From contig JBGAJA010000003.1 in assembly GCA_044225175.1 (NCBI GenBank), positions 133,428-197,427 on the forward strand: a stretch of DNA of 64,000 nt. Reading direction: 5' to 3'. The notes beneath the pieces were generated by a model. It was not told where the DNA came from and did not search any database. It worked only from the letters and a program-made list of their open reading frames with translations. Position 1 is the stretch's first letter, and every line of letters starts with the position of its first letter. This DNA is from Candidatus Omnitrophota bacterium. Its GTDB lineage: Bacteria > Omnitrophota > Gorgyraeia > Zapsychrales > Fredricksoniimonadaceae. The position numbers were made by a program, and so were the translations under genes. Positions 1 through 64,000 of this stretch are shown here, one piece after another.

Positions 1-17
1 GGTATTCCACCCAAGAA

Positions 18-1958
18 ATGGATCAAATTGTCCGGGAAGTTCAAGATTTAGAAAAGAAGGGATTGGCTGGGGGCAACTTGCTTAGGTTCTATGCCTTGTT
101 GAAACGCATTGAGAACATTATTCGATTTCATGCCAGAGAAACGATTAATCAGTATCAGGAGATGGCCCAGCAACTGGCAAAAGCAATAGAGATGCAAAAT
201 AGTATTTGGGTCGAGAATTTTTCTTCTAATTTATTTAGGGCTGATGCTATTTATCTTTTATCAGCGCTTTTGAGTGATATTAAGAAAAAGGTAATGGAAA
301 AAGTGGAGATTTCGGGATGGCAAGTCGTGGTGCCTGGGCAGGCTAGTGGAAGGATGCATATACTTTCTTCCCTGGAAGACCTCTCTAGTGTCAAGTCGGA
401 TGAAATCATTGTCATTGAACGTCTGCCTTCTGATGCTCCTGCAATCACGAATGTTAAGGCGATCATTGTTTTAACGGAAGATGGTCTGCTTTCACATCCA
501 GCGATCAATGCCAGACAAAATAATATTCCGATGGTGGTTGCTCCTAGTCTAGATGTGCTTGTTGACTTAAACGGCAAGAATGTGGTTTTAAAGACACAAG
601 GAGATGAGGATGTAGTTATAACAGAAACGCACGAAAAACTGCAGATCAAGACTTCTATGTTGCGTGAAAAAGAGAAGATAACTATTCAACCGATCAAACC
701 GGATCTTAATCCCCAGGCAGGTTTTATTATCGATCAAAAAGATTATCAGCAAAAAACTGTGGGAAACAAGGCCTTTCGATTGGGGCGGATTTCTTCGAAA
801 TCAACCCCCAATGAGCGGCCAACAAAACATTTCGCATTGAGCTTTGGCTTGCATAACCATGTCCTTCATTTACCGGAAAATGAAAAGATTAAAAATTTGT
901 TGGATCAGCTTTATTTAGACCTGCAAAGGGAAATGAATTTAGTTAAAAAAGCCAATTTATTGGTGCAGATGCGAAGCGCTGTAAGAAGGCTAGAGGTCCC
1001 TGAAAGTATTCTCGATGCTATTGTGAGCAAGATTAAAACAGACTTTAACCATCCTAAGAATGTTTTTATAAGATCAACCACCAATGTGGAAGACCTGCCT
1101 GATTATTCCGGGGCAGGTCTCTATGATTCTTTCGGTACTATTAAGCCAGAACATCAAGCAATAGACATGGCTATTAAGAATGTATGGGCTTCTATCTGGA
1201 ATGAAAGGGCATTTTTAGATAGGGAACTCCATGGGATTGACCATAAACAAGCCATGCCGGCAGTGCTTATTCAGGAAACAATTATTCCTAAGTATGCCTT
1301 TGTTGTACACACTCAGAACCCATCCAATCCTGAAGAATGGGTCATTGAATTGGTCCAGGGCTTTGGCGAATCTTTAGTCAGTGGGGAAGAAGATTTCATT
1401 GGGTCACCGTATCGCTATGTTTATAATCGGAAAACCGGAATGATAAAAATGGTCCGTTTTTCAAGTAAGGGAAAGATATTGAGTATCGGTGTTGATGGAG
1501 AAACAAGGACTTTCATTGCTAATTACATTGATGATCCCTTGGACGCTGAAGAGGCTCCTGAGGTCATTAAAAGTATTGTAGAGTCAACTTTACAGATCGA
1601 GTCACAATATGGTACAGCGCAAGATATTGAAGGGGCTATTGTGATGGAAGACCAAAGGCACATGCAATTTTCCTTACTGCAGTCAAGAAATCAAGTAAAT
1701 CAATTTTGGGAACCCCAGCTGGTCACAGCTCTTGTTCCTGCTGCTAATCAGGCCATGACAAGTAATGTGGGAGGAATCGATTTTAATCCCAGTAATTTAA
1801 AATTACGCCAACAAGGTAAAAATGAGGACTTTCAATTTAACTTCAAATCCTTGCGAAATATTAAGTCGAATACCATTCAAGGCGTTTCTCCAACCATTGT
1901 TAATATTACACCTGTTACAAACTTTCTATTGTTACTTGGATTAGGCAAAGATAAATAA
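18..1958 (+). CDS. PEP-utilizing-enzyme family phosphotransferase (mobile His domain followed by PPDK_N-like ATP-grasp/PEP-pyruvate binding domain); possibly 5' partial
   Basis: The reading frame is open to the window start. A mobile phospho-His domain motif (EDGLLSHPAINARQNNIPMVV) precedes a PPDK_N-like segment (IRSTTNVEDLPDYSGAGLYDSF). The domain order is reversed relative to PEP synthase. Confidence 0.6.
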   Translation: MDQIVREVQDLEKKGLAGGNLLRFYALLKRIENIIRFHARETINQYQEMAQQLAKAIEMQNSIWVENFSSNLFRADAIYLLSALLSDIKKKVMEKVEISGWQVVVPGQASGRMHILSSLEDLSSVKSDEIIVIERLPSDAPAITNVKAIIVLTEDGLLSHPAINARQNNIPMVVAPSLDVLVDLNGKNVVLKTQGDEDVVITETHEKLQIKTSMLREKEKITIQPIKPDLNPQAGFIIDQKDYQQKTVGNKAFRLGRISSKSTPNERPTKHFALSFGLHNHVLHLPENEKIKNLLDQLYLDLQREMNLVKKANLLVQMRSAVRRLEVPESILDAIVSKIKTDFNHPKNVFIRSTTNVEDLPDYSGAGLYDSFGTIKPEHQAIDMAIKNVWASIWNERAFLDRELHGIDHKQAMPAVLIQETIIPKYAFVVHTQNPSNPEEWVIELVQGFGESLVSGEEDFIGSPYRYVYNRKTGMIKMVRFSSKGKILSIGVDGETRTFIANYIDDPLDAEEAPEVIKSIVESTLQIESQYGTAQDIEGAIVMEDQRHMQFSLLQSRNQVNQFWEPQLVTALVPAANQAMTSNVGGIDFNPSNLKLRQQGKNEDFQFNFKSLRNIKSNTIQGVSPTIVNITPVTNFLLLLGLGKDK

Positions 1959-2022
1959 GCTGAACAATTAATTTAGGATGGTTTAAAAGCACACGCTTGC
2001 AGCAGTATATATTGCAGGCGTT

Positions 2023-2604
2023 TTGTATTTTGATAGAATGGTTCCCATGTCTATTAAGTTTTGGATGTTTTTTATTCTGGTCATTCTTGCAAGCGGTTGT
2101 CAGCCATCCCATCAAGAACGTCAATACATAGAAATTTCAATGGAAGCTCCTTCTGAGAAATCCTTGATTGAAGACAAAATTTCCTGGGACACTCCCCAGG
2201 CTTGGAAAGAAGAATTAGGCAGTGGCCTTCGATTAGTTTCTTTTCATTTAGATTCAGATAGAGAAGCTATTGATTGTTCTATTGTGTCATTAGAAGGAAT
2301 GGCAGGCACTTTAGAATCAAACCTTGTGCGTTGGATGGGGCAACTTGGCCTCAAGGATGATCCAGAGAGTTTAAGAAAGCTGATCAGTGAAGCACAGACG
2401 GTAAGAACAAAAGATGGTCTTGAAGCCAAAGTATTTGATTTTATGAAGATCATGCCTTCCTTAAAGAGTTCAGATCAAACTATGATGGCCGCTATGCTTA
2501 CTATGGATAAGACAACTATTTTTGTGAAGATGACAGGTCAATTTGAAGCGGTGAAAGAACATAAGGCTAATTTTTTGAAGTTGGTCACCTCTATTCGTCA
2601 ATAA
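2023..2604 (+). CDS. putative lipoprotein (start may be at internal Met ~2047)
   Basis: Hydrophobic N-terminus ending in lipobox ILASGC; no recognisable domain. Confidence 0.5.
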   Translation: MYFDRMVPMSIKFWMFFILVILASGCQPSHQERQYIEISMEAPSEKSLIEDKISWDTPQAWKEELGSGLRLVSFHLDSDREAIDCSIVSLEGMAGTLESNLVRWMGQLGLKDDPESLRKLISEAQTVRTKDGLEAKVFDFMKIMPSLKSSDQTMMAAMLTMDKTTIFVKMTGQFEAVKEHKANFLKLVTSIRQ

Positions 2605-2609
2605 TACAT

Positions 2610-3662
2610 ATGCTTAAACTTTTAAGTTCAACTCGAATAACGGTTGTTTGTTTATTTCTACTCTTTATTCTCACTTTTTGGGGAACAATCGCACAGGTCC
2701 ATCAGGGATTGTATGCAGCCCAAGAACGTTTTTTTAATTCATTTTTCTTTCTTGCCGCAGGTTTTATTCCATTTCCAGGGGCACAGCTGATCTTATGGGT
2801 TCTATTTATTAACCTTGTTTCTATGACTATTTTGACTTTCAAGAAACATACTCAATTGTCTTATATGGGGCTTTTGATAACACATCTTGGGATTCTGTTA
2901 TATTTTGTTGCGGCATTTTTAGTTTTTCATGTCTATAAAGAATCAGCAGTACGCCTATCTCCAGGGACAGCAACGAATGTGTCGTCTTCTTATACTGAAT
3001 GGGAAGTGGCCTATTGGGTTGGCAATGATAAGAGAGAACATCAAGTGAATGCCATCGATACGAATACCTTAAAATCGGGTGTAAAGGTCCCTTTTGCAAA
3101 CAAGGATTTTACTCTTATTGTTAAGGAGTTTTATCCCAATAGTGAGGTGTCAAAGAGTTCTATATCTCCTAAGGCGATTTTAAAACAAAGAGAAGAGAAC
3201 ATTGCAGGGGGGGTCTTTAATTTGCGTTTGGAAGATAAGTCTTATGATCTGATCTTATATGGAATGGAATCTCGGCCAACAGAGGTTATGATCAAAGGAA
3301 AGTTGTATCATTTCATGTTGCGTCATAAAAGATTCCCTCTTCCTTTTGTGATCAAATTAGATCATTTTAAAGCTGAATTTCATTCTGGAACAGACATGGC
3401 AAAAAGTTTTGAGAGTTTGGTCACTATTTCTACAGGGGCTTTGGAGCGCCAGGTGCGCATCTACATGAACAATCCTTTACGCTACAAAGATTACACTCTC
3501 TATCAAGCTTCCTATGATGTTGATGAGCAAGGAAGACAATCTTCCACATTAGCTGTGGTTAGAAATTCAGCTAGAATTTTGCCTTACATTGCATGCTTTA
3601 TTGTTTTCTTTGGATTAGCTTTACACTTTCTGACTCAGGCCCTTATTTCGAAGAGATCATGA
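2610..3662 (+). CDS. compact ResB/Ccs1-like cytochrome c biogenesis membrane protein
   Basis: N-terminal TM helices with His residues (AQVHQG, LITHLG), a soluble domain and a C-terminal TM. It lies immediately upstream of ccsA with ATGA start/stop coupling. Confidence 0.55.
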   Translation: MLKLLSSTRITVVCLFLLFILTFWGTIAQVHQGLYAAQERFFNSFFFLAAGFIPFPGAQLILWVLFINLVSMTILTFKKHTQLSYMGLLITHLGILLYFVAAFLVFHVYKESAVRLSPGTATNVSSSYTEWEVAYWVGNDKREHQVNAIDTNTLKSGVKVPFANKDFTLIVKEFYPNSEVSKSSISPKAILKQREENIAGGVFNLRLEDKSYDLILYGMESRPTEVMIKGKLYHFMLRHKRFPLPFVIKLDHFKAEFHSGTDMAKSFESLVTISTGALERQVRIYMNNPLRYKDYTLYQASYDVDEQGRQSSTLAVVRNSARILPYIACFIVFFGLALHFLTQALISKRS

Positions 3663-5500
3663 GAAAATTTATATTTCTGATTCTAATCCTAATTCTTTCT
3701 TGTTCAGCTCAGGCTTTCGCGGATCCTGGAATTAAAGATATTAATCATTTTAAGAATATCCCCGTTCTTGATGGTGGGCGTATTAAACCTTTGGATACAT
3801 ATGCTCGCAGTGTGTTGACACAACTATCAGGAAAAGATCATTATGAGCAAAAAAGCGCTTCTCACTGGCTCGCTTCTGTTTTTTTCAATCCTTCCTCGAC
3901 AAGTAATGACAAGATATTCTTAATCAATAATCCTGATGTTTTAACCGCTCTAGGGATCATGCCAGAAGTTCACAGACGCTATACCCCTAATCAACTGCGC
4001 ACATCGTATAAGAAGCTTTCTGAGCTTCAACAAGCAGCCATCAGGATTTCTGAGAAAGAACGTTCTATTGTGGACAATGAAATCATACGGGTCTTTGATA
4101 ATGTCCATTTGTATGTGGATCTTTCCAGTTCATTCTCATTTGTTTTTCCTCAAGCAAATTTTACGATTAAATCTAAATCTACAAAAATGAAGCTTGGGCT
4201 TAAAGAAGATCGTGATCAATTTAGCTTTATTGAGATTGCCCTTCATGCCAAAGAGATGGCAGAAATGACTAAGTCCAATGATACGGAGATCATACAAACA
4301 GGAATTAATTTATTACATTGGTCTAAAAACTATACCGATCTTCCTTTTACTGTGATTCCTGCCCATGAAAAAGGCAAGTGGGTGAGTCCTTGGGATGCAT
4401 TGATCTTTAGTTTTAATACTAAGGATGATCGTCAGCTAGTATTGTTGTGGGCTAATATGGCAATTAGATATACCCAAGGTAATCAAGTTGAGTTTGATCG
4501 AGCCGTGCAAGAATATATAGAAATTCTTCAAGGGAGATTATCAAAAGAAGAGTCCAAAAGCGTGCGTAAGTTTCCTCTCGAGTTGGTTTATCATGTCAGC
4601 AGTCCATTTACTTGGGCAATCATGTTGTATATTGCTACATTTTTATTTTTTGTAATCTCTTTTACTTCCTCTCGAAAGATTTGGTATCAGCTGGGAGTTT
4701 TGAGTGTCTTTGCAGCATTTGCTATCCATGGCATAGGATTACTTATGCGGATTATCATCATGGGACGACCGCCAGTTTCCAGTCTTTATGAAACATTTAT
4801 TTTTGTTGGTTTTATTTCTGTATTCTTAGGGTTGATGATTGAGCATTACAATAGACAATGGCTAGGGATGATTACAGCTTCTATCAGTGGGGCAGCTTTA
4901 TTATTTATTGCTAATAAATATAGCGCTGAAGGGGATACTCTAAAAGTTTTGATTGCTGTTTTGAATTCTAATTTTTGGTTAGCTACTCATGTGACGACTA
5001 TTACTATGGGATATGGAGCAACCTGTGTCGGAGGATTGTTAGGTCATATTTGGTTAATTCAGGCTATATTCAAGAAAGATCGTCAAATATTAGATCAAAC
5101 GTATAAAACCACGCTCGGGATTTTAGGTGTGGCTCTTACTTTAACGTTTCTTGGAACAAACCTTGGTGGCATCTGGGCTGATCAAAGCTGGGGGAGATTT
5201 TGGGGGTGGGACCCCAAAGAAAATGGGGCTTTGATGATTGTGCTTTGGATAGCTATGCTTTTTCATGCCAAAGTTGCGCAAATAATAGGGCCTCTAGGAC
5301 TTGCAGTTGGCAGTGTGATTGGTATGATGGTTGTGATGTGGGCATGGTTTGGTGTTAATCTTTTAAGCGTTGGTCTTCATTCGTATGGTTTTACATCGGG
5401 GATATCTGCTTCATTACTGATGTATGTTGTTTTTGAATTGGTTTTTATCATTGGCTCTATTATTTTAATCCGTATCATCCATAAGAAGGAATCCATATGA
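3659..5500 (+). CDS. ccsA: cytochrome c-type biogenesis protein CcsA/ResC with ~320-aa N-terminal periplasmic extension
   Basis: WWD-family motif WGRFWGWDPKENGALM in a polytopic C-terminal domain. Start chosen at in-frame ATG 3659 (MRKFIFLILILILSCSAQAFA signal peptide), overlapping the upstream TGA. Confidence 0.8.
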   Translation: MRKFIFLILILILSCSAQAFADPGIKDINHFKNIPVLDGGRIKPLDTYARSVLTQLSGKDHYEQKSASHWLASVFFNPSSTSNDKIFLINNPDVLTALGIMPEVHRRYTPNQLRTSYKKLSELQQAAIRISEKERSIVDNEIIRVFDNVHLYVDLSSSFSFVFPQANFTIKSKSTKMKLGLKEDRDQFSFIEIALHAKEMAEMTKSNDTEIIQTGINLLHWSKNYTDLPFTVIPAHEKGKWVSPWDALIFSFNTKDDRQLVLLWANMAIRYTQGNQVEFDRAVQEYIEILQGRLSKEESKSVRKFPLELVYHVSSPFTWAIMLYIATFLFFVISFTSSRKIWYQLGVLSVFAAFAIHGIGLLMRIIIMGRPPVSSLYETFIFVGFISVFLGLMIEHYNRQWLGMITASISGAALLFIANKYSAEGDTLKVLIAVLNSNFWLATHVTTITMGYGATCVGGLLGHIWLIQAIFKKDRQILDQTYKTTLGILGVALTLTFLGTNLGGIWADQSWGRFWGWDPKENGALMIVLWIAMLFHAKVAQIIGPLGLAVGSVIGMMVVMWAWFGVNLLSVGLHSYGFTSGISASLLMYVVFELVFIIGSIILIRIIHKKESI

Positions 5501-5808
5501 AAAAATTTCTACTTTTATTCTTGTGTTTAATTTTGATGAGTTGTGCGCGACGTATAGTTGAATATCAATCTCATATGAGGCTAGATTACGGAATGCCTAA
5601 GCAGCATGTCCTTGAAGTTTTGGGACCCCCAAGTGAGAAGGAAGTTTATCAAAGGAAGGATCAAAGAATTGTTGAGTATTTAATATATAAGAATTTCGTA
5701 TCGTATGAACCTAAAACACCCATCTGTTTTATTAATAATAAACTTGTCGGCTGGGGAAGAACGTATTATCAAGACCATTTAAATGAACAAGACTTGAGAT
5801 TGAAATAG
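5497..5808 (+). CDS. small lipoprotein, hypothetical
   Basis: MKKFLLLFLCLILMSCA lipobox; overlaps ccsA stop (ATGA). Confidence 0.5.
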   Translation: MKKFLLLFLCLILMSCARRIVEYQSHMRLDYGMPKQHVLEVLGPPSEKEVYQRKDQRIVEYLIYKNFVSYEPKTPICFINNKLVGWGRTYYQDHLNEQDLRLK

Positions 5809-5832
5809 TAGAGATTTTTAAAAGCAAGTTTG

Positions 5833-7083
5833 TTAGCGAATCCACCCAAAAAGAATATAGCAGATACCCGCTCCTGCCACGGCCATTGTTAATCCAAAGC
5901 TTAAGAGGTGGCGAAATAATTTTTCTTTATCTTCGTGAATGGCGCTTGCTATACATAAAGCTCCCAGTGACGAAAGAGGGCTAATATCTACTAGATGCGC
6001 GCCAACATTGATAGAAGAGATGATGGCAGTTACATTTCCACCCCCAATTTTTTCAATTAAATCTGGAACTAGAGGAATAAAGGTAGGCAGCACAACTCCT
6101 GATGAACTGGAGAATGCTGAAATAAGGCCGGTAATAAAAGCAATAATTCCGGTTACTGTATAGGGTGTTGATATTTTTGCCAAAAGGTCTGTAAAGAGTC
6201 CTAACCCTCCTAGCATTTCAAGTACCCCAATTAGCATATTGATTCCGCACACCATCAGAATAGTATCCCATGGAATTTGCCTGACAGCTTCTTTGCCATC
6301 AGTGACATTTAAAAGTGTAAGTCCGCAAGCCAAGAGTATCGAGAGGAAACCAATATCGGTTTTTAGAAAAACCGTGCAAATAATCAAAATGATGATAGCA
6401 AAAAGAGTTAGTTTTTGATGATTAGACCATGGAATATTAAGTAGAGTAATTTTTGCCTCACTGGCATGTGTGTGTTTAGCGCTATGTTTTATTTTTGCGT
6501 AGAATATTGCGAAACATAGAGCGGCAAGGAGACTTTGAGCTAAGAAATTAGGAAGAAAGACCTGTTGCCATGGATCCATGTTGACGCCAAGGTTGGCTAT
6601 AAGTCCATTAGCAATAATACCAGTTAAGGCAAATGGTGAGAAAGTTCCAGCATTAGCTCCACAGATGAGCACAATTGTCATGAAGAAAGCTCCAATTCCT
6701 GTTTCCCAAGCAATCGTCATAGCAACGGGAGCTAAGAGTGCAACGGCACCGATATTGCCTGCTCCGATTGTAGAAAATATTGCGGCAAGTATAAAAAAGA
6801 GTAGGGGTGTTGCCATGGTTTTGCCTTTGAGGATACCAAGCGCACCTTGGGCCAATCTTTCTAGCGTGCCATTATGTTTGGCCAATCCAAATAAATAAGT
6901 TATACCCACAAGAACGATGAACATATAGGCAGGAAATCCGGCAGCAATCTGAGTGATGCTCATATGGGCAACATAATGTCCTAAAAGCCATGCCACCCCC
7001 AGAGAAAGAAGACCAGGATTAATTTTTGTGAAACAACTTAAGGCAATTACTGCAAAGAAAGCAGCTAAAGAGAGTAGTTCCAT
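5833..7083 (-). CDS. polytopic permease, ArsB/NhaD/CitMHS-type ion-transporter superfamily
   Basis: 416 aa, ~12 hydrophobic helices, glycine-rich re-entrant-like segments; family assignment by general resemblance only. Confidence 0.5.
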   Translation of the reverse strand: MELLSLAAFFAVIALSCFTKINPGLLSLGVAWLLGHYVAHMSITQIAAGFPAYMFIVLVGITYLFGLAKHNGTLERLAQGALGILKGKTMATPLLFFILAAIFSTIGAGNIGAVALLAPVAMTIAWETGIGAFFMTIVLICGANAGTFSPFALTGIIANGLIANLGVNMDPWQQVFLPNFLAQSLLAALCFAIFYAKIKHSAKHTHASEAKITLLNIPWSNHQKLTLFAIIILIICTVFLKTDIGFLSILLACGLTLLNVTDGKEAVRQIPWDTILMVCGINMLIGVLEMLGGLGLFTDLLAKISTPYTVTGIIAFITGLISAFSSSSGVVLPTFIPLVPDLIEKIGGGNVTAIISSINVGAHLVDISPLSSLGALCIASAIHEDKEKLFRHLLSFGLTMAVAGAGICYILFGWIR

Positions 7084-7217
7084 ATCATTAGATTAGCACA
7101 GATGTATAAGAATGGAATAGGGCTATACTTTTAAAATATAAGTGATATTTATTTTTAGGAAAGATACTAATGGTCATGTCCGAAAACGGCTATTCATAGG
7201 ACTTAAAGAGTGTTAGT

Positions 7218-8663
7218 ATGCACTCTATGAATAAAGAAGATGTCTTTTATCAAGCCATGCTCACCCGAGACAATCGATTTGATGGCAAGTTCTTCGTTGG
7301 GGTTAAGACGACCGGAATTTATTGTCGTCCTATCTGTCCTGCCAAACCCAAACGAGAAAATGTTGAGTTCTTCGCCAATGCCTATTTAGCTGAGAAAGCA
7401 GGTTACAGGCCATGCTTAAGATGTCGTCCTGAGGTTGCTCCCCAATCTCCTGCCTGGATGGGTAAATCTGCAGTTGTTCAAAGAGCGCTTCGAAAGATCC
7501 ATAGTTACGATGTGCTTGAACTTAATGAAGAAGAATTCGCTTCAAGTTTCGGGATTGGTTCCAGACATTTAAGACGTCTTTTTATGGACGAGATTGGTAA
7601 AACTCCTAAACAAATTGCTTTTGAGCATAGACTGAATTTGTCCCATAAACTCATTGTCGAAACATCGCTTCCTATTACAGAAATCGCTTACGCTTCAGGA
7701 TTTGGATCGATTCGAAGATTCAATGATGCATTTAAGATTCGTTTTAGAAAGAAACCTTCTGAGCTAAGAAGAAATAAAACAGATCCATCTAAAGCGCTCA
7801 CTGTTGCACTTGCCTATAGACCACCTTTTGATTTTGAAAGAATTCTTCGATTCTATCAATCTCATCAAATAGGGAATTTAGAGAGATTTGAAGAAGGCAA
7901 GATGACGCGGGTCATTACGATCAATGGCGAGCACGGAATCATTATAATTGCAAATGATCCAAAGAAGAACGCTCTTATCCTGGAGATTGATTTTCCGCAA
8001 ATAAGTGCTATTCATATGATTATTTCTCGTGTGAGGCGTCTGTTTGATCTTGATTCTGATCCTGTTTTGATAGCCAATGCCTTTGATGCAGATCCAGCCC
8101 TAGCCAAACTTCTTAAGAAATATCCAGGTCTAAGAATACCAACGGGATGGGAGCCTTTTGAAATTGGAATTGCAACAATTTTAGGGCAATTGGTCAGTAT
8201 TAAACAGGCCTATAGCCTGGTGAATGACCTCATTGAGTTTTATGGGGAAGAATCAACTATCACGATGGATGGACAAAGGATTAAATTGTTCCCATCTCCT
8301 TTAACCATTGCTAAAAGTGATCTTGCCAAATTAAAGACCACAGGTCGGCGGAAGGAAACACTAAGAAGCTTTTCTAAAGCAGTTTTAGATGGAACAATTT
8401 CTTTGGATCGTACTCAGAATATGGAAGAATTTCGTCAAAAGCTTCTTGCTATTAAAGGTATTGGGAAGTGGACAGCAGATTATATGTCTCTTAAAGTGTT
8501 AGGTCATACGGATGCTTTTCCAGAAAGTGATTTGATTTTAGCTAGAGCCCTTGAATTGCATCCCAAAGGAGCAATCGCACGTCTAAGTCCGTGGCGCGGT
8601 TATGCAGCAATTTTGCTTTGGAGTGAATATGCTAATCAGTTAACCAAGAAAGCAGGTCAATGA
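7218..8663 (+). CDS. bifunctional Ada N-terminal methylphosphotriester methyltransferase/AraC-type regulator fused to AlkA-like DNA-3-methyladenine glycosylase II (HhH-GPD)
   Basis: Cys4 Ada-N motif (FDGKFFVGVKTTGIYCRPICPAK...CLRCRPE), AraC HTH, and a C-terminal HhH-GPD domain with a GIGKWTADY loop. Confidence 0.85.
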   Translation: MHSMNKEDVFYQAMLTRDNRFDGKFFVGVKTTGIYCRPICPAKPKRENVEFFANAYLAEKAGYRPCLRCRPEVAPQSPAWMGKSAVVQRALRKIHSYDVLELNEEEFASSFGIGSRHLRRLFMDEIGKTPKQIAFEHRLNLSHKLIVETSLPITEIAYASGFGSIRRFNDAFKIRFRKKPSELRRNKTDPSKALTVALAYRPPFDFERILRFYQSHQIGNLERFEEGKMTRVITINGEHGIIIIANDPKKNALILEIDFPQISAIHMIISRVRRLFDLDSDPVLIANAFDADPALAKLLKKYPGLRIPTGWEPFEIGIATILGQLVSIKQAYSLVNDLIEFYGEESTITMDGQRIKLFPSPLTIAKSDLAKLKTTGRRKETLRSFSKAVLDGTISLDRTQNMEEFRQKLLAIKGIGKWTADYMSLKVLGHTDAFPESDLILARALELHPKGAIARLSPWRGYAAILLWSEYANQLTKKAGQ

Positions 8664-9136
8664 TGTACTCCATTCAATATTCTATAAGAACTCCGGTAGG
8701 TCCACTGTATCTAGTTGCTTCTAAGATCGGATTAGAGGGAGTGTTTTTTAATAAACAGAATGCTCCTATAGTCAAAGTTCTGGGATCTAAACCAGAAGAG
8801 AAAATATTGAACTCTACAAGTAAGCAAATCCAAGAATATTTTTCCGGGCAAAGGAAACAGTTTGACATTATCTTGAATCTTTCAGGAACTTCTTTTCAAA
8901 AGAAAGTTTGGAGGGAGTTATATAAGATCCCCTATGGGAAAACAGTATCTTACGGGGATATTGCCAGAAGAATTAAGAACCCTAAAGCTGTCCGTGCCGT
9001 TGGTTCGGCCAATGGAAAGAACCCCATTTGTGTAATTATCCCTTGCCATCGAGTGATTGCTTCCGACGGGTCTATAGGAGGGTATTCTGGTGGTCTTAAG
9101 ATCAAGCATCAACTTCTAAAACTCGAAGGTTGTTAA
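8660..9136 (+). CDS. ogt: O6-methylguanine-DNA methyltransferase
   Basis: Active site IPCHRV; HTH segment VSYGDIARRI; ATGA overlap with upstream ada/alkA. Confidence 0.9.
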   Translation: MMYSIQYSIRTPVGPLYLVASKIGLEGVFFNKQNAPIVKVLGSKPEEKILNSTSKQIQEYFSGQRKQFDIILNLSGTSFQKKVWRELYKIPYGKTVSYGDIARRIKNPKAVRAVGSANGKNPICVIIPCHRVIASDGSIGGYSGGLKIKHQLLKLEGC

Positions 9137-9145
9137 TAAGATTAT

Positions 9146-9430
9146 ATGGCTATGAATGAAAATAACTGGATGGTTTATATCTTGCGATGTAAGGATGGTA
9201 GTTTGTATACAGGAGTCACAAATAACATTGAACGTCGCATTAAAATGCATGATAATGGCTCAGCATCTCGGTATACGCGCGTTCGTCTTCCGGTTAAATT
9301 GATTTATCACCAATCTGGAATGACAAGATCACAGGCTTTAATCAGAGAATGCGCTATTAAAAAGATGCCCAAGCAAGGCAAAGAACAATTAATACAATCC
9401 CAAAAGAAAATAATGGAGAAAGATATATGA
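9146..9430 (+). CDS. GIY-YIG nuclease superfamily protein (UPF0213/YhbQ-like)
   Basis: VYILRCKDGSLYTGVTNNIERRIKMH GIY-YIG motif. Confidence 0.8.
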   Translation: MAMNENNWMVYILRCKDGSLYTGVTNNIERRIKMHDNGSASRYTRVRLPVKLIYHQSGMTRSQALIRECAIKKMPKQGKEQLIQSQKKIMEKDI

Positions 9431-9855
9431 TGCGCAAGTTCTTAATAAGTGGTGGGGTATTATTTTTCATGATGATTACGCCTGTCTTTGCCAAAGGAGC
9501 TAGTACAACTATTGATGACATTATTTCAAAGATGAAAATAGAGTTGAATTTAAGTGATAATCAAGTCATTGCCATTAAACCTATCGTCAAGAAAAGTGTT
9601 CTTAAACGTCAGGAGCTTCTGGCAAGCTTAGAAGGTGAATCAATTGTGAATAAGAAAAGTGTCAAGATTGCGATGAGAAAGATCAGAGATGAGGAGAACC
9701 AACAGCTAAGTCAGATTCTAAATCAAGAACAAATGGATAAACGAATTCAAAAACAGCATGTGAGAGAATCATTAAATAAAGACCAAATTGATTTCTCAGA
9801 AACTCTAAGCGAAGCGACTGCCCTAACGCCTCAAGGCGGATCTCTGCAGTTTTAA
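9427..9855 (+). CDS. periplasmic protein with LTXXQ-like motifs (Spy/CpxP-like)
   Basis: Signal peptide; LNLSDNQ and LSQILNQEQ motifs; helical low-complexity. Confidence 0.4.
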   Translation: MMRKFLISGGVLFFMMITPVFAKGASTTIDDIISKMKIELNLSDNQVIAIKPIVKKSVLKRQELLASLEGESIVNKKSVKIAMRKIRDEENQQLSQILNQEQMDKRIQKQHVRESLNKDQIDFSETLSEATALTPQGGSLQF

Positions 9856-10014
9856 TAACCATTCTGCCATTATTATAAGATTGACTCTCGCAGACGATAA
9901 GAGTACTATCTGACTGACATTTGAGGGTACTTCTTGATTTTCTCCTGCCTCCTATGCGCTACACAAAGTACCAACCAGGCGCAATTCTTAACCAATCTAA
10001 AGGAAATATTAATT

Positions 10015-10236
10015 ATGTCTAAAGAAGAAGCCATTGAAGTGGAAGGTTTGATCCTCAAAGCGTTGTCAAATGCTCAATTTACAGTGGAAATGCCTAATGG
10101 CCATTTGATCACTGCCTACCCTGCAGGTAAAATGAGAAAGTTTTTTATTAAAATTATGCCGGGAGATAAAGTAACGGTGGCTCTTTCACCCTATGATCTG
10201 CGAAGAGGCAGAATTACATTTAGACATAAGGCTTAA
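10015..10236 (+). CDS. infA: translation initiation factor IF-1
   Basis: [73 protein letters not shown] matches IF-1 over its full length. Start taken at the internal ATG of the ORF 9934..10236. Confidence 0.9.
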
Positions 10237-10265
10237 TTAATTTTTGATCTGTTCATATCATTTCT

Positions 10266-10305
10266 AAACTCCTGCACTATAATGTTTGCAGGAGTTTTTA
10301 TTTTT
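10266..10305 (+). terminator. rho-independent terminator after infA
   Basis: AAACTCCTGCA / TGCAGGAGTTT 11-bp stem followed by TTTATTTTT. Confidence 0.7.
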
Positions 10306-10318
10306 AAAGGAGCAGCAT

Positions 10319-11341
10319 ATGCCAAAAACTAAAATTATTTGTACCTTAGGACCAGCTTCTGATCCTAGTTCCGTTTTATTAAAAATGATGCGTGCAGGTA
10401 TGGATGTAGTAAGACTTAATTTCTCTCATGGCAGTTTGGAAGAACATCAGTCTCGCATTAATACCATAAAAGGATTAAATAGAAAATACCGCAGACATAT
10501 TAAGATTCTAGGAGATCTAGAAGGATACCGAGTCCGCATTGGTAGTCTAAAAGGAGGCCAGGGAATTGAAGTTAAGAAAGATCAAGAGATTTGGCTGACT
10601 AACAAGAATGTGGAAGGGCATGGAAAGATTCTTCCTTTTGATTATCATGGACCTTTATCTTTAATCAAAAGAGGCAGCCAAGTTTTTATTGATGATGGCA
10701 ATATTACTTTGGTTGTTTATAGCCATGGAAAGAATATTTTAAAGACTAGAGTTGTGGTTCCTGGAATTATTAAACAGCATAAAGGGATCAATATTCCAGA
10801 TGTGAAGCTTAAGTTTAAAGGAATTACCGATAAAGATGAAGTGAATATCCAGTTTTGTTTAAAGAATAAAATTGACTTTATTGCTCAATCTTTTGTTAGA
10901 AATAGGCAAGATGTCAGGAATTTAAAAAAACAAATTCCAAGAAAAGGACATCAGCCTCTTATTATTGCTAAGATTGAAGATCGCCAGGGAATTAGTAATA
11001 TTGACTCCATTATTCAATCCTGCGATGGAATTATGATCGCCCGTGGTGATATGGGTGTTTCTTTGCCTATCTATGAAGTTCCTATCATTCAGAAGGAAAT
11101 TATCCATAAATGTAACACAGAATGGAAATTTGCTATTACAGCAACCCAAATGCTAGAAAGCATGATCGTTAATCAAAGGCCTACCCGCGCAGAAGTTTCT
11201 GATGTGGCTAATGCCATTCTTGATGGTACTAATTATGTCATGCTATCTGGAGAAACCGCGGTTGGAGCCTATCCCGTCCGATGTGTGGAGATGATGAACA
11301 AAATTATTCAGTTTACGGAGATTCATAGAACGGGAATCTAA
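10319..11341 (+). CDS. pyruvate kinase-like protein lacking the C-terminal (allosteric) domain
   Basis: [14 protein letters not shown]...[10 protein letters not shown]...MIARGDMGV motifs of PK barrel and B domain. Only 340 aa versus ~470 typical. No PK_C-like ORF was seen downstream. Confidence 0.7.
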
Positions 11342-11469
11342 TGTAAGCTAAGTACCTCGCCTTTAGTTTTCTTCTCTCGTTAATCCTGAATTCATTTTAT
11401 CTTTATTTCTGCTTTGCTAAAGTTCCTTTGCAGTTAATGGTGACCATTAACAAAAACAAGGAGTTTCCT

Positions 11470-11904
11470 ATGTCGACTAAACTCACCGATGCAATCATTG
11501 TAAAAGGTAATATCAGAGAGATCTATAAGTTATGGGCTAATTTTGAAAACTTTCCACACTTTATGAAAAATATTAAGTCAGTTACAAAAACAGGAGATGG
11601 AACAAGCCATTGGGTCATGGCAGGTCCTATGGGTAAAGATTTGGAATGGGATGCTCAAATTACCGAATTATTACCCCCTAAACGCATCGCGTGGAATAGT
11701 GTTGATGGAAACATTAAAACAAGTGGAGAAGTAACATTTAATCAATTAAATCACGATGAAACCCAGATCACCGTGTTAATGCAGTATTCGCCTCCTGCGG
11801 GAGTATGGGGAGATGTTGCTTCTCAGCTTATCGCTGATCCCGATAAAAGATTAGATGATGACCTAAGAGATTTTAAGAAGTTTGCGGAAGCTAGAATAGC
11901 TTAA
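11470..11904 (+). CDS. SRPBCC (cyclase/dehydrase, Coq10-like) family protein
   Basis: Start at MSTKL with RBS AAGGAG; Trp-rich lipid-binding fold pattern. Confidence 0.55.
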   Translation: MSTKLTDAIIVKGNIREIYKLWANFENFPHFMKNIKSVTKTGDGTSHWVMAGPMGKDLEWDAQITELLPPKRIAWNSVDGNIKTSGEVTFNQLNHDETQITVLMQYSPPAGVWGDVASQLIADPDKRLDDDLRDFKKFAEARIA

Positions 11905-11927
11905 TAAAATAAATAAAGGCTCTTCGA

Positions 11928-11975
11928 GATCAAAGACCAGGCATCATTTTCATTAATGATGCCTGGTCTTTGATC
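11928..11975 (+). other. perfect 20-bp stem hairpin (loop 8 nt) without U-tract
   Basis: GATCAAAGACCAGGCATCAT ... ATGATGCCTGGTCTTTGATC. Confidence 0.6.
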
Positions 11976-12270
11976 CTTACCCACCATAATCCCTCTATCA
12001 AATAGATTGACGAAATGCTGCATACCCTGTACTGTGTAACTCGTACATCCAACACCCCTTCTAGCGAATTTCAAAAAGGAGCATCATTGATCAAAAAAAC
12101 AGTTACCTCCCGAAAAGGAAGAAAATGCAAACAGCATGGCTGCAAGCATTTGTTAAGTATTTATAACCATGAAGCATATTGTCACGTGCATTCGGATCAT
12201 TCTTCGCATAAGCAAAGTTCAGTTGTAGTCAAATCAAGGTAGGAACAAGTATAGTATAAAAAGGAAGATC

Positions 12271-13284
12271 ATGAAGATTAGCGAATTGGCAGTGCTTCTT
12301 GAAGGCACCTTTGAAGGTGATGCCAATACAGAAATTATCTCTTTAAGCGGTATTGCAAATTCGAAAGTAGGCGACTTAACATTTGCCATGGATGAAGAGA
12401 GGTTCGCAAGTGCCGAACAAAGCCAAAGCTCATGCATTTTAACTACAAAAAATACAAGAACCTCGTCCAAGCCTCTCATCCGTGTCCATAATCCTAAATT
12501 AGCTTTCCTTATAGCATATAATATTTTGTTACAAAAACCCGGCAGGGAAGCTTCTATTCATCCCACTGCTGCTATAGCAAGCTCTGTCCAATTGGGTGAG
12601 AATGTTTGTATTGCTTCACATGTGACCATTGAAGAAGATGTCGTGATTGGAAATAATGTAATGCTTGAAAGTGGAGTTACGGTGAAAAGGAATTGCAAAA
12701 TTGGAGATTTTTGTCACCTCCAAAATCAAGTCGTACTTTATGAAAACACTATTTTAGAGAACAATGTTGTTCTTCACAGCGGGGTGATTGTAGGCTCGGA
12801 TGGATTTGGTTATGTGAAAGATAAGGGTATTATTTATAAATTTCCTCAATTAGGAAAAGTGATTATACGAGAGAATGTGGAAATTGGCGCAAATTCGACG
12901 ATTGATCGAGGATCCTTAGATGACACTATAATAGGGCCTAATTCTAAAATCGATAACCTTTGTCATATTGCTCATAATGTAAAAATAGGAAAAAATTTCA
13001 TTATGGCCGCTCAAAGCGGAATAGCTGGAAGTACTGTCATTGGAGACAATGTCACAATTAGCGGACAAGTTGCCATTACTGACAATGTGACAATTGGGCA
13101 TAATGTTAAAGTTGGCGGAAAAAGCGCTGTGATTGGTCATATTGAAGATAATGCAGTTTTTTGGGGCATTCCCGCCCGCCCATTAAAGCAGGTCAAAAGA
13201 CAAATGGCTGTTCTCGCATGGCTTACTAAGAACTTTTCATTTCTCTCACGATCTATCAAAGAAAAAGAAGTATTGACCCCGTAA
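12271..13284 (+). CDS. lpxD: UDP-3-O-(3-hydroxyacyl)glucosamine N-acyltransferase
   Basis: N-terminal LpxD domain followed by left-handed beta-helix hexapeptide repeats (IGxNVxI...). Confidence 0.85.
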   Translation: MKISELAVLLEGTFEGDANTEIISLSGIANSKVGDLTFAMDEERFASAEQSQSSCILTTKNTRTSSKPLIRVHNPKLAFLIAYNILLQKPGREASIHPTAAIASSVQLGENVCIASHVTIEEDVVIGNNVMLESGVTVKRNCKIGDFCHLQNQVVLYENTILENNVVLHSGVIVGSDGFGYVKDKGIIYKFPQLGKVIIRENVEIGANSTIDRGSLDDTIIGPNSKIDNLCHIAHNVKIGKNFIMAAQSGIAGSTVIGDNVTISGQVAITDNVTIGHNVKVGGKSAVIGHIEDNAVFWGIPARPLKQVKRQMAVLAWLTKNFSFLSRSIKEKEVLTP

Positions 13285-13402
13285 TTCTTACCTGTGTGTT
13301 TCAAATCTTCTGTTTAATATTATTTTAACGATCACTTAATCTTATCAAAGCTATATTGAGATTAAGAATTCTTATTAATGATTTATTAAAAAGGAGCAGA
13401 AT

Positions 13403-13966
13403 ATGACGAAAAAAGATAAGTTAGCAAATCTTTGCGATTTATATGTCCATGAGTTAAAAGACATTTATAACGCAGAAAAACAAATTACTAAAGCATTGCC
13501 TAAATTAGCAAAGGCCGCCTCATCCCCAGACCTTAAGAGTGCTTTTGAAGAACATCTACAGCAAACCCATCAACAAATTGAAAGATTAGATAAGATCTTC
13601 CAACGTTTATCAAAGAGTTCCACGGGGCCTAAATGCAAGGGCATGGAAGGTTTATTAACCGAAGGAGACGAATTCACAAAAGAAGAGGCTTCTCCTGAAG
13701 TTCTCGATGCTGGGATGATTGTTGCAGCCCAAAAGGTTGAACATTATGAAATTGCAGCCTACGGGAGTTTATGCACATATGCAGAAATGCTGGGGTTTGA
13801 GGAAGATCTGGAACTTCTAAAAGAAACCCTCAATGAGGAAGAAGAGACAGATCAAAATCTGACCCAACTGGCCGAATCTCATATCAATGAACAAGCCGAA
13901 AAGCTAGGTATGGATTCTGAAGAAGAAAAACTTGCTGTTACAAATAGCAGCAGATCACGAAAATAA
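13403..13966 (+). CDS. DUF892 ferritin-like stress protein (YciE/YciF family)
   Basis: LYVHELKDIYNAEKQITKALPKLAKAA...VEHYEIAAYGS; paralog of 50242..50742. Confidence 0.75.
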   Translation: MTKKDKLANLCDLYVHELKDIYNAEKQITKALPKLAKAASSPDLKSAFEEHLQQTHQQIERLDKIFQRLSKSSTGPKCKGMEGLLTEGDEFTKEEASPEVLDAGMIVAAQKVEHYEIAAYGSLCTYAEMLGFEEDLELLKETLNEEEETDQNLTQLAESHINEQAEKLGMDSEEEKLAVTNSSRSRK

Positions 13967-13974
13967 AAATTCTA

Positions 13975-14012
13975 AAAAGACCATGAGGAATCTTCTCATG
14001 GTCTTTTATTTT
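13975..14012 (+). terminator. rho-independent terminator
   Basis: AAAAGACCATGAG gaatcttc CTCATGGTCTTTTATTTT. Confidence 0.75.
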
Positions 14013-14198
14013 AGAAAGGAAGCCTATGCGTTTTATACTGTCTACGTTGATGATTACCTGTGGTTTTCTCCTTTATGGGTATACCCTAGATAAACAATCC
14101 TCGTATGCAGATATAAAAGATTAGAATCCCCATTAATTGTCAGCTGAGTTGCAAAGGTTTTTTCTTTAAGTTACAATGTCTATACTTAAGGGGGATAG

Positions 14199-14609
14199 AT
14201 GGATCGAAAGAAAATTATTGTAACGATATGGCTTGCAACATTGGTCTTGGCTCCATTATTTTTCTTTTTGTCTTCCAAAGCGGATCGTTATTTCCTATCT
14301 AACCGTGTATTATCCAACGAAAAAATATCCCTTCAAAATCAATCCTTCGAAAAGAGAAAAGGATTTGATCTTTTTAGAAGTCCAGCTGATGATGAGCGAT
14401 TAATCAAAATGCTTGAAGATCGTATGCATGAAGACCAGAGAATTTTCTTTATATTGTTAGCCATTATTTTTGTCATCCTTAATATTGCGGCATGTCTCTT
14501 GTATGTCTTTAATATGAAACCAGTATCCATTGTGACATTGATGCTGTTCTATGTTTTGATAGGAGTTTTTCTTGTAATGCAAAGTTTAATAAGGATCAAC
14601 CCACATTAA
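14199..14609 (+). CDS. hypothetical membrane protein
   Basis: Three hydrophobic helices; no domain recognised. Confidence 0.45.
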   Translation: MDRKKIIVTIWLATLVLAPLFFFLSSKADRYFLSNRVLSNEKISLQNQSFEKRKGFDLFRSPADDERLIKMLEDRMHEDQRIFFILLAIIFVILNIAACLLYVFNMKPVSIVTLMLFYVLIGVFLVMQSLIRINPH

Positions 14610-14618
14610 GGAGAGTAT

Positions 14619-15167
14619 ATGCATGATAGTCTTTCAGAACGAGGACACACTTTAGAAGAACTATTCTTTAGACAACGTGATGCGGAGCTTGTTGAGAAAC
14701 GCAAGAAACTTGAACAAATGGAAAAGAACAAAGAGGCACTGGCCAAAGTCTCGGGGATTAAGAATCCTAAGGTTTTAGATAAATTAGTTGAGTTGGAAGT
14801 CTCTCCTGCTATTTTAACTTCACTGACTGTTGTTCCACTTGTTGAAGTTGCTTGGGCTGATGGGAATTTAGATCAAAAAGAAAGAGAAGCGATATTGGCA
14901 GAAGCAGCCAAACACAATGCTGCGGACAATCAGCTTTTAGAATTCTGGCTTAAAGAAAGACCTTCTTCCAAGTTCTTGGAAGCATGGCTTCATTATATTG
15001 CAGGTCTTAAAGAAACGATGGATCCTAAAGAAATGGAAAGCTTAAAGAAAGAATTATTGCATGGAGCCAATACAGTTGCCAAAGCAGCTGGAGGAGGCTT
15101 TTTAGGATTAGAAAGAGTATCTCCAGAAGAAAAAGCAGTTTTAAAGAAAATGGAAGAAGCATTTTAA
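14619..15167 (+). CDS. TerB-like (tellurite-resistance TerB / DjlA N-domain-like) protein
   Basis: VEVAWADGNLDQKEREAIL motif typical of TerB domains. Confidence 0.4.
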   Translation: MHDSLSERGHTLEELFFRQRDAELVEKRKKLEQMEKNKEALAKVSGIKNPKVLDKLVELEVSPAILTSLTVVPLVEVAWADGNLDQKEREAILAEAAKHNAADNQLLEFWLKERPSSKFLEAWLHYIAGLKETMDPKEMESLKKELLHGANTVAKAAGGGFLGLERVSPEEKAVLKKMEEAF

Positions 15168-15243
15168 TATGTAACACCTTCGTTTAACCCTCACTATTCT
15201 TCATCTTCTCTTCATCTTTGTTTTGATACACTAAATTATAAAG

Positions 15244-15271
15244 GTAGAGACGCATAGCAATGCGTCTCTAC
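15244..15271 (+). repeat. GTAGAGACG-family hairpin repeat (copy 1)
   Basis: GTAGAGACGCAT agca ATGCGTCTCTAC; related copies at 47450 and 59892. Confidence 0.6.
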
Positions 15272-15296
15272 GGTAAAATTAAAAAAGGATGAAAAA

Positions 15297-15815
15297 ATGA
15301 AAAAAATTCTTATCAGTTCTTTTATCGTCATTAGCAGTTGGACTATGTATTCCTTTAGTTTTGCTGAAACATGGCAGGATACTGCTCCAACAATTACAGG
15401 AGATTCTGGTGTTAGTGCTCAAGGAAGTACCGTCACTTCAAATACTCCCGGACTAAATAGTACTACTCCTCAGAGATCTGTCAGTACTCAAGGCAGAGGA
15501 GTAAGTTCAGAAACCCGAGGACTAAATAGCACAACTCCTGATCGTGCTGTGAGTACTCAAGGAAGAGCTGTTAGTTCTCAGACTCGAGGAATTAACAGTA
15601 CTGACCGACAAGAACAAGGGATTTTTATAAGTAATACTCCCAGTAATTTTGTCAGTGCTGCTACTAGTAATGCTACCAGTAATGCTACCAGTAATGCGGA
15701 TGCTACAGGAACTACAGATTCTCAAACATTTAATTCTGCCTCAGATGCTGAGAATTCATCCACGTTTCCAAGTGACACATCTTTTAATGTAACCAATGCA
15801 GAAAATGAAGATTAA
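15297..15815 (+). CDS. secreted Ser/Thr-rich repeat protein
   Basis: Signal peptide; 69-nt tandem repeats (GLNSTTPxRxVSTQGRxVSSxTR x2.5) plus a 12-nt microsatellite (ATSNATSNATSNA). Confidence 0.55.
   Translation: MKKILISSFIVISSWTMYSFSFAETWQDTAPTITGDSGVSAQGSTVTSNTPGLNSTTPQRSVSTQGRGVSSETRGLNSTTPDRAVSTQGRAVSSQTRGINSTDRQEQGIFISNTPSNFVSAATSNATSNATSNADATGTTDSQTFNSASDAENSSTFPSDTSFNVTNAENED
15450..15600 (+). repeat. 69-nt in-frame tandem repeat (~2.2 copies) inside 15297..15815
   Basis: ggactaaatag(t/c)ac(t/a)actcct... units begin at 15450, 15519, 15588. Confidence 0.6.
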
Positions 15816-15833
15816 CAAACCTAAGGAGAAAAA

Positions 15834-16277
15834 ATGAGTAATAGAATCCTACAACTTACATTAGCAATTACAGCATGTTTCGCTACAACCATGTGCTATG
15901 CGGCGAATTTCAACAACCCGGTAGAAGGAAGATTAAAGGCGGTTTATGGAGATTTCATTTCTGTTATTATTCCTTCAACTACCATGAAGTCTAATGATAG
16001 CAATGATATGAAAAAGGGAGAACTTACTATGAAACTAAGTCCTTCCACGCGTTATGAGAATTTTAGTCAATTAAGTGACCTAAAATCAGGGGATTTAGTC
16101 AGAGTCACCTATGAAGAGGGGCTTGCTGCTAAGGATTCATCATTTACAGCTACTCATATTACCAAACTCGAATCAGCAACCGATGGTACTAAAGAAGTAA
16201 GTACTACATCAGTGACTACAACGACTGTGACTACAAATACTGTCGTTCCTGACGATTATCGTCAGAATAACTACTAG
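15834..16277 (+). CDS. secreted hypothetical protein, Thr/Val-rich C-terminus
   Basis: Signal peptide MSNRILQLTLAITACFATTMCYA. Confidence 0.5.
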   Translation: MSNRILQLTLAITACFATTMCYAANFNNPVEGRLKAVYGDFISVIIPSTTMKSNDSNDMKKGELTMKLSPSTRYENFSQLSDLKSGDLVRVTYEEGLAAKDSSFTATHITKLESATDGTKEVSTTSVTTTTVTTNTVVPDDYRQNNY

Positions 16278-16287
16278 AACAGCATTC

Positions 16288-16327
16288 TCTCATGACCGAA
16301 GAATATTTCGGTCATGAGATGTTTTTT
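16288..16327 (+). terminator. rho-independent terminator
   Basis: TCTCATGACCGAA gaatat TTCGGTCATGAGA TGTTTTTT. Confidence 0.75.
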
Positions 16328-16353
16328 CCTTCCCATCATGCTATTGTGAAGGC

Positions 16354-17886
16354 ATGACAAATCCTCTATATACTCCAGAACAAATCCAGCAATGCATAAT
16401 CTTATTGGAGAATTTAATATCTAATAGCGAACAGCTCGCTCATTTATCGCCAGAGCACAGGCTTGCTTTAATTAAAGCCAGTGGAGCTTTGTCACGGCCT
16501 AATCGTGATGAACTGCGAAAAAGAAGAAAAGATAGTTCCAAGCTTAAACGTCAGAAGATTGATCATCATGAAAGAAAAGTACGCGCCCAAACCGGCATAC
16601 GCAAAGCAAGAGAGGCCTCTGTATTTAGCGCTCCTTTACAAATTGCGAATCCTGACACGGCGGTTATTAAGCCTTCTGAATTAATTAACCCCAGAGATTG
16701 TTATGTATGTAAACAGGCCTTTACACAGTTACATTTTTTTTATGACACTATGTGTCCGACGTGTGCAGAGTTAAATTATGCTAAGCGCTTCCAGAGTGCT
16801 TCTTTAGAAGGACAGGTTGCTTTAATAACGGGATCCCGTTTAAAGATTGGCTATCAGGCTTCTTTGATGATGCTACGTGCAGGGGCTCTGGTTATTGCAA
16901 CTACACGTTTTCCTGTTGATTCTGCGTTTCGCTATTCTAAAGAAAAAGACTTTAGTGAATGGAAGCACCGCCTGCATATTTATGGGCTTGATCTTAGACA
17001 TACCCCTAGTGTAGAAATTTTCTGCAATTACGTAGAGCAGCGTTATGATCGGCTGGATTTGTTGATTAATAATGCAGCCCAAACAGTTAGGCGTCCCCCT
17101 GGTTTTTATGCTCATTTAATGCCCAATGAGATTATTGACTTTGATGCATTGCCAGCAGATATTCAAGCACTACTTCGGCCTTTTGAGGAGTGTAAAACTA
17201 GAATCACATCTATGTCTCCGTCGAGGAATACAGATTTAAAGCCTGTGTTGGAATGGAATGGGAAGATGACAGGTATGGGGCTTCATGCCTCGGCCAAGCT
17301 TTCCCAGATCCCCTATATTCACGATAATGCTCTTTCATCAGAAAAAGTATTTCCCAAAGGACAATTGGATGCTGATTTACAGCAGGTTGATCTTCGTCAG
17401 ATGAATAGCTGGCGGCTGTCTTTGGGAGAAATTGATACAGCTGAAATGATCGAACTTCAGCTGGTAAATTCGATAGCTCCTTTTGTATTATGTAATAAGT
17501 TATCAGGAATGATGAAGCGTGAGAATACCGGCAAGAAACATATCGTGAATGTCTCTGCCATGGAAGGTAAGTTTCATCGCTTTACCAAAACAGATAAACA
17601 TCCCCACACTAATATGGCTAAGGCAGCTCTTAATATGCTTGTTCGTACATCCGCTAGCGGATTAGTCAAGCATGGAATTTTTATGAATGCTGTAGATACT
17701 GGCTGGGTCACGGATGAGGATCCCTTAAGATTTTCTTCATATAAGCAAGAAGTATTAGATTTTCAGCCACCTTTGGATATTGTAGATGGTGCCGCTCGTG
17801 TTTGTGATCCTTTCTTTGATGGAATTAAAACAGGCCAGCATTGGTGCGGTAAATTTCTTAAAGATTATTACCCAGTTGATTGGTAA
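16354..17886 (+). CDS. atypical SDR-fold oxidoreductase-like protein with N-terminal extension and CxxC...CxxC cluster
   Basis: Rossmann ITGSRLKIG and NNAAQT motifs. The CYVCKQ...CPTC motif lies upstream. The canonical YxxxK appears replaced by HTNMAK. Confidence 0.5.
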
Positions 17887-18005
17887 GTCATTGCAATCAA
17901 TATATTTAGATCATTCCGATCATTTCCATCCCCTTAAGTGGCACATTCTGCCTTCATAGTTTATACTCTATCCTACTAATATAAATACTAGTAATAGGAG
18001 CCATT

Positions 18006-21000
18006 TTGTATCATTGGAACTTTAAAATAGTAAAAAGACGTTTAATATCCCTTGTATTAGTCTTGAGTTTCGGATTAAGCGCTGTTTTCCCTGGATCTGC
18101 CTTAGGGATTGAACCACAAGTACTGAATTTACCAGTTTCAGGAACTATGGTAACCAGTACGCCTGCTTTTCAGCCTATCTTGTTAAAAGGTATGACTTTA
18201 CATCCTGAGAATCCTCTTCAATTTGATTTCATTGTGGATGTGGGGGATCAGAAGATTCGAGGACAACAATTACGTCAAGAATCATCAAAATTGATTAAAT
18301 ATTTCCTCGCAGCTCTTACAGTTCCTGAAAAGGAAATGTGGGTCAATTTATCACCTTATGAAAAAGATCGTATAATTCCTGAAAGCTTTGGTCTCACAGA
18401 GATGGGTCGTGATTTATTAGCTCAGGATTACATCTTAAAACAACTCACAGCTTCCCTCATTTATCCTGAGAAAGACTTAGGAAAAGCATTTTGGTCGCAA
18501 GTCTATAAGAAACTCCAGGAACAGTACGGAACAACGGACATTCCCATCAATACCTTTAATAAGGTGTGGATAGTCCCTGACAAGGCCTCCGTTATGGAAT
18601 ACAACTCAAGTGTATTTGTGAAGGAGAGCCATCTGAAGGTGATGCTGGAGGAGGATTATTTATCATTACAGAAAAATCATGCCTCCACGACAAATCAAAT
18701 TGGTTCCAAAATTATCCGCAACTTGATCCTTCCCGAAATCGAAAAAGAGGTTAATGAAGGTCAGAATTTCTCCAATCTTCGCCAAATCTACAACTCTATG
18801 ATTTTAGCCACATGGTACAAAATTCGTCTAAAAGAGAGTCTTCTGGGGAAACTCTACGTGGATCAGAATAAAGTCAAAGGCATTGACCTTAAGGATACTC
18901 AAGTTAAGCAGAAGATCTACGAACAATATCTCAAATCATTCAAAAAAGGCGTTTACAACTACATCAAAGAAGAACAGGACCCTATAACTGAGAAGATGAT
19001 CCCAAGAAAGTATTTCTCAGGAGGATTCGAAGCTCAAAGTCTACCTGGTATAGTTCGTCAGAATTCAGAAATACTTCCAACAAGAGCTGCCATGTTTTCT
19101 GCAATTCAAAGAAAAGATTTAGCTCAAATGACTCAAGGGAGATTTACGATTGTTCAAGCAATATTGGGAGAAGTTAAAGATAAAGCTATGACCATCCAAG
19201 GAAATGTGATCAATGGCCTTCGCCTTGAAAGGAAACAAGAGGATGCACAAACAATCAGCATGATTGATCAGTGGATTCAAAAGTTAAATGAAGATAGCAA
19301 GGATATAAGATTGGAAGATTTAAGAAACAGTTTGTCTGTCCTTTTATGGGATCTCCTTGGTTCGGAAGATGAATTATGGCAAACAAATTCTATTGGTGAT
19401 TCCATTGCTTCTTTGAAAATTAAAGAATTATTGCGAGTACTCCAGGAATTCTGGAATAAGAATCCGTCACTGAAAAGAGAAAGATTTGAAGGAACGGTGC
19501 AAGTATTTTTAGATGTTATTGAGAAAAAGTTTAATGCCTTAAACGTGCCGCGTTTATATGTTTTTCATCAATTGCTCTGGCAAGACAATCCAAACATAGG
19601 GGCGCGGCTTATTCTTAAAACAATAAGACATATACTGGGTCATTATATTATTCTTGGAAAGAATGGCATTGATAGCAGCACTTCGTATTCCCATATTCTT
19701 GTAGATTTGTTGTACCTCAATCAACAGCTAAAAATTGCTGATAAAGAATTGTCTTCTAATACTCACGGTCCCAAGACATTGGTTTCTCTATTAAAAGAGA
19801 GACTTTTTAGCTATTCTTCACCCGCCTCACTTTTTTCTGATTCCCAGGCGGCTGAGATTATTTTTGGGCTTATCCTGGTAAATCCTCAATATGCTTTAGA
19901 AAATTTTACTGATCCACAGATGCTTCTTGAAGTTACAAGAATGTTTTGTGAGCATCCTGAGAAAGTGGCACTCAGAATACATACAGGGATTCGAACTTAC
20001 TTAAGTACTTATGTAAAGTGGCTAAGCCGCAGCAATGTCGATAAAATCCAGATCAATAAGAAAATCATAGATTCATTTGGACCATTACGTGGTAACGATG
20101 GTGAATTTTATGCAACTGATTGGGTTTGGGATTTTTCATCTAATCACAATGATCAATTAATTAGAGACTTTCAACGCAGTTTATTTCAATCGCCCTTTAA
20201 TGTATTAAACCGTTACAAAATGTTAATGGATTCTGTAATCAGTCAATTTGATACAGATCAATTGAATGATTTAAATTTCTATTCTTTGAAAAAAGATGAT
20301 CACGTCATTATGAAAGTAAGATTATCTGATGGAACAGACCAGGATGTTCTTTTTGTTGTTAAGGACAATAACTCAGAACTTGGAATGATCAATTTAATTG
20401 CATTGGATGGAGTATGGGAAGCTTCGCTTCATTTATCCAGGCAGTCACAAGACCAGGTTGTCAATAGGGTCCGCTATGATTGGGTGTATGGATCAATTGG
20501 CTCAAAGGTCAATGCGCTCATGAAAGCCAAACCTAAAGGGAAAATAACAATCAGCCATACTAATGCGGCTATGATTGCAGAATTTGAGGGGAAGATTTTG
20601 CTTGATCCTGAAAGTGGTCGCATACGTTATGGAACAACTGGTCCTATCTCTGAATTGAAAAGTGATCTTTGGTTCATTCGTCATGGTTCCACAGAAGGCG
20701 AAGAATTTAATCGTCTTAATAAGAAAGGTAAAGAGCAGGCAGAATATGCTGCTTCTCAGCTTTTCAACCTTTTAAGAGATAAAATAAAATCTGAAAAAGA
20801 GATTGTTGTTCTGACAAGTCCGTTAGAACGTGATCAAGAGACTGCTCAATTCTTTGTTGATTTAGTTAAGTTGAAATTAAACAAAGACTTAAAGATTGTC
20901 ATAGATACTGGTGTTAATGAGGCTGGGGAGAACTTTCTCGATTGGATTGCTAAAGCTAAGGATTGGATTGAGACAATTAATGAGAAGTATTCTAAAGATA

Positions 21001-24000
21001 CCGTTGTTTTATTTGGAGATGGGAATTTTAGTGCAGCACTAAGGGCAGCTTTGGGAGATCAGAAATTATTAGATACATCCGGATATTTAAACTGGGGGGA
21101 GATGTATTTATTAAGGCATGCAGAGCCAGTTTCGATGCAAGCTTTGCTGAAGGCAACTTTACACGAAGAACAAATACAAACCTCGTTACATTCTATTGTG
21201 CAAGCACTTAGATCATTTCAATTATTTCTTACTGCAGAATACAAGAATGACAGAAATGTTGACGGTGTGACACATTTTTTGAATCAAGCCTTTAGTGTCA
21301 TTATGTCAATAAAAAATAATTATCTTCAGCATCGACAGTTCTCAGAAAAAGAGTTAAATCAAATTAGATCAACGCTCGAAGAGTTGGAAGAGTTTATGGC
21401 TTATTTTGATAAAGATGATTTTGAACTAGCTGCTTGGGCTGAAAAGGATATGCAACAGAATCAAACAAAACATGGACCAAGATATTGGTTGGCAAGGTTT
21501 ATCCAATTAGAAAATGTTAGAGGGAATTTTAGGAAAGAGTTTAATGCTTTAAACAACCTCTTTAAGGAAGAAGCTCGCCAGATTAATAGTCAGATTGGTC
21601 AAATTAATGCCATAAAAGATTCTCACAGTGATACGAAAGGGGAGTTACATCCTATAGTCCAATATCCTAGTAGTTCAGTTCAACCGATAGACTACATTAG
21701 TTTTCTTTTGGATTTAACTGAACAAATCGAAAAGAAAGAGACCCGCTTCCATGTCGTTGTTCCAGCCCCACAAAATGCCCAACAAGCCAAGATTTTAGAA
21801 CATAGTTTTTCTCTAGAGCAAAAACAAGCTCTTGCTAGAAGCCGTATTGTGGATCTTTATAGGCAAAGAAAGATAAGTAATATTGACGTTAAATTGGATG
21901 AGGTAATATTAACCTTCAATGAACCTATTATTTTTGATAAACGAGAAATGAAGTCTATTCATATGTATTGGCCTTCGTTGGGAGATAAGCATATTAGTAC
22001 TAAGCTTACAAGTAAGCAATACAGCTTATTATCAAATAAAGATGCTTTATTTGATGCAAAGGTTATGAGAACTGATTACCCCTCAGGGGTTGAAGGGGCG
22101 CTAAGCAGTTTACAAAGTATTTTAAATAATTTTATTGTTTTAGGTGTGATTGATCTTAAGGTCAATAATGCGACTGAACGTGTGCAGCTCTTAGACTCAA
22201 TCTTCTCTGTTGAAACATCTCAATATATCGACTGGGTTGTCACAGAAGAAGATTTGACTCGCGATAAATTATCCAGAATGGATTCAATGGCTGCTCTTCG
22301 TTTAACTAGATTAGTTAGACAAGAGGCGCTTTTAAAAACCCATAAAGATGAAGCTAAGAAGACTGTAAATCGTTTCTTTCAGAAGATAGGAATGAATGCC
22401 TATATTGTTGCTCCGGAACTATTAGAAGTTCTTGAGCATATTAAGAATGCTCCTTCTGCAGAGCGTTACCAAAGGGCTAAAGCCTATGTATTGCAACAAG
22501 TACGTGATCATTCTGATTCACAGTGGACTGTTTACTATAACAATCTCTTTTCAGATGAACTGACTCTGCAGGTTCGTGAAGAACTTGAGGGATTCTTTCA
22601 CATAATGAATAGTGCGACTTTAATTAACAGGGAAGATTTATTCGAATCTTCGGAAACGTTAAATAATAGAATTTATGAAACAGCATTGAAAGAAACTGGT
22701 CTTGAACTAAGTAAGAATGAGAGAGCTTCTTATAAAAGTTTGATGTCTTTGATCGAGAGTAATTTCTCTGATATTTATAGGATTCTAGAAGCACACAGTA
22801 TCTTCTCTAAAGAAGATTTATATTTTACTGATGTTTTTCTGTGGCCCGAACGCCTAAATCCTCAAGAGTTAAATCAATTAAATAATTTTTTTAAAGATTT
22901 ATATAAGAAAAAAAGTAATAGAACTGAGATTCTTTTGATGAATTCTGTTCTGAATGGTATGCGAAGTCGATTCTTAAAGCACATTAAGAGTGTTAGGGAG
23001 AGGATCTTTTCCCTGTATCAATATAAATTCGACATGGATGAACAGACGGAAGAATTTCAAAGATTTCTGAATTTAAAAGCGATGCAAAACAGATTGATTA
23101 CGGCTCAATGGTTAGGTCAAGACGTTGGATTGACACATATTCAAGATCAAGGTGTCACAGAAGTTAGCTTTAAAATTTCTATGCCTAATCTTCCCATAGA
23201 TGGGTTGGCCAATTTTATTAAAGATTTACCAGAGGCGACTCATAAACAAGTTAAAGAAATCTTAGCGAAAGAGACATTAGATCAGCTTGTTCCAATTAGA
23301 GGTTTTCCTAAGCTTGTTAGTTTAAGTAATGTAGAGAACTTTATGATTCAAGAGAACATAATTCTTCGAGTAGGGCCATGGGGATATAAGCTTACACCAG
23401 ATGGCATTATATTGCTTGATGAGAACAATCTTGAAATATCTACTGTGACAGATGAAGAAAATCTAAGATCATTCATTGTTAGAAGAGGACATGCAATAAT
23501 CTTCTATATTATTGAAAATATAGTGCAAGGAGACCCAGAAGCTTATAGGGTGGCAGATATTCCTTTCATTCAGAAGGTAATCTTTAAATCGGATGAAGTA
23601 ATTGTAAATGATGCGGATGAGAATGTGGCTATTAACCGTCAAACACAGGGCCTAAGTGGACATACAGTGGAGCATACAGACCCTCCGTCAGCTATTGTTG
23701 CTTTAAAGATAAGAAAACATAGTGACGCTCAAGCTGGTTTTGCTTTTGCACATGCTTCTTTAAATGGAGGCTTTGAGCCTGTTGTTAAAATTCCGAACAT
23801 AGATGAAGTTCTTGGCAATTCTAAATGGGAAATTAAAAAGAAATCAAACCAAGCTATGCTGGTGAGTTCTTTAGATAAAATTATGATCCGATCACCTCTA
23901 GATATTTTCTTAGAATCTTCCTTTGGAGCTAAATATTCAAGTCAGCAAGATGTTTTCCAAATTTTCCAAAAAGTTATTAACGATACAGAGATGAATCATG

Positions 24001-25004
24001 TGAAAAGTGTTGCTGTCGCGCTTTTTTATATCAGAAATGAACAAGCCCTTACCATCTCTCGAGGACGTGACAAAGTTTTTTACGATATGTATTTGTCTGG
24101 TAAGCCTGAAGAGTTTATTGAGTTGATCATGGCCATGATTAGATTTGCTCGTAAAGCCAATAGCAAAGACAGGGAGGCTCTAGAGGCTCGTATGTTTTTG
24201 TTAAGATTAGGAGAAATTAAATTTGATTATGATCGTAGGACCCTGTCTAATTTTGAAGAAGTCAATGACCCATTTGAGCGTTATCATCGTTTTATTGCTA
24301 GAATTCGTAAACCTGTATTTGTTATTGCATCCGACGAGAATCCTGCAAGATATATGAAGTATTTGCACCAAGGTAGATTTATTTTTGCAGGCCTATCCTA
24401 TTTAGCCGAAGGTTATGTGAACGGCGCTAGAGCATTACATGACGTACCTAATCAAAATGTTACAGTCATTCATGAGGTGGCCAGTCAACATGGTCTTGTG
24501 ACCCGTGAGTTCCGTGATTTTTATGAAGAATCTGGATTGCTTCGCCTCGTTGATATTGATCAATTGAACGGCGGCTTGTCTGATGCTATCTATTCTCTGC
24601 TCCTGAAAAGGACTGTTCCTGGAGGAAAAATTGTTTTTGAATATTCTTTAACAAATCAGAATAGAGTACAGAGGCCACGAGGATTAGATCAACTTAAGCG
24701 TCTTATTGCTGATGCAGGTGAACTATGGGAAGAAAGCAGCTTTATTCGTCCGCATCATCGGAATTCCAAAGTTCAAGTCCAGGTATTTGAGTTTACAAAA
24801 GATAAGGCTATGTCATCTAATCCAGGAGGGATTGATCTTGATGCGGCTATGCTTGATCTTCAAATCCAAAGAGATGAAAAAGGCATTCCTTTACCACTTT
24901 CTCAGCAGCCTATCGGAGACATGAAGGTGGATGGATTCGTTCCTATCATTACCAGGGTTTTTAACGTGGATGATCTTCCTAAATACATAGGCATGTCGAA
25001 TTAA
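18006..25004 (+). CDS. giant (2332 aa) secreted protein with embedded histidine phosphatase (PGAM-like) domain; candidate effector/surface protein
   Basis: Signal peptide; LWFIRHGSTEGEEFNRLNKKGKEQA...VLTSPLERDQETA (RHG His-phosphatase signature) around aa 880-960; rest without recognisable domains. Confidence 0.7.
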   Translation: MYHWNFKIVKRRLISLVLVLSFGLSAVFPGSALGIEPQVLNLPVSGTMVTSTPAFQPILLKGMTLHPENPLQFDFIVDVGDQKIRGQQLRQESSKLIKYFLAALTVPEKEMWVNLSPYEKDRIIPESFGLTEMGRDLLAQDYILKQLTASLIYPEKDLGKAFWSQVYKKLQEQYGTTDIPINTFNKVWIVPDKASVMEYNSSVFVKESHLKVMLEEDYLSLQKNHASTTNQIGSKIIRNLILPEIEKEVNEGQNFSNLRQIYNSMILATWYKIRLKESLLGKLYVDQNKVKGIDLKDTQVKQKIYEQYLKSFKKGVYNYIKEEQDPITEKMIPRKYFSGGFEAQSLPGIVRQNSEILPTRAAMFSAIQRKDLAQMTQGRFTIVQAILGEVKDKAMTIQGNVINGLRLERKQEDAQTISMIDQWIQKLNEDSKDIRLEDLRNSLSVLLWDLLGSEDELWQTNSIGDSIASLKIKELLRVLQEFWNKNPSLKRERFEGTVQVFLDVIEKKFNALNVPRLYVFHQLLWQDNPNIGARLILKTIRHILGHYIILGKNGIDSSTSYSHILVDLLYLNQQLKIADKELSSNTHGPKTLVSLLKERLFSYSSPASLFSDSQAAEIIFGLILVNPQYALENFTDPQMLLEVTRMFCEHPEKVALRIHTGIRTYLSTYVKWLSRSNVDKIQINKKIIDSFGPLRGNDGEFYATDWVWDFSSNHNDQLIRDFQRSLFQSPFNVLNRYKMLMDSVISQFDTDQLNDLNFYSLKKDDHVIMKVRLSDGTDQDVLFVVKDNNSELGMINLIALDGVWEASLHLSRQSQDQVVNRVRYDWVYGSIGSKVNALMKAKPKGKITISHTNAAMIAEFEGKILLDPESGRIRYGTTGPISELKSDLWFIRHGSTEGEEFNRLNKKGKEQAEYAASQLFNLLRDKIKSEKEIVVLTSPLERDQETAQFFVDLVKLKLNKDLKIVIDTGVNEAGENFLDWIAKAKDWIETINEKYSKDTVVLFGDGNFSAALRAALGDQKLLDTSGYLNWGEMYLLRHAEPVSMQALLKATLHEEQIQTSLHSIVQALRSFQLFLTAEYKNDRNVDGVTHFLNQAFSVIMSIKNNYLQHRQFSEKELNQIRSTLEELEEFMAYFDKDDFELAAWAEKDMQQNQTKHGPRYWLARFIQLENVRGNFRKEFNALNNLFKEEARQINSQIGQINAIKDSHSDTKGELHPIVQYPSSSVQPIDYISFLLDLTEQIEKKETRFHVVVPAPQNAQQAKILEHSFSLEQKQALARSRIVDLYRQRKISNIDVKLDEVILTFNEPIIFDKREMKSIHMYWPSLGDKHISTKLTSKQYSLLSNKDALFDAKVMRTDYPSGVEGALSSLQSILNNFIVLGVIDLKVNNATERVQLLDSIFSVETSQYIDWVVTEEDLTRDKLSRMDSMAALRLTRLVRQEALLKTHKDEAKKTVNRFFQKIGMNAYIVAPELLEVLEHIKNAPSAERYQRAKAYVLQQVRDHSDSQWTVYYNNLFSDELTLQVREELEGFFHIMNSATLINREDLFESSETLNNRIYETALKETGLELSKNERASYKSLMSLIESNFSDIYRILEAHSIFSKEDLYFTDVFLWPERLNPQELNQLNNFFKDLYKKKSNRTEILLMNSVLNGMRSRFLKHIKSVRERIFSLYQYKFDMDEQTEEFQRFLNLKAMQNRLITAQWLGQDVGLTHIQDQGVTEVSFKISMPNLPIDGLANFIKDLPEATHKQVKEILAKETLDQLVPIRGFPKLVSLSNVENFMIQENIILRVGPWGYKLTPDGIILLDENNLEISTVTDEENLRSFIVRRGHAIIFYIIENIVQGDPEAYRVADIPFIQKVIFKSDEVIVNDADENVAINRQTQGLSGHTVEHTDPPSAIVALKIRKHSDAQAGFAFAHASLNGGFEPVVKIPNIDEVLGNSKWEIKKKSNQAMLVSSLDKIMIRSPLDIFLESSFGAKYSSQQDVFQIFQKVINDTEMNHVKSVAVALFYIRNEQALTISRGRDKVFYDMYLSGKPEEFIELIMAMIRFARKANSKDREALEARMFLLRLGEIKFDYDRRTLSNFEEVNDPFERYHRFIARIRKPVFVIASDENPARYMKYLHQGRFIFAGLSYLAEGYVNGARALHDVPNQNVTVIHEVASQHGLVTREFRDFYEESGLLRLVDIDQLNGGLSDAIYSLLLKRTVPGGKIVFEYSLTNQNRVQRPRGLDQLKRLIADAGELWEESSFIRPHHRNSKVQVQVFEFTKDKAMSSNPGGIDLDAAMLDLQIQRDEKGIPLPLSQQPIGDMKVDGFVPIITRVFNVDDLPKYIGMSN

Positions 25005-25777
25005 ATCCCCAACGCATGGAGTTTTTCGAGGAGAAATCCTTGATTAAAGCGGCCGATGTAGAGATCTGACCCTGCTTGTTTGCAGAGATTCATTGCGTCT
25101 TCAACGGATTGAACGGCATCCACATCGATTCCTAAATCTTCCGGAAAGTAAGCATATGTGATGATCTTTGTACTGCCTAAGATGGTAAAGCATTTGAGGG
25201 CTTTAATTAATTCAGGGGCAGAGACATTGTCTTGGAATAAGACATCCATAATAATTGCATGAGGTTTCATAGTTAATGCTTTGGAGATAACTTCTTCGGA
25301 AGTATAGGCGGTCACGACTAAATATTTCATTCCTTTGAGGGCATGATTAATCTGGTCTAATACAAGGCGGTGTTTACCGCTGACTAAGATTTTTGGAAAT
25401 TTTTTTGCTTCCTCCACATTCTTTTGAATGGTGGTAATTTTATCTAAAAGGACATTGATGTCGGTTGTCTTTTCAACGAAGTTCGAAACTCCCAAACTGG
25501 TGAAGGATTCTTTGAAAATAGCCTTGTCCGTGACAATGATGATAGGAAGATCAGCTGTTTTAGGGTCTTTTTTAACGGCTTCATAGAGGTCAACGCCATC
25601 CATTTTAGGCATGACAACATCTGTGATAATAAGATCGATGGCTTGAGAAGAGAGAATTTTAAGTGCTTCAATTCCATTACCAGCAGTATGGACCCAGTAA
25701 CCCTTGGATTCTAATTGCTTTCGTACAACTAATGCTGTACCGCGATCATCTTCAGCTAGGAGGATATTTTTAATCAT
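25001..25777 (-). CDS. orphan response regulator with tandem receiver (REC-REC) domains, no output domain
   Basis: ILLAEDDRGTALVV...DLIITDVVMPKMDGVDL receiver, followed by a degenerate second receiver. Its stop overlaps the giant gene stop in a shared TTAA. Confidence 0.7.
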   Translation of the reverse strand: MIKNILLAEDDRGTALVVRKQLESKGYWVHTAGNGIEALKILSSQAIDLIITDVVMPKMDGVDLYEAVKKDPKTADLPIIIVTDKAIFKESFTSLGVSNFVEKTTDINVLLDKITTIQKNVEEAKKFPKILVSGKHRLVLDQINHALKGMKYLVVTAYTSEEVISKALTMKPHAIIMDVLFQDNVSAPELIKALKCFTILGSTKIITYAYFPEDLGIDVDAVQSVEDAMNLCKQAGSDLYIGRFNQGFLLEKLHALGI

Positions 25778-25873
25778 AGAGTTATTATAGCTTAAAATAA
25801 ATCCAGATCACGTTTTAAGTATCCTTTAACCTTTCTGATAGTTAAATAACTCCAAATATGGTAAACTTGCGCT

Positions 25874-27109
25874 ATGTTTTTTTCGTCGTTGGGGTTATCT
25901 AAAGATTTGCTGCAGGCCATTCAATACGCTGGATATGAAAAGCCAACCGCCGTTCAAGAAAAGTCTATTCCGCTCATCTTAAAAGGACAGGACATCATTG
26001 CTCAGGCCCAAACAGGTACTGGTAAAACAGCTGCCTTTGCTTTGCCTATATTGCAGCGTTTACAAGATTTCTCTGCGGAGCCAAGAAAAACACTGAAATG
26101 TCTTGTGTTAACACCCACCAGAGAATTATCTTTGCAAGTTTCCAGTGAGTTTAAGGACTATGGAAGGCAGCTCACTAAGCCTCTTAAGATCATTACGTTG
26201 GTTGGAGGCATGAATATTGATTTGCAGATTAGAGGTTTGCATCATGGTGCAGATATTGCTGTTGCAACGCCCGGCCGATTGTTAGATTTGGTGAAACGTA
26301 ATGAGATTGTATTAAACACGATCAAGATTTTAGTGATTGATGAAGCAGACAAGATGTTTGATCTGGGATTCTCAGATGAGTTAGTAGCGATCTTAAATGT
26401 GTTGCCAACTAAAAGACAGAATTTATTGTTTTCAGCTACGATGGATGAGAAAGTTTCTGTTTTAGCTCATCAGTTTATGAAAACACCGGCTCAATTGAGA
26501 GTAGAAACAGATACGCCTACCGCAGAGCGCATTGAACAAAGAGTGATTGAAGTCAATAGAACCAATCGTGGACCATTGCTAAGGCATCTGATTCAAAGTG
26601 AGAAATGGGATCATACATTGATTTTTGTTGCAACTGTAAGAGGTGCTGATATTCTGGCCACCAAGCTTAGAGCTGCTGGGATTGAAGCTGACTCATTTCA
26701 TGGTGGGATGACACAAGCCCAGAGAGTTCAAGCACTAAGTGATTTTAAGTCGAGGAAGATTCGAGTTCTAGTGGCAACCGATATTGCGGCGCGAGGGTTA
26801 GATATCAATAAGCTCTCGTATGTCATTAATTATGATTTACCCAGATCAACAGATGATTATATTCATCGGGTCGGACGAACAGCCAGGGCAGGAGAAAAGG
26901 GAGTTGCGATTTCGTTTATTGGTCATGAAGATCAAAAGCATTTTGATTTGATTGAAAAAAGAACTCGTATTCGAGTCCCTCGAGAAAGTATCAAAGGTTT
27001 TGAGTTAATAGGAGAACCGCTGTCTCCTGGTAAAGGACCAGCTCCCATCAAGGGAAAACGAATGAGCAAGAAGGACAAAGCCCGCGCATTGGCTTTAAAG
27101 CAAGGATAA
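25874..27109 (+). CDS. DEAD-box ATP-dependent RNA helicase
   Basis: AQTGTGKTAAF, DEAD, SAT, HRVGRTARAG motifs. Confidence 0.9.
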   Translation: MFFSSLGLSKDLLQAIQYAGYEKPTAVQEKSIPLILKGQDIIAQAQTGTGKTAAFALPILQRLQDFSAEPRKTLKCLVLTPTRELSLQVSSEFKDYGRQLTKPLKIITLVGGMNIDLQIRGLHHGADIAVATPGRLLDLVKRNEIVLNTIKILVIDEADKMFDLGFSDELVAILNVLPTKRQNLLFSATMDEKVSVLAHQFMKTPAQLRVETDTPTAERIEQRVIEVNRTNRGPLLRHLIQSEKWDHTLIFVATVRGADILATKLRAAGIEADSFHGGMTQAQRVQALSDFKSRKIRVLVATDIAARGLDINKLSYVINYDLPRSTDDYIHRVGRTARAGEKGVAISFIGHEDQKHFDLIEKRTRIRVPRESIKGFELIGEPLSPGKGPAPIKGKRMSKKDKARALALKQG

Positions 27110-27112
27110 CCA

Positions 27113-28498
27113 GTGAGTATAACTAAAGAATTTAAAAGTTTAGGATTTAATGAAGACATTTTGGCGAATTTAAAATCGTTAAAATATTTAGAAATGACCC
27201 CTATTCAAGAACAAGCTTTGCCTTTCATATTAGAGGGAAAAGATGTTATCGGTCAGGCGAATACTGGTAGCGGAAAAACTGCAGCCTTTGCACTGGGTAT
27301 GTTAGCAAAATTAGATGTAAAGAATCAGCAGCCCCAGGCATTGATTTTGTGTCCGACTAGAGAATTAGGTGAGCAAGTTTGTCTGGAAGTCAGACGTTTA
27401 GCCAGATTTGCCAATAATATTAAAGTTTTGGCTTTATGTGGAGGAACCGAAGAACGTCATAAAACAAAATCTTTAGAACATGGAGCCCATATCATTGTTG
27501 GTACCCCAGGACGCATTAAGAAATTGTTAGAGAAGAAAGAGCTCAATCTGAATTCTTTAAAGACATTAGTGCTAGATGAAGCGGATCGTATGTTAGAGCT
27601 CGGTTTCATTGATGACATTAATGCCATTGCAGCTTTCACCCCTATCAATCGACAAACACTATTATTTTCTGCTACATTTCCTCATGGAATTAAAAAATTG
27701 AGCGCTTCTTTGCAAGAAGAACCAGCTCAAGTCACTGTCGACTCTCAGCACGAACAAAGCACAGTCGAGCAACTTTTCTTTAATGTTCAAAATGACGAAC
27801 TTAAAGATGAAGCATTGCTTTTAATTCTTAGACACTTTAAACCTGAATCTGCGATTGTCTTTTGCAATAGCCGAGTAGCCTGCACTAAGGTTTCCAATAT
27901 TTTAAGAAAACAAAAAATCAATAACATGGAAATTCACTCTGATCTTGAACAGAAAGATCGCACACTGGTATTAACTAAGTTTGCCAATAAAAGCTGCTGC
28001 GTGCTCGTTGCAACAGACTTAGCTTCTCGAGGATTAGATATTAAGGATGTGGCAGCTGTCGTCAATTATGATTTACCATCTGATCATGAGCTCTATGTTC
28101 ATCGTATTGGGCGTACAGGAAGGATTGGTAAAAAGGGAAGGTCTTTGAGTTTATTTACGGGCAAAGATCAAATGTTCCTTGAAAATTTGACGAAGTATTT
28201 AAAAGTTCCGACTGTGACGGTTGACTTAGAAACTCTTAAGGGTAAGAAAACTTATACACTGACACCTTCTATGACAACTATTTATGTCAGCGGAGGAAGA
28301 AAAGATAATCTTCGTCCAGGAGATATTTTAGGTGCTTTAACTAAAGATGCAGGATTAAGTGCAAAAGATGTAGGAAATATTAACATATTTGAAGTAAACA
28401 GTTATGTGGCAATATCTTCAGGTTCTGTTGATCGTGCCATTGAACATTTGAATGCTTCGAAAATTAAAGGGCGAAAATTTCGCGTTGGAAAAGCCTAA
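27113..28498 (+). CDS. dbpA: DEAD-box RNA helicase with DbpA-type C-terminal RNA-binding domain (GTG start)
   Basis: ANTGSGKTAAF, DEAD, SAT, HRIGRTGRIG; C-terminal DbpA RBD segment TIYVSGGRKDNLRPGDILGAL. Confidence 0.8.
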   Translation: MSITKEFKSLGFNEDILANLKSLKYLEMTPIQEQALPFILEGKDVIGQANTGSGKTAAFALGMLAKLDVKNQQPQALILCPTRELGEQVCLEVRRLARFANNIKVLALCGGTEERHKTKSLEHGAHIIVGTPGRIKKLLEKKELNLNSLKTLVLDEADRMLELGFIDDINAIAAFTPINRQTLLFSATFPHGIKKLSASLQEEPAQVTVDSQHEQSTVEQLFFNVQNDELKDEALLLILRHFKPESAIVFCNSRVACTKVSNILRKQKINNMEIHSDLEQKDRTLVLTKFANKSCCVLVATDLASRGLDIKDVAAVVNYDLPSDHELYVHRIGRTGRIGKKGRSLSLFTGKDQMFLENLTKYLKVPTVTVDLETLKGKKTYTLTPSMTTIYVSGGRKDNLRPGDILGALTKDAGLSAKDVGNINIFEVNSYVAISSGSVDRAIEHLNASKIKGRKFRVGKA

Positions 28499-28518
28499 AG
28501 AAAAAACAGGAGAGAGTG

Positions 28519-29214
28519 ATGAATAATATTTTTGTGGGAAATTTGTCCTTTGATGCGACCAAGGAGAATGTCAGAAAGCTTTTTGAAGAATATGGAACAG
28601 TGGCTGGTGTTTCATTGGTTGAAAAAAGAAAAGGAAAATCGAGAGGTTTTGCTTTTGTGGATATGCCAGATGAGGATCAAAAGAATAAAGCCATTAGTTC
28701 GTTAGAAGGCAAAGAGTTTATGGGCCGTCCATTGATTGTGAATCCCATGCGTCCTAAGGTCCCTTCAGCTAAGAAATTCTTTAAAAGCAAAAAGCCTTGG
28801 AATGGTGAGCAGCGAGAAGAGAGAGCTCCTAGAGGTCCTCGCAGAGATGATCGTGGTGCCAAACCATATCGAAGTGATGATAGACCATCTAAACCATATA
28901 GTAAGCCTCAAGGTGAGTATAAATCGTATGGTTCTACTTCTAAACCTTATCGTAGAGACGATCGTGATTCAAAGCCATCTAGCGGATCTAAACCGGCTTA
29001 TAAAAGCCGTGACGATCGTGATGCTAGGCAAGACAATTTTAAACACCTTCAAGACTCTAAACCTTGGGGTAAAAGCAAAAGAGCTTCCCAGGCATCCTAT
29101 TCTGGTGAGAAGAAATCTTCTGATAAGAAAGAAGGTTTCTCTAAATTTTCTGGCAAGCCTAAGGCAAATTTAAAAAGTGGATATGGGACGAAATCATGGC
29201 CCAAAAAATTCTAA
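28519..29214 (+). CDS. RRM-domain RNA-binding protein with long basic KPY/RDD-repeat tail
   Basis: RNP2 IFVGNL, RNP1 RGFAFVDM; tail KPYRSDDRPSKPYSKP...KPYRRDDRDSKP. Confidence 0.8.
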   Translation: MNNIFVGNLSFDATKENVRKLFEEYGTVAGVSLVEKRKGKSRGFAFVDMPDEDQKNKAISSLEGKEFMGRPLIVNPMRPKVPSAKKFFKSKKPWNGEQREERAPRGPRRDDRGAKPYRSDDRPSKPYSKPQGEYKSYGSTSKPYRRDDRDSKPSSGSKPAYKSRDDRDARQDNFKHLQDSKPWGKSKRASQASYSGEKKSSDKKEGFSKFSGKPKANLKSGYGTKSWPKKF

Positions 29215-29235
29215 TTTAATCTTCTGGAGGAAAAA

Positions 29236-30555
29236 ATGATTCTTGGTTTTGTAATAGTAGGCTTAATGTTGGTGATTAATGCTTTTTTTGCCGCTTATGA
29301 AATGGCTTTAGCGACTATAACGAGAGGCAAGATCATGGCACTTATCCATTTGAATAAAAAGGGAGCTAAAGAAACCCTTTTTATGAAGGATAGGATGGAG
29401 GGTTCTTTGGCTGTTGTCCAACTTGGTGTTACATTAGCTGGAGCCATTGCTGCGGCGATTGGAGGGCTTGGGGTGGATGAACACTTGTCTCCGTGGCTTC
29501 TTAATCAATGGCATTTATCTGAATTTATGGCTGATTTAGTTTCACTAACATTTTTGATTGTTCCATTGACGTGTTTAACAATCATCTTTGCTGAACTTAT
29601 TCCTAAAACATATGCATTAACTCATCATGAACGGGTATGCTTGATATTGTCTCCCTATATGAAGGTTTTAAGTGTCTGGGCTTATCCCGTCATTAGCATC
29701 TTAGAAAATATTGTTAAAAAGAGTATTAGCTTAGTCAATCGAGGAGCTCCAACTCTTCCGTCTTCCTCTGATGCAGGATTACATGAATTAAATGCTGCGG
29801 TGGCAATGGCCAGGACTTCTAGGCTTGTAGGGGCCAGTCAAGAAAAGATCCTTCTATCTGCTGCTCAACTTTCCGTACGTAGCGTCAAAGAAATCATGCT
29901 GCCGATAGCAGAAGTGAGTACTATTCCATTAAGCTGTTCTTTATCCGAAGCGCTCATTCGTGCTCATCAAGATATGCATACACGTTTTCCTGTATGTACT
30001 GTGGAGGGTGATGTTCAAACTATTCAAGGGTACATTAATTTTAAAGACATTATTGCCGGCCTCAAGTTGAATCCTAATGATCCAAGCATTAAAGGAATCG
30101 TTCGTTTGATTAAAAGAGTCCCTTCATCAACGCTTCTTTCGAATGTACTTGAGCAAATGATTGGAGAGAAGTTGCACATTGCTCTTGTCGTTTCTAAAGA
30201 AGGATTGGTTGTTGGAATGGTGACGCTGGAAGATATTATAGAAGAGCTAGTTGGTGAGATTGAAGATGAGTTTGACCGTATCCCGGCTTATGTTCATACT
30301 TATGGTTCTTCCGGTTGGCTGATGGGTGGAGGGATTACAATGGCAACTTTTGCTCAGGCGATCGCTCAAGATTTGAATTTGACAGCCGACGAAGAAAAAT
30401 TAAAATTGGCTGATTGGTTTTCTTCCAAGATTCAAAAACCTCTAGAGGGCGGTGAGATGGTGAAAATCAATAATCTGTTGATTATGGCCCGTAAACTTAG
30501 GCGCAACAAACTAGCAGAAGCTTCTGTTATCTTGGATAAGATAAATTCGGTTTAG
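29236..30555 (+). CDS. HlyC/CorC (CNNM) family transporter: DUF21 + CBS pair + CorC_HlyC domain
   Basis: N-terminal 4-TM DUF21, CBS segments, C-terminal transporter-associated domain. Confidence 0.75.
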   Translation: MILGFVIVGLMLVINAFFAAYEMALATITRGKIMALIHLNKKGAKETLFMKDRMEGSLAVVQLGVTLAGAIAAAIGGLGVDEHLSPWLLNQWHLSEFMADLVSLTFLIVPLTCLTIIFAELIPKTYALTHHERVCLILSPYMKVLSVWAYPVISILENIVKKSISLVNRGAPTLPSSSDAGLHELNAAVAMARTSRLVGASQEKILLSAAQLSVRSVKEIMLPIAEVSTIPLSCSLSEALIRAHQDMHTRFPVCTVEGDVQTIQGYINFKDIIAGLKLNPNDPSIKGIVRLIKRVPSSTLLSNVLEQMIGEKLHIALVVSKEGLVVGMVTLEDIIEELVGEIEDEFDRIPAYVHTYGSSGWLMGGGITMATFAQAIAQDLNLTADEEKLKLADWFSSKIQKPLEGGEMVKINNLLIMARKLRRNKLAEASVILDKINSV

Positions 30556-30682
30556 ATTCTAATTTACCCCTTTAAATCTCTTTGTTGCTTTTTTAAATCT
30601 CATTTGATAAAGTGTCACAAGAAATTTTTACTTTGTTTTTTACTTAATATTCAAATTAAGATTTAAAAAATAGGAGTAAAGA

Positions 30683-32620
30683 ATGATTAGATTTAAATTG
30701 GTAGCTAGAGCAGTTCTTTTCCTCATGTGCTGGCCCTTCAGCCAAGTATTAGCCCAAGTACTCCCAGGTGATTTGACAACATTAAGTATGGAAGCCCTCA
30801 TGAATGTGGAGGTTATGTCAGCTTCTAAAAAGCCTGAGCGATATTTTGATGCCGCCGCCGCCATGTACGTTATAACCCCTGAAGATATTCGTCGAAGCGG
30901 AGTTACTAATATTCCGGATGCTCTTCGCATGGTTCCTGGAGTGAGTGTTCAGAAAGTCAATTCTCATGCTTGGGACATTTCCGCTCGTGGTTTTAATGCC
31001 TCCGTTTTTGCCAATAAAATGTTAGTTCTCATCGATGGACGAGCTGTTTATACTCCTTTATATGGTGGTGTTTTTTGGGATTCTCAAGACGTTGTCTTAG
31101 AAGATATTGAGCGTATTGAAGTCATTCGGGGGCCTGGAGGAACTCTTTGGGGGGCAAATGCAGTTAATGGGGTCATTAACATTATTACTAAAAAAGCCAA
31201 GGACACGCAAGGAACTCTTATTTCTACTGGTGGTGGAAATGAAGAGAGAGCTTTTTCTACCGTCCGTTATGGATCGAAGTATAAAGACTGGTATTATCGC
31301 GCATACGCAAAATATTTTGATAGAGATGAAGGCTTTAGAGTCACTGGAACTGCTAATGACGAATGGGAGATGGCCAGAGGAGGTTTTCGAGCAGAAAAAG
31401 ATCAACTTAATTTTCAGGGTGATTTTTATCAAGGGCAGCTTGGTCAACGTACTAGTTTAACGTCTTTCACTTCACCCTTTACTGCCATTATTGACAAACC
31501 AAATTATGTTCAAGGGGCTAATCTTCTTACTCAATATGAAGAGGATGACTGGCTTATTAAAGGCTACTGGGATATGACGGATAGAGATTTCCAAAGTTTT
31601 AGCGAAAGAAGGAATGTGATTGATACAGAATATAATCGAAGGATTCATGCGACGGAGAATCAAGAAATGGTTTGGGGAGCAGGTTATCGTTTGCAATTAG
31701 AAGACATAAGGAGTACAGATACAATTTCGTTTGATAGTCCCGCACAGCTTGATCAGTTGTTTAGTGTTTTTGCTCAAGATGAAATAAAAATGCTAGAAGA
31801 TAAGCTCAGATTTATTGTTGGAAGCAAGTTAGAGCACAATATTTACACCACTTTTGAAGTCGAGCCTAATGTGAGACTTTCTTATGATCTGACATCAAAG
31901 AGTATGGTGTGGGCAGCAGCTTCTCGAGCTGTCCGAACTCCAGCTCGCTTAGAGATTGATGGGGCGATAACGTCGTACTCTTCCACAAGTGGCTTTACTA
32001 GAACACAGGGTAATAGTGACTTGTCTTCTGAGAAAATGCTGGGTTATGAATTGGGCTATCGTAATCAGTTGCGTGAAAATATCCTTGTAGACCTTGCTGT
32101 CTACACAAATCACTACGATGACATTATTACTTATACTCGAGGCGGAACGGTAACAGATCGCGGACAATCCGTCTTTTTGATTCCTACAGTCAACGGCATT
32201 GATGGTGATGTTCACGGTATCGAGTTGTCTAGTGATGTAAAACTTCAAGAATGGTGGAAAATCAAAGGTTCCTACACATTTTCTAAAATGAATCTGGGAA
32301 CACATACGGACATTTCTAATCTTGGATTAGAGACAGCTTTAGAAGAATCTCTGCCACGACATATAGCATACTTTAGATCTTCATTTGATTTGCCACAGCA
32401 GTTTCAGTTAGATTCAACAATCCGTTATTCAGATTCCATTACAAATGGAAGAGTTCCTTCATCTACACAGCTTGATCTTAATCTGACTAAGACTCTACAT
32501 CAATGGGAGATCGCCATAGTGGGACAAAATCTTTTGAGACCTCATTATCGGGAATCTGTCTTATCATCGTCAACCCAAATTGACCGCAGTTTTTTAGCTA
32601 AAGTCACAAGGAGATTTTAG
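30683..32620 (+). CDS. TonB-dependent outer-membrane receptor
   Basis: Signal peptide, TonB box/plug (EALMNVEVMSA; VPGVSVQ), beta-barrel, C-terminal aromatic (…VTRRF). Confidence 0.8.
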   Translation: MIRFKLVARAVLFLMCWPFSQVLAQVLPGDLTTLSMEALMNVEVMSASKKPERYFDAAAAMYVITPEDIRRSGVTNIPDALRMVPGVSVQKVNSHAWDISARGFNASVFANKMLVLIDGRAVYTPLYGGVFWDSQDVVLEDIERIEVIRGPGGTLWGANAVNGVINIITKKAKDTQGTLISTGGGNEERAFSTVRYGSKYKDWYYRAYAKYFDRDEGFRVTGTANDEWEMARGGFRAEKDQLNFQGDFYQGQLGQRTSLTSFTSPFTAIIDKPNYVQGANLLTQYEEDDWLIKGYWDMTDRDFQSFSERRNVIDTEYNRRIHATENQEMVWGAGYRLQLEDIRSTDTISFDSPAQLDQLFSVFAQDEIKMLEDKLRFIVGSKLEHNIYTTFEVEPNVRLSYDLTSKSMVWAAASRAVRTPARLEIDGAITSYSSTSGFTRTQGNSDLSSEKMLGYELGYRNQLRENILVDLAVYTNHYDDIITYTRGGTVTDRGQSVFLIPTVNGIDGDVHGIELSSDVKLQEWWKIKGSYTFSKMNLGTHTDISNLGLETALEESLPRHIAYFRSSFDLPQQFQLDSTIRYSDSITNGRVPSSTQLDLNLTKTLHQWEIAIVGQNLLRPHYRESVLSSSTQIDRSFLAKVTRRF

Positions 32621-32625
32621 TTAAG

Positions 32626-33072
32626 ATGAAAAAAATATTATTAGTTCTATTGTTTTTTATTTTTTATTCCTCTGGTTTTAGTCATGCCTTGACTTCTGCT
32701 AATTCTGTTAAAGCAGCTTTTATTTTCCATTTTATTAATTTTACGGAGTGGAGTGATCAAAAACTTGAATACGATGTCTGTATTCCTGAAGATGAAGAGC
32801 TTCGTGCAGATGTGGATCGTGCGCTTAAGGGTAAGGTTGTTAATAATAGAAGTATTGTGGTCGTAGATCGCTATGATGATTGCCATATTCTTGTATCGAG
32901 ATATGCCCCCTCTACAGATAAGACATTAACAATTGGTTCGCTTGACAACGGAGCTTTAATGGAATTTCGAACTATTGATCATAAACTTAAATTCGCAGTC
33001 AATCCTCTTAAAATTCAACGTTCCAAGCTTAAAATTAGTAGTCAACTTCTTAAGCTAGCTATTTTGGACTAA
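32626..33072 (+). CDS. DUF4154 (YfiR-like) periplasmic protein
   Basis: Signal peptide; VKAAFIFHFINFTEWSD motif characteristic of YfiR/DUF4154. Confidence 0.7.
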   Translation: MKKILLVLLFFIFYSSGFSHALTSANSVKAAFIFHFINFTEWSDQKLEYDVCIPEDEELRADVDRALKGKVVNNRSIVVVDRYDDCHILVSRYAPSTDKTLTIGSLDNGALMEFRTIDHKLKFAVNPLKIQRSKLKISSQLLKLAILD

Positions 33073-33080
33073 TACAATCA

Positions 33081-34706
33081 ATGCAATCGCCTATTGTTAA
33101 AAGAATTTTGATGTTTGGTATCATGAGTGCCTCTATTTCTTTGATCTTGGCTTGCTTAGGATTTGGGATCGTGGAATTTTATAAAATTAAAGGTGAGAAT
33201 GAGGTCAAGGTCAATTCTCAAATGGATATTTTAGCTTACAATCTGCAAACACCTTTGCTTTTTGATGATAGAGAAGCTGCAACTAAAACACTGCTATATT
33301 TAAAGAACGATAAATCTATCAATAATGCTCTTTTGTATAAAGCTGATGGAAGTGTTTTTGCTTCCTATATTAAGACGCATAGTGTAGGCAATGTCAGTTT
33401 CACAAAGCTCATAAATTATGATGGTAAACTGATTGGTTATTTAGAGATCCAATCAGTTTATTTGGGTATTAAAGAGAAATATATCGCCTATTCATTAATC
33501 TCGATTATTATTTTTCTTATTTCTATTGTGGTGTCATTCATTATCTCAATTCCTATTCGTAACCAAGTTTCAAAAGGTGTTGTCCAACTAGAGAATCAAT
33601 CTAACCGTCTTCGATTATTAGCTGATCAAGTTGCAGCAACTGAACAAAGCGAAAGAAAAAGGATTGCTGCCATTATCCATGATCATTTACAACAGCTTTT
33701 AGTTGCAGGGAAATTGCAGCTAGGACTTGCTATGAGAGAATTGAATAAAGAGCAATATGATAAAACAAGAGAGAGTTTGGGAAGAGTGGATAATTTCTTA
33801 AATGAAGCAACACGAGCTGCCAAGACATTGACTGTAGAATTACGGCCGCCTGTGCTTTATGAAGACGGTCTTGAAGCTGCCTTTCAATGGCTTGCTAATA
33901 AATTTAAAAATGACCATAATTTAGAAATTGTTTTACATTTTCAAGAAATGCCCCGATCGCTGTCAGATACTCTTAAGATTATGATTTTTGAGTCAGTCAA
34001 AGAGCTGCTTTTTAATATTGTTAAATATGCCGGTGTAAATACGGCTGACCTTTATCTAAAATATGAAAAAGGAATTATCACTGTCCTTGTGAAAGATCAA
34101 GGATGTGGTTTTAATCCGCATCATATTGAAAGAACAGCCTCTGATAAGGGGTTTGGTCTTTTTAGTATTCGCGAACGTTTAAGACTACTCAATGGAGAAT
34201 TGAAGATCACTTCACAAGAAGAGCATGGAACTGAGGTTGAAATTCAAATCCCAGTTATCACAGTTGATAATGAATGGAAGAATGAGACTGAACCTTTGAA
34301 AGATATTCAGCCGCTTCTATCAGAAGTAGATAAGAAAATTAAGATTTTATTAGCCGATGATCATACGATAGTAAGAGAAGGAATTGCCAATCTTCTTAAG
34401 GAGAACCCTTCTTTTAACGTGATAGCCCAAGCAGAGAATGGAAGAGAAGCAGTTGAGAAGGCGGAACTTTTTCATCCGGATGTTATCATTATGGATATAA
34501 ATATGCCAAAATTAAATGGTATTGAAGCTACGCGTGAAATCAAGAATAAGTTTCCCCATATTGAAATCATAGGGTTATCAGTACAAGATGAGAGTGACAT
34601 TGTTGATTCTATGAAAAAAGCCGGTGCGGTGACTTTATTAAATAAAGCAGGTGATCCGCAAGAGCTTATTCAAACCATTCTTAATGTAACAAAGAGAAAT
34701 GTATGA
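33081..34706 (+). CDS. hybrid sensor histidine kinase (2 TM, periplasmic sensor, HisKA_3 H-box, HATPase_c, C-terminal receiver)
   Basis: H-box ERKRIAAIIHDHLQQ (NarX/UhpB-type HisKA_3), GFGLFSIRERL G-box, C-terminal KILLADDHTIVREG...DVIIMDINMP receiver. Confidence 0.8.
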   Translation: MQSPIVKRILMFGIMSASISLILACLGFGIVEFYKIKGENEVKVNSQMDILAYNLQTPLLFDDREAATKTLLYLKNDKSINNALLYKADGSVFASYIKTHSVGNVSFTKLINYDGKLIGYLEIQSVYLGIKEKYIAYSLISIIIFLISIVVSFIISIPIRNQVSKGVVQLENQSNRLRLLADQVAATEQSERKRIAAIIHDHLQQLLVAGKLQLGLAMRELNKEQYDKTRESLGRVDNFLNEATRAAKTLTVELRPPVLYEDGLEAAFQWLANKFKNDHNLEIVLHFQEMPRSLSDTLKIMIFESVKELLFNIVKYAGVNTADLYLKYEKGIITVLVKDQGCGFNPHHIERTASDKGFGLFSIRERLRLLNGELKITSQEEHGTEVEIQIPVITVDNEWKNETEPLKDIQPLLSEVDKKIKILLADDHTIVREGIANLLKENPSFNVIAQAENGREAVEKAELFHPDVIIMDINMPKLNGIEATREIKNKFPHIEIIGLSVQDESDIVDSMKKAGAVTLLNKAGDPQELIQTILNVTKRNV

Positions 34707-35146
34707 GAAAAAGAAAAATCATTATTATTGATGATGAACCTTTGATTTCCAGTTTGATTAAAGAATTAATTGAAGAAGAGCCTGATTTGGAAATTGCCCA
34801 AGTAGCCCGGAGTAAAGAAGAGTTCTTTGAGAAGATTGTACAAGATAAGTTTGATTTGGCTTTGGTAGATATCTCTTTGGGGGAACGGCAGGGAGGATTT
34901 GATTTGTTGCGAGAATTTAAAGGGCAAGGAATTGAATTACCCGCTATTATGCTTTCTGCTCACAGTGAGAAGGATTATGCTTTAAAGTGTTTGAACAGTG
35001 GCGCAAAAGGGTACATTAATAAAATGCATATTCTTTCTGATTTGGTCAATGCCTCTAGAGAGATTTTGAATGGAGGATTTTTTGTTTCAAGCAATGATGG
35101 TGATACTATTCTTAAAGAATACCGCAAGTCCATCTCTACTCCATAA
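34703..35146 (+). CDS. single-domain (CheY-like) response regulator
   Basis: KIIIIDDEPLIS...DLALVDISL receiver only; ATGA overlap with kinase. Confidence 0.75.
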   Translation: MRKRKIIIIDDEPLISSLIKELIEEEPDLEIAQVARSKEEFFEKIVQDKFDLALVDISLGERQGGFDLLREFKGQGIELPAIMLSAHSEKDYALKCLNSGAKGYINKMHILSDLVNASREILNGGFFVSSNDGDTILKEYRKSISTP

Positions 35147-35233
35147 TCCTTTTTAAATTCTTAATTTTAATCTTCTCTTAATCCTGGTTGGGTTATGGTG
35201 GACTCGTAGAAAATATCTCTACAGGAGGCACGC

Positions 35234-35912
<679 letters not shown>

Positions 35913-35914
<2 letters not shown>

Positions 35915-35960
35915 AAACCCTTAGTTTCCGACGGAGACTAGGGGTTTTCTCTTGCCTTTT
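35913..35960 (+). terminator. hairpin + T-run immediately after tRNA fragment
   Basis: GAAAACCCTTAGTTTCCG a CGGAGACTAGGGGTTTTC then TCTTGCCTTTTTT. Confidence 0.6.
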
Positions 35961-36017
35961 TTCAGACCTTCAATTACTATCAATTTCGATCAATTTAGCC
36001 CAATTTTTACCAATAGT

Positions 36018-36037
36018 TGGCACAAATCTGGCACATA
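36018..36037 (+). repeat. 20-bp direct repeat TGGCACAAATCTGGCACATA (copy A; putative att / also sigma-54-like TGGCAC-N5-TGGCA)
   Basis: Identical 20/20 to 44475..44494; 16/20 to 42433..42452. Confidence 0.7.
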
Positions 36038-36086
36038 GTTCTAAAAAGATAGATTAGATGTGGGAGTTGATAAGCTAAGGAGAAGA

Positions 36087-37040
36087 ATGAAATATTTTAG
36101 TGAAGAAGATAGAAAGAAGATCGAAGAAGAGATTTCTGATTTTAATTTAAGATATTTGGAAGTTACTTATAAAATCCAAATGGTACTAAGTGAATTGAAA
36201 GAAGAAAAATCCAAAGAATATCTACTTCATGGCGCAATGCGTAGAATTAGGCTCTTGCGTCGGTGTGTCGAGAACATCTTTATAATTTATCCTCACGAAA
36301 GAGAAGAGCTTTTATCTGAAAATGAACGTGATGATCTTATGATAAATCTCCATGCATTTCTTATTAACGTTTTTGGAATTTTGGATAACCTAGCTTGGGT
36401 TTGGTTGGTGGAAAAAGGTCTTGCTATAAACATGAATAGTGCAGATGTAGGGTTGTTTAATCGGAAGACTCAAAAGAATTTTATTCAAGATTTTCAAGAT
36501 TACTTAAATTCAGAAACTATGCAAAAATGGCATTTTTCTCATCTTAAAAATTATCGGGATGCTTTATCGCATCGGATAGCTCCTTATATTCCTCCTAGGG
36601 TATTAAGTGCTGAACAAAGAAATGAGATTGCCAGAATAGAAAAAGAGTTAGAAATTGCGAGAGAAAAGAACGATTTTAGGACTATGAATCGTTTAGAAGA
36701 AGAGGAAGAAAAAATTGGTGAAGTTTGCCCGTTTTTTCAACATTCTTTATATGGTCCAGTTTCAAGAAGCCAAGTTAAAAGAGCGAAATTGACTTGGGAA
36801 GATATATCCAAGAAGTTGGTTGATAATGGCTGGGCTAAATTTGAGAGTGTAGATGTGGTCTCTTTGATGGTAAATGTTACCAAAGAAAAAGAGAATATAG
36901 CTAAGGTATTTGGGGATGATTTCTTGAAGATTCTTCCAATTCTCCAAGATGCCTATTGTATGGTATCTTTACATGCTCAAGTTATTGCTGATTTTAAGAC
37001 CATTGAAGAAATAATAGAAAAATATTATGAAATGTTCTGA
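36087..37040 (+). CDS. HEPN-like (Rx4H) Abi_2/AbiD-AbiF-like putative abortive-infection RNase
   Basis: RBS AAGGAG; motif NYRDALSHRIAPY (R-x4-H) in a predicted helical protein of Abi-like size. Confidence 0.45.
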   Translation: MKYFSEEDRKKIEEEISDFNLRYLEVTYKIQMVLSELKEEKSKEYLLHGAMRRIRLLRRCVENIFIIYPHEREELLSENERDDLMINLHAFLINVFGILDNLAWVWLVEKGLAINMNSADVGLFNRKTQKNFIQDFQDYLNSETMQKWHFSHLKNYRDALSHRIAPYIPPRVLSAEQRNEIARIEKELEIAREKNDFRTMNRLEEEEEKIGEVCPFFQHSLYGPVSRSQVKRAKLTWEDISKKLVDNGWAKFESVDVVSLMVNVTKEKENIAKVFGDDFLKILPILQDAYCMVSLHAQVIADFKTIEEIIEKYYEMF

Positions 37041-37061
37041 TTCGATACAACTTAGTACAGA

Positions 37062-38051
37062 TCAAGAGTTTGTAGGTAGGGTGGGAGGAGGTAAGGTGAA
37101 CTTTACAGTGTCAGCAACTAGATTTTCTAAATCTTTTCTAATATCGTTTATCGAGAATATTATTAATTTATATCCAAATTCTTTTAGTGCATTACTTACG
37201 AGAGTTTTATTTTCATCGCCTGTTACGGCTACCCAAATTTCTAATTCCTCAAATAATTTTTTAGCCAACTTCGCCTGATCTTCTGTTGCTAAACCAGTAG
37301 ACACGCGTGCATCCATCGAAGACTTTCGACCATTTAATATTTCTTGTAGAGTTTTTAATCGCCAAAGAATTACTTCTGGTCTAAATGCCGTAAAGTTACC
37401 AAAGAATACATATTTAAATGCTGTAAAGTCATTTAAAAGATTGAAGCCAAGAGGGCGTCCCATTTCATATATATTCTTATCACCTTCCGTATGCAGGGGC
37501 GTTATTGTCATCTTTTTATAGATTAGAAAAGTTTCCATATATTGGTCAACTGGAGTAGTAGCTAATGTGTCTTGATTCGTTTCTTTAATTGCTAGATCGA
37601 TTGCTTTTTCAGCAAGTTGTTTAAAATTAGAATTTGTGTATTTGATGGTATCTAAACCAGCGACATTAAAGGGTAGTTTTTGGTTTTTACGTTGAAAAGG
37701 TATGACATATTTATTGAAAACCAACATCATGCCGTATTCCATATTTACATTAGCATTGGGGATTTCAGTACCACTTTTTTCATCGTTGTTTAAGAGAATT
37801 ATACAAAATTGAGAGGGTATAATTTTCGAGCAGATTTTAGTGCAAAAGGCATGTTGTCCTGGAGCTAAGGAGCCACCAGCTTCCAGGGGTTCTATCCCAC
37901 GATTTTTTAAGACTTCAATTAGTATATCTTTTTCAAGAGGGCTTTCCTCAAATCCATATCCAATAAAGCAAGAACGAGTTGATGAGAATACATAGTCACA
38001 CCGGGGGAGTCCGATTATACAAAGTTCATTTTTACGTATTCTTTTGTCCAT
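37062..38051 (-). CDS. TIR-like/SLOG-like nucleotide-processing domain protein with unknown C-terminal domain
   Basis: N-terminal pattern CFIGYGFEES...ILIEVLKNRGIEP...SQFCIILLNND...NVNMEYG resembles TIR/DUF1863 beta-alpha core. It is operonic (ATGA) with an upstream XRE regulator. Confidence 0.35.
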   Translation of the reverse strand: MDKRIRKNELCIIGLPRCDYVFSSTRSCFIGYGFEESPLEKDILIEVLKNRGIEPLEAGGSLAPGQHAFCTKICSKIIPSQFCIILLNNDEKSGTEIPNANVNMEYGMMLVFNKYVIPFQRKNQKLPFNVAGLDTIKYTNSNFKQLAEKAIDLAIKETNQDTLATTPVDQYMETFLIYKKMTITPLHTEGDKNIYEMGRPLGFNLLNDFTAFKYVFFGNFTAFRPEVILWRLKTLQEILNGRKSSMDARVSTGLATEDQAKLAKKLFEELEIWVAVTGDENKTLVSNALKEFGYKLIIFSINDIRKDLENLVADTVKFTLPPPTLPTNS

Positions 38052-38263
38052 TATGTTAGAAGGCTTGAGATTGAAATTTTTAAAGCATTGGCTATGCGTT
38101 CAACAGTTCCGAGGCGGATGTCAGGTGGGGTCTTACCTTCAATTCTTTGAATATATTTATAACTCGTTTTGGCCTGTTCGGCTAATTCCTCTTGGGTCAT
38201 TCCGCGTTTTTGCCGAACTTCTTTAACTTTTTTTCCAAATTTGATATTAATTAAATTTACCAT
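38051..38263 (-). CDS. XRE-family (Cro/CI-like) HTH regulator
   Basis: GMTQEELAEQAKTSYKYIQRIEGK HTH; start at internal Met (MVNLIN); paralog of 41163..41369. Confidence 0.7.
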   Translation of the reverse strand: MVNLINIKFGKKVKEVRQKRGMTQEELAEQAKTSYKYIQRIEGKTPPDIRLGTVERIANALKISISSLLT

Positions 38264-38355
38264 ACACCATATTATTGTACGGTGTTTTAATTCTTTACAC
38301 CCCCACATATGATGGTGTATTATTACCATCAACACTAAAAATTGGGGGAGATTAT

Positions 38356-38919
38356 ATGAGAAAACTACTTATTATTTTATCAACTTTAATTCTAACTGGT
38401 TGTGCAGCTTTAGGTATGCCTGGAACAATAACAGAACGAGTTTCCGGGTTTGACAATTCAAAAGAGATTGTAATGGAACCAGCTTGGTTGCTAGAAGGAG
38501 GAAAAATGAAGTTATCTTTATTTAAGACTGACAGAATGGATAAAGATAAGGCAATACTGACTGTTCTAGTACAGGGAGCCTACAACTTTGCTAGTAAAGA
38601 GGACGTTCAAATAAAAATCGACGGAGAAATTATTAATTTGTCTTCTATAGATAAATCTACAAATATTGAAATGGAAGAAGGATATTATGGTAATGGTTTG
38701 TATATATCTCCTGAGAATTGGTCATCAAAAAGATATGAAGTTTCAGAACAATTAATCAAAAAGTTAATTAATGCAAAAGAAGTTTGGTTTCGAGTAAATC
38801 TGAGCAGAGATTATGTGGAGGGTAAATTTTCACAAGATTTACCTACAACAGCAAGACCAGCATTTAAAAGATTTTATGAGAAAGTATGGGTAACAAAAGA
38901 AACTCAAAAGAAAGGATAG
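38356..38919 (+). CDS. lipoprotein, hypothetical
   Basis: MRKLLIILSTLILTGCA lipobox. Confidence 0.5.
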   Translation: MRKLLIILSTLILTGCAALGMPGTITERVSGFDNSKEIVMEPAWLLEGGKMKLSLFKTDRMDKDKAILTVLVQGAYNFASKEDVQIKIDGEIINLSSIDKSTNIEMEEGYYGNGLYISPENWSSKRYEVSEQLIKKLINAKEVWFRVNLSRDYVEGKFSQDLPTTARPAFKRFYEKVWVTKETQKKG

Positions 38920-39119
38920 TTATGAAAAAGATAGAAACTCCCCTTATGGATAGATTTGTGTATGTAATCTTTTGTTTGCTCAGTCTGGGAGGGATATACT
39001 TACTAAAGACAATTATTGTCAATGCTCTAGTTGAATATGAAAATCTTAAATTAAAGAATAATACTTGAGGGAGATTTAACTTATTTGACTCAGATTTTAA
39101 AAGATGTATATTTTTTTAT

Positions 39120-39431
39120 ATGACCTACAGTGAACGAAAGACTCAGATTAAAGCCCTTTATGAGGAATTTAATAAAGAGAAGAGATTGGAATTTGAATTT
39201 CTTGGGGAAGGGGGGCATTATAGTGAAAAACAGAAAGAGTATGCTTTTATATTAATTAAAGAATCAGGAATCAGAGCGACTGCTAAAGTATTAAATGTGC
39301 CAAGACGAACACTTCAAAGATGGTGTCAAATGTATGCTGTATTAGTTAAGCGATGTCCAGATTGGGTTTATGCTTGGGCGGAACGCAGAAATAAAAGAAA
39401 AAGATTTTGGACTTTAAAAGGTTATGCCTAA
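39120..39431 (+). CDS. small HTH DNA-binding protein
   Basis: GIRATAKVLNVPRRTLQRWCQ HTH. Confidence 0.45.
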   Translation: MTYSERKTQIKALYEEFNKEKRLEFEFLGEGGHYSEKQKEYAFILIKESGIRATAKVLNVPRRTLQRWCQMYAVLVKRCPDWVYAWAERRNKRKRFWTLKGYA

Positions 39432-39480
39432 GCCATTTATTTATCTATAAATGTCGCCACTTAAAAGGTGAGAAAAAGTA

Positions 39481-40092
39481 ATGAAAAACAAAATGTCTCC
39501 AGAACAAAATGTCCACTATTTGTTCGATAAATCTAAATTTATTAAGAGAGAAAAGCTCAAACTTAAAGAAATTACAAGTAATCCCTCTTTTAAGAGGGAG
39601 TATAAATTTTTAAATATCAATTTTCCAATTTATGAAGGTCCCATAAATGATGAATACATAAACAAATTTGATCCAGAACGAAGTCATCAAGGGGATGTGT
39701 TATGGAAATCATTTTTGAATAAATGGGGCATAGAAAAAATTAGAAAAGGTAAACTTCATTTAAAAAGAGAAATTCGTGTTGGAACTAAAAAAGATAAAGA
39801 TAATAAATTTCATGCCTACTTGGAAATAGATTCACCAGATGTGAGTCAACAAGATATTATGGATCATCTCCCTTTACTCATATATGTAAAGAATGAACAT
39901 TTGGGTAAGATGAAAAATACACAAGGGCGCAAAAAAGATAACTCTATATTGAAAAGAAAGCTTGCCGTCAAAAAAGCTTATAAAGCTTTGTTTAAGACGA
40001 AAGAATACTTGAACCAAGAGATTTATAATGAATTAGCCAGAAAATACCACTGCTCTTCCCATACCATTAAACGATATGTGCTAAGCGTTTAA
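39481..40092 (+). CDS. hypothetical basic protein with C-terminal HTH-like segment
   Basis: Lys-rich; ELARKYHCSSHTIKRYV. Confidence 0.4.
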   Translation: MKNKMSPEQNVHYLFDKSKFIKREKLKLKEITSNPSFKREYKFLNINFPIYEGPINDEYINKFDPERSHQGDVLWKSFLNKWGIEKIRKGKLHLKREIRVGTKKDKDNKFHAYLEIDSPDVSQQDIMDHLPLLIYVKNEHLGKMKNTQGRKKDNSILKRKLAVKKAYKALFKTKEYLNQEIYNELARKYHCSSHTIKRYVLSV

Positions 40093-40180
40093 TTCCCTTC
40101 AATATTTTGGATAATAAAACGATTTGTTTATTATTTATCCACACCTTGGTTTAAAGTTTGAATTGAGGAGGTGATAGATA

Positions 40181-40477
40181 GTGAATAATCTAATTATTTC
40201 AGAAATTCAAATTATTCCCCTAAGACCTAGTAATGGTTTTGTGGGCCTTGCCAGCTGTTCAATTAACAATCAGTTCTATATAGGCCAAATAGGTATTTAT
40301 ACAGCTCCTAATACTTCGTTAGGTTATCGTTTAACATTTCCTACAAAGAAATTAGCTTCTGGCAAACAAGTACCTTGTTTTTATCCTTATGTAAAACAGG
40401 CAGAGGAAATTGTTACCAAAGCTATAGTGGCTAAATACCTCGAATTGATGGATAACTTTCATTCTGTGGATTGTTAA
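40181..40477 (+). CDS. SpoVG-like nucleic-acid-binding protein (GTG start)
   Basis: ISEIQIIPLRPSNGFVGLASCSINNQFYIGQIGIY...LTFPTKK follows the SpoVG pattern (I..R......G...A.AS...D..F....I.V.......FP.K); RBS GAGGAGG. Confidence 0.5.
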   Translation: MNNLIISEIQIIPLRPSNGFVGLASCSINNQFYIGQIGIYTAPNTSLGYRLTFPTKKLASGKQVPCFYPYVKQAEEIVTKAIVAKYLELMDNFHSVDC

Positions 40478-40495
40478 AGTGAAGGAATAGTGATT

Positions 40496-40813
40496 ATGTC
40501 AAAAAGGAAAAGGTATGTGCATTTTGCGCCCATATTTAAAGATGTTTTTGATAAGCCAGAATGGAGAAGATTAAGTGATTCTACAAAAGTAATCTACTTA
40601 CATCTGAAACTCGGATATACAGGCAGTAATAATGGGGAAATCACTCTTCCATATTCATCTTTGAAGGATTGTTTTTCCTCTGCAACATTCTCTAAAGCGA
40701 TCAAAGAATTAACTACAAAAAATTGGATTGTAGTTACGGATGCTGGGGGTCTATTCAGAAGATGTTCTAAGTATAAGCTTACATTAATTCATGATCGAGT
40801 TTTTAATAAGTAA
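40496..40813 (+). CDS. winged-helix DNA-binding protein (phage replication/regulator-like, HTH_36-like)
   Basis: RLSDSTKVIYLHLKL...GEITLPYSSLKDCFSSATFSKAIKELTTKNWIVV. Confidence 0.45.
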   Translation: MSKRKRYVHFAPIFKDVFDKPEWRRLSDSTKVIYLHLKLGYTGSNNGEITLPYSSLKDCFSSATFSKAIKELTTKNWIVVTDAGGLFRRCSKYKLTLIHDRVFNK

Positions 40814-40978
40814 CAGATGGCTATATATAAATAGTCTTTAGAAATTAAAGTTGAGAAAAACCATAAATACTCTAAACAGCTTCAAAAATTAAAGCTATTG
40901 ATAGGGCAAATTTTTTGTATAGCTTTGTAAATTGATGTTGTTAGTTTCAAAAATTAAAGTTGAATTTGGGATAATAGA

Positions 40979-41157
40979 ATGGAAAACTCCCTCAAAAGTA
41001 TAAATGATATTGCAGTGTTATTAAACGTCGAAGTATCAACGATTTATTCATGGGTTCATACAAGAAGAATCCCTTATTATAAGTTGGGTAGGCTTATCAA
41101 ATTTAGTCCTAAAGATATTGAAAGATGGCTTCAAGAAAAGAAGGTGATGGAAAGATA
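40979..41157 (+). CDS. AlpA/Xis-family excisionase-like HTH protein (59 aa; absent from ORF track)
   Basis: MENSLKSINDIAVLLNVEVSTIYSWVHTRRIPYYKLGRLIKFSPKDIERWLQEK matches the phage_AlpA/HTH_17 pattern. Confidence 0.6.
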
Positions 41158-41162
41158 AAATT

Positions 41163-41369
41163 TTAATCAATCAATTTTGAAGGGGTAGTTTTAAGTGCTT
41201 TAGCAAGTTTTTCAAGTAAGGAGAGACCTACATTAGGTGTATTTCTACCTTCGATCTTTTGGATATATTTATATGCAATGCCGCTTTGTTCAGAAAGTTG
41301 TTCTTGTGTCAAATTGAGTTTTTCTCGAAGTTTTTTAACATTATTTCGTAGGATTTCGGGGGTATTCAT
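41163..41369 (-). CDS. XRE-family (Cro-like) HTH regulator
   Basis: LNLTQEQLSEQSGIAYKYIQKIEGRN; start at internal Met (MNTPEI). Confidence 0.7.
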   Translation of the reverse strand: MNTPEILRNNVKKLREKLNLTQEQLSEQSGIAYKYIQKIEGRNTPNVGLSLLEKLAKALKTTPSKLID

Positions 41370-41397
41370 ACACCCTATTATAGTTAGGTGAATAAAT

Positions 41398-41430
41398 ATT
41401 GACACCCAACAATCGTTGGGTGTATATTTT
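41398..41430 (+). promoter_or_regulatory. putative int promoter overlapping operator palindrome
   Basis: TTGACA (41399-41404), TATATT ~19 nt downstream; palindrome ACACCCAAC aatc GTTGGGTGT 41403-41424 between divergent cro-like and int genes. Confidence 0.4.
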
Positions 41431-41434
41431 GACT

Positions 41435-42508
41435 ATGGCAAGAATCTTTCAAAGAGGCAATATGTGGGGTATAGATTACAAAGCCAACGGGATCCGAAAA
41501 AGAGAAATAGTTGGCCCAAATAAGGCTATTGCCCAAATTGCTTTAAAGAAGAAACAAGTTTTAATTGCTGAAAACAAGTTTTTGGATATTAAACGACTTC
41601 CAAGAATGAAATTTACAGAGCTTGCCGACAAGTATATTGAGCTTTACTTAAAGCCAAATCGACCAAACTGGCATAAAGCTGAAGATCATAACATTAGACA
41701 CCTAAAATCTTTTTTTGGCGATCGGTATATTACCGATATTACAGCCATTGATGTAGAGAGGTTTCGACTTGAAAGGCTGAAATGTGTAGGAAAGAATAGC
41801 GTTAATAAGAATACGGCCTGTTTACGAGCAATGTTTAATAAGTCTATAGAATGGAAGCTGTTTGAAGGTCGAAATCCGGTCTCTGGAATCAAATTTTATA
41901 AGCTAGACAATAAAAGGCTCAGATTTCTTGAGAAAGAGGAAATAGGACGCCTTTTAAGCCATTGTGAAGGGCATTTGAGAGACATTGTTGAGTTTGCAAT
42001 TAACACAGGGATGAGAAGAGGGGAGATATTTAATCTAAAGTGGCATGATGTTGATTGGACTAATGGTATTATTCATATTTTGAAAACTAAAAACAGTGAA
42101 AAGAGAGAACTTCCTGTTAATGAGACGGTTCGTAATATCCTAATCAGAGTAAAGAGAGATCCTAATTCACCGTATGTTTTTATGAGTTTTGACGGTAAAC
42201 CGTTCGTTGATATTAAGAAATCGTTTCATACTGCCTTAGTGAAAGCTGGCATAGAGAACTTCCGTTTCCATGATTTGCGTCACACCTTTGCGTCCCAACT
42301 TGTTATGGCAGGTGTAGACTTATTGACTGTTAAGGAACTTCTAGGCCACAAGAAGATTGAAATGACTCTCCGATATTCTCACCTTAGTTGTGATCATAAA
42401 AAGCGTGCGGTAAAGGCTTTAGATGGCCTAAATGGCACAAATTTGGCACCATCAACACCTACTCAACCATTAACTATAGAAATACCAGATAGTTGCGTAA
42501 CTGTTTAA
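41435..42508 (+). CDS. tyrosine recombinase / phage integrase
   Basis: C-terminal catalytic region HDLRHTFASQLVMAGVDLLTVKELLGHKKIEMTLRYSHL (R..H..R..Y). Confidence 0.9.
   Translation: MARIFQRGNMWGIDYKANGIRKREIVGPNKAIAQIALKKKQVLIAENKFLDIKRLPRMKFTELADKYIELYLKPNRPNWHKAEDHNIRHLKSFFGDRYITDITAIDVERFRLERLKCVGKNSVNKNTACLRAMFNKSIEWKLFEGRNPVSGIKFYKLDNKRLRFLEKEEIGRLLSHCEGHLRDIVEFAINTGMRRGEIFNLKWHDVDWTNGIIHILKTKNSEKRELPVNETVRNILIRVKRDPNSPYVFMSFDGKPFVDIKKSFHTALVKAGIENFRFHDLRHTFASQLVMAGVDLLTVKELLGHKKIEMTLRYSHLSCDHKKRAVKALDGLNGTNLAPSTPTQPLTIEIPDSCVTV
42433..42452 (+). repeat. variant copy (16/20) of the TGGCAC direct repeat inside integrase 3' end
   Basis: TGGCACAAATTTGGCACCAT. Confidence 0.6.
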
Positions 42509-42845
42509 TCAGGTCGCCAGCCTGAGGGTCGATATAAAATGTTAGTAGAAACGACATAAAAGTCATCTAAAAGTAGATTTATTAAGGTAAATTAAATCGT
42601 TTATTCATTTAATTTTCATCTTATTTTTAGTGTTCTTTTGATATAAAAAGTTGACAACTTTTACTTGACAGATTTAACAGCATGATAGAATATAATCGCT
42701 TCCTAAGACATCAATTTAGCTGAATTTACATGTTCATGTCTCTTAAATTCTATCCAATTCGTTTTTTTTATCAAAAAATGTTACTCTTTTTGAGGGGCTA
42801 ATTTAGACTTTTTTGTATTATTTAAAGTATTGAAATCTTAACCAT

Positions 42846-42890
42846 CCCTGTGGTTTCGACCGCAGGGTGCGGGGCTACGAAAGTAGCCCC
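42846..42890 (+). promoter_or_regulatory. two adjacent GC-rich stem-loops (second with GNRA loop) immediately 5' of NYN gene
   Basis: CCCTG tggtttcgaccg CAGGG ; GGGGCTAC gaaa GTAGCCCC; ATG at 42900. Confidence 0.45.
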
Positions 42891-42899
42891 TGCTCATTT

Positions 42900-43856
42900 A
42901 TGCCCCCTGTAAAAACTAGTATTTATATTGATGGATTTAACCTTTACCATAGGAGTTTAAAAGATACTCCCTACAAATGGCTTGATTTTAAGTCATTGTT
43001 CTCTAAAATCCTTCCTCCTCATAGAAATGAAATTAATCATATAAAATATTTTACTTCACCTGTTTCTGCTCTTGAAGATGTACATAGACCTCAAAGACAA
43101 GATGCTTACATTCGTGCACTAAAAGCTTATATACCAGAGATCGAAATTTATTGGGGGAGATTTCAAACTCATCCTAAAAGCATGCCTAAAGCCAATCCTG
43201 ATTATCCTACTACTTCAAGTGATGTTTATTTAAGAGATGCCAAAGGAAACTTGATTTATGACAGAGTAGTGAGAGTAGAAGAAAAAGGATCAGATGTTAA
43301 TATAGCCATGCATCTTTTAAATGATGCATGGCTAAATCAATATGGTTGTGCAGTATTAGTTTCTAATGATAACGATATTGCGGGTGCATTAACTTTATTA
43401 GAGAAATACCATCCTAAAAAGATTCGAGGTCTAATTACACCATTTTGTGCTGCTAGTTTAAGAGCGTCTTTATCATCCAAGCCCTTAAATCCTGATCATT
43501 TGTTAACTCCTGCGAAAGATTTGATTGATAACGTCAATTTTGTCAGACAAATGCGAGAAGGGGTTCTTAGGGATTCCCAACTCCCTGATATTATTCCAGG
43601 AACAACAATTCATAAACCTATAGATTGGTGTTGTGGCAGAGTTTCTAAATATCCATTCCAGAAAGAGGGATTAGATTTTGATCTTATAATACCAAAATGT
43701 ATTCAAAAAGGTTATGTAACGAGCGACTATCAAGTAGATTTAGGATTTCTTACAGTAGATCAGGAATTTAAAGGATGGTTTCCTCAATACAATAAAAGTC
43801 ATTTCAATCAAATACAGTCACTTTTACATTTATTTCGTAGCTATCGTGAGTCTTAA
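42900..43856 (+). CDS. NYN (LabA-like, PIN-fold) nuclease domain protein
   Basis: IYIDGFNLYH...EKGSDVNIAMHLLNDA...VLVSNDNDIAGAL NYN motifs. Confidence 0.7.
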   Translation: MPPVKTSIYIDGFNLYHRSLKDTPYKWLDFKSLFSKILPPHRNEINHIKYFTSPVSALEDVHRPQRQDAYIRALKAYIPEIEIYWGRFQTHPKSMPKANPDYPTTSSDVYLRDAKGNLIYDRVVRVEEKGSDVNIAMHLLNDAWLNQYGCAVLVSNDNDIAGALTLLEKYHPKKIRGLITPFCAASLRASLSSKPLNPDHLLTPAKDLIDNVNFVRQMREGVLRDSQLPDIIPGTTIHKPIDWCCGRVSKYPFQKEGLDFDLIIPKCIQKGYVTSDYQVDLGFLTVDQEFKGWFPQYNKSHFNQIQSLLHLFRSYRES

Positions 43857-44495
43857 ATGAACGTTGACCAAATAACTAATATAGCGATCAAAATTCAACA
43901 ATTAGGTGATAAAGCTGACTTTACTCTATTAGTTGCAATTATAGGTGCTATTGCAGCCATTGCTGCTGCCATTGTAGCAGGTATTTTTGCATACAAGGTG
44001 AATCAGAGTAATACACAGCATCAGAAACAATGGGCTTATATTAATAAGAGAAGTCTTTTAATAGATCATGCAGTCGATACTGTTATAAAGATGATGTATA
44101 CAAAATTATTGATTTGCGATCACAATTCTCAACCTGCAAAGGATAATTTCTTTTCGCTTCAGAAGGATGCACTTTTGATTGAGAGTCATTTAATTGTTTA
44201 TGGTGCACAGAAGATCGCAGAAGCATTAAATGATATAAAGACAGATATAGTCCAATGTCCAGATAAAGAATTTCGTAATCAATGGGCATCAATTTATAGT
44301 AAGGGGACTGGATATTTAGATCAATGTCGTCAATTTCTGGGAAATGATTTAGGGAAAGATTATACGAAATTCTCAAAAGAGCTTACAGCTTCACCGCCGC
44401 CAGCTGTTGAATTTGTACCTAAAACTGTTACTGCAAATACAGCAAGTAGTTTATCTATTCAACAAATAGAAAAATGGCACAAATCTGGCACATAA
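43857..44495 (+). CDS. hypothetical membrane-anchored protein
   Basis: Single N-terminal TM (LLVAIIGAIAAIAAAIVAGIFAY); C-terminus contains direct repeat copy C. Confidence 0.45.
   Translation: MNVDQITNIAIKIQQLGDKADFTLLVAIIGAIAAIAAAIVAGIFAYKVNQSNTQHQKQWAYINKRSLLIDHAVDTVIKMMYTKLLICDHNSQPAKDNFFSLQKDALLIESHLIVYGAQKIAEALNDIKTDIVQCPDKEFRNQWASIYSKGTGYLDQCRQFLGNDLGKDYTKFSKELTASPPPAVEFVPKTVTANTASSLSIQQIEKWHKSGT
44475..44494 (+). repeat. 20-bp direct repeat copy C (putative att)
   Basis: TGGCACAAATCTGGCACATA. Confidence 0.7.
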
Positions 44496-44665
44496 TTTAT
44501 TGGCATCTTGTAAGTTGAGTAGCATGAAAGGTTAGAAAAGCGATCCTGTCACTCATAACCTGCATCTTAATGGTCAGGGGTATCATCTTTGGTATGATTT
44601 TATCAAAAGTGAATTATCTGATGATCAAGAGTAAAAACTTATAAAGTTATCATTTTCAGATGGTG

Positions 44666-44703
44666 ACTCCTATGATTCTTAAGTAGAATTGTAGGAGTTT
44701 TTC
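44666..44703 (+). terminator. hairpin + U-tract in crcB leader
   Basis: ACTCCTA tgattcttaagtagaattg TAGGAGT TTTTTC. Confidence 0.45.
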
Positions 44704-44732
44704 ATTATTAACCTAAAGGTGAAAGGGTATCT

Positions 44733-45107
44733 ATGGACAAATTCATATGTTTAATTACAGCCGGAGCAATAGGTACTCTTGCAAGATATGGGATTGCATC
44801 TGCCATATATTTACGTATGGGAAGAGATTTTCCCTATGGGACTTTATTGGTTAATCTTATTGGATGCTTCTTAGCTGGATTCTTTGATGCCTTTTTAAAT
44901 GAGAAATTTGCATTAAGTCCGACGCTGCGGCTTTTCTTGCTGACAGGTTTCTGTGGAGCTTTTACTACTTTCTCAGCATTGATCCTAGACTCTTCGAATT
45001 TGGCCAGAGATGGCGAATTCTTTAAAGCTTTATTAAATGTGGTTATTAGTTGTGTTATTGGATTTATTATCTTTCGGTTAGGTGGAATGTTAGGAAAAAT
45101 AATATAA
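44733..45107 (+). CDS. crcB: fluoride ion channel CrcB/FluC
   Basis: 4-TM ~124 aa; LLTGFCGAFTTFSAL signature. Confidence 0.85.
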   Translation: MDKFICLITAGAIGTLARYGIASAIYLRMGRDFPYGTLLVNLIGCFLAGFFDAFLNEKFALSPTLRLFLLTGFCGAFTTFSALILDSSNLARDGEFFKALLNVVISCVIGFIIFRLGGMLGKII

Positions 45108-45240
45108 AACAGAGGGAATTCTATATAGTTTACGGCTAGTTCAATGGTGCTCAATTAAAAACCATCAGGAAGTCATCACACTTGTGGTATTTAGGGTGTT
45201 CTCTGTGGTCTATCTTAAGGAAGATTTAAAAAATAGTAGA

Positions 45241-45435
45241 TTATTCGTTTTCTCGTTTAATATCTACAGAGAGAATCTGGTCGCCTCTAATTCTGACATG
45301 GACTGCAATAGGGGCACAGCAGACCGTGCAATCAACCACAAAATACTGGTTATTTCCGCCTGTTAAATCAATGGGGATTTCATTGCTTTGGGAGCAGTAA
45401 GGGCAATAGAAATGTTCAAATTCTTCTAAAGACAT
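45241..45435 (-). CDS. CPXCG-related cysteine-rich zinc-finger protein
   Basis: CPYCSQ...IDLTGG...CTVCCAPI pattern of Cys_rich_CPXG family. Confidence 0.6.
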   Translation of the reverse strand: MSLEEFEHFYCPYCSQSNEIPIDLTGGNNQYFVVDCTVCCAPIAVHVRIRGDQILSVDIKRENE

Positions 45436-45502
45436 GGCTTATTGTAGCATCGTGTTTTGTTTGTAGCCAAAATGTTTTTCCTGTAGTACACTTGGGGCTC
45501 TT

Positions 45503-47383
45503 ATGGCACTCATTAGTTTGCAAGAAATCACATTGGCCTTCGGTGGCCCTCTATTATTTGAGAAACTAAGCCTGCAATTAGAACCAGGTGAGCGGGTTGC
45601 TTTACTTGGCCGAAATGGCGTAGGTAAAACAACTCTCATGAAAGTAATGGCAGGCCAAATTGAAATTGATGGCGGAGAGATTGTTTTTCAAAAGAACATT
45701 AAAGTCACTCATCTTCCCCAAGAAGTCCCCAATGATATTAAAGGAACTGTTTTTGATATTGTTTTTGCAGGGCTTGGCGCTCGTGCCAAAATATTGAGTG
45801 ACTACCACCATATTACCCACCGTTTACATACCGAACATACACCTCAATTAATTCAAGAGTTAGATCGCTTGCAAGGAGAGCTAACTAAGACCAATAGTTG
45901 GGATTTAGATGCAGAAGTAGAGTATGTGCTTACCCAGATGAAGTTAGATGGAGAAGCAGATTTTGAGAAGCTTTCGGGTGGACAGAAAAGGCGTGTTTTA
46001 TTAGCACGTGCCTTGGTTATCAAACCGGAAGTATTGCTTCTAGATGAGCCTACCAACCATTTGGATATCGATACAATCAATTGGCTGGAAGAATTTTTAA
46101 AGACTTATCCCGGTACCCTATTCTTTGTCACTCATGACCGTATGTTTATGACTCATTTAGCCACTCGAATCATTGAGCTAGATCGTGGCAAGATTTTAAA
46201 TTGGTCTTGTGATTACCAGACATTTTTAGAACGTAAGAAAATGGTCCTTGAAATTGAGTCCGCTCAACGAGCAGACTTTGATAAGAAATTAGCGGAAGAA
46301 GAAGTATGGATTCGTAAAGGGGTCAAAGCCCGTCGTACTCGTAATGAAGGGCGAGTTAAGGCCCTTGAACGTCTCCGCGAGGAAAAAAAGAGTCAGCGCC
46401 AACTGATCGGTAAAGCTCGAATTCAAGCTCAGGAAGCTGAAAATTCTGGTCATTTAGTTATTAAAGCTGCTCATTTAGGATTTAGTTATGGAGATCACAA
46501 CATTATCCGCGACTTTTCAACTCAGATTATGAGGGGCGATAAGATTGGTGTGATTGGTGCTAATGGAACAGGAAAGACCACATTGCTACGTATTTTGTTG
46601 GGCCAATTGGAACCTCAAAAGGGTAAGGTCCGTTTGGGGACCAATCTTGAAGTCCTTTATTATGATCAATTGCGTGAACAATTAGATGAAGATAAAACTG
46701 TAATTGAGAATGTCTGTAAAGGTGGAGATACCGTAACGATCAATGGAAAGCCCAGACATATTATCGGATATTTGGAAGATTTTTTATTTACTCCTGATCG
46801 AGCTAGGACACCTGTTAAAGTTCTTTCCGGTGGAGAACGCAATCGTTTATTTTTGGCAAGACTCTTTACTAAGCCTTCCAACTTCTTAGTCATGGATGAA
46901 CCCACTAACGATCTTGATATCGAAACGCAGGAACTTCTAGAAGAACTTCTCATGGAGTATAGCGGTACAATTATTTTAGTTAGTCACGACAGATCGTTCT
47001 TAAATAATGTTGTAACATCAACCATTGTTTTAGAAGGCCAAGGTGAGATTTATGAATATGCAGGGGGATATGACGATTGGCTTGATCAGAAGAAGCTTAA
47101 AGAAAAGCCACAGCCCATTAAATCTCAAACATCAAAAGTAAAAACTGAGCAACCCAAGTCAGAAAAAAAGATTTCATATAATGAAGAAAAAGAGTTAGAG
47201 AGTCTTCCTGCTAAGATTCAAAGACTTGAAGAAGAACAAATGAAGCTGCATACCATGTTTGCGGATAGTTCCTTTTATCAAAAGTCTCCTCAAGAAATTG
47301 CCAAAACCCAACAGCGTTCAGAAATCCTTGCCCAAGAATTGCTTGAAGCTTACGAACGTTGGGAATATTTAGCCAGCCTTTAA
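45503..47383 (+). CDS. ABC-F family ATPase (two ABC domains, Uup/EttA-like, C-terminal coiled coil)
   Basis: Two Walker A sites (GRNGVGKTT; GANGTGKTT), two signature motifs (LSGGQKRR; LSGGERNR), no TM domain. Confidence 0.85.
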   Translation: MALISLQEITLAFGGPLLFEKLSLQLEPGERVALLGRNGVGKTTLMKVMAGQIEIDGGEIVFQKNIKVTHLPQEVPNDIKGTVFDIVFAGLGARAKILSDYHHITHRLHTEHTPQLIQELDRLQGELTKTNSWDLDAEVEYVLTQMKLDGEADFEKLSGGQKRRVLLARALVIKPEVLLLDEPTNHLDIDTINWLEEFLKTYPGTLFFVTHDRMFMTHLATRIIELDRGKILNWSCDYQTFLERKKMVLEIESAQRADFDKKLAEEEVWIRKGVKARRTRNEGRVKALERLREEKKSQRQLIGKARIQAQEAENSGHLVIKAAHLGFSYGDHNIIRDFSTQIMRGDKIGVIGANGTGKTTLLRILLGQLEPQKGKVRLGTNLEVLYYDQLREQLDEDKTVIENVCKGGDTVTINGKPRHIIGYLEDFLFTPDRARTPVKVLSGGERNRLFLARLFTKPSNFLVMDEPTNDLDIETQELLEELLMEYSGTIILVSHDRSFLNNVVTSTIVLEGQGEIYEYAGGYDDWLDQKKLKEKPQPIKSQTSKVKTEQPKSEKKISYNEEKELESLPAKIQRLEEEQMKLHTMFADSSFYQKSPQEIAKTQQRSEILAQELLEAYERWEYLASL

Positions 47384-47449
47384 GAAACTCCTTCTTATCT
47401 AAATTCATCTTGTCTTCATCTTAATTTTGGTAAATTTAATTATAGATAA

Positions 47450-47479
47450 GGTAGAGACGCAAGATCTTACGTCTCCACC
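47450..47479 (+). repeat. GTAGAGACG-family hairpin repeat (copy 2)
   Basis: GGTAGAGACG caagatctta CGTCTCCACC. Confidence 0.55.
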
Positions 47480-47500
47480 TAACAAAAACAGGAGGTCAAA

Positions 47501-47620
47501 ATGAATAAACCAAAAATTCAAGATGATCGAGTAGTTTGGCTCTATGAAGAACTAGAAGAAGATTTTTTAACAGGAAAGAACCAAGAGTTCTCTAATGATA
47601 TTTGGGAAGATGATGAATAA
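47501..47620 (+). CDS. possible small acidic ORF (39 aa)
   Basis: Strong RBS ACAGGAGG 7 nt upstream of ATG; MNKPKIQDDRVVWLYEELEEDFLTGKNQEFSNDIWEDDE. Confidence 0.3.
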   Translation: MNKPKIQDDRVVWLYEELEEDFLTGKNQEFSNDIWEDDE

Positions 47621-47655
47621 TTAAGACAAGCGGCCTATAAAGGGGGCATTATTTT

Positions 47656-50043
47656 ATGATAGGGCGCATTGAATTCTTTTTAAGAAAATTAAGAAGATTC
47701 TTTAGTCGAAGTTACTGGGTCATTCGTTTATTAGGTCTTTCCTCATTGAGCTCAGCGCCTCAGGAATCAGGCCTTGTGATGGTCCAGATTGATGGACTAT
47801 CAAAAAATCAATTTGATAAAGCCTTACAAAAGAAAAGAACACCATTTTTAAGTTCTTTGTTAGCCAAAGAACATTATGTAGAGCATGTCTTCTATTCAGG
47901 TTTGCCTTCCAATACACCCGCTGTTCAAGCAGAAATTTTCTATGGCATTAAAGGATGCGTTCCCTCATTTAGTTTTATGGACCGTCAAACAGGACAAAAC
48001 GTTAAGATGTTTGATGCGTCCTATGTTGAAAAATTTCAAAAGAAACTAGAACAACAGGCAACTGGGATACTGACAGGTGGAAGTGCTTACAGCAACATTT
48101 TTACAGGTGGAGCAAAAGAAGGCCATTTTTGTTTTGCTCAATTAGGATGGGGAGGGGTTATGCATGCCACTCGTCCATGGGTTCTTCCTTTTTTAATTCT
48201 TCTGTATATCGACATTTTTATCAAGACTTTCTTATTATTAATCATTGAATTCTTCGTCGCTATTTTTGAATGTATTAAGGGCACTATTTCAGGAAGAATA
48301 TTCTCAGAAGAACTGCGTTTTGTTTGGCTGCGAGTACTGGTTTGTGTTTTTTTAAGAGAAGTCATGGTTGCAGGAGTATGCATTGATATTATGAGAGGTC
48401 ATCCTGTTATTCATTTAAATTTTTTAGGTTATGATGAACAAGCCCATTGCCGAGGACCCTTTTCTCGCTATGCCCACTGGGCATTGAAAGGTATTGATAA
48501 TTGTATTAGACGTATTGACCGTACAACCAAGCAAACAGAGTTTAGACAGTATGATTTATGGGTTTACTCAGATCATGGACAGGAAAGAACCACTCCTTAT
48601 TTCATTGAATATGGAATTACTATTGAAGATGCTGTACAGAAATTGTTTGGTTCCACATCAATTCCCGCATCTTTTAAGAGCTCTCATTCCACAGATTTTC
48701 ATAGTCATTCAAGGCTTTTGAAAAAAAGAAAGATTACTGCGGTTCAGGTAGAAACACCTTCTAATCAGGCTATTGATTTTCTATCTCAGGAAGCAATTGT
48801 GACCGCTATGGGCCCTTTAGGGCAGATTTATGTAAAAAAGAAAATGGAATTAAAGGAATTTGAGTTCTTTGCTCGCAAGCTAGTTGATGATCTAAAGATC
48901 CCTTTAGTCATGATGAAAGGTCAAGACAATCAAGTGATTGCCCATACACCCCATGGACGTTTTGTTCTACCTAATCAAATCAAAGAAGTATTTGGGGAAG
49001 ATCATCCATTTTTAGAAGAGTTTAAAGAAGATGTGATTCGGATATGTCATCACCCCAATGCTGGTGAATTTGTTATTGCTGGGTGGAGTAAGGGTCAACC
49101 CTTAATAAGTTTTCCATTGGAATATGGAGCCCATGCAGCTATGGGAGCGGATGAAACTAGAGGTTTTGCTCTTCTTCCTCTTGATGTTCCTCTTGAGAAT
49201 AGAAATAAGAAATATGTGCGTCCAGTTGATCTTCACGAGGCAGTTAAGAAGCATTTAAACAAGAAGGATAATCCATTTATCTTTGTAAAAAATAGTATTG
49301 CTCAAGGAGAAGCTTTACGAATCATGAGCTATAACGTTCACGGCTGTCAGGGAATGGATGGATTTATCTCCACCGAACGCATTGCTCGAGTGATTGCCCG
49401 GCATAGTCCCGATATTATTGCATTGCAAGAATTAGATGTGGGCCGTCTGCGTTCTAGAAAAATGGATCAAGCTCGCAGAATCGCAGATTATTTGGAAATG
49501 AAATATCATTTTCATTCAGTTTTTTTTCAAGAAGAAGAGCAGTATGGAAATGCGCTTTTAAGTCGATACCCGCTTACATTAATCAAAAAACAAGCTTTAC
49601 CTATTCTTCCTCATGGTAAGAGAAATGAGCCTAGAGGTGCCTTGTGGGCACTTATGGAGTTTCAAGGCAGGCAAATATATATTGTGAATACCCATTTAAG
49701 TATATGGCCCCGAGAAAGAGTTTTGCAAACCAAGGCTTTATTGGCAGAAAAGAAGCTAGTAGATCCAAGTGAAAATAGTCCCATTATTTTGTGTGGAGAT
49801 TTTAATGCCACGCCTGGTTCTGCGGTATATAAAAGAATCTGTGAAAAATTTAAAGACAGTCAAACTTTATTACAAGGGCAGCAACGGCAGTATACATGGT
49901 TTGGTAGCTATCCTTTAGCTCAGATAGATCATGTTTTTGTGACATCTCATTTTCAGATTCAGAGTGCTTCTGTATCTAGAACGAGTCTTGACAAGGTTGC
50001 CTCCGATCACCTTCCTCTTCTTATTAACCTTAAGATTATTTAA
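47656..50043 (+). CDS. membrane protein fusing an NPP/AlkP-superfamily phosphodiesterase-like domain with a C-terminal endonuclease/exonuclease/phosphatase (EEP) domain
   Basis: N-terminal VMVQIDGLS...SGLPSNTPAVQAEIFYG (NPP-type nucleophile region); central TM helices; C-terminal IMSYNVHGC...ALQELD...NTHLS...CGDFNATPGS...DHVFVT EEP motifs. Confidence 0.7.
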   Translation: MIGRIEFFLRKLRRFFSRSYWVIRLLGLSSLSSAPQESGLVMVQIDGLSKNQFDKALQKKRTPFLSSLLAKEHYVEHVFYSGLPSNTPAVQAEIFYGIKGCVPSFSFMDRQTGQNVKMFDASYVEKFQKKLEQQATGILTGGSAYSNIFTGGAKEGHFCFAQLGWGGVMHATRPWVLPFLILLYIDIFIKTFLLLIIEFFVAIFECIKGTISGRIFSEELRFVWLRVLVCVFLREVMVAGVCIDIMRGHPVIHLNFLGYDEQAHCRGPFSRYAHWALKGIDNCIRRIDRTTKQTEFRQYDLWVYSDHGQERTTPYFIEYGITIEDAVQKLFGSTSIPASFKSSHSTDFHSHSRLLKKRKITAVQVETPSNQAIDFLSQEAIVTAMGPLGQIYVKKKMELKEFEFFARKLVDDLKIPLVMMKGQDNQVIAHTPHGRFVLPNQIKEVFGEDHPFLEEFKEDVIRICHHPNAGEFVIAGWSKGQPLISFPLEYGAHAAMGADETRGFALLPLDVPLENRNKKYVRPVDLHEAVKKHLNKKDNPFIFVKNSIAQGEALRIMSYNVHGCQGMDGFISTERIARVIARHSPDIIALQELDVGRLRSRKMDQARRIADYLEMKYHFHSVFFQEEEQYGNALLSRYPLTLIKKQALPILPHGKRNEPRGALWALMEFQGRQIYIVNTHLSIWPRERVLQTKALLAEKKLVDPSENSPIILCGDFNATPGSAVYKRICEKFKDSQTLLQGQQRQYTWFGSYPLAQIDHVFVTSHFQIQSASVSRTSLDKVASDHLPLLINLKII

Positions 50044-50124
50044 TTCTGTCTTCATCTTCACTTAATGCGTCCCATGTTATTTTTGTAGTGGAGGATAAAA
50101 GAGTGAATATGAAGGGGGTTATAA

Positions 50125-50226
50125 ATGGATAGCAAAGAAGTTTTATACGAATGTCAAAGTTGTGGAGCAACATCCACTGGACCAGTGACATGTTGTGGAA
50201 GACCTATGAAAAAGAAAGCAAGTTAA
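50125..50226 (+). CDS. possible zinc-ribbon mini-protein (33 aa)
   Basis: MDSKEVLYECQSCGATSTGPVTCCGRPMKKKAS; CxxC...CC; directly upstream of yciF-like gene. Confidence 0.35.
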   Translation: MDSKEVLYECQSCGATSTGPVTCCGRPMKKKAS

Positions 50227-50241
50227 ATAAAGGAGTTTGAA

Positions 50242-50742
50242 ATGACCAAAATGAAATCATTAAATGATGTATTTGTCGAAGAATTAAGCGATTTATACAG
50301 TGCTGAACAGCAATTAGTGAAAGCTCTTCCTAAGATGGTAGAAGCTGTCACATCACCGAAGTTAAAAACAACGATCGAGGGGCATTTAGAAGAGACAAGA
50401 AATCAAGTCGCCCGTTTAGAAGACATTTTTGCCACATTAGGATTGAAACCACATGGCATCACATGCAAAGCCATGAAAGGCTTGATTGAGGAAAGTGAAG
50501 AAGTGATCAAAAAGTCCGATAAAGGAGCTGCTCGTGATGCTGCTATTATTGGTGCAGCCCAGCGGGTAGAACATTATGAAATTGCTGGTTATGGGACAGC
50601 TCAGTCGCATGCTTCTTTATTAGGCCAGGGACAAATCAAAGAATTATTGAGTGAAACGTTAGAGGAAGAAAAGGGGGCCAACAGCCATCTTAACGATTTA
50701 GCAGAAGGTTCTATTAATTCATTGGCTATGAATGCAGCCTAA
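50242..50742 (+). CDS. DUF892 ferritin-like stress protein (YciF family), paralog of 13403..13966
   Basis: LYSAEQQLVKALPKMVEAV...VEHYEIAGYGT. Confidence 0.75.
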   Translation: MTKMKSLNDVFVEELSDLYSAEQQLVKALPKMVEAVTSPKLKTTIEGHLEETRNQVARLEDIFATLGLKPHGITCKAMKGLIEESEEVIKKSDKGAARDAAIIGAAQRVEHYEIAGYGTAQSHASLLGQGQIKELLSETLEEEKGANSHLNDLAEGSINSLAMNAA

Positions 50743-50760
50743 CAACGGGGAGAAAGATCT

Positions 50761-51513
50761 ATGAATGTTAGAAAAGCGTTTCCTATTTTGGTAATGATTG
50801 GTTTGATGACGGTGGCAGTTTATGCCATGCCTACTATGGATGATCAAATTGAGTCTTCCTTTAAGAATTCCTATGTATATAGAAATTACCTTAAAGATGA
50901 TTCCATCACAATTAAATCAACTGCCGGGGTCGTTCAATTAAGTGGTCAGGTGGCAGATGAACATCATAATTCTCTGGCAGAAGAAACGGCAGAGGAAATA
51001 ACAGGAGTACAGCGTGTGAATAATCAATTGGTTGTGATCAATAAACATCCTAGTGAAAGTCAGGATGTCTGGATTGCAATGAAAATAAAATCATCACTCT
51101 TGTTTCATCGAAGTGTAAGCGCACTGAGGACTCATGTAGATGTTAACCAGGGAGTTGTTACTTTAACTGGGACAGCAAATAGTCAAGCAGAAAAAGAGCT
51201 TGCTTCTGCTTATACTAAAGATATTGATGGAGTCAAGAGTGTAATCAATGAAATGATGGTTGATGAGAAGTCTCAAAAAGATCAACGTGATTTAGATGAA
51301 AAGGTTGATGACGCATCCATAGTTGCACAAGTCAAAATGACATTGTTGTTTCATAGCTCCACAAGTGCCACTGGTACCAAAGTACAGAGTAAAGATGGGG
51401 TAGTGACCTTGAAAGGTAAAGCCAAGAATCAAGCTGAGAAAGATTTGGTCAGTAAATTGGTTGGTGACATACGAGGTGTTAGATCTGTTAATAATGAAAT
51501 GGATGTTGTTTAA
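50761..51513 (+). CDS. OsmY-like periplasmic protein with three BON domains
   Basis: Signal peptide; three repeats of ...V(N/Q)xGVVTL(T/K)G...VxGV(Q/K/R)xVNN. Confidence 0.75.
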   Translation: MNVRKAFPILVMIGLMTVAVYAMPTMDDQIESSFKNSYVYRNYLKDDSITIKSTAGVVQLSGQVADEHHNSLAEETAEEITGVQRVNNQLVVINKHPSESQDVWIAMKIKSSLLFHRSVSALRTHVDVNQGVVTLTGTANSQAEKELASAYTKDIDGVKSVINEMMVDEKSQKDQRDLDEKVDDASIVAQVKMTLLFHSSTSATGTKVQSKDGVVTLKGKAKNQAEKDLVSKLVGDIRGVRSVNNEMDVV

Positions 51514-51529
51514 AAAATGAGAGGGACAT

Positions 51530-51667
51530 ATGAAAAAATTAATTATGGGAATTATCGCAGGAACTTGTGCAATCTCTTTGATTGGTTGTAATACTATGAA
51601 GGGTGCAGGTCAAGATGTTGAGAACACAGGAAAAAACATCAAACAAACAGTTGAAAAGAACGATTAA
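51530..51667 (+). CDS. entericidin (EcnA/B)-like small lipoprotein (45 aa; not in ORF track)
   Basis: [39 protein letters not shown] matches entericidin pattern ...LTGCNTARGFGEDV..G; RBS GAGGGA. Confidence 0.6.
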
Positions 51668-51686
51668 ATTAAATAAGGAGGAGCAT

Positions 51687-51857
51687 ATGCTAAGTTGGTC
51701 AATCAGTTTTATTATCGTAGCAATCGTAGCAGCATTTTTTGGATTTGGGGGGATTGCTGGTACGGCAACCGATATTGCCAAAGCCCTCTTTGTAGCATTT
51801 ATAGTATTATTTTTTGTTTCCTTACTTTTAGGCCGCCGCGTGCCGCCAGCAGTATAG
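51687..51857 (+). CDS. DUF1328 (UPF0391, YtjA-like) small membrane protein
   Basis: [35 protein letters not shown]...; RBS AAGGAGGAG; internal start of ORF 51603..51857. Confidence 0.65.
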
Positions 51858-51870
51858 AAAGGACAATTCT

Positions 51871-52035
51871 ATGTTGAGATGGGCTTTATTCTTTTTTATC
51901 GTAGCTCTTATTGCTGGTCTACTCGGGTTCACGGGGATTGCAGGAGCTTCCTTAGGTATAGCCAAAGTTTTATTTTTTATATTTTTGGTTCTATGCGTGG
52001 CAGCTCTTGTGCTCGGTATGTTTGTAACTCTCTGA
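51871..52035 (+). CDS. second DUF1328 (UPF0391) small membrane protein (54 aa; not in ORF track frame)
   Basis: [41 protein letters not shown]...; paralog of preceding gene. Confidence 0.6.
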
Positions 52036-52057
52036 TGAGGCTTTTAAAGGGGGACAT

Positions 52058-52381
52058 ATGAATGAACCTATTGAAAAAACAACAGAGACGAGCCGATTCG
52101 TCAGTGAAGGAAACCCGAATACTGACAAAATTGTTGAGACAGTGCGTTCTTTGACTCCGGAAGATCAGAAAATGATCGGTGACGTGCAGGAAGCCATCCG
52201 AAAAGAACACTCTATTGCGGATGGCTCACGTCACATTCAAGTCACGGCCCACGCAAGCATTGTCACTCTAAATGGAAATGTATTATCCGAAAAGGATAAG
52301 ATGACCATAGGTGACAAAGCCGCGGCCGTGGCTGGTTTTGGTCATGTTAAAAACGAACTGAAAGTGGTGGAGAGCCCATGA
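52058..52381 (+). CDS. single BON-domain protein
   Basis: HIQVTAHASIVTLNGNV...GFGHVKNELKV. Confidence 0.6.
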   Translation: MNEPIEKTTETSRFVSEGNPNTDKIVETVRSLTPEDQKMIGDVQEAIRKEHSIADGSRHIQVTAHASIVTLNGNVLSEKDKMTIGDKAAAVAGFGHVKNELKVVESP

Positions 52382-54642
52382 TAGATAAATTCTGGGGATT
52401 TATTTTGACGCGCCTGGCTAAAGCGCAAGGATTTTTGGATCCCCGTGTGGTCTTCTCCCAATTACAAAAATTTTCTCGCCCTTCTGAAGTATGGGTTCCG
52501 GCGGAACTTTTGCGTTCAGGTATGGTGTTACAGGCGCGAGGTTTGATTAATAGCCAAGCTATCCAACATAATCTCGACTGGATATGGCCATTTTGGGTAA
52601 ACCGTCAATTCGATCCTAAAGATGTCGCCTTCATCCCTCGAGCATTTAATATTACTCATATCAATTTAAGTCATCGTAATTGGACTGCAGTTGGTGTTCC
52701 CGATTGCTCAGATTATGTACTTGTCGATCCTCGAGGATTAGTGACGCCTTTGTTTGATGGATGGTCTTTAGATGCATGGATTATAAGAAATAATGAGGGG
52801 ACAAATTTAATTCCTGCTCGATTAGATCATGTTTATCACCAAATTCGCTTAGATAGGAATTTACAAATTATAACTTTCTCGACTTTAGATGGGATGTCAT
52901 TACGAGCCTGTGTTGAGGTCAATATTGATTCTTCTATTCCTACATGTAAGATCATCTATGAGGCCCAAGCTCCTTTTAGCGCATCATTATTTATTTGTAT
53001 AAGACCTTATAACCCTGAAGGAGTCAGTTTTATTAACAGCATCGAACGATTGCTCAAGGAAGAAGGATGGCATATTAATAATCAAATAGATGTGACTTTG
53101 AAGAGTGAACCATGGGGTTACATTTTTTCTAATTACCAATTAGGAGATATTCTTACTCAATTTTCTTCGTCATCTTTAAATGAAATTCCCCATGAACAAA
53201 TGAAAGTCAATTGCTCTGTTGGTATGGCTACCTCAGCTGCAATTTATAAGTTATTACCTCATCGTTCCCAAGAAGTGACTGTTGAAATTCCTTTGGCAAA
53301 AGAACCAATCAAGCTTACATCAACCTGGTCAGATCATCTGCAAGGTAGTTGTGTATTAAGAATTCCTGATAAGTTTCTTCAATCACTTTACGAGACGGCA
53401 TTAATTACTCTTATTTTGCATACTCCAGGTGATGTTTACCCAGGGCCTTATACATATAAACGATTTTGGTTTAGGGATGCATCTTTTATCTTGTATGCAA
53501 TGCTGGCATCTAATTTAACTAGGAATGTGGAGAAAATACTTCTGTCTTACCCTAAACGACAGACACCGCTTGGCTATTTTAAATCTCAAGATGGAGAATG
53601 GGATTCCAATGGTCAGGCGCTTTGGATTATGGAACGTTATTGCTCCATGACAGGAAAATCCGTGCCTGACGAATTATTAAAGAGTATTGAGATGGGAGTT
53701 GAGTGGATTAAAAGTAAACGTGTTAAAACAGGAAAATCTTCGGGGCATGAAGGTCTTCTTCCTGCTGGATTTAGCGCAGAACATTTTGGGCCTAGTGATT
53801 TTTATTATTGGGACGATTTTTGGTCAGTCTCCGGATTGCATGCAGCAGCCTTATTATTAAAGGAAAAGAATTGGGAATTGGCCAATAGCATTGAAAATGA
53901 AGCATTTGATTTAAGAAATGCGATTGAAACGAGTCTCAAAGGAGTAGAAGCCCATCTTGAAGAAGATGGTATTCCTGCCTCACCTTATCGAAGAATGGAT
54001 CCTGGTGCCATTGGTTCTCTAATAGCCAGTTACCCTTTACAGTTTTATGCTCCTGATAATAAGCATATTAAGGCTACAGTAGAGTATTTGATCAAAAATC
54101 ATCTATATAATGGTGCTTATTACCACGAAATGAGCCATTCCGGCATTAATGTGTATTTGACTTTACATATTGCTCAAGTCTTGCTTCGTGCTGGAGATCC
54201 CCGTTTCTTTGACATGGTTCAGAAAGTGGCAGAACTAGCCACTCCTACAGGCCAATGGCCTGAAGCTATTCATCCTCAAAGCAAAGGCGGTTGTATGGGG
54301 GATGGACAGCATGTTTGGGCTGCAGCTGAATGGGTCATGATGCTGCGTAATATGTTTGTTCGTGAGGAAGAAAAAGAAAAGACACTGATCTTATGTTCAG
54401 GCATTCCCCATACGTGGCTTGAAAAAGATCAGCATTTATTCTTTGGACCAACGCTGACTGTCTTTGGTGATATTTCTGTGACTATTGAATGTAAAGAAAG
54501 TATAAAAATTTCATGGAAAGCTAATTGGCACAACAAAGCTCCTAGAATAGAAGTGCATTTGCCTGGATTTTCAGTAATACCTATTGAAAATGGAATAACG
54601 ACAGTTGAAATTAACACGCAACAACAAGAGAGTCATTCATGA
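52378..54642 (+). CDS. (alpha/alpha)6-barrel glycoside-hydrolase-like protein (GDE_C/GH63/GH15-like) with N-terminal beta-rich domain
   Basis: 754 aa; C-terminal half has GH15/GH63-like segments (GQALWIMERYC, FYYWDDFWSVSGL, QWPEAIHPQSKGG); ATGA coupling with downstream GT4. Confidence 0.4.
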   Translation: MIDKFWGFILTRLAKAQGFLDPRVVFSQLQKFSRPSEVWVPAELLRSGMVLQARGLINSQAIQHNLDWIWPFWVNRQFDPKDVAFIPRAFNITHINLSHRNWTAVGVPDCSDYVLVDPRGLVTPLFDGWSLDAWIIRNNEGTNLIPARLDHVYHQIRLDRNLQIITFSTLDGMSLRACVEVNIDSSIPTCKIIYEAQAPFSASLFICIRPYNPEGVSFINSIERLLKEEGWHINNQIDVTLKSEPWGYIFSNYQLGDILTQFSSSSLNEIPHEQMKVNCSVGMATSAAIYKLLPHRSQEVTVEIPLAKEPIKLTSTWSDHLQGSCVLRIPDKFLQSLYETALITLILHTPGDVYPGPYTYKRFWFRDASFILYAMLASNLTRNVEKILLSYPKRQTPLGYFKSQDGEWDSNGQALWIMERYCSMTGKSVPDELLKSIEMGVEWIKSKRVKTGKSSGHEGLLPAGFSAEHFGPSDFYYWDDFWSVSGLHAAALLLKEKNWELANSIENEAFDLRNAIETSLKGVEAHLEEDGIPASPYRRMDPGAIGSLIASYPLQFYAPDNKHIKATVEYLIKNHLYNGAYYHEMSHSGINVYLTLHIAQVLLRAGDPRFFDMVQKVAELATPTGQWPEAIHPQSKGGCMGDGQHVWAAAEWVMMLRNMFVREEEKEKTLILCSGIPHTWLEKDQHLFFGPTLTVFGDISVTIECKESIKISWKANWHNKAPRIEVHLPGFSVIPIENGITTVEINTQQQESHS

Positions 54643-55934
54643 ATATCTTAATGGTAACCAATACATACAAACCTCTCTTGGGTGGTCTTGAGAAATCCGT
54701 AGAGTCTTTTGCCACAGAATTTCGAAAACGTGGACATCGTGTCATTATTGTTGTTCCTGAGTATGAGGGAATGGTCCCAGAGGAAGATGTTGTAAGAATT
54801 CCAGCTTTTAAAAATTTTAATGGAACTGATTTTTCGATTCAATTGCCTATTCCGGGTGTTTTAAGTGAAATGTTGGAAAATTTTAAACCAGACATTGTGC
54901 ATTCCCAGCATCCATTCTTGGTGGGGGATACGGCTTTAAAAATCGCTTCAAAATTTAATATTCCTCTGGTGTTTACTCATCATTCTCTTTACGAAGAAAA
55001 TGTTCATTACATTCCAGGAAATGAGAAAGCTTTGAAACAATTTGTTATTGAATTGTCAACGGGGTATGCCAATCTTGCAGATCAAGTCTTCGCTCCTAGT
55101 CAGAGTGTGGAGAAGTTGATTAAAGAAAGAGGGGTTGAAAGTCCTATTGCTGTTGTTCCGACGGGGATATACGTAAAACAATTTACTAGGGGTGCTGGGA
55201 AATCTTTTCGCAAGAAACATAACATCCCCGCAGATGCTTTTGTGGTTGGCCATTTGGGAAGGCTTGCTCCAGAGAAGAACTTAGAATTTGTGTCTAAAGC
55301 TGTTTTTCAATTTTTGAAGACGAATCCCAAAGCTCACTTTATGATTGCAGGAAAAGGTCCTTTAGAGGAAACCATTCAAAAACTTGCCATTGATGAGGCA
55401 GTACAAGATCGTTTGCATATGGTTGGAATATTAGCAGGTAAAGATAAGGTGGATGGTTATCATGCCATGGATGTGTTTGCATTTGCTTCTCAAAGTGAGA
55501 CGCAAGGCTTGGTCTTAACGGAAGCCTTAGCTTGCAAAGTTCCTATTGTCGCGATTGATGCTCCAGGAGTCAGAGAAGTCTTGACGGATCAAGTTAATGG
55601 TCGTTTACTCGCTCAAGAGAATATTGAGGAATTTGTCGCTGCACTTAAATGGGTCAGTGAACTTTCAGCGGCAGACTTAGCAAAAGTAAGAAAGGAATGC
55701 CGCCGCATAGCTCTAACTTTTTCTATGGATTTAATGGTAGAAAGAGCTCTGTCTCACTATTCTTCACTTGCTGTTCGTCATGGTTTTATTCGCCGCCCTA
55801 GTGAAGAAAGCAGGTGGGCACAAACACTGCGTATGATGCAAACACAAGGAAATTTAGTTAAGAATTTGACTAAAGCAGCAAGTGTACTCATTTCGAACAC
55901 TTTGCAGAAAGAGAGTCCAAGTGAAAGCGTCTGA
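54639..55934 (+). CDS. GT4-family (group 1) glycosyltransferase
   Basis: N-terminal GGLEKSV..., C-terminal E-x7-E region SETQGLVLTEALACKVPIVAIDAPGVREVL. Confidence 0.8.
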   Translation: MNILMVTNTYKPLLGGLEKSVESFATEFRKRGHRVIIVVPEYEGMVPEEDVVRIPAFKNFNGTDFSIQLPIPGVLSEMLENFKPDIVHSQHPFLVGDTALKIASKFNIPLVFTHHSLYEENVHYIPGNEKALKQFVIELSTGYANLADQVFAPSQSVEKLIKERGVESPIAVVPTGIYVKQFTRGAGKSFRKKHNIPADAFVVGHLGRLAPEKNLEFVSKAVFQFLKTNPKAHFMIAGKGPLEETIQKLAIDEAVQDRLHMVGILAGKDKVDGYHAMDVFAFASQSETQGLVLTEALACKVPIVAIDAPGVREVLTDQVNGRLLAQENIEEFVAALKWVSELSAADLAKVRKECRRIALTFSMDLMVERALSHYSSLAVRHGFIRRPSEESRWAQTLRMMQTQGNLVKNLTKAASVLISNTLQKESPSESV

Positions 55935-57561
55935 TCTATTTGTGAAATGTTTAGAAAATGAAGGAGTTAAATATATCTTTGGAATTCCTGGTGAAGAGAC
56001 TGAGGACATTTTATTTTCTTTGGAGAAATCTAAGATCAAATTTATCCCTACTCGTCATGAACAGGGTGCTTCTTTTATGGCTGATGTATGGGGAAGAGTT
56101 TCTGGACAGGCAGGAGTGTGTCTTTCAACCTTGGGTCCTGGTGCGACCAATTTGGTGACGGGAGTGGCTGATGCTAATTCAGACAAAAGCCCTGTCGTAG
56201 CAATTTCGGCACAAGCGGGATTGACGCGTCTTTATAAGGAAAGCCATCAGTATTTAAATTTATTTGAATTATTTCGTCCAATCACAAAATGGAACACCAC
56301 CATCGCAAGTCCTCATGTCATTCCTGAAGTTGTCAGAAAAGCATTTAAAATGGCTGAAAGCGAAAAACCTGGAGCAACGCATATCGAATTTCCTGAAGAT
56401 ATTGCAGGACAAGAGACGGAAGGAAAGCCTATTGCTGCAATTCGGGTGCGAAGGCCTGATCCAGATACCCAGGCAGTTTCAGATGCGATTGATATTCTTA
56501 AGAAGGCCAAATGCCCTCTGATTATTGCTGGAAATGGGGCTGTTCGCAAACCTTGTTCCGAGCAAATGATTGCTTTTGCTAAGAACTATAATATTCCTGT
56601 GGTCCATACATTTATGGGCAAGGGGACATTATTGGATAGTATGCCCCAATCCTTATTTACTTTTGGATTTGGTTTTCGAGATATTGTAATGGATGCGATT
56701 GATCAAGCAGATGTCGTCTTAGCTATCGGCTACGACATTGCCGAATATGCTCCTGATAAATGGAATCCTAATAAAAGCAAAAAGATTATCCATATCGATT
56801 TTCTTCCATCTGAAGTCTATGCGCATTATCAACCTGTTGTGGAAATTGTGGCAGATATTGCTGCCACATTGAAAGATTTGAATCATAAATTTTCTTCAGA
56901 AGGAAAGCATTTCGATGACAATTGGTATATACCCGTACGTCAGAGAATCATTAAGGATATTGCAGGGTATGACCCAAAGAAAGGTTCTTTTACAGTTCCT
57001 GGAGTATTAAATATTCTCAATGAAGTTATGCAAAGAGACGATCTTCTAATTAGTGATGTAGGAACTCATAAAATATGGATCGCTAGAAATTTTTCTGCCA
57101 CTTGTCCTAATGGCTGCATTATTTCCAATGGTTTAGCTAGTATGGGAATTGCTTTGCCAGGTGCAATTGCAGCTTCTCTTCATAATCCTGAGCGTCGAAT
57201 CGTTGCTGTCATGGGAGACGGCGGTTTTCTTATGAATTCTCAGGAATTAGAGACAGCAAAACGCTTGAATGTCGGCTTTATTGCTATTGTATTTAATGAT
57301 AATGATTATGGATTAATTAGCTGGAAACAACAGATGAGTAAAGGACGGACGACAGGAACTAAAATCACCAATCCTGATTTCAAAATGTACGCCCAAAGTT
57401 TTGGTATCAAATCTTATATTCCAAAGAGCGCTAGTGAATTTAAGAAACAAATATTAAATTCTTTGAAAAAAAGAGAACTATGTATTTACGAAATCCCAGT
57501 GAATCCGAGAGTTAATAATGAGTTAATTACCAAGCTTAATGCGATGAAGAGGGGGAGATAA
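55921..57561 (+). CDS. thiamine-diphosphate enzyme of the acetolactate synthase / pyruvate oxidase family (GTG start proposed; ATG 55882 alternative)
   Basis: N-terminal Pyr domain (GIPGEE...HEQGASFMADVWGR), central domain, C-terminal TPP-binding GDGGF...NDNDYG motif. Confidence 0.8.
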   Translation: MKASDLFVKCLENEGVKYIFGIPGEETEDILFSLEKSKIKFIPTRHEQGASFMADVWGRVSGQAGVCLSTLGPGATNLVTGVADANSDKSPVVAISAQAGLTRLYKESHQYLNLFELFRPITKWNTTIASPHVIPEVVRKAFKMAESEKPGATHIEFPEDIAGQETEGKPIAAIRVRRPDPDTQAVSDAIDILKKAKCPLIIAGNGAVRKPCSEQMIAFAKNYNIPVVHTFMGKGTLLDSMPQSLFTFGFGFRDIVMDAIDQADVVLAIGYDIAEYAPDKWNPNKSKKIIHIDFLPSEVYAHYQPVVEIVADIAATLKDLNHKFSSEGKHFDDNWYIPVRQRIIKDIAGYDPKKGSFTVPGVLNILNEVMQRDDLLISDVGTHKIWIARNFSATCPNGCIISNGLASMGIALPGAIAASLHNPERRIVAVMGDGGFLMNSQELETAKRLNVGFIAIVFNDNDYGLISWKQQMSKGRTTGTKITNPDFKMYAQSFGIKSYIPKSASEFKKQILNSLKKRELCIYEIPVNPRVNNELITKLNAMKRGR

Positions 57562-57562
57562 T

Positions 57563-58933
57563 ATGAAGTCTATTGATCCAACAACTGGGCAGGTCATTAA
57601 AACATACCAAGAGCATTCGCTGGAAGAGTGTATCAATATTGTTCATCAAGCAGAATATGCTTTTCAATCATGGAGAAGGCTTTCTTTAGAAGAACGTTCA
57701 GAGAAAATGAGGCAAATGGCGGTCTTTCTACGACGAGACAAAGGGTTCTTTGCAGGGTTGATGGCTCAAGAAATGGGTAAGCCTTTAAAGCAGGGTGAAG
57801 GTGAGATTGAAAAGTGTGCCTGGGTCTGTGAATATTTTGCTGATGAAGCAAAGAATTATTTGGCAGATGAAATAGTTAAAACAGATGCGAAGCAAAGTTA
57901 TATTCATTATGAACCATTGGGAGTCATTTTGGCTGTGATGCCATGGAATTTTCCTTTTTGGCAGGTTTTTCGTTGCGCTGCACCAATATTAATGGCAGGA
58001 AATTCCATTGTGCTTAAGCATGCCTCTAATGTGTGCGGTTCAGCTCTTGCTATTGAGAATCTTTTTAAGTTAGGCGGATTTCCTGATGGACTTCTGCGCA
58101 GTGTATTTATCAATAATGAAAAGGTGCAGAAGGTCATTGAGGAGCCTTTGATTAGAGCTATTACAGTTACAGGAAGTCTAGGCGCAGGGCAAGCAGTTGC
58201 ATCAAAAGCAGGGGCGATGGTTAAGAAATGCGTGTTGGAGTTAGGAGGAAGCGATCCTTATATTATTTTAGAAGATGCTAATTTAAAGGAAGCAGCAGAA
58301 ACGTGTGCTTCATCTCGTATGATCAATGCAGGACAAAGTTGTGTGTCTGCTAAACGTTTCATAGTAGTTAAGTCCGTTCAGGAAGAGTTTACAAATTTAT
58401 TTATTGCGAATATACGCAAGCAAAAGATGGGGGCTCCTATGCAGGAAGGAGTCACCTTAGGACCTTTGGCGCGTCACGATCTAAGGGATCAGCTTCATAA
58501 ACAAGTTCAAGAATCAATTAAGAAAGGTGCACGTCTTTTATTGGGAGGGGAAATACCAGAGGGGCCGGGGGCTTTCTATCCTCCAACTGTCTTAACTGAT
58601 GTTGCTTTTGATATGCCAGCTTATCACGAAGAGCTTTTTGGACCTGTGGCTTCCATCATTTCAGCATTAGATGAACAAGATGCGCTGCGTCTTGCTAATG
58701 ATTCTGTGTTTGGGCTTGGAAGTGCTGTTTTTACGAGTGATCTTAAGAGGGGGCAGCACTTGGCAGTAGAATTGCAAGCGGGGTGCTGTTTTGTCAATGA
58801 ATCTGTTAAATCGGATCCGCGTCTTCCTTTTGGGGGGATTAAACAATCAGGGTATGGACGAGAACTATCTGCATTTGGGATAAGGGAATTCGTCAATGTT
58901 AAAACTGTTTATATCGGGGAGGCTTCAAAATGA
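57563..58933 (+). CDS. NAD(P)+-dependent aldehyde dehydrogenase (succinate-semialdehyde DH-like)
   Basis: ELGGSDP (catalytic Glu), NAGQSCVSAKR (catalytic Cys), GSLGAGQAV. Confidence 0.85.
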   Translation: MKSIDPTTGQVIKTYQEHSLEECINIVHQAEYAFQSWRRLSLEERSEKMRQMAVFLRRDKGFFAGLMAQEMGKPLKQGEGEIEKCAWVCEYFADEAKNYLADEIVKTDAKQSYIHYEPLGVILAVMPWNFPFWQVFRCAAPILMAGNSIVLKHASNVCGSALAIENLFKLGGFPDGLLRSVFINNEKVQKVIEEPLIRAITVTGSLGAGQAVASKAGAMVKKCVLELGGSDPYIILEDANLKEAAETCASSRMINAGQSCVSAKRFIVVKSVQEEFTNLFIANIRKQKMGAPMQEGVTLGPLARHDLRDQLHKQVQESIKKGARLLLGGEIPEGPGAFYPPTVLTDVAFDMPAYHEELFGPVASIISALDEQDALRLANDSVFGLGSAVFTSDLKRGQHLAVELQAGCCFVNESVKSDPRLPFGGIKQSGYGRELSAFGIREFVNVKTVYIGEASK

Positions 58934-59247
58934 AAAATATACAAAGAAATCGTAGTTTTAGGTTGTTTCTATTAATGGTGCTTGTGTTTAGTTTTACTAC
59001 AATTCAATTATTTTCAGGCTGTGCTCATACACAAAAGACAACCACAACTGAGACAACCGTAACAACAGATCATCCAGATACATATTCAGACCAATCGACT
59101 ACAACGACAACAGATACCACTCAGAGTAATACAGAAGTCAAAGACGAACCACGAGGTGTTGTTGGTAGCCTATTTCACTTCATTGGTTCTGTGATTGCAT
59201 TTCCATTTAGAGTCATAGGTGGTGCTCTCAAAGGGCTATTTGGTTAA
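58930..59247 (+). CDS. small secreted/lipoprotein, Thr-rich with C-terminal glycine-zipper helix
   Basis: Signal/lipobox LFSGCA; TTTETTVTTD...TTTTTD; GVVGSLFHFIGSVIAFPFRVIGGALKGLFG. Confidence 0.5.
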   Translation: MKNIQRNRSFRLFLLMVLVFSFTTIQLFSGCAHTQKTTTTETTVTTDHPDTYSDQSTTTTTDTTQSNTEVKDEPRGVVGSLFHFIGSVIAFPFRVIGGALKGLFG

Positions 59248-59266
59248 AATGACCTTATAAATGTGC

Positions 59267-59289
59267 AAAAAGGTGTCAGACACCTTTTT
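59267..59289 (+). repeat. palindrome AAAAAGGTGTCAGACACCTTTTT (bidirectional-terminator-like), copy 1
   Basis: Perfect palindrome; near-identical copy at 59930..59952. Confidence 0.7.
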
Positions 59290-59322
59290 AAATATAAACA
59301 TCATTAAGTGTGTGGGGGAAAT

Positions 59323-59895
59323 ATGGGCGTTAAAATATTGGCTTTTGCAGGCAGTGTTAGACAAGAGTCTTTTAATAGGAAATTGATTAAAATAGCAGTT
59401 CAAGAGGCTTCTAAGGCAGGCGCTCAAGTGACATTAATTGAGCTGCGGGATTATTCTCTGCCTTTATTTGATCAAGATTTGGAAGCCTCCGGCGGTTTGC
59501 CTGCGAACGCAAAGAAATTAAAAGAGTTATTTAAGAGTCATGATGGCTTATTATTCTCGTGCCCAGAATATAATAGTTCCATAACACCTTTATTTAAAAA
59601 CACCATTGACTGGGTCTCCCGCAAAGAGGGGAATGAAGAATCCCTTGCGGCTTTTACCGGTAAAACCGCGGCCTTACTTAGCGCCTCCCCCGGCGCTTTG
59701 GGAGGCCTGCGGGGCCTTGTTCATGTGCGTTCCATGCTAAGCAATATAGGTGTGATTGTGATGCCTAACCAGGCTGCAGTCAGCAAGGCCGGAGAAGCAT
59801 TTAATAGCGATGGAACCCTTAAAGACCCAAAACAACTAGATGCAGTTACTAAAGTTGTCCAAGATCTAGTTAAAGCTACCGAGAAATTGAAGTAG
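59323..59895 (+). CDS. NAD(P)H-dependent FMN reductase (flavodoxin-like fold)
   Basis: MGVKILAFAGSVRQESFNRKL...; start at in-frame ATG 59323. Confidence 0.75.
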   Translation: MGVKILAFAGSVRQESFNRKLIKIAVQEASKAGAQVTLIELRDYSLPLFDQDLEASGGLPANAKKLKELFKSHDGLLFSCPEYNSSITPLFKNTIDWVSRKEGNEESLAAFTGKTAALLSASPGALGGLRGLVHVRSMLSNIGVIVMPNQAAVSKAGEAFNSDGTLKDPKQLDAVTKVVQDLVKATEKLK

Positions 59896-59919
59896 AGACA
59901 GGTTTTGACGTGTCTCTAC
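59892..59919 (+). repeat. GTAGAGAC-family hairpin repeat (copy 3), overlapping stop codon
   Basis: GTAGAGACA ggttttgacg TGTCTCTAC. Confidence 0.55.
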
Positions 59920-59929
59920 AGTAATAGTT

Positions 59930-59952
59930 AAAAAGGTGTCTGACACCTTTTT
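59930..59952 (+). repeat. palindrome AAAAAGGTGTCTGACACCTTTTT, copy 2
   Basis: Differs from copy 1 only at the central base. Confidence 0.7.
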
Positions 59953-60225
59953 ATAACTTTCAGCATTATCTTTGCTTTATATGGATTTGTATGGTATACC
60001 TTTACCTACAGTTTTACACGATTGGCTTAAGCAGGACGTTTTCCAAAGCAAACAAAGTATAAGAATATACTTCTCCCTCCTTAAACCAACCTAAACAACA
60101 ATATTCAATATCTCTGCCTTTTTTATGTTAGACATGTAAGCTTTGGGCTAACTAGAAAGATTGCTAAGCAATCTTTGTTAAAAGTATTTTTGGCCGGGTT
60201 TACTGAAAGAAAAAAAGGATCAGAA

Positions 60226-61518
60226 ATGATAACAAAAAACAATCATCACGAACACGCTGCACCAGCACCCAATGAAGACAATGGGTTCTTCGGGTTAGGC
60301 ATTGCTCCTAAAATTCTAGCAATCTTAGAAAAAATCAAGTTCAAGGTTCCAACACCAATTCAAAAGAAAGCTATTCCAATTGCGATCGAAGGCAAGGACG
60401 TCATTGGGGTCGCTCAAACAGGAACAGGAAAGACATATTCTTTTTCTATTCCTATGATTCAACAATTAGCTCAAAAAGATGGAGTTGCTTTAGTTTTAGC
60501 TCCAACTCGTGAATTAGCTGTTCAAATCGAAGAAGCTGTTCGCATCTTGTCTCAGCCATTTGGCATGAAAACAGCCGTTTTAATTGGCGGTATGCCAATG
60601 AGACCTCAGCATGAAGCTCTTCGCCGTCGTCCTCAAATTATCATCGCAACACCTGGTCGATTCATTGATCATATGGAAAACAAAAACATCATGTTATCTA
60701 AGGTCAGCATGCTTGTTATTGATGAAGCTGATCGTATGCTGGATATGGGTTTCGCTCCTCAAGTGGATCGAATCTTCAAAAATATTCCTAAAGAACGTCA
60801 AACCATGCTTTTTTCAGCCACTATGCCTGCTGAAATCATCCGTATGATTAATGTTCATATGAAGACTCCAATCCACGTAGAAGTGGCTCCTCAAGGAACA
60901 ACCGCTGAGGGCATCACTCAAGAACTCTACATCGTGAAACATGAATCAAAAATTATACTATTAGACAAAATCTTGTCTCAGCGTCCAGGTTCGGTGCTTT
61001 TATTTGCTCGTACCAAGCATGGAGCACATAAGATTGCCAAAGCCATCAAAGAAATGGGACATCGCGTTGCTGAAATCCATTCCGATAAATCTATGTCACA
61101 GCGAAAAGAAGCATTAGATGGGTTTAAATCTGGTCGTTACCGTGTTTTAGTTGCAACAGATATTGCTTCTCGTGGAATTGACGTGAGCAAGATCGAAATG
61201 GTCATCAACTATGATCTTCCAGATGACATTGAAAACTATGTTCATCGTATCGGACGAACTGGACGTGCCGGTCATAAAGGCCATGCGATTTCTTTTGCCA
61301 TGCCGGATCAAAGCCGAGATGTGAAAAACATCGAACGTTTGATGAACAAGCAACTTCCGATCATCAAACATCCTGATGTTCCATCAGCAAGTTTTGATAG
61401 CCCCCAGAAGTTTTCGTTTAGTTCAAGACGAAGAGGTGGCAGCAGCGGTGGAGGATTCAAACCACGTCGACCATCATCTTCTTCGACACCAAGTCGTCAT
61501 AGTCGCTCAAGACGATAA
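60226..61518 (+). CDS. DEAD-box ATP-dependent RNA helicase with basic Ser/Arg-rich C-terminal tail
   Basis: AQTGTGKTYSF, DEAD, SAT, HRIGRTGRAG; tail SSRRRGGSSGGGFKPRRPSSSSTPSRHSRSRR. Confidence 0.9.
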   Translation: MITKNNHHEHAAPAPNEDNGFFGLGIAPKILAILEKIKFKVPTPIQKKAIPIAIEGKDVIGVAQTGTGKTYSFSIPMIQQLAQKDGVALVLAPTRELAVQIEEAVRILSQPFGMKTAVLIGGMPMRPQHEALRRRPQIIIATPGRFIDHMENKNIMLSKVSMLVIDEADRMLDMGFAPQVDRIFKNIPKERQTMLFSATMPAEIIRMINVHMKTPIHVEVAPQGTTAEGITQELYIVKHESKIILLDKILSQRPGSVLLFARTKHGAHKIAKAIKEMGHRVAEIHSDKSMSQRKEALDGFKSGRYRVLVATDIASRGIDVSKIEMVINYDLPDDIENYVHRIGRTGRAGHKGHAISFAMPDQSRDVKNIERLMNKQLPIIKHPDVPSASFDSPQKFSFSSRRRGGSSGGGFKPRRPSSSSTPSRHSRSRR

Positions 61519-61579
61519 GAGTTAGTATTTAAGGGGAGTCAGGTTTGTAAAAACTTGATTCCCTTTTTTATTGGGGAAT

Positions 61580-62623
61580 TTAAACGAATCGGGTTTTATC
61601 AATGGCCTTCATGTAAGCGTCTTGTTTGGAGACTTTTTCTGATTTGACTAATTCCATCAGACAATCATCCATCAAAACCATTCCTGCAGCACGATTAATC
61701 TGAATTTCATTGCTGAGTTTATTAACTTCACCTGTTTGAATAAGATTGCTAATGGCAGAGGTTTGAATCAAGATTTCATAAGCTCCCCAGCGGCGGCCGC
61801 CCTTGATGTCAGGAAGAAGCTGTTGGGCTACAATTGCACTCAAATTATTAGCTAAGACAGTGCGAATCTGATTCTTACGGTTGGCTGGAAAAGTGTCAAT
61901 GATGCGATCAATTGTTTTAGCCGCACAGTTGGTGTGAAGGGTCGCAAAAACTAAGATTCCCATCTCGCTCGCATTCAATGCCAACTCCATCGTTTCTCGA
62001 TCTCGCATTTCTCCGACCAGAATAACATTCGCATCACTTTTGATGGCGCTTCTAAGCCCATTGGCAAAACTTTTAGAGTCACGTCCAATTTCACGATGGC
62101 AAATGATAGATTTTTTGTTGCGATGCACGAATTCGAGCGGTTCTTCTAGGGTAATGATTTTAAGATTATAGTTCGTGTTAATATAATCAATCAAAGCTGC
62201 TAGGGTAGTTGATTTTCCACTTCCTGTTGGACCTGTTACGAAAACTAAGCCTTTTTTAAATTTAGCAAAGTCTTTGATTTTTTCAGGAAGGCTTAATTCT
62301 TCGAAAGATCGGATAACTGAAGGGATGAGTCGAAAGATGCATCCTAGTCCAAAGAAATGTCTAAAGTAATTAGCGCGGAATCGGGCTTGTTCGCCTAATT
62401 CGTAGGCAAAATCCAAATCTCCATGTTTTTGAAAATATTCCCATTGTTCTGGGCGGGGAAGTTCCGACATTAAAGATTGAAGTTTTTCTTTAGTCAAAAC
62501 CTCTTCGCTTATAACAGATAAATGACCATTAATACGGGCTTGAGGCTTTTTGCCTTCTTGCAAATGAAGGTCCGAACCTTTTTTTTCAATCAGAATATTA
62601 AATAAACTATCTATTTGGGCCAT
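61580..62623 (-). CDS. PilT-family twitching-motility / secretion ATPase
   Basis: Walker A GPTGSGKST, Asp box, His box; PilT-like length 347 aa. Confidence 0.8.
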   Translation of the reverse strand: MAQIDSLFNILIEKKGSDLHLQEGKKPQARINGHLSVISEEVLTKEKLQSLMSELPRPEQWEYFQKHGDLDFAYELGEQARFRANYFRHFFGLGCIFRLIPSVIRSFEELSLPEKIKDFAKFKKGLVFVTGPTGSGKSTTLAALIDYINTNYNLKIITLEEPLEFVHRNKKSIICHREIGRDSKSFANGLRSAIKSDANVILVGEMRDRETMELALNASEMGILVFATLHTNCAAKTIDRIIDTFPANRKNQIRTVLANNLSAIVAQQLLPDIKGGRRWGAYEILIQTSAISNLIQTGEVNKLSNEIQINRAAGMVLMDDCLMELVKSEKVSKQDAYMKAIDKTRFV

Positions 62624-62627
62624 GTTC

Positions 62628-63773
62628 TTACATCACTAATGTTTGTGGGTTTTTAACGCGTTCTTTTGCTTGTTCCAGCGAGATTTTTCCTTCAGTCAAT
62701 AATTGTTTGATAGCCGCATCCATAAGAACCATGCCCGCTGCTTTTCCTGTTGCCATGGTATTATTGATTTGGGCAATCCTTCCTTCACGGATAAGATTTG
62801 AAACTGGTTGATTAACAATCAAAACTTCATAGGCTGCAACTAAGCCCGTTCCATCTTTGGTTGGAATCAACTGCTGGCAAATAACCCCTCGCAGAGATTC
62901 AGAAATCATGTTTCTAATAATAGGTTGCTCATCAGCAGGGAAAGAATCAATGACTCTAGAAATGGTTTGAGCCGCGCTCAATGTATTCATGGTGCCAAAG
63001 ACCAAATGTCCCGTCTCAGCCGCTGATATGGCCAATTGAATGGTCGTTAAATCGCGTAATTCACTGACCACAATCACATCAGGATCCTCACGCATAGCAG
63101 CGCGCAGGGCATTTAATTGATGGTGCGTGTGAAGATTGACTTCTCGCTGCGTAAATTCGCAATGTTCTGGTTTATAGACAATCTCAATAGGTTCTTCAAT
63201 CGAAATGATGTGATCGTGCCTGTTTTGGTTAATCATTTCAATTAGAACGGCCAGCGTTGTTGTTTTGCCGCAACCTGCTGGCCCTGCAATCAAGACCATG
63301 CCTTGGGCCCATTTGGTAAGCCCTGCACAAGATGGGGGCATGCCGCTTTGTTCAAATGTGGGAATAGTCATGGGAACCAGGCGAATCGTTGCCTCAATCC
63401 CAAGTCTTTGTTGAACGATCGCCATACGACAGCGACCAAAACCTTCAACCGTATGAACATATTCTTTATCATTATTTAACTTAAATTCATCCATCACTTC
63501 TTTGGGAAGATCTTTGGTAAGCATGCTCTCAATGCTTTGAGGAGTGATTTTTTCTTCCCCAATTTTGACCAATTGGCCAAATTGACGAAAAATAATGGGT
63601 TCTCCAATAGTCAAATGAATGTCGCTAGCTTTTTTAGAGCGTGCGAAGGCAATGATTTCGTTGAGTGAATTAGAAGGAGTGATTTGAGTGGGAACACTAA
63701 TAGTGGAAGCCCCAAGGCCCGTCGACCCAACGTACTCAGCAGGTAAGGGAGGTATGATCTTGTCTTGATTCAT
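62628..63773 (-). CDS. second PilT/PilU-family ATPase with N-terminal extension
   Basis: Walker A GPAGCGKTT; paralog of the adjacent gene. Confidence 0.75.
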   Translation of the reverse strand: MNQDKIIPPLPAEYVGSTGLGASTISVPTQITPSNSLNEIIAFARSKKASDIHLTIGEPIIFRQFGQLVKIGEEKITPQSIESMLTKDLPKEVMDEFKLNNDKEYVHTVEGFGRCRMAIVQQRLGIEATIRLVPMTIPTFEQSGMPPSCAGLTKWAQGMVLIAGPAGCGKTTTLAVLIEMINQNRHDHIISIEEPIEIVYKPEHCEFTQREVNLHTHHQLNALRAAMREDPDVIVVSELRDLTTIQLAISAAETGHLVFGTMNTLSAAQTISRVIDSFPADEQPIIRNMISESLRGVICQQLIPTKDGTGLVAAYEVLIVNQPVSNLIREGRIAQINNTMATGKAAGMVLMDAAIKQLLTEGKISLEQAKERVKNPQTLVM

Positions 63774-64000
63774 GTAGCCAATATTAGCAGATAATTCGAG
63801 GGAACAAGAATATTAATATCAGTTTTTATGACTTATTTTGAGTGATGCATTTTATTGTGCTGGTTTAATAAAATTAGGATAAATCCTATAATGCCTGCTA
63901 TAGAAACAATAATTACGCCTTCCATTATTTTTCTCCTTTTTTGGATATCGTATATACACTTACGAATAAAAGACCTATACCAAGTATAAAAAGAACAATA

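Follow-up and report, generated by a model that had tools for sequence, protein, structure and literature searches.

The window, that is, the whole stretch of 64,000 nucleotides of Candidatus Omnitrophota DNA analysed here, carries a single open reading frame which starts with TTG and continues without an internal stop for 2,332 codons plus stop (Table 1). The product, here the 'giant protein', is identical to a 2,332-aa protein, P0001, found in an NCBI-derived collection. The giant gene is met convergently by a response-regulator gene, with the two stop codons overlapping within a TTAA at 25001-25004, as had been predicted originally. That neighbor had also been described as a REC-REC regulator. 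It does possess one REC, but its second, receiver-like half is sub-threshold (23 bits vs. a cut-off of 30.2), so it is not a clean REC-REC protein.

Table 1. Features of the giant gene and its surroundings (positions are those of the window).
Feature	Residues	Position	Strand	Basis or remark
Shine-Dalgarno AGGAG		17996..18000	+	5 nt 5' of TTG; sequence read directly
Complete giant gene	1-2332	18006..25004	+	ORF reading; identical protein P0001
Sec-type signal peptide, predicted cleavage between ALG and IE	1-34	18006..18107	+	Sequence, hydrophobicity, relatives
Family N-module (LNLPxSG ... WVNLSPYEKDRIIP ... PRKYFSGG)	~38-340	18117..19025	+	Homology to relatives
Junction motif 1, DKAMT	392-396	19179..19193	+	Motif search
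Junction motif 2, NAAMI	853-857	20562..20576	+	Motif search, homology blocks
Eroded histidine phosphatase (branch 1)	888-~1045	20667..21140	+	Pfam, profile search, residue mapping
Junction motif 3, NQAML	1948-1952	23847..23861	+	Motif search, homology block
Alpha/beta region	~2167-2265	24504..24800	+	AF2 pLDDT 66-83; Foldseek
Junction motif 4, DKAMS	2266-2270	24801..24815	+	4 residues before C-module
Family C-module (GGIDLDAAMLDLQIQRDEKGIPLPLSQQPIGDMKVDGFVPIITRVFNVDDLPKYIG)	2274-2330	24825..24995	+	Aligned to 107/119 relatives
Convergent response-regulator gene		25001..25777	-	REC + degenerate receiver-like half

The original prediction saw one 7-kb gene that was free of obvious internal repeats, and on both counts it was right: no frameshift is seen, and self-BLAST of the full protein returned the self match alone. 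The 2,332-residue gene thus is real. That it instead represents several genes joined by assembly or frameshift error, or else a decaying pseudogene, is extremely improbable. Such an artefact might account for a central 1,873 aa with no detectable homologue, and for a GC content slightly lower within the gene (0.35-0.375) than in its flanks (0.39-0.40). Against it, 6,999 nt lie in one stop-free frame, a ribosome-binding site backs the start, modules conserved among thousands of relatives lie exactly at the protein's beginning and exactly at its end, and a depletion of cysteine spans the entire length.

Beyond its phosphatase the protein had been considered unannotatable, as well as lineage-specific. 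Neither description survives comparison with its relatives, as the first ~340 and last ~60 residues are strongly conserved family modules. No housekeeping orthologue was found. Following the signal peptide is an N-module of ~310 aa, shared at 50-67% identity with 119 of 119 listed relatives, and the last ~58 aa (GGIDL...) form a C-module, common to relatives at the same identities. Homology searching with the giant protein gave >2,910 matches, nearly all from Omnitrophota and of 1.3-4 kaa, each aligned over 13-20% of the giant protein with 49-67% identity, with coverage restricted to residues 1-~380 and 2,250-2,332 and with different Pfam cargo in each. An N-module profile found 8,282 representative proteins (clusters at 50% identity), 6,640 of them at E<=1e-30, and in all 150 listed profile matches the module is N-terminal or nearly so (best stretches starting at aa 2-106). 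Among species-representative genomes 580 N-module stretches were confirmed. The best 80 of these loci are all from MAGs, mostly named Omnitrophota or Omnitrophica, with about 25 carrying the label 'uncultured Planctomycetales' and a few simply 'bacterium'; several of the genomes account for five of these 80 loci each, and 25 of the 80 contain same-strand tandem arrays.

Family members thus are built of a signal peptide, the N-module, variable cargo modules and the C-module, with lengths ranging over 0.7-5 kaa and the minimal members (680-880 aa) possessing one cargo domain. On sequence grounds the giant protein is a member of a very large Omnitrophota family, phylum-specific and apparently without a name, of exported, in effect cysteine-free proteins. 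Throughout the phylum these proteins have a fixed head and tail and swappable cargo. Neither module matched anything in Pfam, NCBIfam, PDB or Foldseek. The N-module is modelled as mixed alpha/beta with about 10 helices, though as this model is of medium confidence only (pLDDT 64), 'no known fold' is provisional. The C-module is predicted at pLDDT 70-90 with almost no regular secondary structure.

Secretion had been predicted, and export of the giant protein is supported by what its sequence suggests. The signal peptide (MYHWNFKIVKRR / LISLVLVLSFGLSAVF / PGSALG, then IEPQ after the predicted cleavage site) opens with a basic n-region followed by a hydrophobic core of 16 residues, with small residues at both -3 and -1; hydrophobicity over the full length indicates no second hydrophobic segment. 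The same basic region, core and small-x-small arrangement, assigned by rules rather than by a trained predictor, recurs in 100-101 of the 104 relatives whose N-termini are complete. In addition, the giant protein contains one Cys in 2,332 aa vs. 0.93% Cys in the window's other ORFs (P = 7e-9). Across the family Cys content is 0.08-0.11% vs. 1.13% in neighboring genes, an approximately 10-fold depletion which supports the idea that export is real. The producer is diderm: LpxD and a TonB-dependent receptor are encoded within the window.

The embedded histidine phosphatase, predicted at residues ~880-960, stands as a domain but not as an intact one. Pfam PF00300 (His_Phos_1) matches residues 888-959 at 34.5 bits (gathering cut-off 21.7), and a profile including paralogue domains matches GpgP, PhoE and CobC at E values of 2e-8 to 5e-7. 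The giant protein's best-scoring stretch against the Pfam profile comprises only the first 72 positions, vs. 67-77 bits over ~150 positions for the paralogues' domains. With its best solved relatives, PhoE (1H2E/1EBB), GpgP Rv2419c (4PZ9) and CobC (6NRU), the giant protein has in common the nucleophilic, phospho-accepting RHG (R892, H893), the SPLxR arginine (R942) and the Glu that follows the central strand (E972), so the catalytic histidine is in place. Unlike in all three of those enzymes, the second core His is replaced by Asp1005, the Asn after RHG is lost, and segments of 12 and ~35 residues (about 47 in total) are deleted, including the specificity-shaping substrate cap. Catalysis is doubtful because of Asp1005 and the two missing segments, and the domain more probably has weak or altered activity, or purely binds phosphate, than acts as a normal phosphatase or mutase. 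The His-to-Asp change nevertheless is no proof of inactivity. In the paralogue P0015, RHG has become APG.

Cargo is interchangeable among family members. Between the modules are found PGK, TPI, PGI, aldolase, PGM, ICL/malate synthase and PPDK, along with REC, GGDEF, methyltransferase, HEAT and radical SAM domains, and several of these retain catalytic signatures (TPI AYEPVWAIGTG, ICL KKCGH, and the GGDEF and PGK motifs). A short motif, [DN]xAM[LTS], is ~10-fold enriched in the family (294 observed vs. 30 expected), with 65 of 227 sites just after the N-module and 28 of 227 just before the C-module. Ends of homology blocks lie near such motifs 23 times vs. 6 expected. As the Ala codon is not conserved, selection acts on the protein level. 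Four junction motifs lie along the giant protein. Its cargo consists of a 460-aa orphan segment; then of a module common to paralogues which opens with the PhoE/GpgP/CobC-like phosphatase, the blocks shared with P0016 and P0015 beginning at residues 854 and 857, at motif 2; and lastly of a further orphan stretch of ~900 aa followed by a ~320-aa segment with a weakly methyltransferase-like end. A second P0015-shared block begins at residue 1942, by motif 3. The predicted model of residues ~2167-2265 weakly resembles the C-terminal half of a Rossmann-type methyltransferase (best Foldseek matches NodS, TYW2, Trm5b and an rRNA methylase, E 0.05-0.1), which is a lead only.

The giant protein is best viewed, with a probability of roughly 0.7, as a Sec-exported modular cargo carrier that acts outside of the producer's cytoplasm. 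After export the N- and C-modules would perform a step common to all members: they would either retain or assemble the protein at the envelope or pass it to an onward route of transport. The cargo would then work in the periplasm, on the cell surface or at an interface with prey or host, with [DN]xAM[LTS] motifs marking the limits of shuffled cargo units. Many cargo types, including the glycolytic enzymes, REC, GGDEF and radical SAM, depend on substrates or cofactors of the cytoplasm, so that a working site beyond it is paradoxical unless another cell is reached.

One way of reaching another cell is delivery, with the modules forming or engaging a translocation device and the protein, or pieces of it, entering prey or host. 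Under such a scheme pieces would be released by cleavage at [DN]xAM, with cytoplasm-type cargo rewiring metabolism in the manner of MARTX and other polymorphic effectors. Cargo which is sensible in cytoplasm alone and which keeps its catalytic signatures in several paralogue domains would fit, as would swappable middles between conserved ends, the motif at module boundaries and the cysteine depletion, a typical trait of proteins such as autotransporter and RTX proteins that pass through membranes in an unfolded state. Omnitrophota furthermore have been inferred to be predators or parasites (PMC10066038), and predator RNA has been reported from the inside of dead prey cells (PMC13153191). Delivery is unlikely, however, with domain scans detecting no protease, pore-forming or RTX-like domain, no secretion system adjoining family genes, motif cleavage pure inference, the giant protein's sole recognizable enzyme looking damaged, and dozens of effectors of 1-5 kaa a high cost for each small genome. 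Of the 'secreted effector or adhesin' originally proposed, secretion is retained, whereas neither a role as effector or adhesin, nor a T3SS/T4SS signal, nor a link to the REC neighbor is supported; no conserved secretion or partner gene, including an outer-membrane transporter, was found beside family members.

Distinctly unlikely is a coat, i.e., modules that would anchor or polymerize in a surface layer around middles that would mostly be binding or structural pseudo-enzymes. An exported, cysteine-free, multi-copy, variable-middle design would resemble that of surface-layer or surface-display proteins, catalytic residues are eroded both here (D1005) and in P0015, the C-module, predicted confidently but with no regular structure, looks as would be expected if it takes its fold from a partner, and Ca. 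Velamenicoccus has been described as a coated coccus. Yet many paralogues have intact catalytic motifs, domain scans found no SLH, OmpA, LysM or other known anchoring domain, self-assembly is putative, and the middles are too diverse for a regular lattice. Less probable still is that the hydrophobic N-segment is an uncleaved anchor, or its topology misread, such that the cargo faces the cytoplasm and serves the cell's own central metabolism. Central-metabolism and signalling domains do dominate the cargo, some relatives have an additional hydrophobic segment after the N-module, and West-Roberts et al. suggest that an overlooked transmembrane helix may lie behind the 'extracellular' call for similar domains in their very long proteins (10.1101/2023.11.21.568195). 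But the order of basic residues, hydrophobic core and small-x-small, the lack in the giant protein of a second segment to bring the chain back, and a cysteine depletion not expected of cytoplasmic enzymes all argue against tethering, as does a standalone cytoplasmic-type pyruvate kinase encoded in the window.

The proposed exported cargo carrier has parallels among known systems. Long 'multi-enzyme' Omnitrophota proteins, with similar domains called 'extracellular', were described by West-Roberts et al. 2023 (bioRxiv 10.1101/2023.11.21.568195). These and the Archaeovorins are of at least 10 and up to 147 kaa; many contain numerous transmembrane helices, and a C39/S8 peptidase or dockerin domain occurs in some (10.1101/2023.11.21.568195; 10.64898/2026.06.07.730766). 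They share with the present family their phylum, a predicted export or membrane association, cargo (TPI, PGI, aldolase, PGM/PMM, PPDK, REC, starch synthase, radical SAM, GNAT and HEAT) and the paradox that glycolytic domains should be 'extracellular'. The family, however, is much shorter (0.7-5 kaa), the giant protein has no internal transmembrane segment, and no mention of the family's defining N- and C-modules was found in those texts.

In TpsA exoproteins (FhaB, CdiA) a Sec signal is followed directly by a conserved N-terminal domain of ~250-300 aa (PMC5422565), and very large size and variable downstream regions are likewise shared with the family. The Pfam scan of the giant protein nevertheless found no PF05860, the N-module is predicted to be mixed alpha/beta rather than a beta-helix, TpsA-type NPNL/NPNG motifs and a TpsB-type neighbor are absent, and the C-terminus, polymorphic in TpsA, is conserved. 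MARTX toxins, cysteine-poor and multi-kaa, have conserved N- and C-terminal regions around strain-variable effector modules with short linker sites, all of which has its counterpart here. The family differs in possessing no RTX repeats or cysteine-protease domain (domain scans), an N-terminal Sec rather than C-terminal T1SS signal, metabolic and signalling rather than cytotoxic cargo, and junction-motif cleavage that is putative. Cargo of T9SS, a Bacteroidota-lineage system, combines a signal peptide with a short conserved C-terminal domain across very diverse proteins, as does the family. The C-module (~58 aa, predicted to lack regular structure) does not match known T9SS CTD models, however, and the family, unlike T9SS cargo, has a conserved N-module in addition.

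The gene at 18006-25004, on the plus strand, is a single and uninterrupted reading frame of 2,332 codons, as the original prediction had it, and an identical 2,332-aa entry (P0001) exists in the NCBI-derived protein collection. Translation would begin at a TTG, with AGGAG found 5 nt before it and with a weak, sigma-70-like site lying ~40 nt upstream of the gene. The signal peptide that had been proposed can be delimited as follows: the n-region is basic (KIVKRR), the hydrophobic core spans 16 residues, and a small-x-small site (ALG/IE) comes after. No second hydrophobic segment was found upon scanning the whole protein, even at a relaxed threshold. Pfam scanning returned just one family, His_Phos_1 (PF00300, aa 888-959), which is the histidine-phosphatase block seen earlier by eye, and self-comparison bore out the claimed lack of internal repeats. 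The earlier description of the gene, that is, was right in all essentials. What does not carry over is the reason for interest, as the phosphatase is a degraded passenger and it is instead the family of proteins carrying it that is notable. The finding is real, and its interest exceeds that of one odd gene.

Searching 5.8 billion proteins with the query gave more than 2,910 significant matches. Those listed are 1.3-4 kaa in length, each being aligned, at 49-67% identity, over just 13-20% of the query, and wherever a source is named among them it is Candidatus Omnitrophota or Omnitrophica. Upon mapping of the alignments, similarity is limited to query aa 1-~380 and aa ~2,250-2,332, i.e., to both ends, and therefore the layout that is common to all relatives consists of a signal-peptide-like start, an N-terminal module (N-module), and a C-terminal module (C-module), with variable segments, here described as cargo, in between. 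The N-module is ~310 aa long and displays, in order, LNLPxPGTMV, WVNLSPYEKDRIIP, TEMGRDLLAQDY, NTFNKVWIVP, EIEKEVNEG, and PRKYFSGG. The C-module is ~58 aa long (GGIDLNPALLDLQIKRDGNGVPLPLxQQPIxxMxIEGFxPVIINITPVxNLPLLLG), is followed by 0-50 variable residues, and in the query is found at aa 2274-2330, as aligned with 107 relatives. The query thus far described has a signal peptide leading straight into a ~310-aa N-module, a C-module, few cysteines, and junction motifs, these latter being pentamers of the [DN]xAM[LTS] type found at module boundaries. We use the term Omnitrophota N-module/C-module exported family, by definition, for proteins of this kind.

An N-module profile, compared with 1.84 billion cluster representatives, recovered 8,282 proteins, 6,640 of them at E<=1e-30. 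Among the 150 profile matches listed, the N-module nearly always is one stretch (in two proteins it is split into 2-3) and usually starts at residue ~35-45 (range 2-106). In species-representative genomes, at least 580 N-module stretches were confirmed. The best 80 of these loci all come from metagenome-assembled genomes, mostly named Omnitrophota or Omnitrophica, with ~25 labelled 'uncultured Planctomycetales' and a few labelled just 'bacterium', and several genomes supply five loci each. At 25 of these 80 (L018, L032, and L035 included), family genes stand in same-strand tandem, two or three in a row, with a few hundred bp from one C-module to the start of the next N-module. Minimal members that are complete run to 680-880 aa and are made up of an N-module, one cargo domain, and a C-module, and in two of the three scanned that cargo is methyltransferase-like. 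Neither module was matched by any Pfam or NCBIfam model, nor were relatives of either found in the PDB by sequence-profile comparison. An AF2 model of the N-module (pLDDT 64, pTM 0.63) consists of two beta-hairpins packed with ~10 helices; Foldseek found for it no significant match in the PDB (best E 0.19, TM <=0.17) and nothing usable in BFVD.

Between the modules, Pfam content, as taken from precomputed annotation, varies from protein to protein. Cargo includes glycolytic enzymes (phosphoglycerate kinase, triose-phosphate isomerase, glucose-6-phosphate isomerase, aldolases, and GAPDH), phosphogluco/mannomutase and UDP-glucose pyrophosphorylase, isocitrate lyase together with malate synthase, PPDK and PEPCK, starch synthase, and, in addition, receiver domains, GGDEF, GNAT, methyltransferases, radical SAM, DnaJ, and HEAT repeats. 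His_Phos_1 is found in three family proteins besides the query. By regular-expression checks, catalytic signatures are intact in some paralogue cargo, i.e., TPI, ICL, GGDEF, one PGK, and one PGM, and are lost from the cargo of other paralogues; the lack of a match for PGI, and for the majority of PGK and of PGM domains, is uninformative. As some cargo retains its signatures and some does not, the family therefore is not 'dead' across the board. One paralogue of 2,838 aa (P0004), which probably is encoded by the same 272,723-bp contig as is the query gene, carries malate-synthase plus isocitrate-lyase domains, the KKCGH motif included. The glyoxylate shunt has been scored as absent from complete Omnitrophota genomes (0/176 by KO) in a 2026 preprint, and metabolic reconstructions may overlook or mis-score embedded domains such as those of P0004. 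Matches within Omnitrophota to 'PGK', 'TPI', 'PGI', 'ICL', or the 'phosphoglycerate-mutase family' may be to exported members rather than to housekeeping enzymes, and could distort such reconstructions.

The query's own phosphatase domain scores 34.5 bits against PF00300 (cut-off 21.7), with its best stretch covering profile positions 1-72 of 194 and a second stretch, of unspecified span, reported as well; paralogue phosphatase domains, by comparison, score 67-77 bits over ~150 positions. The NCBIfam equivalogs (dPGM, alpha-ribazole phosphatase/CobC, SixA, and PspA) reach 14.5-20.6 bits versus cut-offs of 74-350, far below threshold, and calling the domain a phosphoglycerate mutase, or giving it any other specific enzyme name, is unjustified. 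Using phmmer, query aa 851-1200 had no match in the PDB. A three-sequence profile, built from the query plus two paralogue domains, nonetheless did find GpgP (4PZ9), PhoE (1EBB/1H2E), and CobC (6NRU), at E of 2e-8 to 5e-7. The same phosphatase-led module is found in paralogues P0016 (aa 1052-1229) and P0015 (aa ~1720-1890).

The catalytic core of the histidine phosphatase superfamily is an R-H-R-H tetrad plus an acidic residue. The query keeps its RHG (R892-H893-G894), which via the paralogue profile is aligned with the RHG of PhoE and GpgP, and it keeps as well the second arginine (R942, in SPLERDQETA) and the acidic residue (E972, in GVNE), which are aligned with R59 and E83 of PhoE (PhoE numbering). 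The second core histidine is absent, with the query reading LFGDGNF (D1005) versus FGHG/FGHP in P0016/P0015 and THG/AHG in PhoE/GpgP. Compared with its paralogues and with the PDB structures, the Asn following RHG is gone along with 12 residues, and ~35 residues are missing after the catalytic Glu, the cap region included. With its tetrad incomplete, this copy is therefore regarded as eroded and, judging from these residues, could be a phosphatase of weak or altered activity or instead a phosphate-binding module. P0016 has all of the core residues, with a radical-SAM domain adjoining, and P0015 has lost RHG altogether, with APG instead; active-site erosion is therefore both independent and recurrent.

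At word-filter sensitivity, the query's central 1,873 aa found only the query itself in a large protein collection, and no orthologue was found. Local comparison with family members yielded three partial relatives: P0016 (query aa 854-1042, 38% identity), P0015 (aa 857-1193 and 1942-2157), and P0050 (aa 1242-1549). An AF2 model covering aa 1949-2332 is of low confidence overall (pLDDT 55), and the alpha/beta part of that model, at aa ~2167-2265, had only non-significant Foldseek matches (E >=0.047), mainly to class-I methyltransferases, so that a methyltransferase-like identity is a lead only. The C-module, within the same model, has a pLDDT of 70-90 with hardly any regular secondary structure, as would fit with its folding against a partner. 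In many other members, its PVIINITPVxNLPLLLG portion approaches transmembrane hydrophobicity, which the query's does not.

Across the 228 family proteins, P0001 through P0228, [DN]xAM[LTSVIM] occurs 294 times versus 30 times in shuffles (~10-fold), and for the stricter D[small/polar]AM[LTSVIM] the count is 187 versus 7.7. The C-module holds one copy itself (GGIDLNPAML). Outside of the C-module, 63 of 120 full-length proteins contain 227 sites in all; 65 of these sites lie no more than 120 aa downstream of the N-module, and 28 lie no more than 40 aa ahead of the C-module. Boundaries of homology blocks also lie near to motifs, i.e., 14 starts versus 6.1 expected and 23 ends versus 6.0 expected, and in the query the blocks that are common to P0016 and P0015 start at aa 854, 857, and 1942. 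The motif, being found both at module edges and at homology-block boundaries, therefore flags where shuffled modules are joined. The codon for the motif's alanine is not conserved across the family, so the constraint is found at the level of protein. Internal translation starting at the 'AM' was considered as well and rejected, given this codon variability and given no consistent Shine-Dalgarno sequence before the query's Met codons. The motif may serve as a linker cap, as a docking element, or as a proteolytic processing site.

Junction motifs of the query protein, by residue and by window position
Feature	aa	nt
Junction site	392	19179
Junction site	853	20562
Junction site	1948	23847
Junction site	2266	24801
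Motif inside C-module	2279	24840

With regard to location, signal-peptide features by rule (a hydrophobic 12-mer, K/R before it, and a small-x-small site after it) are seen in 100-101 of the 104 family members that have complete N-termini. The query possesses a single cysteine in 2,332 residues (binomial P of <=1 Cys = 7e-9). Cysteine content is 0.08% for the 228 family proteins pooled and 0.11% for family ORFs of the 80 genomic loci, versus 1.13% for non-family neighbours at those loci and 0.93% for the other ORFs of the window, i.e., a ~10-fold depletion. Such depletion is typical of proteins which are exported unfolded or which work outside of the cytoplasm, including autotransporter passengers, RTX proteins, and surface-layer proteins. 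It represents the strongest available support for true export. [quoted passage not shown] Some members (P0084, P0109, P0073, and P0076, aa ~345-460) display one or more hydrophobic, transmembrane-like segments right after the N-module or deeper; the query, unlike these, has no such segment following its N-module.

What the analysis shows are the architecture, the family's size and range, the interchangeable cargo, the signal-peptide features, the cysteine depletion, the junction motif, and the eroded active site. The reading that we favour, at a probability of roughly 0.7, is of a Sec-exported carrier. The giant protein, that is, would leave the cytoplasm by Sec, its head and tail modules, which are invariant, would then do a step that is common to all members, whether envelope retention or assembly or instead hand-over to further transport, and the cargo would act outside of the producer's cytoplasm. 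The parts of this reading differ in strength: family membership and export, taken jointly, are highly probable, and an extracytoplasmic role for the cargo is about an even bet. From a different perspective, enzymes could be facing the cytoplasm after all, with topology having been mis-read. Given a signal peptide that is the query's only hydrophobic segment, along with cysteine-poor sequences throughout the family, this is decidedly improbable. That the gene is an artefact of assembly or of frameshifting is scarcely credible for a single open frame that has its N- and C-modules placed as in thousands of relatives.

Two other explanations accept export and differ as to what cargo is for. Members might be structural coat proteins, their enzyme-like parts mostly pseudo-enzymes, as the query's incomplete tetrad and P0015's APG could suggest; with catalytic signatures retained in TPI, ICL, and GGDEF cargo, this is unlikely. 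Unlikely as well, if a little less so, is that cargo is delivered into a prey or host cell, being cut at the junctions. The types of cargo, as ones that need a cytoplasm, speak for delivery, as too does the predatory or parasitic lifestyle inferred for Omnitrophota (PMC10066038; PMC13153191). Put most boldly, and with just as modest a chance of being correct, the N/C-module family would be an Omnitrophota-specific delivery platform for cytoplasm-type enzymes, with modules mediating passage out of the producer and into or onto a partner cell and junctions releasing the cargo. If true, then ultra-small predators or parasites would be exporting enzymes of glycolysis and of a glyoxylate-shunt-like kind, plus receivers, cyclases, and phosphatases, and these would be running or hijacking metabolism beyond the producer's own cytoplasm.

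Two preprints (bioRxiv 10.1101/2023.11.21.568195; bioRxiv 10.64898/2026.06.07.730766) describe Omnitrophota proteins of >=10 to 147 kaa in which metabolic domains of these kinds are found and for which export or membrane anchoring is predicted, and in the former West-Roberts et al. place TPI, PGI, FBPase, PGM/PMM, aldolase, and PPDK as 'predicted to be in an extracellular region'. The general phenomenon is therefore known. Archaeovorins and other such giants are defined by lengths of >=10-30 kaa, many transmembrane helices, and peptidase or dockerin domains, whereas the query is 2,332 aa, has its signal peptide as sole hydrophobic segment, and has no peptidase or dockerin Pfam match. A 0.7-5 kaa family bracketed by N- and C-modules, its cysteine depletion, and its junction motif were not found described in either giant-protein preprint, in Seymour et al. 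2023, or in the wider literature as covered, which mostly excludes subscription journals, such that an earlier description is possible.

In terms of design, the query resembles also TpsA exoproteins (PMC5422565), in which a conserved N-terminal secretion domain comes right behind a Sec signal. The query too has a Sec-type signal and then a conserved N-terminal module; it differs in lacking the TPS domain PF05860 (Pfam), in having an N-module modeled as alpha/beta rather than as a beta-helix with NPNL/NPNG, and in that no TpsB transporter lies beside family genes, either in the window or among the 80 loci. MARTX toxins possess conserved ends which bracket swappable effectors, and type IX cargo have a C-terminal domain in common. 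The query, unlike MARTX or RTX proteins, has neither RTX repeats nor an autoprocessing cysteine protease domain (Pfam/NCBIfam, E<=1), and the window has no T1SS genes near it. Likeness to TpsA, MARTX, and type IX proteins is one of design, with none of their testable defining features found.

Omnitrophota are abundant, uncultured, ultra-small bacteria that are thought to be predators or parasites, and the oversized proteins that they encode, in which metabolic domains seem out of place, are a standing puzzle. The family provides a tractable handle on that puzzle, with thousands of members at 0.7-5 kaa, two sharply conserved modules that are structurally unassigned, a junction motif, and, in its cysteine depletion, a strong signature of export, and with minimal members, at ~700 aa, of a size suited to expression and localisation. 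The N- and C-modules, in addition, are two large domain families that are missing from Pfam and NCBIfam.

Genomic surroundings are otherwise those of an ordinary diderm chromosome, the window encoding LpxD, a TonB-dependent receptor, cytochrome c biogenesis proteins, a standalone pyruvate kinase, and DEAD-box helicases, with no secretion system found in it. No neighbouring gene family is conserved across the 80 loci. Generic receiver/histidine-kinase genes recur at 15, perhaps by chance since such genes are common, and a tryptophan operon recurs at ~5, in related genomes. A dedicated transporter adjoining family genes was rejected, as none recurs over these loci. The convergent neighbour (25001-25777, minus strand), said to be a REC-REC regulator, does overlap the query gene's stop in a TTAA at 25001-25004 and does have one clear receiver domain. 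Its second half fits the receiver model only below threshold (23 bits), being a degenerate, receiver-like half without an acidic pocket at its start, and no output domain was found in it. A specific tie between this gene and the giant one was likewise rejected, recurrence over the 80 loci being solely of the generic REC/histidine-kinase sort.

Elsewhere in the window, 36000-44000 is low in GC (0.32-0.345 versus ~0.39) and is possibly an integrated element; within it are a tyrosine-recombinase/phage-integrase gene (41399-42508) and several ORFs without Pfam matches. Just upstream of the giant gene, a 510-aa ORF (16354-17886) has a split match to short-chain dehydrogenases, at aa 154-245 and at aa 359-453; ~110 aa are inserted in between, and 150 aa extend the N-terminus. 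A 646-aa ORF (18-1958) combines PPDK_N with a PEP-utiliser mobile domain, in swapped order, and one of 795 aa (47656-50043) combines type-I phosphodiesterase with endonuclease/exonuclease/phosphatase domains.

Follow-up and report, generated by a model that had tools for sequence, protein, structure and literature searches.

Two neighboring genes on an integrative element of a Candidatus Omnitrophota bacterium, gene A (36087-37040, forward strand) and gene B (37062-38051, reverse strand), are best explained, with a probability of about 60%, as two independent, solitary accessory genes that face each other with their 3' ends at the cargo side of the island, and they most likely represent independent single-gene candidates for an abortive-infection or toxin function. 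The window, i.e., the whole stretch of 64,000 nucleotides that was analyzed, had been described as holding at this place a candidate defense module composed of a HEPN-type gene, a TIR-type gene and an XRE-type regulator. The three open reading frames were found where they had been placed and genes A and B are indeed convergent; the union of the TIR and HEPN-type genes into one module was not borne out.

The stop codons of genes A and B are separated by 21 nt, no terminator-like hairpin is located between them, and as the genes are convergent they do not form an operon. No gene A homolog is encoded within the 10-kb flanks of 47 genome loci of gene B (0/47), and no gene B homolog is present at 80 metagenome loci of gene A (0/80), which comprise 355 kb of flanking sequence in total and of which 40 have a flank of 2 kb or longer on one side. 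At these 80 and 47 loci neither gene A nor gene B has a conserved neighbor family. The contig of P0002, the closest relative of gene A and a carrier of the insertion described below, encodes no TIR gene, and the same arrangement of A and B was recovered in two sequencing runs of essentially one element. Since A and B are never neighbors in the other genomes examined, they are most likely two independent genes and not one system; homologs that are never co-located, which the original prediction had itself named as evidence against it, were seen at every locus examined.

The island that harbors both genes spans ~8.5 kb (~36.02-44.49 kb), carries an integrase gene and is bounded by 17-nt direct repeats. 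The left, att-like boundary repeat TGGCACAAATCTGGCAC (36018-36034, forward strand) lies ~50 nt upstream of gene A, in agreement with the TGGCAC repeat that had been noticed there, and it extends to 22 of 23 identical positions with the copy at 44475-44497. The middle copy TGGCACAAATTTGGCAC (42433-42449, forward strand) is located inside the 3' end of the integrase gene, and the right copy (44475-44491, forward strand) constitutes the right island boundary, after which crcB follows at 44733. These three copies, at 36018, 42433, and 44475, are the only ones in the window, compared to 0.03 expected, and between the outer copies the GC content drops from ~0.38-0.40 to 0.30-0.35. The tyrosine integrase is encoded at 41462-42508 (forward strand; Phage_integrase E=4.5e-37, plus Int_N) and is adjoined by a divergent gene for a second XRE regulator (41163-41405, reverse strand; HTH_3 E=3e-11, with control-protein and capH-like matches in PADLOC). 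The island also carries an HTH_17 Xis-like gene and, between the middle and the right repeat copies, a gene for an NYN-domain protein (42867-43856, forward strand; HEC-09 E=1e-28, Pfam NYN E=2.6e-5), which is a HEC-09-like candidate in PADLOC and adds to the defense-like cargo. With a tyrosine integrase, flanking direct repeats and a GC dip the island is an integrative element, and the predicted setting, an integrase-bearing island with other defense-like cargo, was confirmed by the integrase, the repeats and the HEC-09-like NYN gene. Profile searches with Pfam and PHROGs revealed no phage structural genes on the island. Moreover, no member of the gene B family occurs in 50,697 phage genomes, 72,556 plasmids or IMG/VR, so that a general role in prophage superinfection exclusion, which had been suggested for the module, is not supported.

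Gene A encodes a predicted all-alpha protein of 317 amino acids that belongs to a family without annotation and is itself a candidate HEPN-like RNase. An AGGAG precedes its ATG at 36087, and homolog N-termini agree with this start more closely than with the GTG further upstream, at 36060, which automatic gene callers chose. The family comprises 410 homologs, mostly of ~255 amino acids, and the AF2 model of gene A (pLDDT 89.8, pTM 0.81) has an entirely helical core. An insertion of ~65 amino acids (residues ~222-290; 36750-36956, forward strand) is missing from typical family members in the alignment and is common only to the homolog P0002 (58% identity); AF2 predicts it as a small alpha/beta insert of lower pLDDT (65-88). 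Gene A has no match in Pfam, PADLOC, NCBIfam or PHROGs. Distant homologs are found on rhizobial conjugative plasmids, with a gene annotated as 'abortive infection family protein' nearby. The stretch YRDALSHRIAP pointed out in the original prediction is present, and the homolog alignment places its R-x4-H motif, R157-D-A-L-S-H162, at codons 36555-36572 (forward strand). R157 and H162 do not vary among 105 homologs, and D158, at the position after the arginine where HEPN motifs usually have a polar N, D or H, is retained in 90% or more of them; the motif YRDALSHR is therefore a conserved feature of the family rather than a fortuitous match.

Gene B encodes a protein of 329 amino acids with an N-terminal TIR domain and a family-specific C-terminal domain, and contains all three stretches on which the TIR assignment had been based, FIGYGFEE, SQFCIILLNND, and NMEYG. 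The AlphaFold model reaches a pLDDT of 85.8. The TIR domain (residues ~26-160; 37572-37976, reverse strand) is of the PF10137 type. Residues 29-139 match the Pfam family PF10137 (CAP12/Pycsar TIR) with E=1.1e-5 and 25.8 bits (gathering threshold 24.7). The match spans positions 3-118 of the profile, which has 119 positions and is also matched by 120 out of 120 family members with a best E-value of 4.8e-9. Structure comparison, which had been proposed as a check, returned TIR matches for gene B at a Foldseek probability of 1.0, including TIR-STING, SPARTA TIR-APAZ, SARM1, MyD88, and SpbK, with TMt values of 0.6-0.66 against isolated TIR domains. The N-terminal part of gene B is thus a TIR domain with flavodoxin-like fold, and this part of the original prediction holds, with the correction that the best-matching family is the effector type PF10137 and not DUF1863 (PF08937). 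Glu105, the putative catalytic glutamate, is encoded at 37737-37739 (reverse strand) within the motif P-N-A-N-V-N-M-E-Y-G, and E105, Y106, and G107 are invariant in an alignment of 120 sequences. Judged by the position of the motif and its order, E105 would equal the catalytic glutamate of TIR NADases and nucleoside deoxyribosyltransferases.

The C-terminal domain of gene B (residues ~165-316; 37104-37559, reverse strand) is a putative sensor or oligomerization domain for which neither a Pfam match nor a sequence match in the PDB was obtained. Searched with phmmer against 1.84 billion representatives, this domain yielded 83 proteins. The 12 of them that were retrieved have the same TIR+C architecture as gene B or are N-terminally truncated fragments, and the remaining ones are, by their length and by where they match, compatible with this architecture or its truncated fragments as well. 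At the level of sequence, the domain appears to be found only in combination with the TIR domain of gene B. Its conservation is lower than that of the TIR domain (mean majority frequency 0.60 vs. 0.82); an origin as duplicate of the N-terminal domain was considered and rejected upon comparison. The 717 homologs of gene B have ~316 amino acids and share 55-62% identity over 95% of their length, a level across phyla that is unusual for defense sensors, and they are present in at least 47 of 185,579 species genomes distributed in a rare and patchy manner over many phyla. The family is rare and highly conserved, with a fixed architecture. Elsewhere the neighbors of gene B are largely housekeeping genes, with few restriction-modification, toxin-antitoxin, reverse transcriptase and integrase genes, so that enrichment in defense islands is weak. 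A CD-NTase, a cyclase or a ThsA-like partner was found neither in the window (PADLOC, island proteins and 44 other open reading frames) nor as recurrent gene among 150 neighbors at the 47 gene B loci.

Directly upstream of gene B, an XRE-family HTH regulator of 70 amino acids is encoded at 38051-38263 (reverse strand), with its ATG at 38263. The assignment as XRE gene proved correct, as its HTH_3 and HTH_19 matches (E=5.6e-11 and 1.6e-10) are both above threshold, and in PADLOC it is matched as 'control protein' and as capH-like (E~1e-12 to 1e-13). It is a paralog, 47% identical, of the integrase-adjacent XRE regulator at 41163-41405. The regulator had been called cognate to gene B and coupled to it by an ATGA overlap of four bases; the sequence reads TAATG, i.e., the stop codon of the regulator and the start codon of gene B overlap by a single base. 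Most gene B homologs have their own Shine-Dalgarno sequence, gene B on the island does not, and together with the stop/start overlap this makes translational coupling plausible. A cognate relationship is not seen elsewhere, since at 40 other gene B loci neither an upstream XRE gene (0/40) nor any recurrent small upstream open reading frame was found. The XRE gene is a local addition to gene B that is unique to this island. In this element only, gene B would have been placed behind a paralog of the island repressor in translational coupling, and its expression would therefore follow the regulatory circuit of the island.

How the genes relate to each other could be explained differently. A lineage-specific two-gene system, in which the TIR protein makes a nucleotide signal for, or otherwise activates, the HEPN-like protein A under regulation by the XRE protein, would correspond to a Thoeris-like logic with a HEPN effector. 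Adjacency at 21 nt on one island and the recovery of the arrangement in both sequencing runs of essentially the same element fit such a system, the ~65-residue insertion of gene A might conceivably have been acquired as a ligand-binding module, and absence from the sampled loci would be compatible with a partnership restricted to this one island. This reading is nevertheless highly improbable: the families are never co-located (0/47 and 0/80) and neither has a conserved partner, no TIR gene adjoins the only other gene A homolog that carries the insertion, convergent genes are not co-transcribed, and the TIR domain of gene B belongs to the effector subfamily PF10137, not to the ThsB-type families PF08937/PF13676, and is joined to an extra domain of its own as in other self-contained TIR effectors. 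Alternatively, the XRE gene and gene B might form a type II toxin-antitoxin-like addiction module that stabilizes the island, with gene B as NAD+-degrading toxin and the XRE protein as antitoxin and autorepressor, similar to Xre-RES pairs. NADase toxins with Xre antitoxins (RES-Xre) are an established class, the order of a small HTH gene upstream of and overlapping (TAATG) an enzyme gene resembles such modules, and weak NCBIfam similarities, far below the cut-offs, to HipB and Y4mF-type antitoxins were obtained. This is unlikely, as the 40 other gene B loci have no XRE gene or small conserved partner on either side, so that gene B is evidently tolerated without antitoxin, and as the XRE protein is a bare HTH of 70 amino acids that has no extra neutralizing domain, best matches restriction-modification control proteins and CapH-type regulators, and is paralogous to the integrase-adjacent repressor of the island. 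Two independent genes therefore remain the preferred reading of the locus.

Within this reading of two independent genes, the enzymatic nature of either protein allows for alternatives, too. That gene A is a HEPN-type protein is plausible but unproven. Its R-D-x3-H motif is similar to the stretch GLRNIAVHDY in HepT, a HEPN toxin, a second conserved helix motif, INLH, parallels the LNLQ helix of HepT, and HepT is the only specific, non-generic family recurring among its top Foldseek matches, contributing 13 of the top 22 PDB chains, none of which is significant (E 0.2-1, the best being 0.21); structure comparison thus pointed in the predicted direction for gene A at a non-significant level. A small number of family members also contain a Pfam HEPN_AbiU2 domain as a fusion, and rare as they are, such bona fide HEPN fusions fit the dimeric or tandem fashion in which HEPN domains work. 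It has to be weighed against this, as a smaller but considerable chance, that the all-alpha protein A serves a different purpose, for example in regulation, as scaffold or as another kind of hydrolase, and that the likeness in R-x4-H is coincidental. No HEPN profile is consistently matched across the 105 family members, the hhalign comparison with the AbiU2 alignment reaches a probability of 20% and aligns a different histidine, and in the model of gene A the R-x4-H motif is located at the C-terminal end of a helix followed by an extended proline-rich segment, which is not the textbook HEPN position. The HEPN assignment is favored by the invariant motif, the all-alpha model, the non-significant HepT matches and the AbiU2 fusions, and a profile match is missing; the proposed kinship to Abi_2/AbiD-AbiF is not supported, as gene A does not match Abi_2 (PF07751; AbiD/AbiD1/AbiF) at E<=1 and the 25 families listed when the 105 members were scanned do not include it. 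As for gene B, it might not be an NADase at all and instead belong to the NDT/DNPH1 branch of this fold and act as nucleoside/nucleotide N-glycosidase or transferase, with (modified) nucleotides as substrate and a role that is metabolic or directed against phage-modified nucleotides. Weak matches of 29 out of 120 members to Pfam Nuc_deoxyrib_tr (best E=0.007) and Foldseek matches to DNPH1 and T. brucei NDT (probability 1.0, TMt 0.53-0.73) indicate that the substrate need not be NAD+, and many homologs lie among housekeeping genes. We consider this quite unlikely, since all members match PF10137, and with far better scores (E down to 4.8e-9), the best-ranked fold matches are TIR NADase effectors, and the rare, patchy distribution fits an accessory gene and not core metabolism.

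Among known systems, SpbK of the B. subtilis element ICEBs1 is reported to be a standalone TIR NADase that protects by abortive infection, for which it interacts with YonE of SPbeta (PMC12847820; PMC8880864). Gene B resembles it as a single TIR-domain protein that is cargo of an integrative element, and the SpbK filament structure 9phb is among its Foldseek matches; in contrast to SpbK, the TIR domain of gene B is N-terminal, of the PF10137 subfamily and followed by a domain of 150 amino acids only present in the B family, and gene B is normally chromosomal and solitary and not typically found on mobile elements. PF10137-type TIR domains serve as NAD+-degrading effectors in CBASS TIR-STING (Cap12) and Pycsar PycTIR, and gene B shares this Pfam subfamily with both. 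The TIR-STING structures 9lmq, 9lmr, and 7un8 are its top Foldseek matches (E 8.5e-5 to 7.7e-4), and TIR-STING similarly combines an N-terminal TIR effector with a C-terminal regulatory domain at similar total length. However, in Foldseek alignments of ~340 columns only one domain superposes (TM 0.33-0.36), the C-terminal domain of gene B does not match STING, SAVED or cNMP-binding families by sequence, and CBASS and Pycsar differ further by the CD-NTase or cyclase that neither the window nor the 47 gene B loci provide. The analogy to Thoeris drawn in the original prediction refers to a TIR gene beside a putative effector gene on a defense-like island; it is limited by the convergent orientation of A and B, by the absence of a conserved TIR-effector operon at the 47 and 80 loci and by the effector-type TIR subfamily of gene B. 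In a systematic survey of Thoeris, TIR proteins that stand alone were explicitly left out, being regarded as likely effectors that deplete NAD+ (bioRxiv 10.64898/2025.12.03.692087).

With regard to gene A, which is all-alpha in its model, the conserved R-x4-6-H is shared with HEC-08, HepT (SO_3166), AbiD/AbiF (Abi_2) and AbiU2. The activity of HEC-08, HepT, the lactococcal AbiD/AbiF and AbiU2 depends on R-x4-6-H. For HEC-08, a DUF3644 HEPN protein that was also matched to SO_3166, mutation of the motif histidine was shown to abolish defense (bioRxiv 10.1101/2024.01.29.577857). Gene A differs from these curated HEPN/Abi families as it matches none of their profiles nor the AbiU2 alignment, and from HepT as it has no neighboring MNT-type antitoxin, and this copy also carries the extra ~65 amino acids. 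The island XRE regulator is located directly upstream of gene B, which it presumably controls, as do C-protein/CapH-type regulators; it differs from these in having no CapP-type protease partner and in a pairing with gene B that is unique to the island.

Taken as a self-contained sensor-effector, in which a PF10137-type TIR domain is joined to a family-specific C-terminal domain, gene B would be kept inactive by this domain until a trigger, either a phage protein or a small molecule, arrives. Oligomerization and Glu105-dependent hydrolysis of NAD+ would follow, leading to cell arrest as abortive infection. Gene A would act as HEPN-type metal-independent RNase and as a single-gene Abi or toxin-like effector. 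The structures of the genes, their domain and fold assignments, the conservation of residues, the lack of conserved neighbors and the anatomy of the island are shown; the NADase activity of gene B, the RNase activity of gene A, trigger-dependent activation and a role against phages are predicted. Tentatively, the B family may constitute a new orphan class of single-polypeptide TIR effectors, the previously undescribed C-terminal domain of which would directly sense an infection cue and turn on the cleavage of NAD+ (or of nucleotides) so that neither a cyclase nor a partner is needed, and gene A a new clade of single-gene HEPN Abi RNases; this joint interpretation is clearly less probable than the independence of the two genes. 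Even more novel, but highly improbable, would be a recruitment of both genes on this island into a signaling pair that leads from TIR to HEPN.

The locus illustrates that two defense-like domains adjacent on an island are weak evidence for a system, and that the gene-neighborhood test was decisive here. With three candidates of RNase or NADase type near att-like repeats, the island looks like a small cargo hotspot. If gene A or gene B protects its host, it would do so as single-gene system in which an effector of well-known type (TIR NADase or HEPN RNase) is combined with new sensing parts. The near-invariant sequence of the B family across distant phyla, its solitary and patchy distribution and a C-terminal domain without relatives would make it well suited to study how a TIR effector can be restrained and then activated when no synthase supplies a second messenger.

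Gene A (36087-37040, forward strand, 317 aa) and gene B (37062-38051, reverse strand, 329 aa) are convergent in the ORF map, with 21 nt separating their stop codons and no terminator-like hairpin between these, and B is adjoined on the same strand by the XRE-type ORF XRE-1, which has its stop at 38051 and its likeliest start at ATG 38263 (70 aa). The peptide strings quoted for these genes in the original prediction were all found in the ORFs. For A, the ATG at 36087 is preferred over the GTG at 36060 chosen by automatic callers, because it has AGGAG six bases upstream and aligns with the N-termini of the homologs.

It had been proposed that A and B constitute one TIR/HEPN defence module, and the co-location test named with that proposal went against it. 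In 47 genome loci around B homologs, analyzed with 10-kb flanks, neither a homolog of A nor a relative of XRE-1 is present, and clustering of all neighbouring ORFs at these loci revealed no family that occurs in more than a few of them. Likewise, 80 metagenome loci around A homologs, comprising 355 kb of flank in total, contain no B homolog and no recurring neighbour. The closest relative of A, the protein P0002 (58% identity), is the only other A protein carrying the insertion of ~65 aa at residues 222-290, and no TIR gene is located on its contig. As co-location and recurrent neighbours are absent, A and B each behave as a solitary unit that moves independently; they stand side by side in this island alone and do not make up a new two-gene system. 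The same island is present in two sequencing runs, and a partnership of A and B confined to it would be highly improbable given the two sets of loci (0/47 and 0/80) and the P0002 contig. Pfam and PADLOC scans of 150 B neighbours identified housekeeping genes such as those for FtsK, EPSP synthase, ThiG, TruD and others, with occasional integrase, ParE/Phd, RM, RT and Cas1 genes. No CD-NTase, cyclase or ThsA-like gene is encoded elsewhere in the 64-kb window, and by the defining gene-context tests B is not a component of CBASS, Pycsar or Thoeris. A and B are each best described as a variation on known kinds of protein rather than as a new joint system.

An HEPN-type RNase is the likeliest, not an established, function of A, with a probability of about 0.65. 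The 410 relatives of A in a large protein collection are mostly ~255 aa long and originate from environmental MAGs. In alignments of 25 and 105 members the motif Y-R-D-A-L-S-H-R contains invariant R157 and H162 and a D158 that is at least 90% conserved, and it has a form, R[N/D]xxxH, that HEPN RNases typically show; further conserved positions are R52, R53, an I-N-L-H-A-F helix motif (N87, H89), E109 and H296/Q298/D302. The AlphaFold model of A (pLDDT 89.8, pTM 0.81) is essentially all-alpha. Foldseek against the PDB returned no significant match; 13 of the 22 top entries are chains of the HEPN toxin HepT (SO_3166), with probabilities up to 0.8 over 115-130 aligned columns at 15-20% identity. 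The HepT signature segments VILNLQRCCEACIDIA and GLRNIAVHDY parallel MINLHAFLINVFGILDNLA and NYRDALSHRI of A. Two representatives of A-family clusters (P0048, P0061) carry a C-terminal Pfam HEPN_AbiU2 domain, and two other members (P0077, P0081) have a different C-terminal extension of ~175 aa with K-R-M-N-K-E-L-S-H. Tandem HEPN arrangements are common in the HEPN superfamily. The extended members are rare, with extensions listed also at two loci (L072, 6001-7293, and L073, 1529-3028). Standalone AbiU2 homologs of ~215 aa exist as well (P0241-P0268), and no AbiU2 gene adjoins an A-family gene in the 80 loci.

That A is not a HEPN protein at all is rather unlikely in view of the invariant R157/H162, the HepT chains among the top matches and the HEPN_AbiU2 fusions. 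In favour of this alternative, A has no match among the curated profiles of Pfam, NCBIfam, PADLOC and PHROGs, a Pfam scan of 105 family members gave scattered noise only, the family profile found nothing among PDB sequences, and hhalign against an AbiU2 alignment of 27 sequences, built from a dedicated homology search, yielded 20% probability with the wrong histidine aligned. The likeness to Abi_2 (AbiD/AbiF) noted in the original prediction did not withstand comparison with profiles, as neither A nor the 105 homologs match Abi_2 or the curated HEPN/Abi profiles, and this label was rejected. As a HEPN-type RNase, A would work on its own as an effector of the Abi or toxin-like kind. In its working it would be likest to the single-gene HEPN defences and toxins HEC-08, HepT, AbiD/F and AbiU2, but it failed every test of profile membership for these.

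Collections of mobile elements contain one weak phage match and one IMG/VR match to A, and distant homologs with 26-33% identity are located on rhizobial conjugative plasmids. On S. meliloti pRmeGR4a (locus L131, 3812-5771) the homolog comes directly after a DUF4238 gene and a small ORF, and on S. fredii pSF83666d (locus L132, 3435-5642) it lies two genes after a gene with the annotation 'abortive infection family protein'. Both settings are possible accessory or defence islets.

Residues 29-139 of B match PF10137 (CAP12/Pycsar effector TIR) with a score that narrowly passes the curated Pfam threshold, and this match recurs in all 120 aligned homologs with E-values down to 4.8e-9. The AlphaFold model of B has a pLDDT of 85.8 and a pTM of 0.57, due to which the orientation between its domains is uncertain. 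Foldseek assigns the model a probability of 1.0 to TIR-STING, SPARTA TIR-APAZ, SARM1, MyD88 and SpbK, and it also detects the related DNPH1/NDT enzymes; that B acts on nucleotides and not on NAD+ appears quite improbable. The motif P-N-A-N-V-N-M-E-Y-G is invariant in the family, and its place in the order of the PF10137/NDT motifs makes E105 the putative catalytic glutamate. The most conserved part of B are residues 1-25 (MDKxIRRNExCxxGLPRCD...), with a mean majority frequency of 0.90, although confidence in their model is low (pLDDT 56-60). Of the cysteines Cys11, Cys18, Cys28, Cys70, Cys74 and Cys83 (window ~37800-38051) several are fully or almost fully invariant (CxxxxxxC ... CxxxC), and the conserved N-terminus with these cysteines could bind a metal or serve as a regulatory tail.

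For the C-terminal 150 residues of B, no match was found in Pfam or among PDB sequences; their conservation is clearly lower than that of the TIR domain, and the profile of the whole family found nothing among PDB sequences. An internal duplication relating the N- and C-terminal domains was not found. A phmmer search with the C-terminal domain against 1.84 billion representatives returned 83 proteins only, all of which fit the TIR-plus-C-domain architecture or N-terminally truncated fragments, a reading based on 12 retrieved sequences and, for the remainder, on lengths and match positions. Other architectures with this domain were searched for, and the matches contained the same family or truncated fragments only. 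The family is rare and phylogenetically scattered: among 185,579 species genomes, at least 47 have a member, and these belong to Planctomycetota, Acidobacteriota, Bacteroidota, Nitrospirota, Proteobacteria, Cloacimonadota, Gemmatimonadota and others and range in GC from 0.36 to 0.70; despite this scatter its members are 55-62% identical over their full length. No B homolog is contained in the phage, plasmid and viral collections INPHARED, PLSDB and IMG/VR. About six of the 47 genomic homologs look frameshift-split or truncated (loci L038, L039, L040, L044, L046 and L047); these could be pseudogenes, and several originate from long-read MAG assemblies, in which indel errors are common. Mechanistically, B would be a self-contained sensor-effector, likest in its working to the standalone or ligand-gated TIR effectors SpbK, TIR-STING and PycTIR. 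Its C-terminal domain would keep the TIR domain off until a trigger arrives, activation would proceed through oligomerisation as in TIR-STING, PycTIR and SpbK, and the outcome would be NAD+ depletion followed by growth arrest.

XRE-1 is a plain 70-aa HTH protein with best PADLOC matches to restriction-modification 'control protein' and capH models. Together with XRE-2 (41163-41405, reverse strand) it forms a pair of 47% identical paralogs (38051-38263 and 41163-41405) on one 6.4-kb element. The DNA of the two genes is detectably similar (38123-38161 and 41235-41273); XRE-2 lies beside the integrase and XRE-1 apparently drives B. The overlap of XRE-1 and B had been described as ATGA, i.e., four bases, and the sequence reads 5'-TAATG-3' on the minus strand with one base shared. 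Most B homologs have a Shine-Dalgarno sequence of their own, which is absent from the island copy, where the start overlaps the XRE stop; therefore, the postulated translational coupling is credible in this island. It does not extend to the family, as 0 of 40 other B loci have an XRE-like ORF upstream, and the arrangement is thus a local one, by which B expression would here be tied to the island repressor paralog. No conserved upstream DNA, RNA or small ORF precedes the B homologs between loci. That XRE-1 and B form a toxin-antitoxin pair is improbable, since in 40 other genomes B persists with no partner at all.

The 17-nt direct repeat TGGCACAAAT[C/T]TGGCAC occurs in exactly three copies in the window, against 0.03 expected: at the left edge of the island (36018-36034), inside the integrase 3' end (42433-42449) and at the right edge (44475-44491). 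The outer copies extend to 22/23 identity and flank a region of lowered GC, and the three copies resemble att sites, belonging either to a single element or to two in tandem. The repeat also fits sigma-54 -24/-12 spacing (GG-N10-GC) and, judged from this spacing, could double as a promoter. The stretch from the left to the middle copy encodes, in this order, A, B, XRE-1, a lipoprotein (phrog_7678), small HTH proteins and unknown ones, SpoVG-like and DnaD-like proteins, an HTH_17 Xis-like protein, XRE-2 and the tyrosine integrase. The SpoVG-like protein (40181-40477; Pfam E=2e-5, below threshold) is encoded in the island backbone next to the DnaD-like or replication-initiator-like gene; a small integrative element does not usually carry such cargo. 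Between the middle and right copies, a NYN-domain protein (42867-43856) is encoded immediately ahead of a 212-aa protein (43857-44495) for which a membrane helix is predicted. The first of the two is a match to the PADLOC candidate HEC-09 (E=1e-28), which conferred no protection when tested (bioRxiv 10.1101/2024.01.29.577857), and the pair is the third defence-like cargo unit of the island. As capsid, terminase and tail genes are absent from it, the island is not a prophage but a small integrative or satellite-like element, or possibly two such elements in tandem. The relatives of its integrase in IMG/VR, sought as a lead to sister islands with different cargo, are generic prophage integrases only, with 41% identity or less, and an exact-match look-up of the integrase for sister strains returned no record. 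ARAGORN detected no tRNA at the island edge and no tRNA or tmRNA in the window. A fragment resembling a tmRNA/tRNA 3' end (GGTTCAAATCC...CCA) at 35837-35909 has a sub-threshold Rfam tmRNA match (E=0.0065); it lies inside the 3' end of a GDSL-lipase ORF, with a strong terminator hairpin directly downstream (35913-35949) and the left repeat copy ~110 nt away, and might be left over from an earlier integration site.

The analysis thus leaves an orphan TIR family that is unusually conserved and has a C-terminal domain of its own, a HEPN-like family that lacks annotation, and a compact island with three nuclease- or NADase-type cargo genes.
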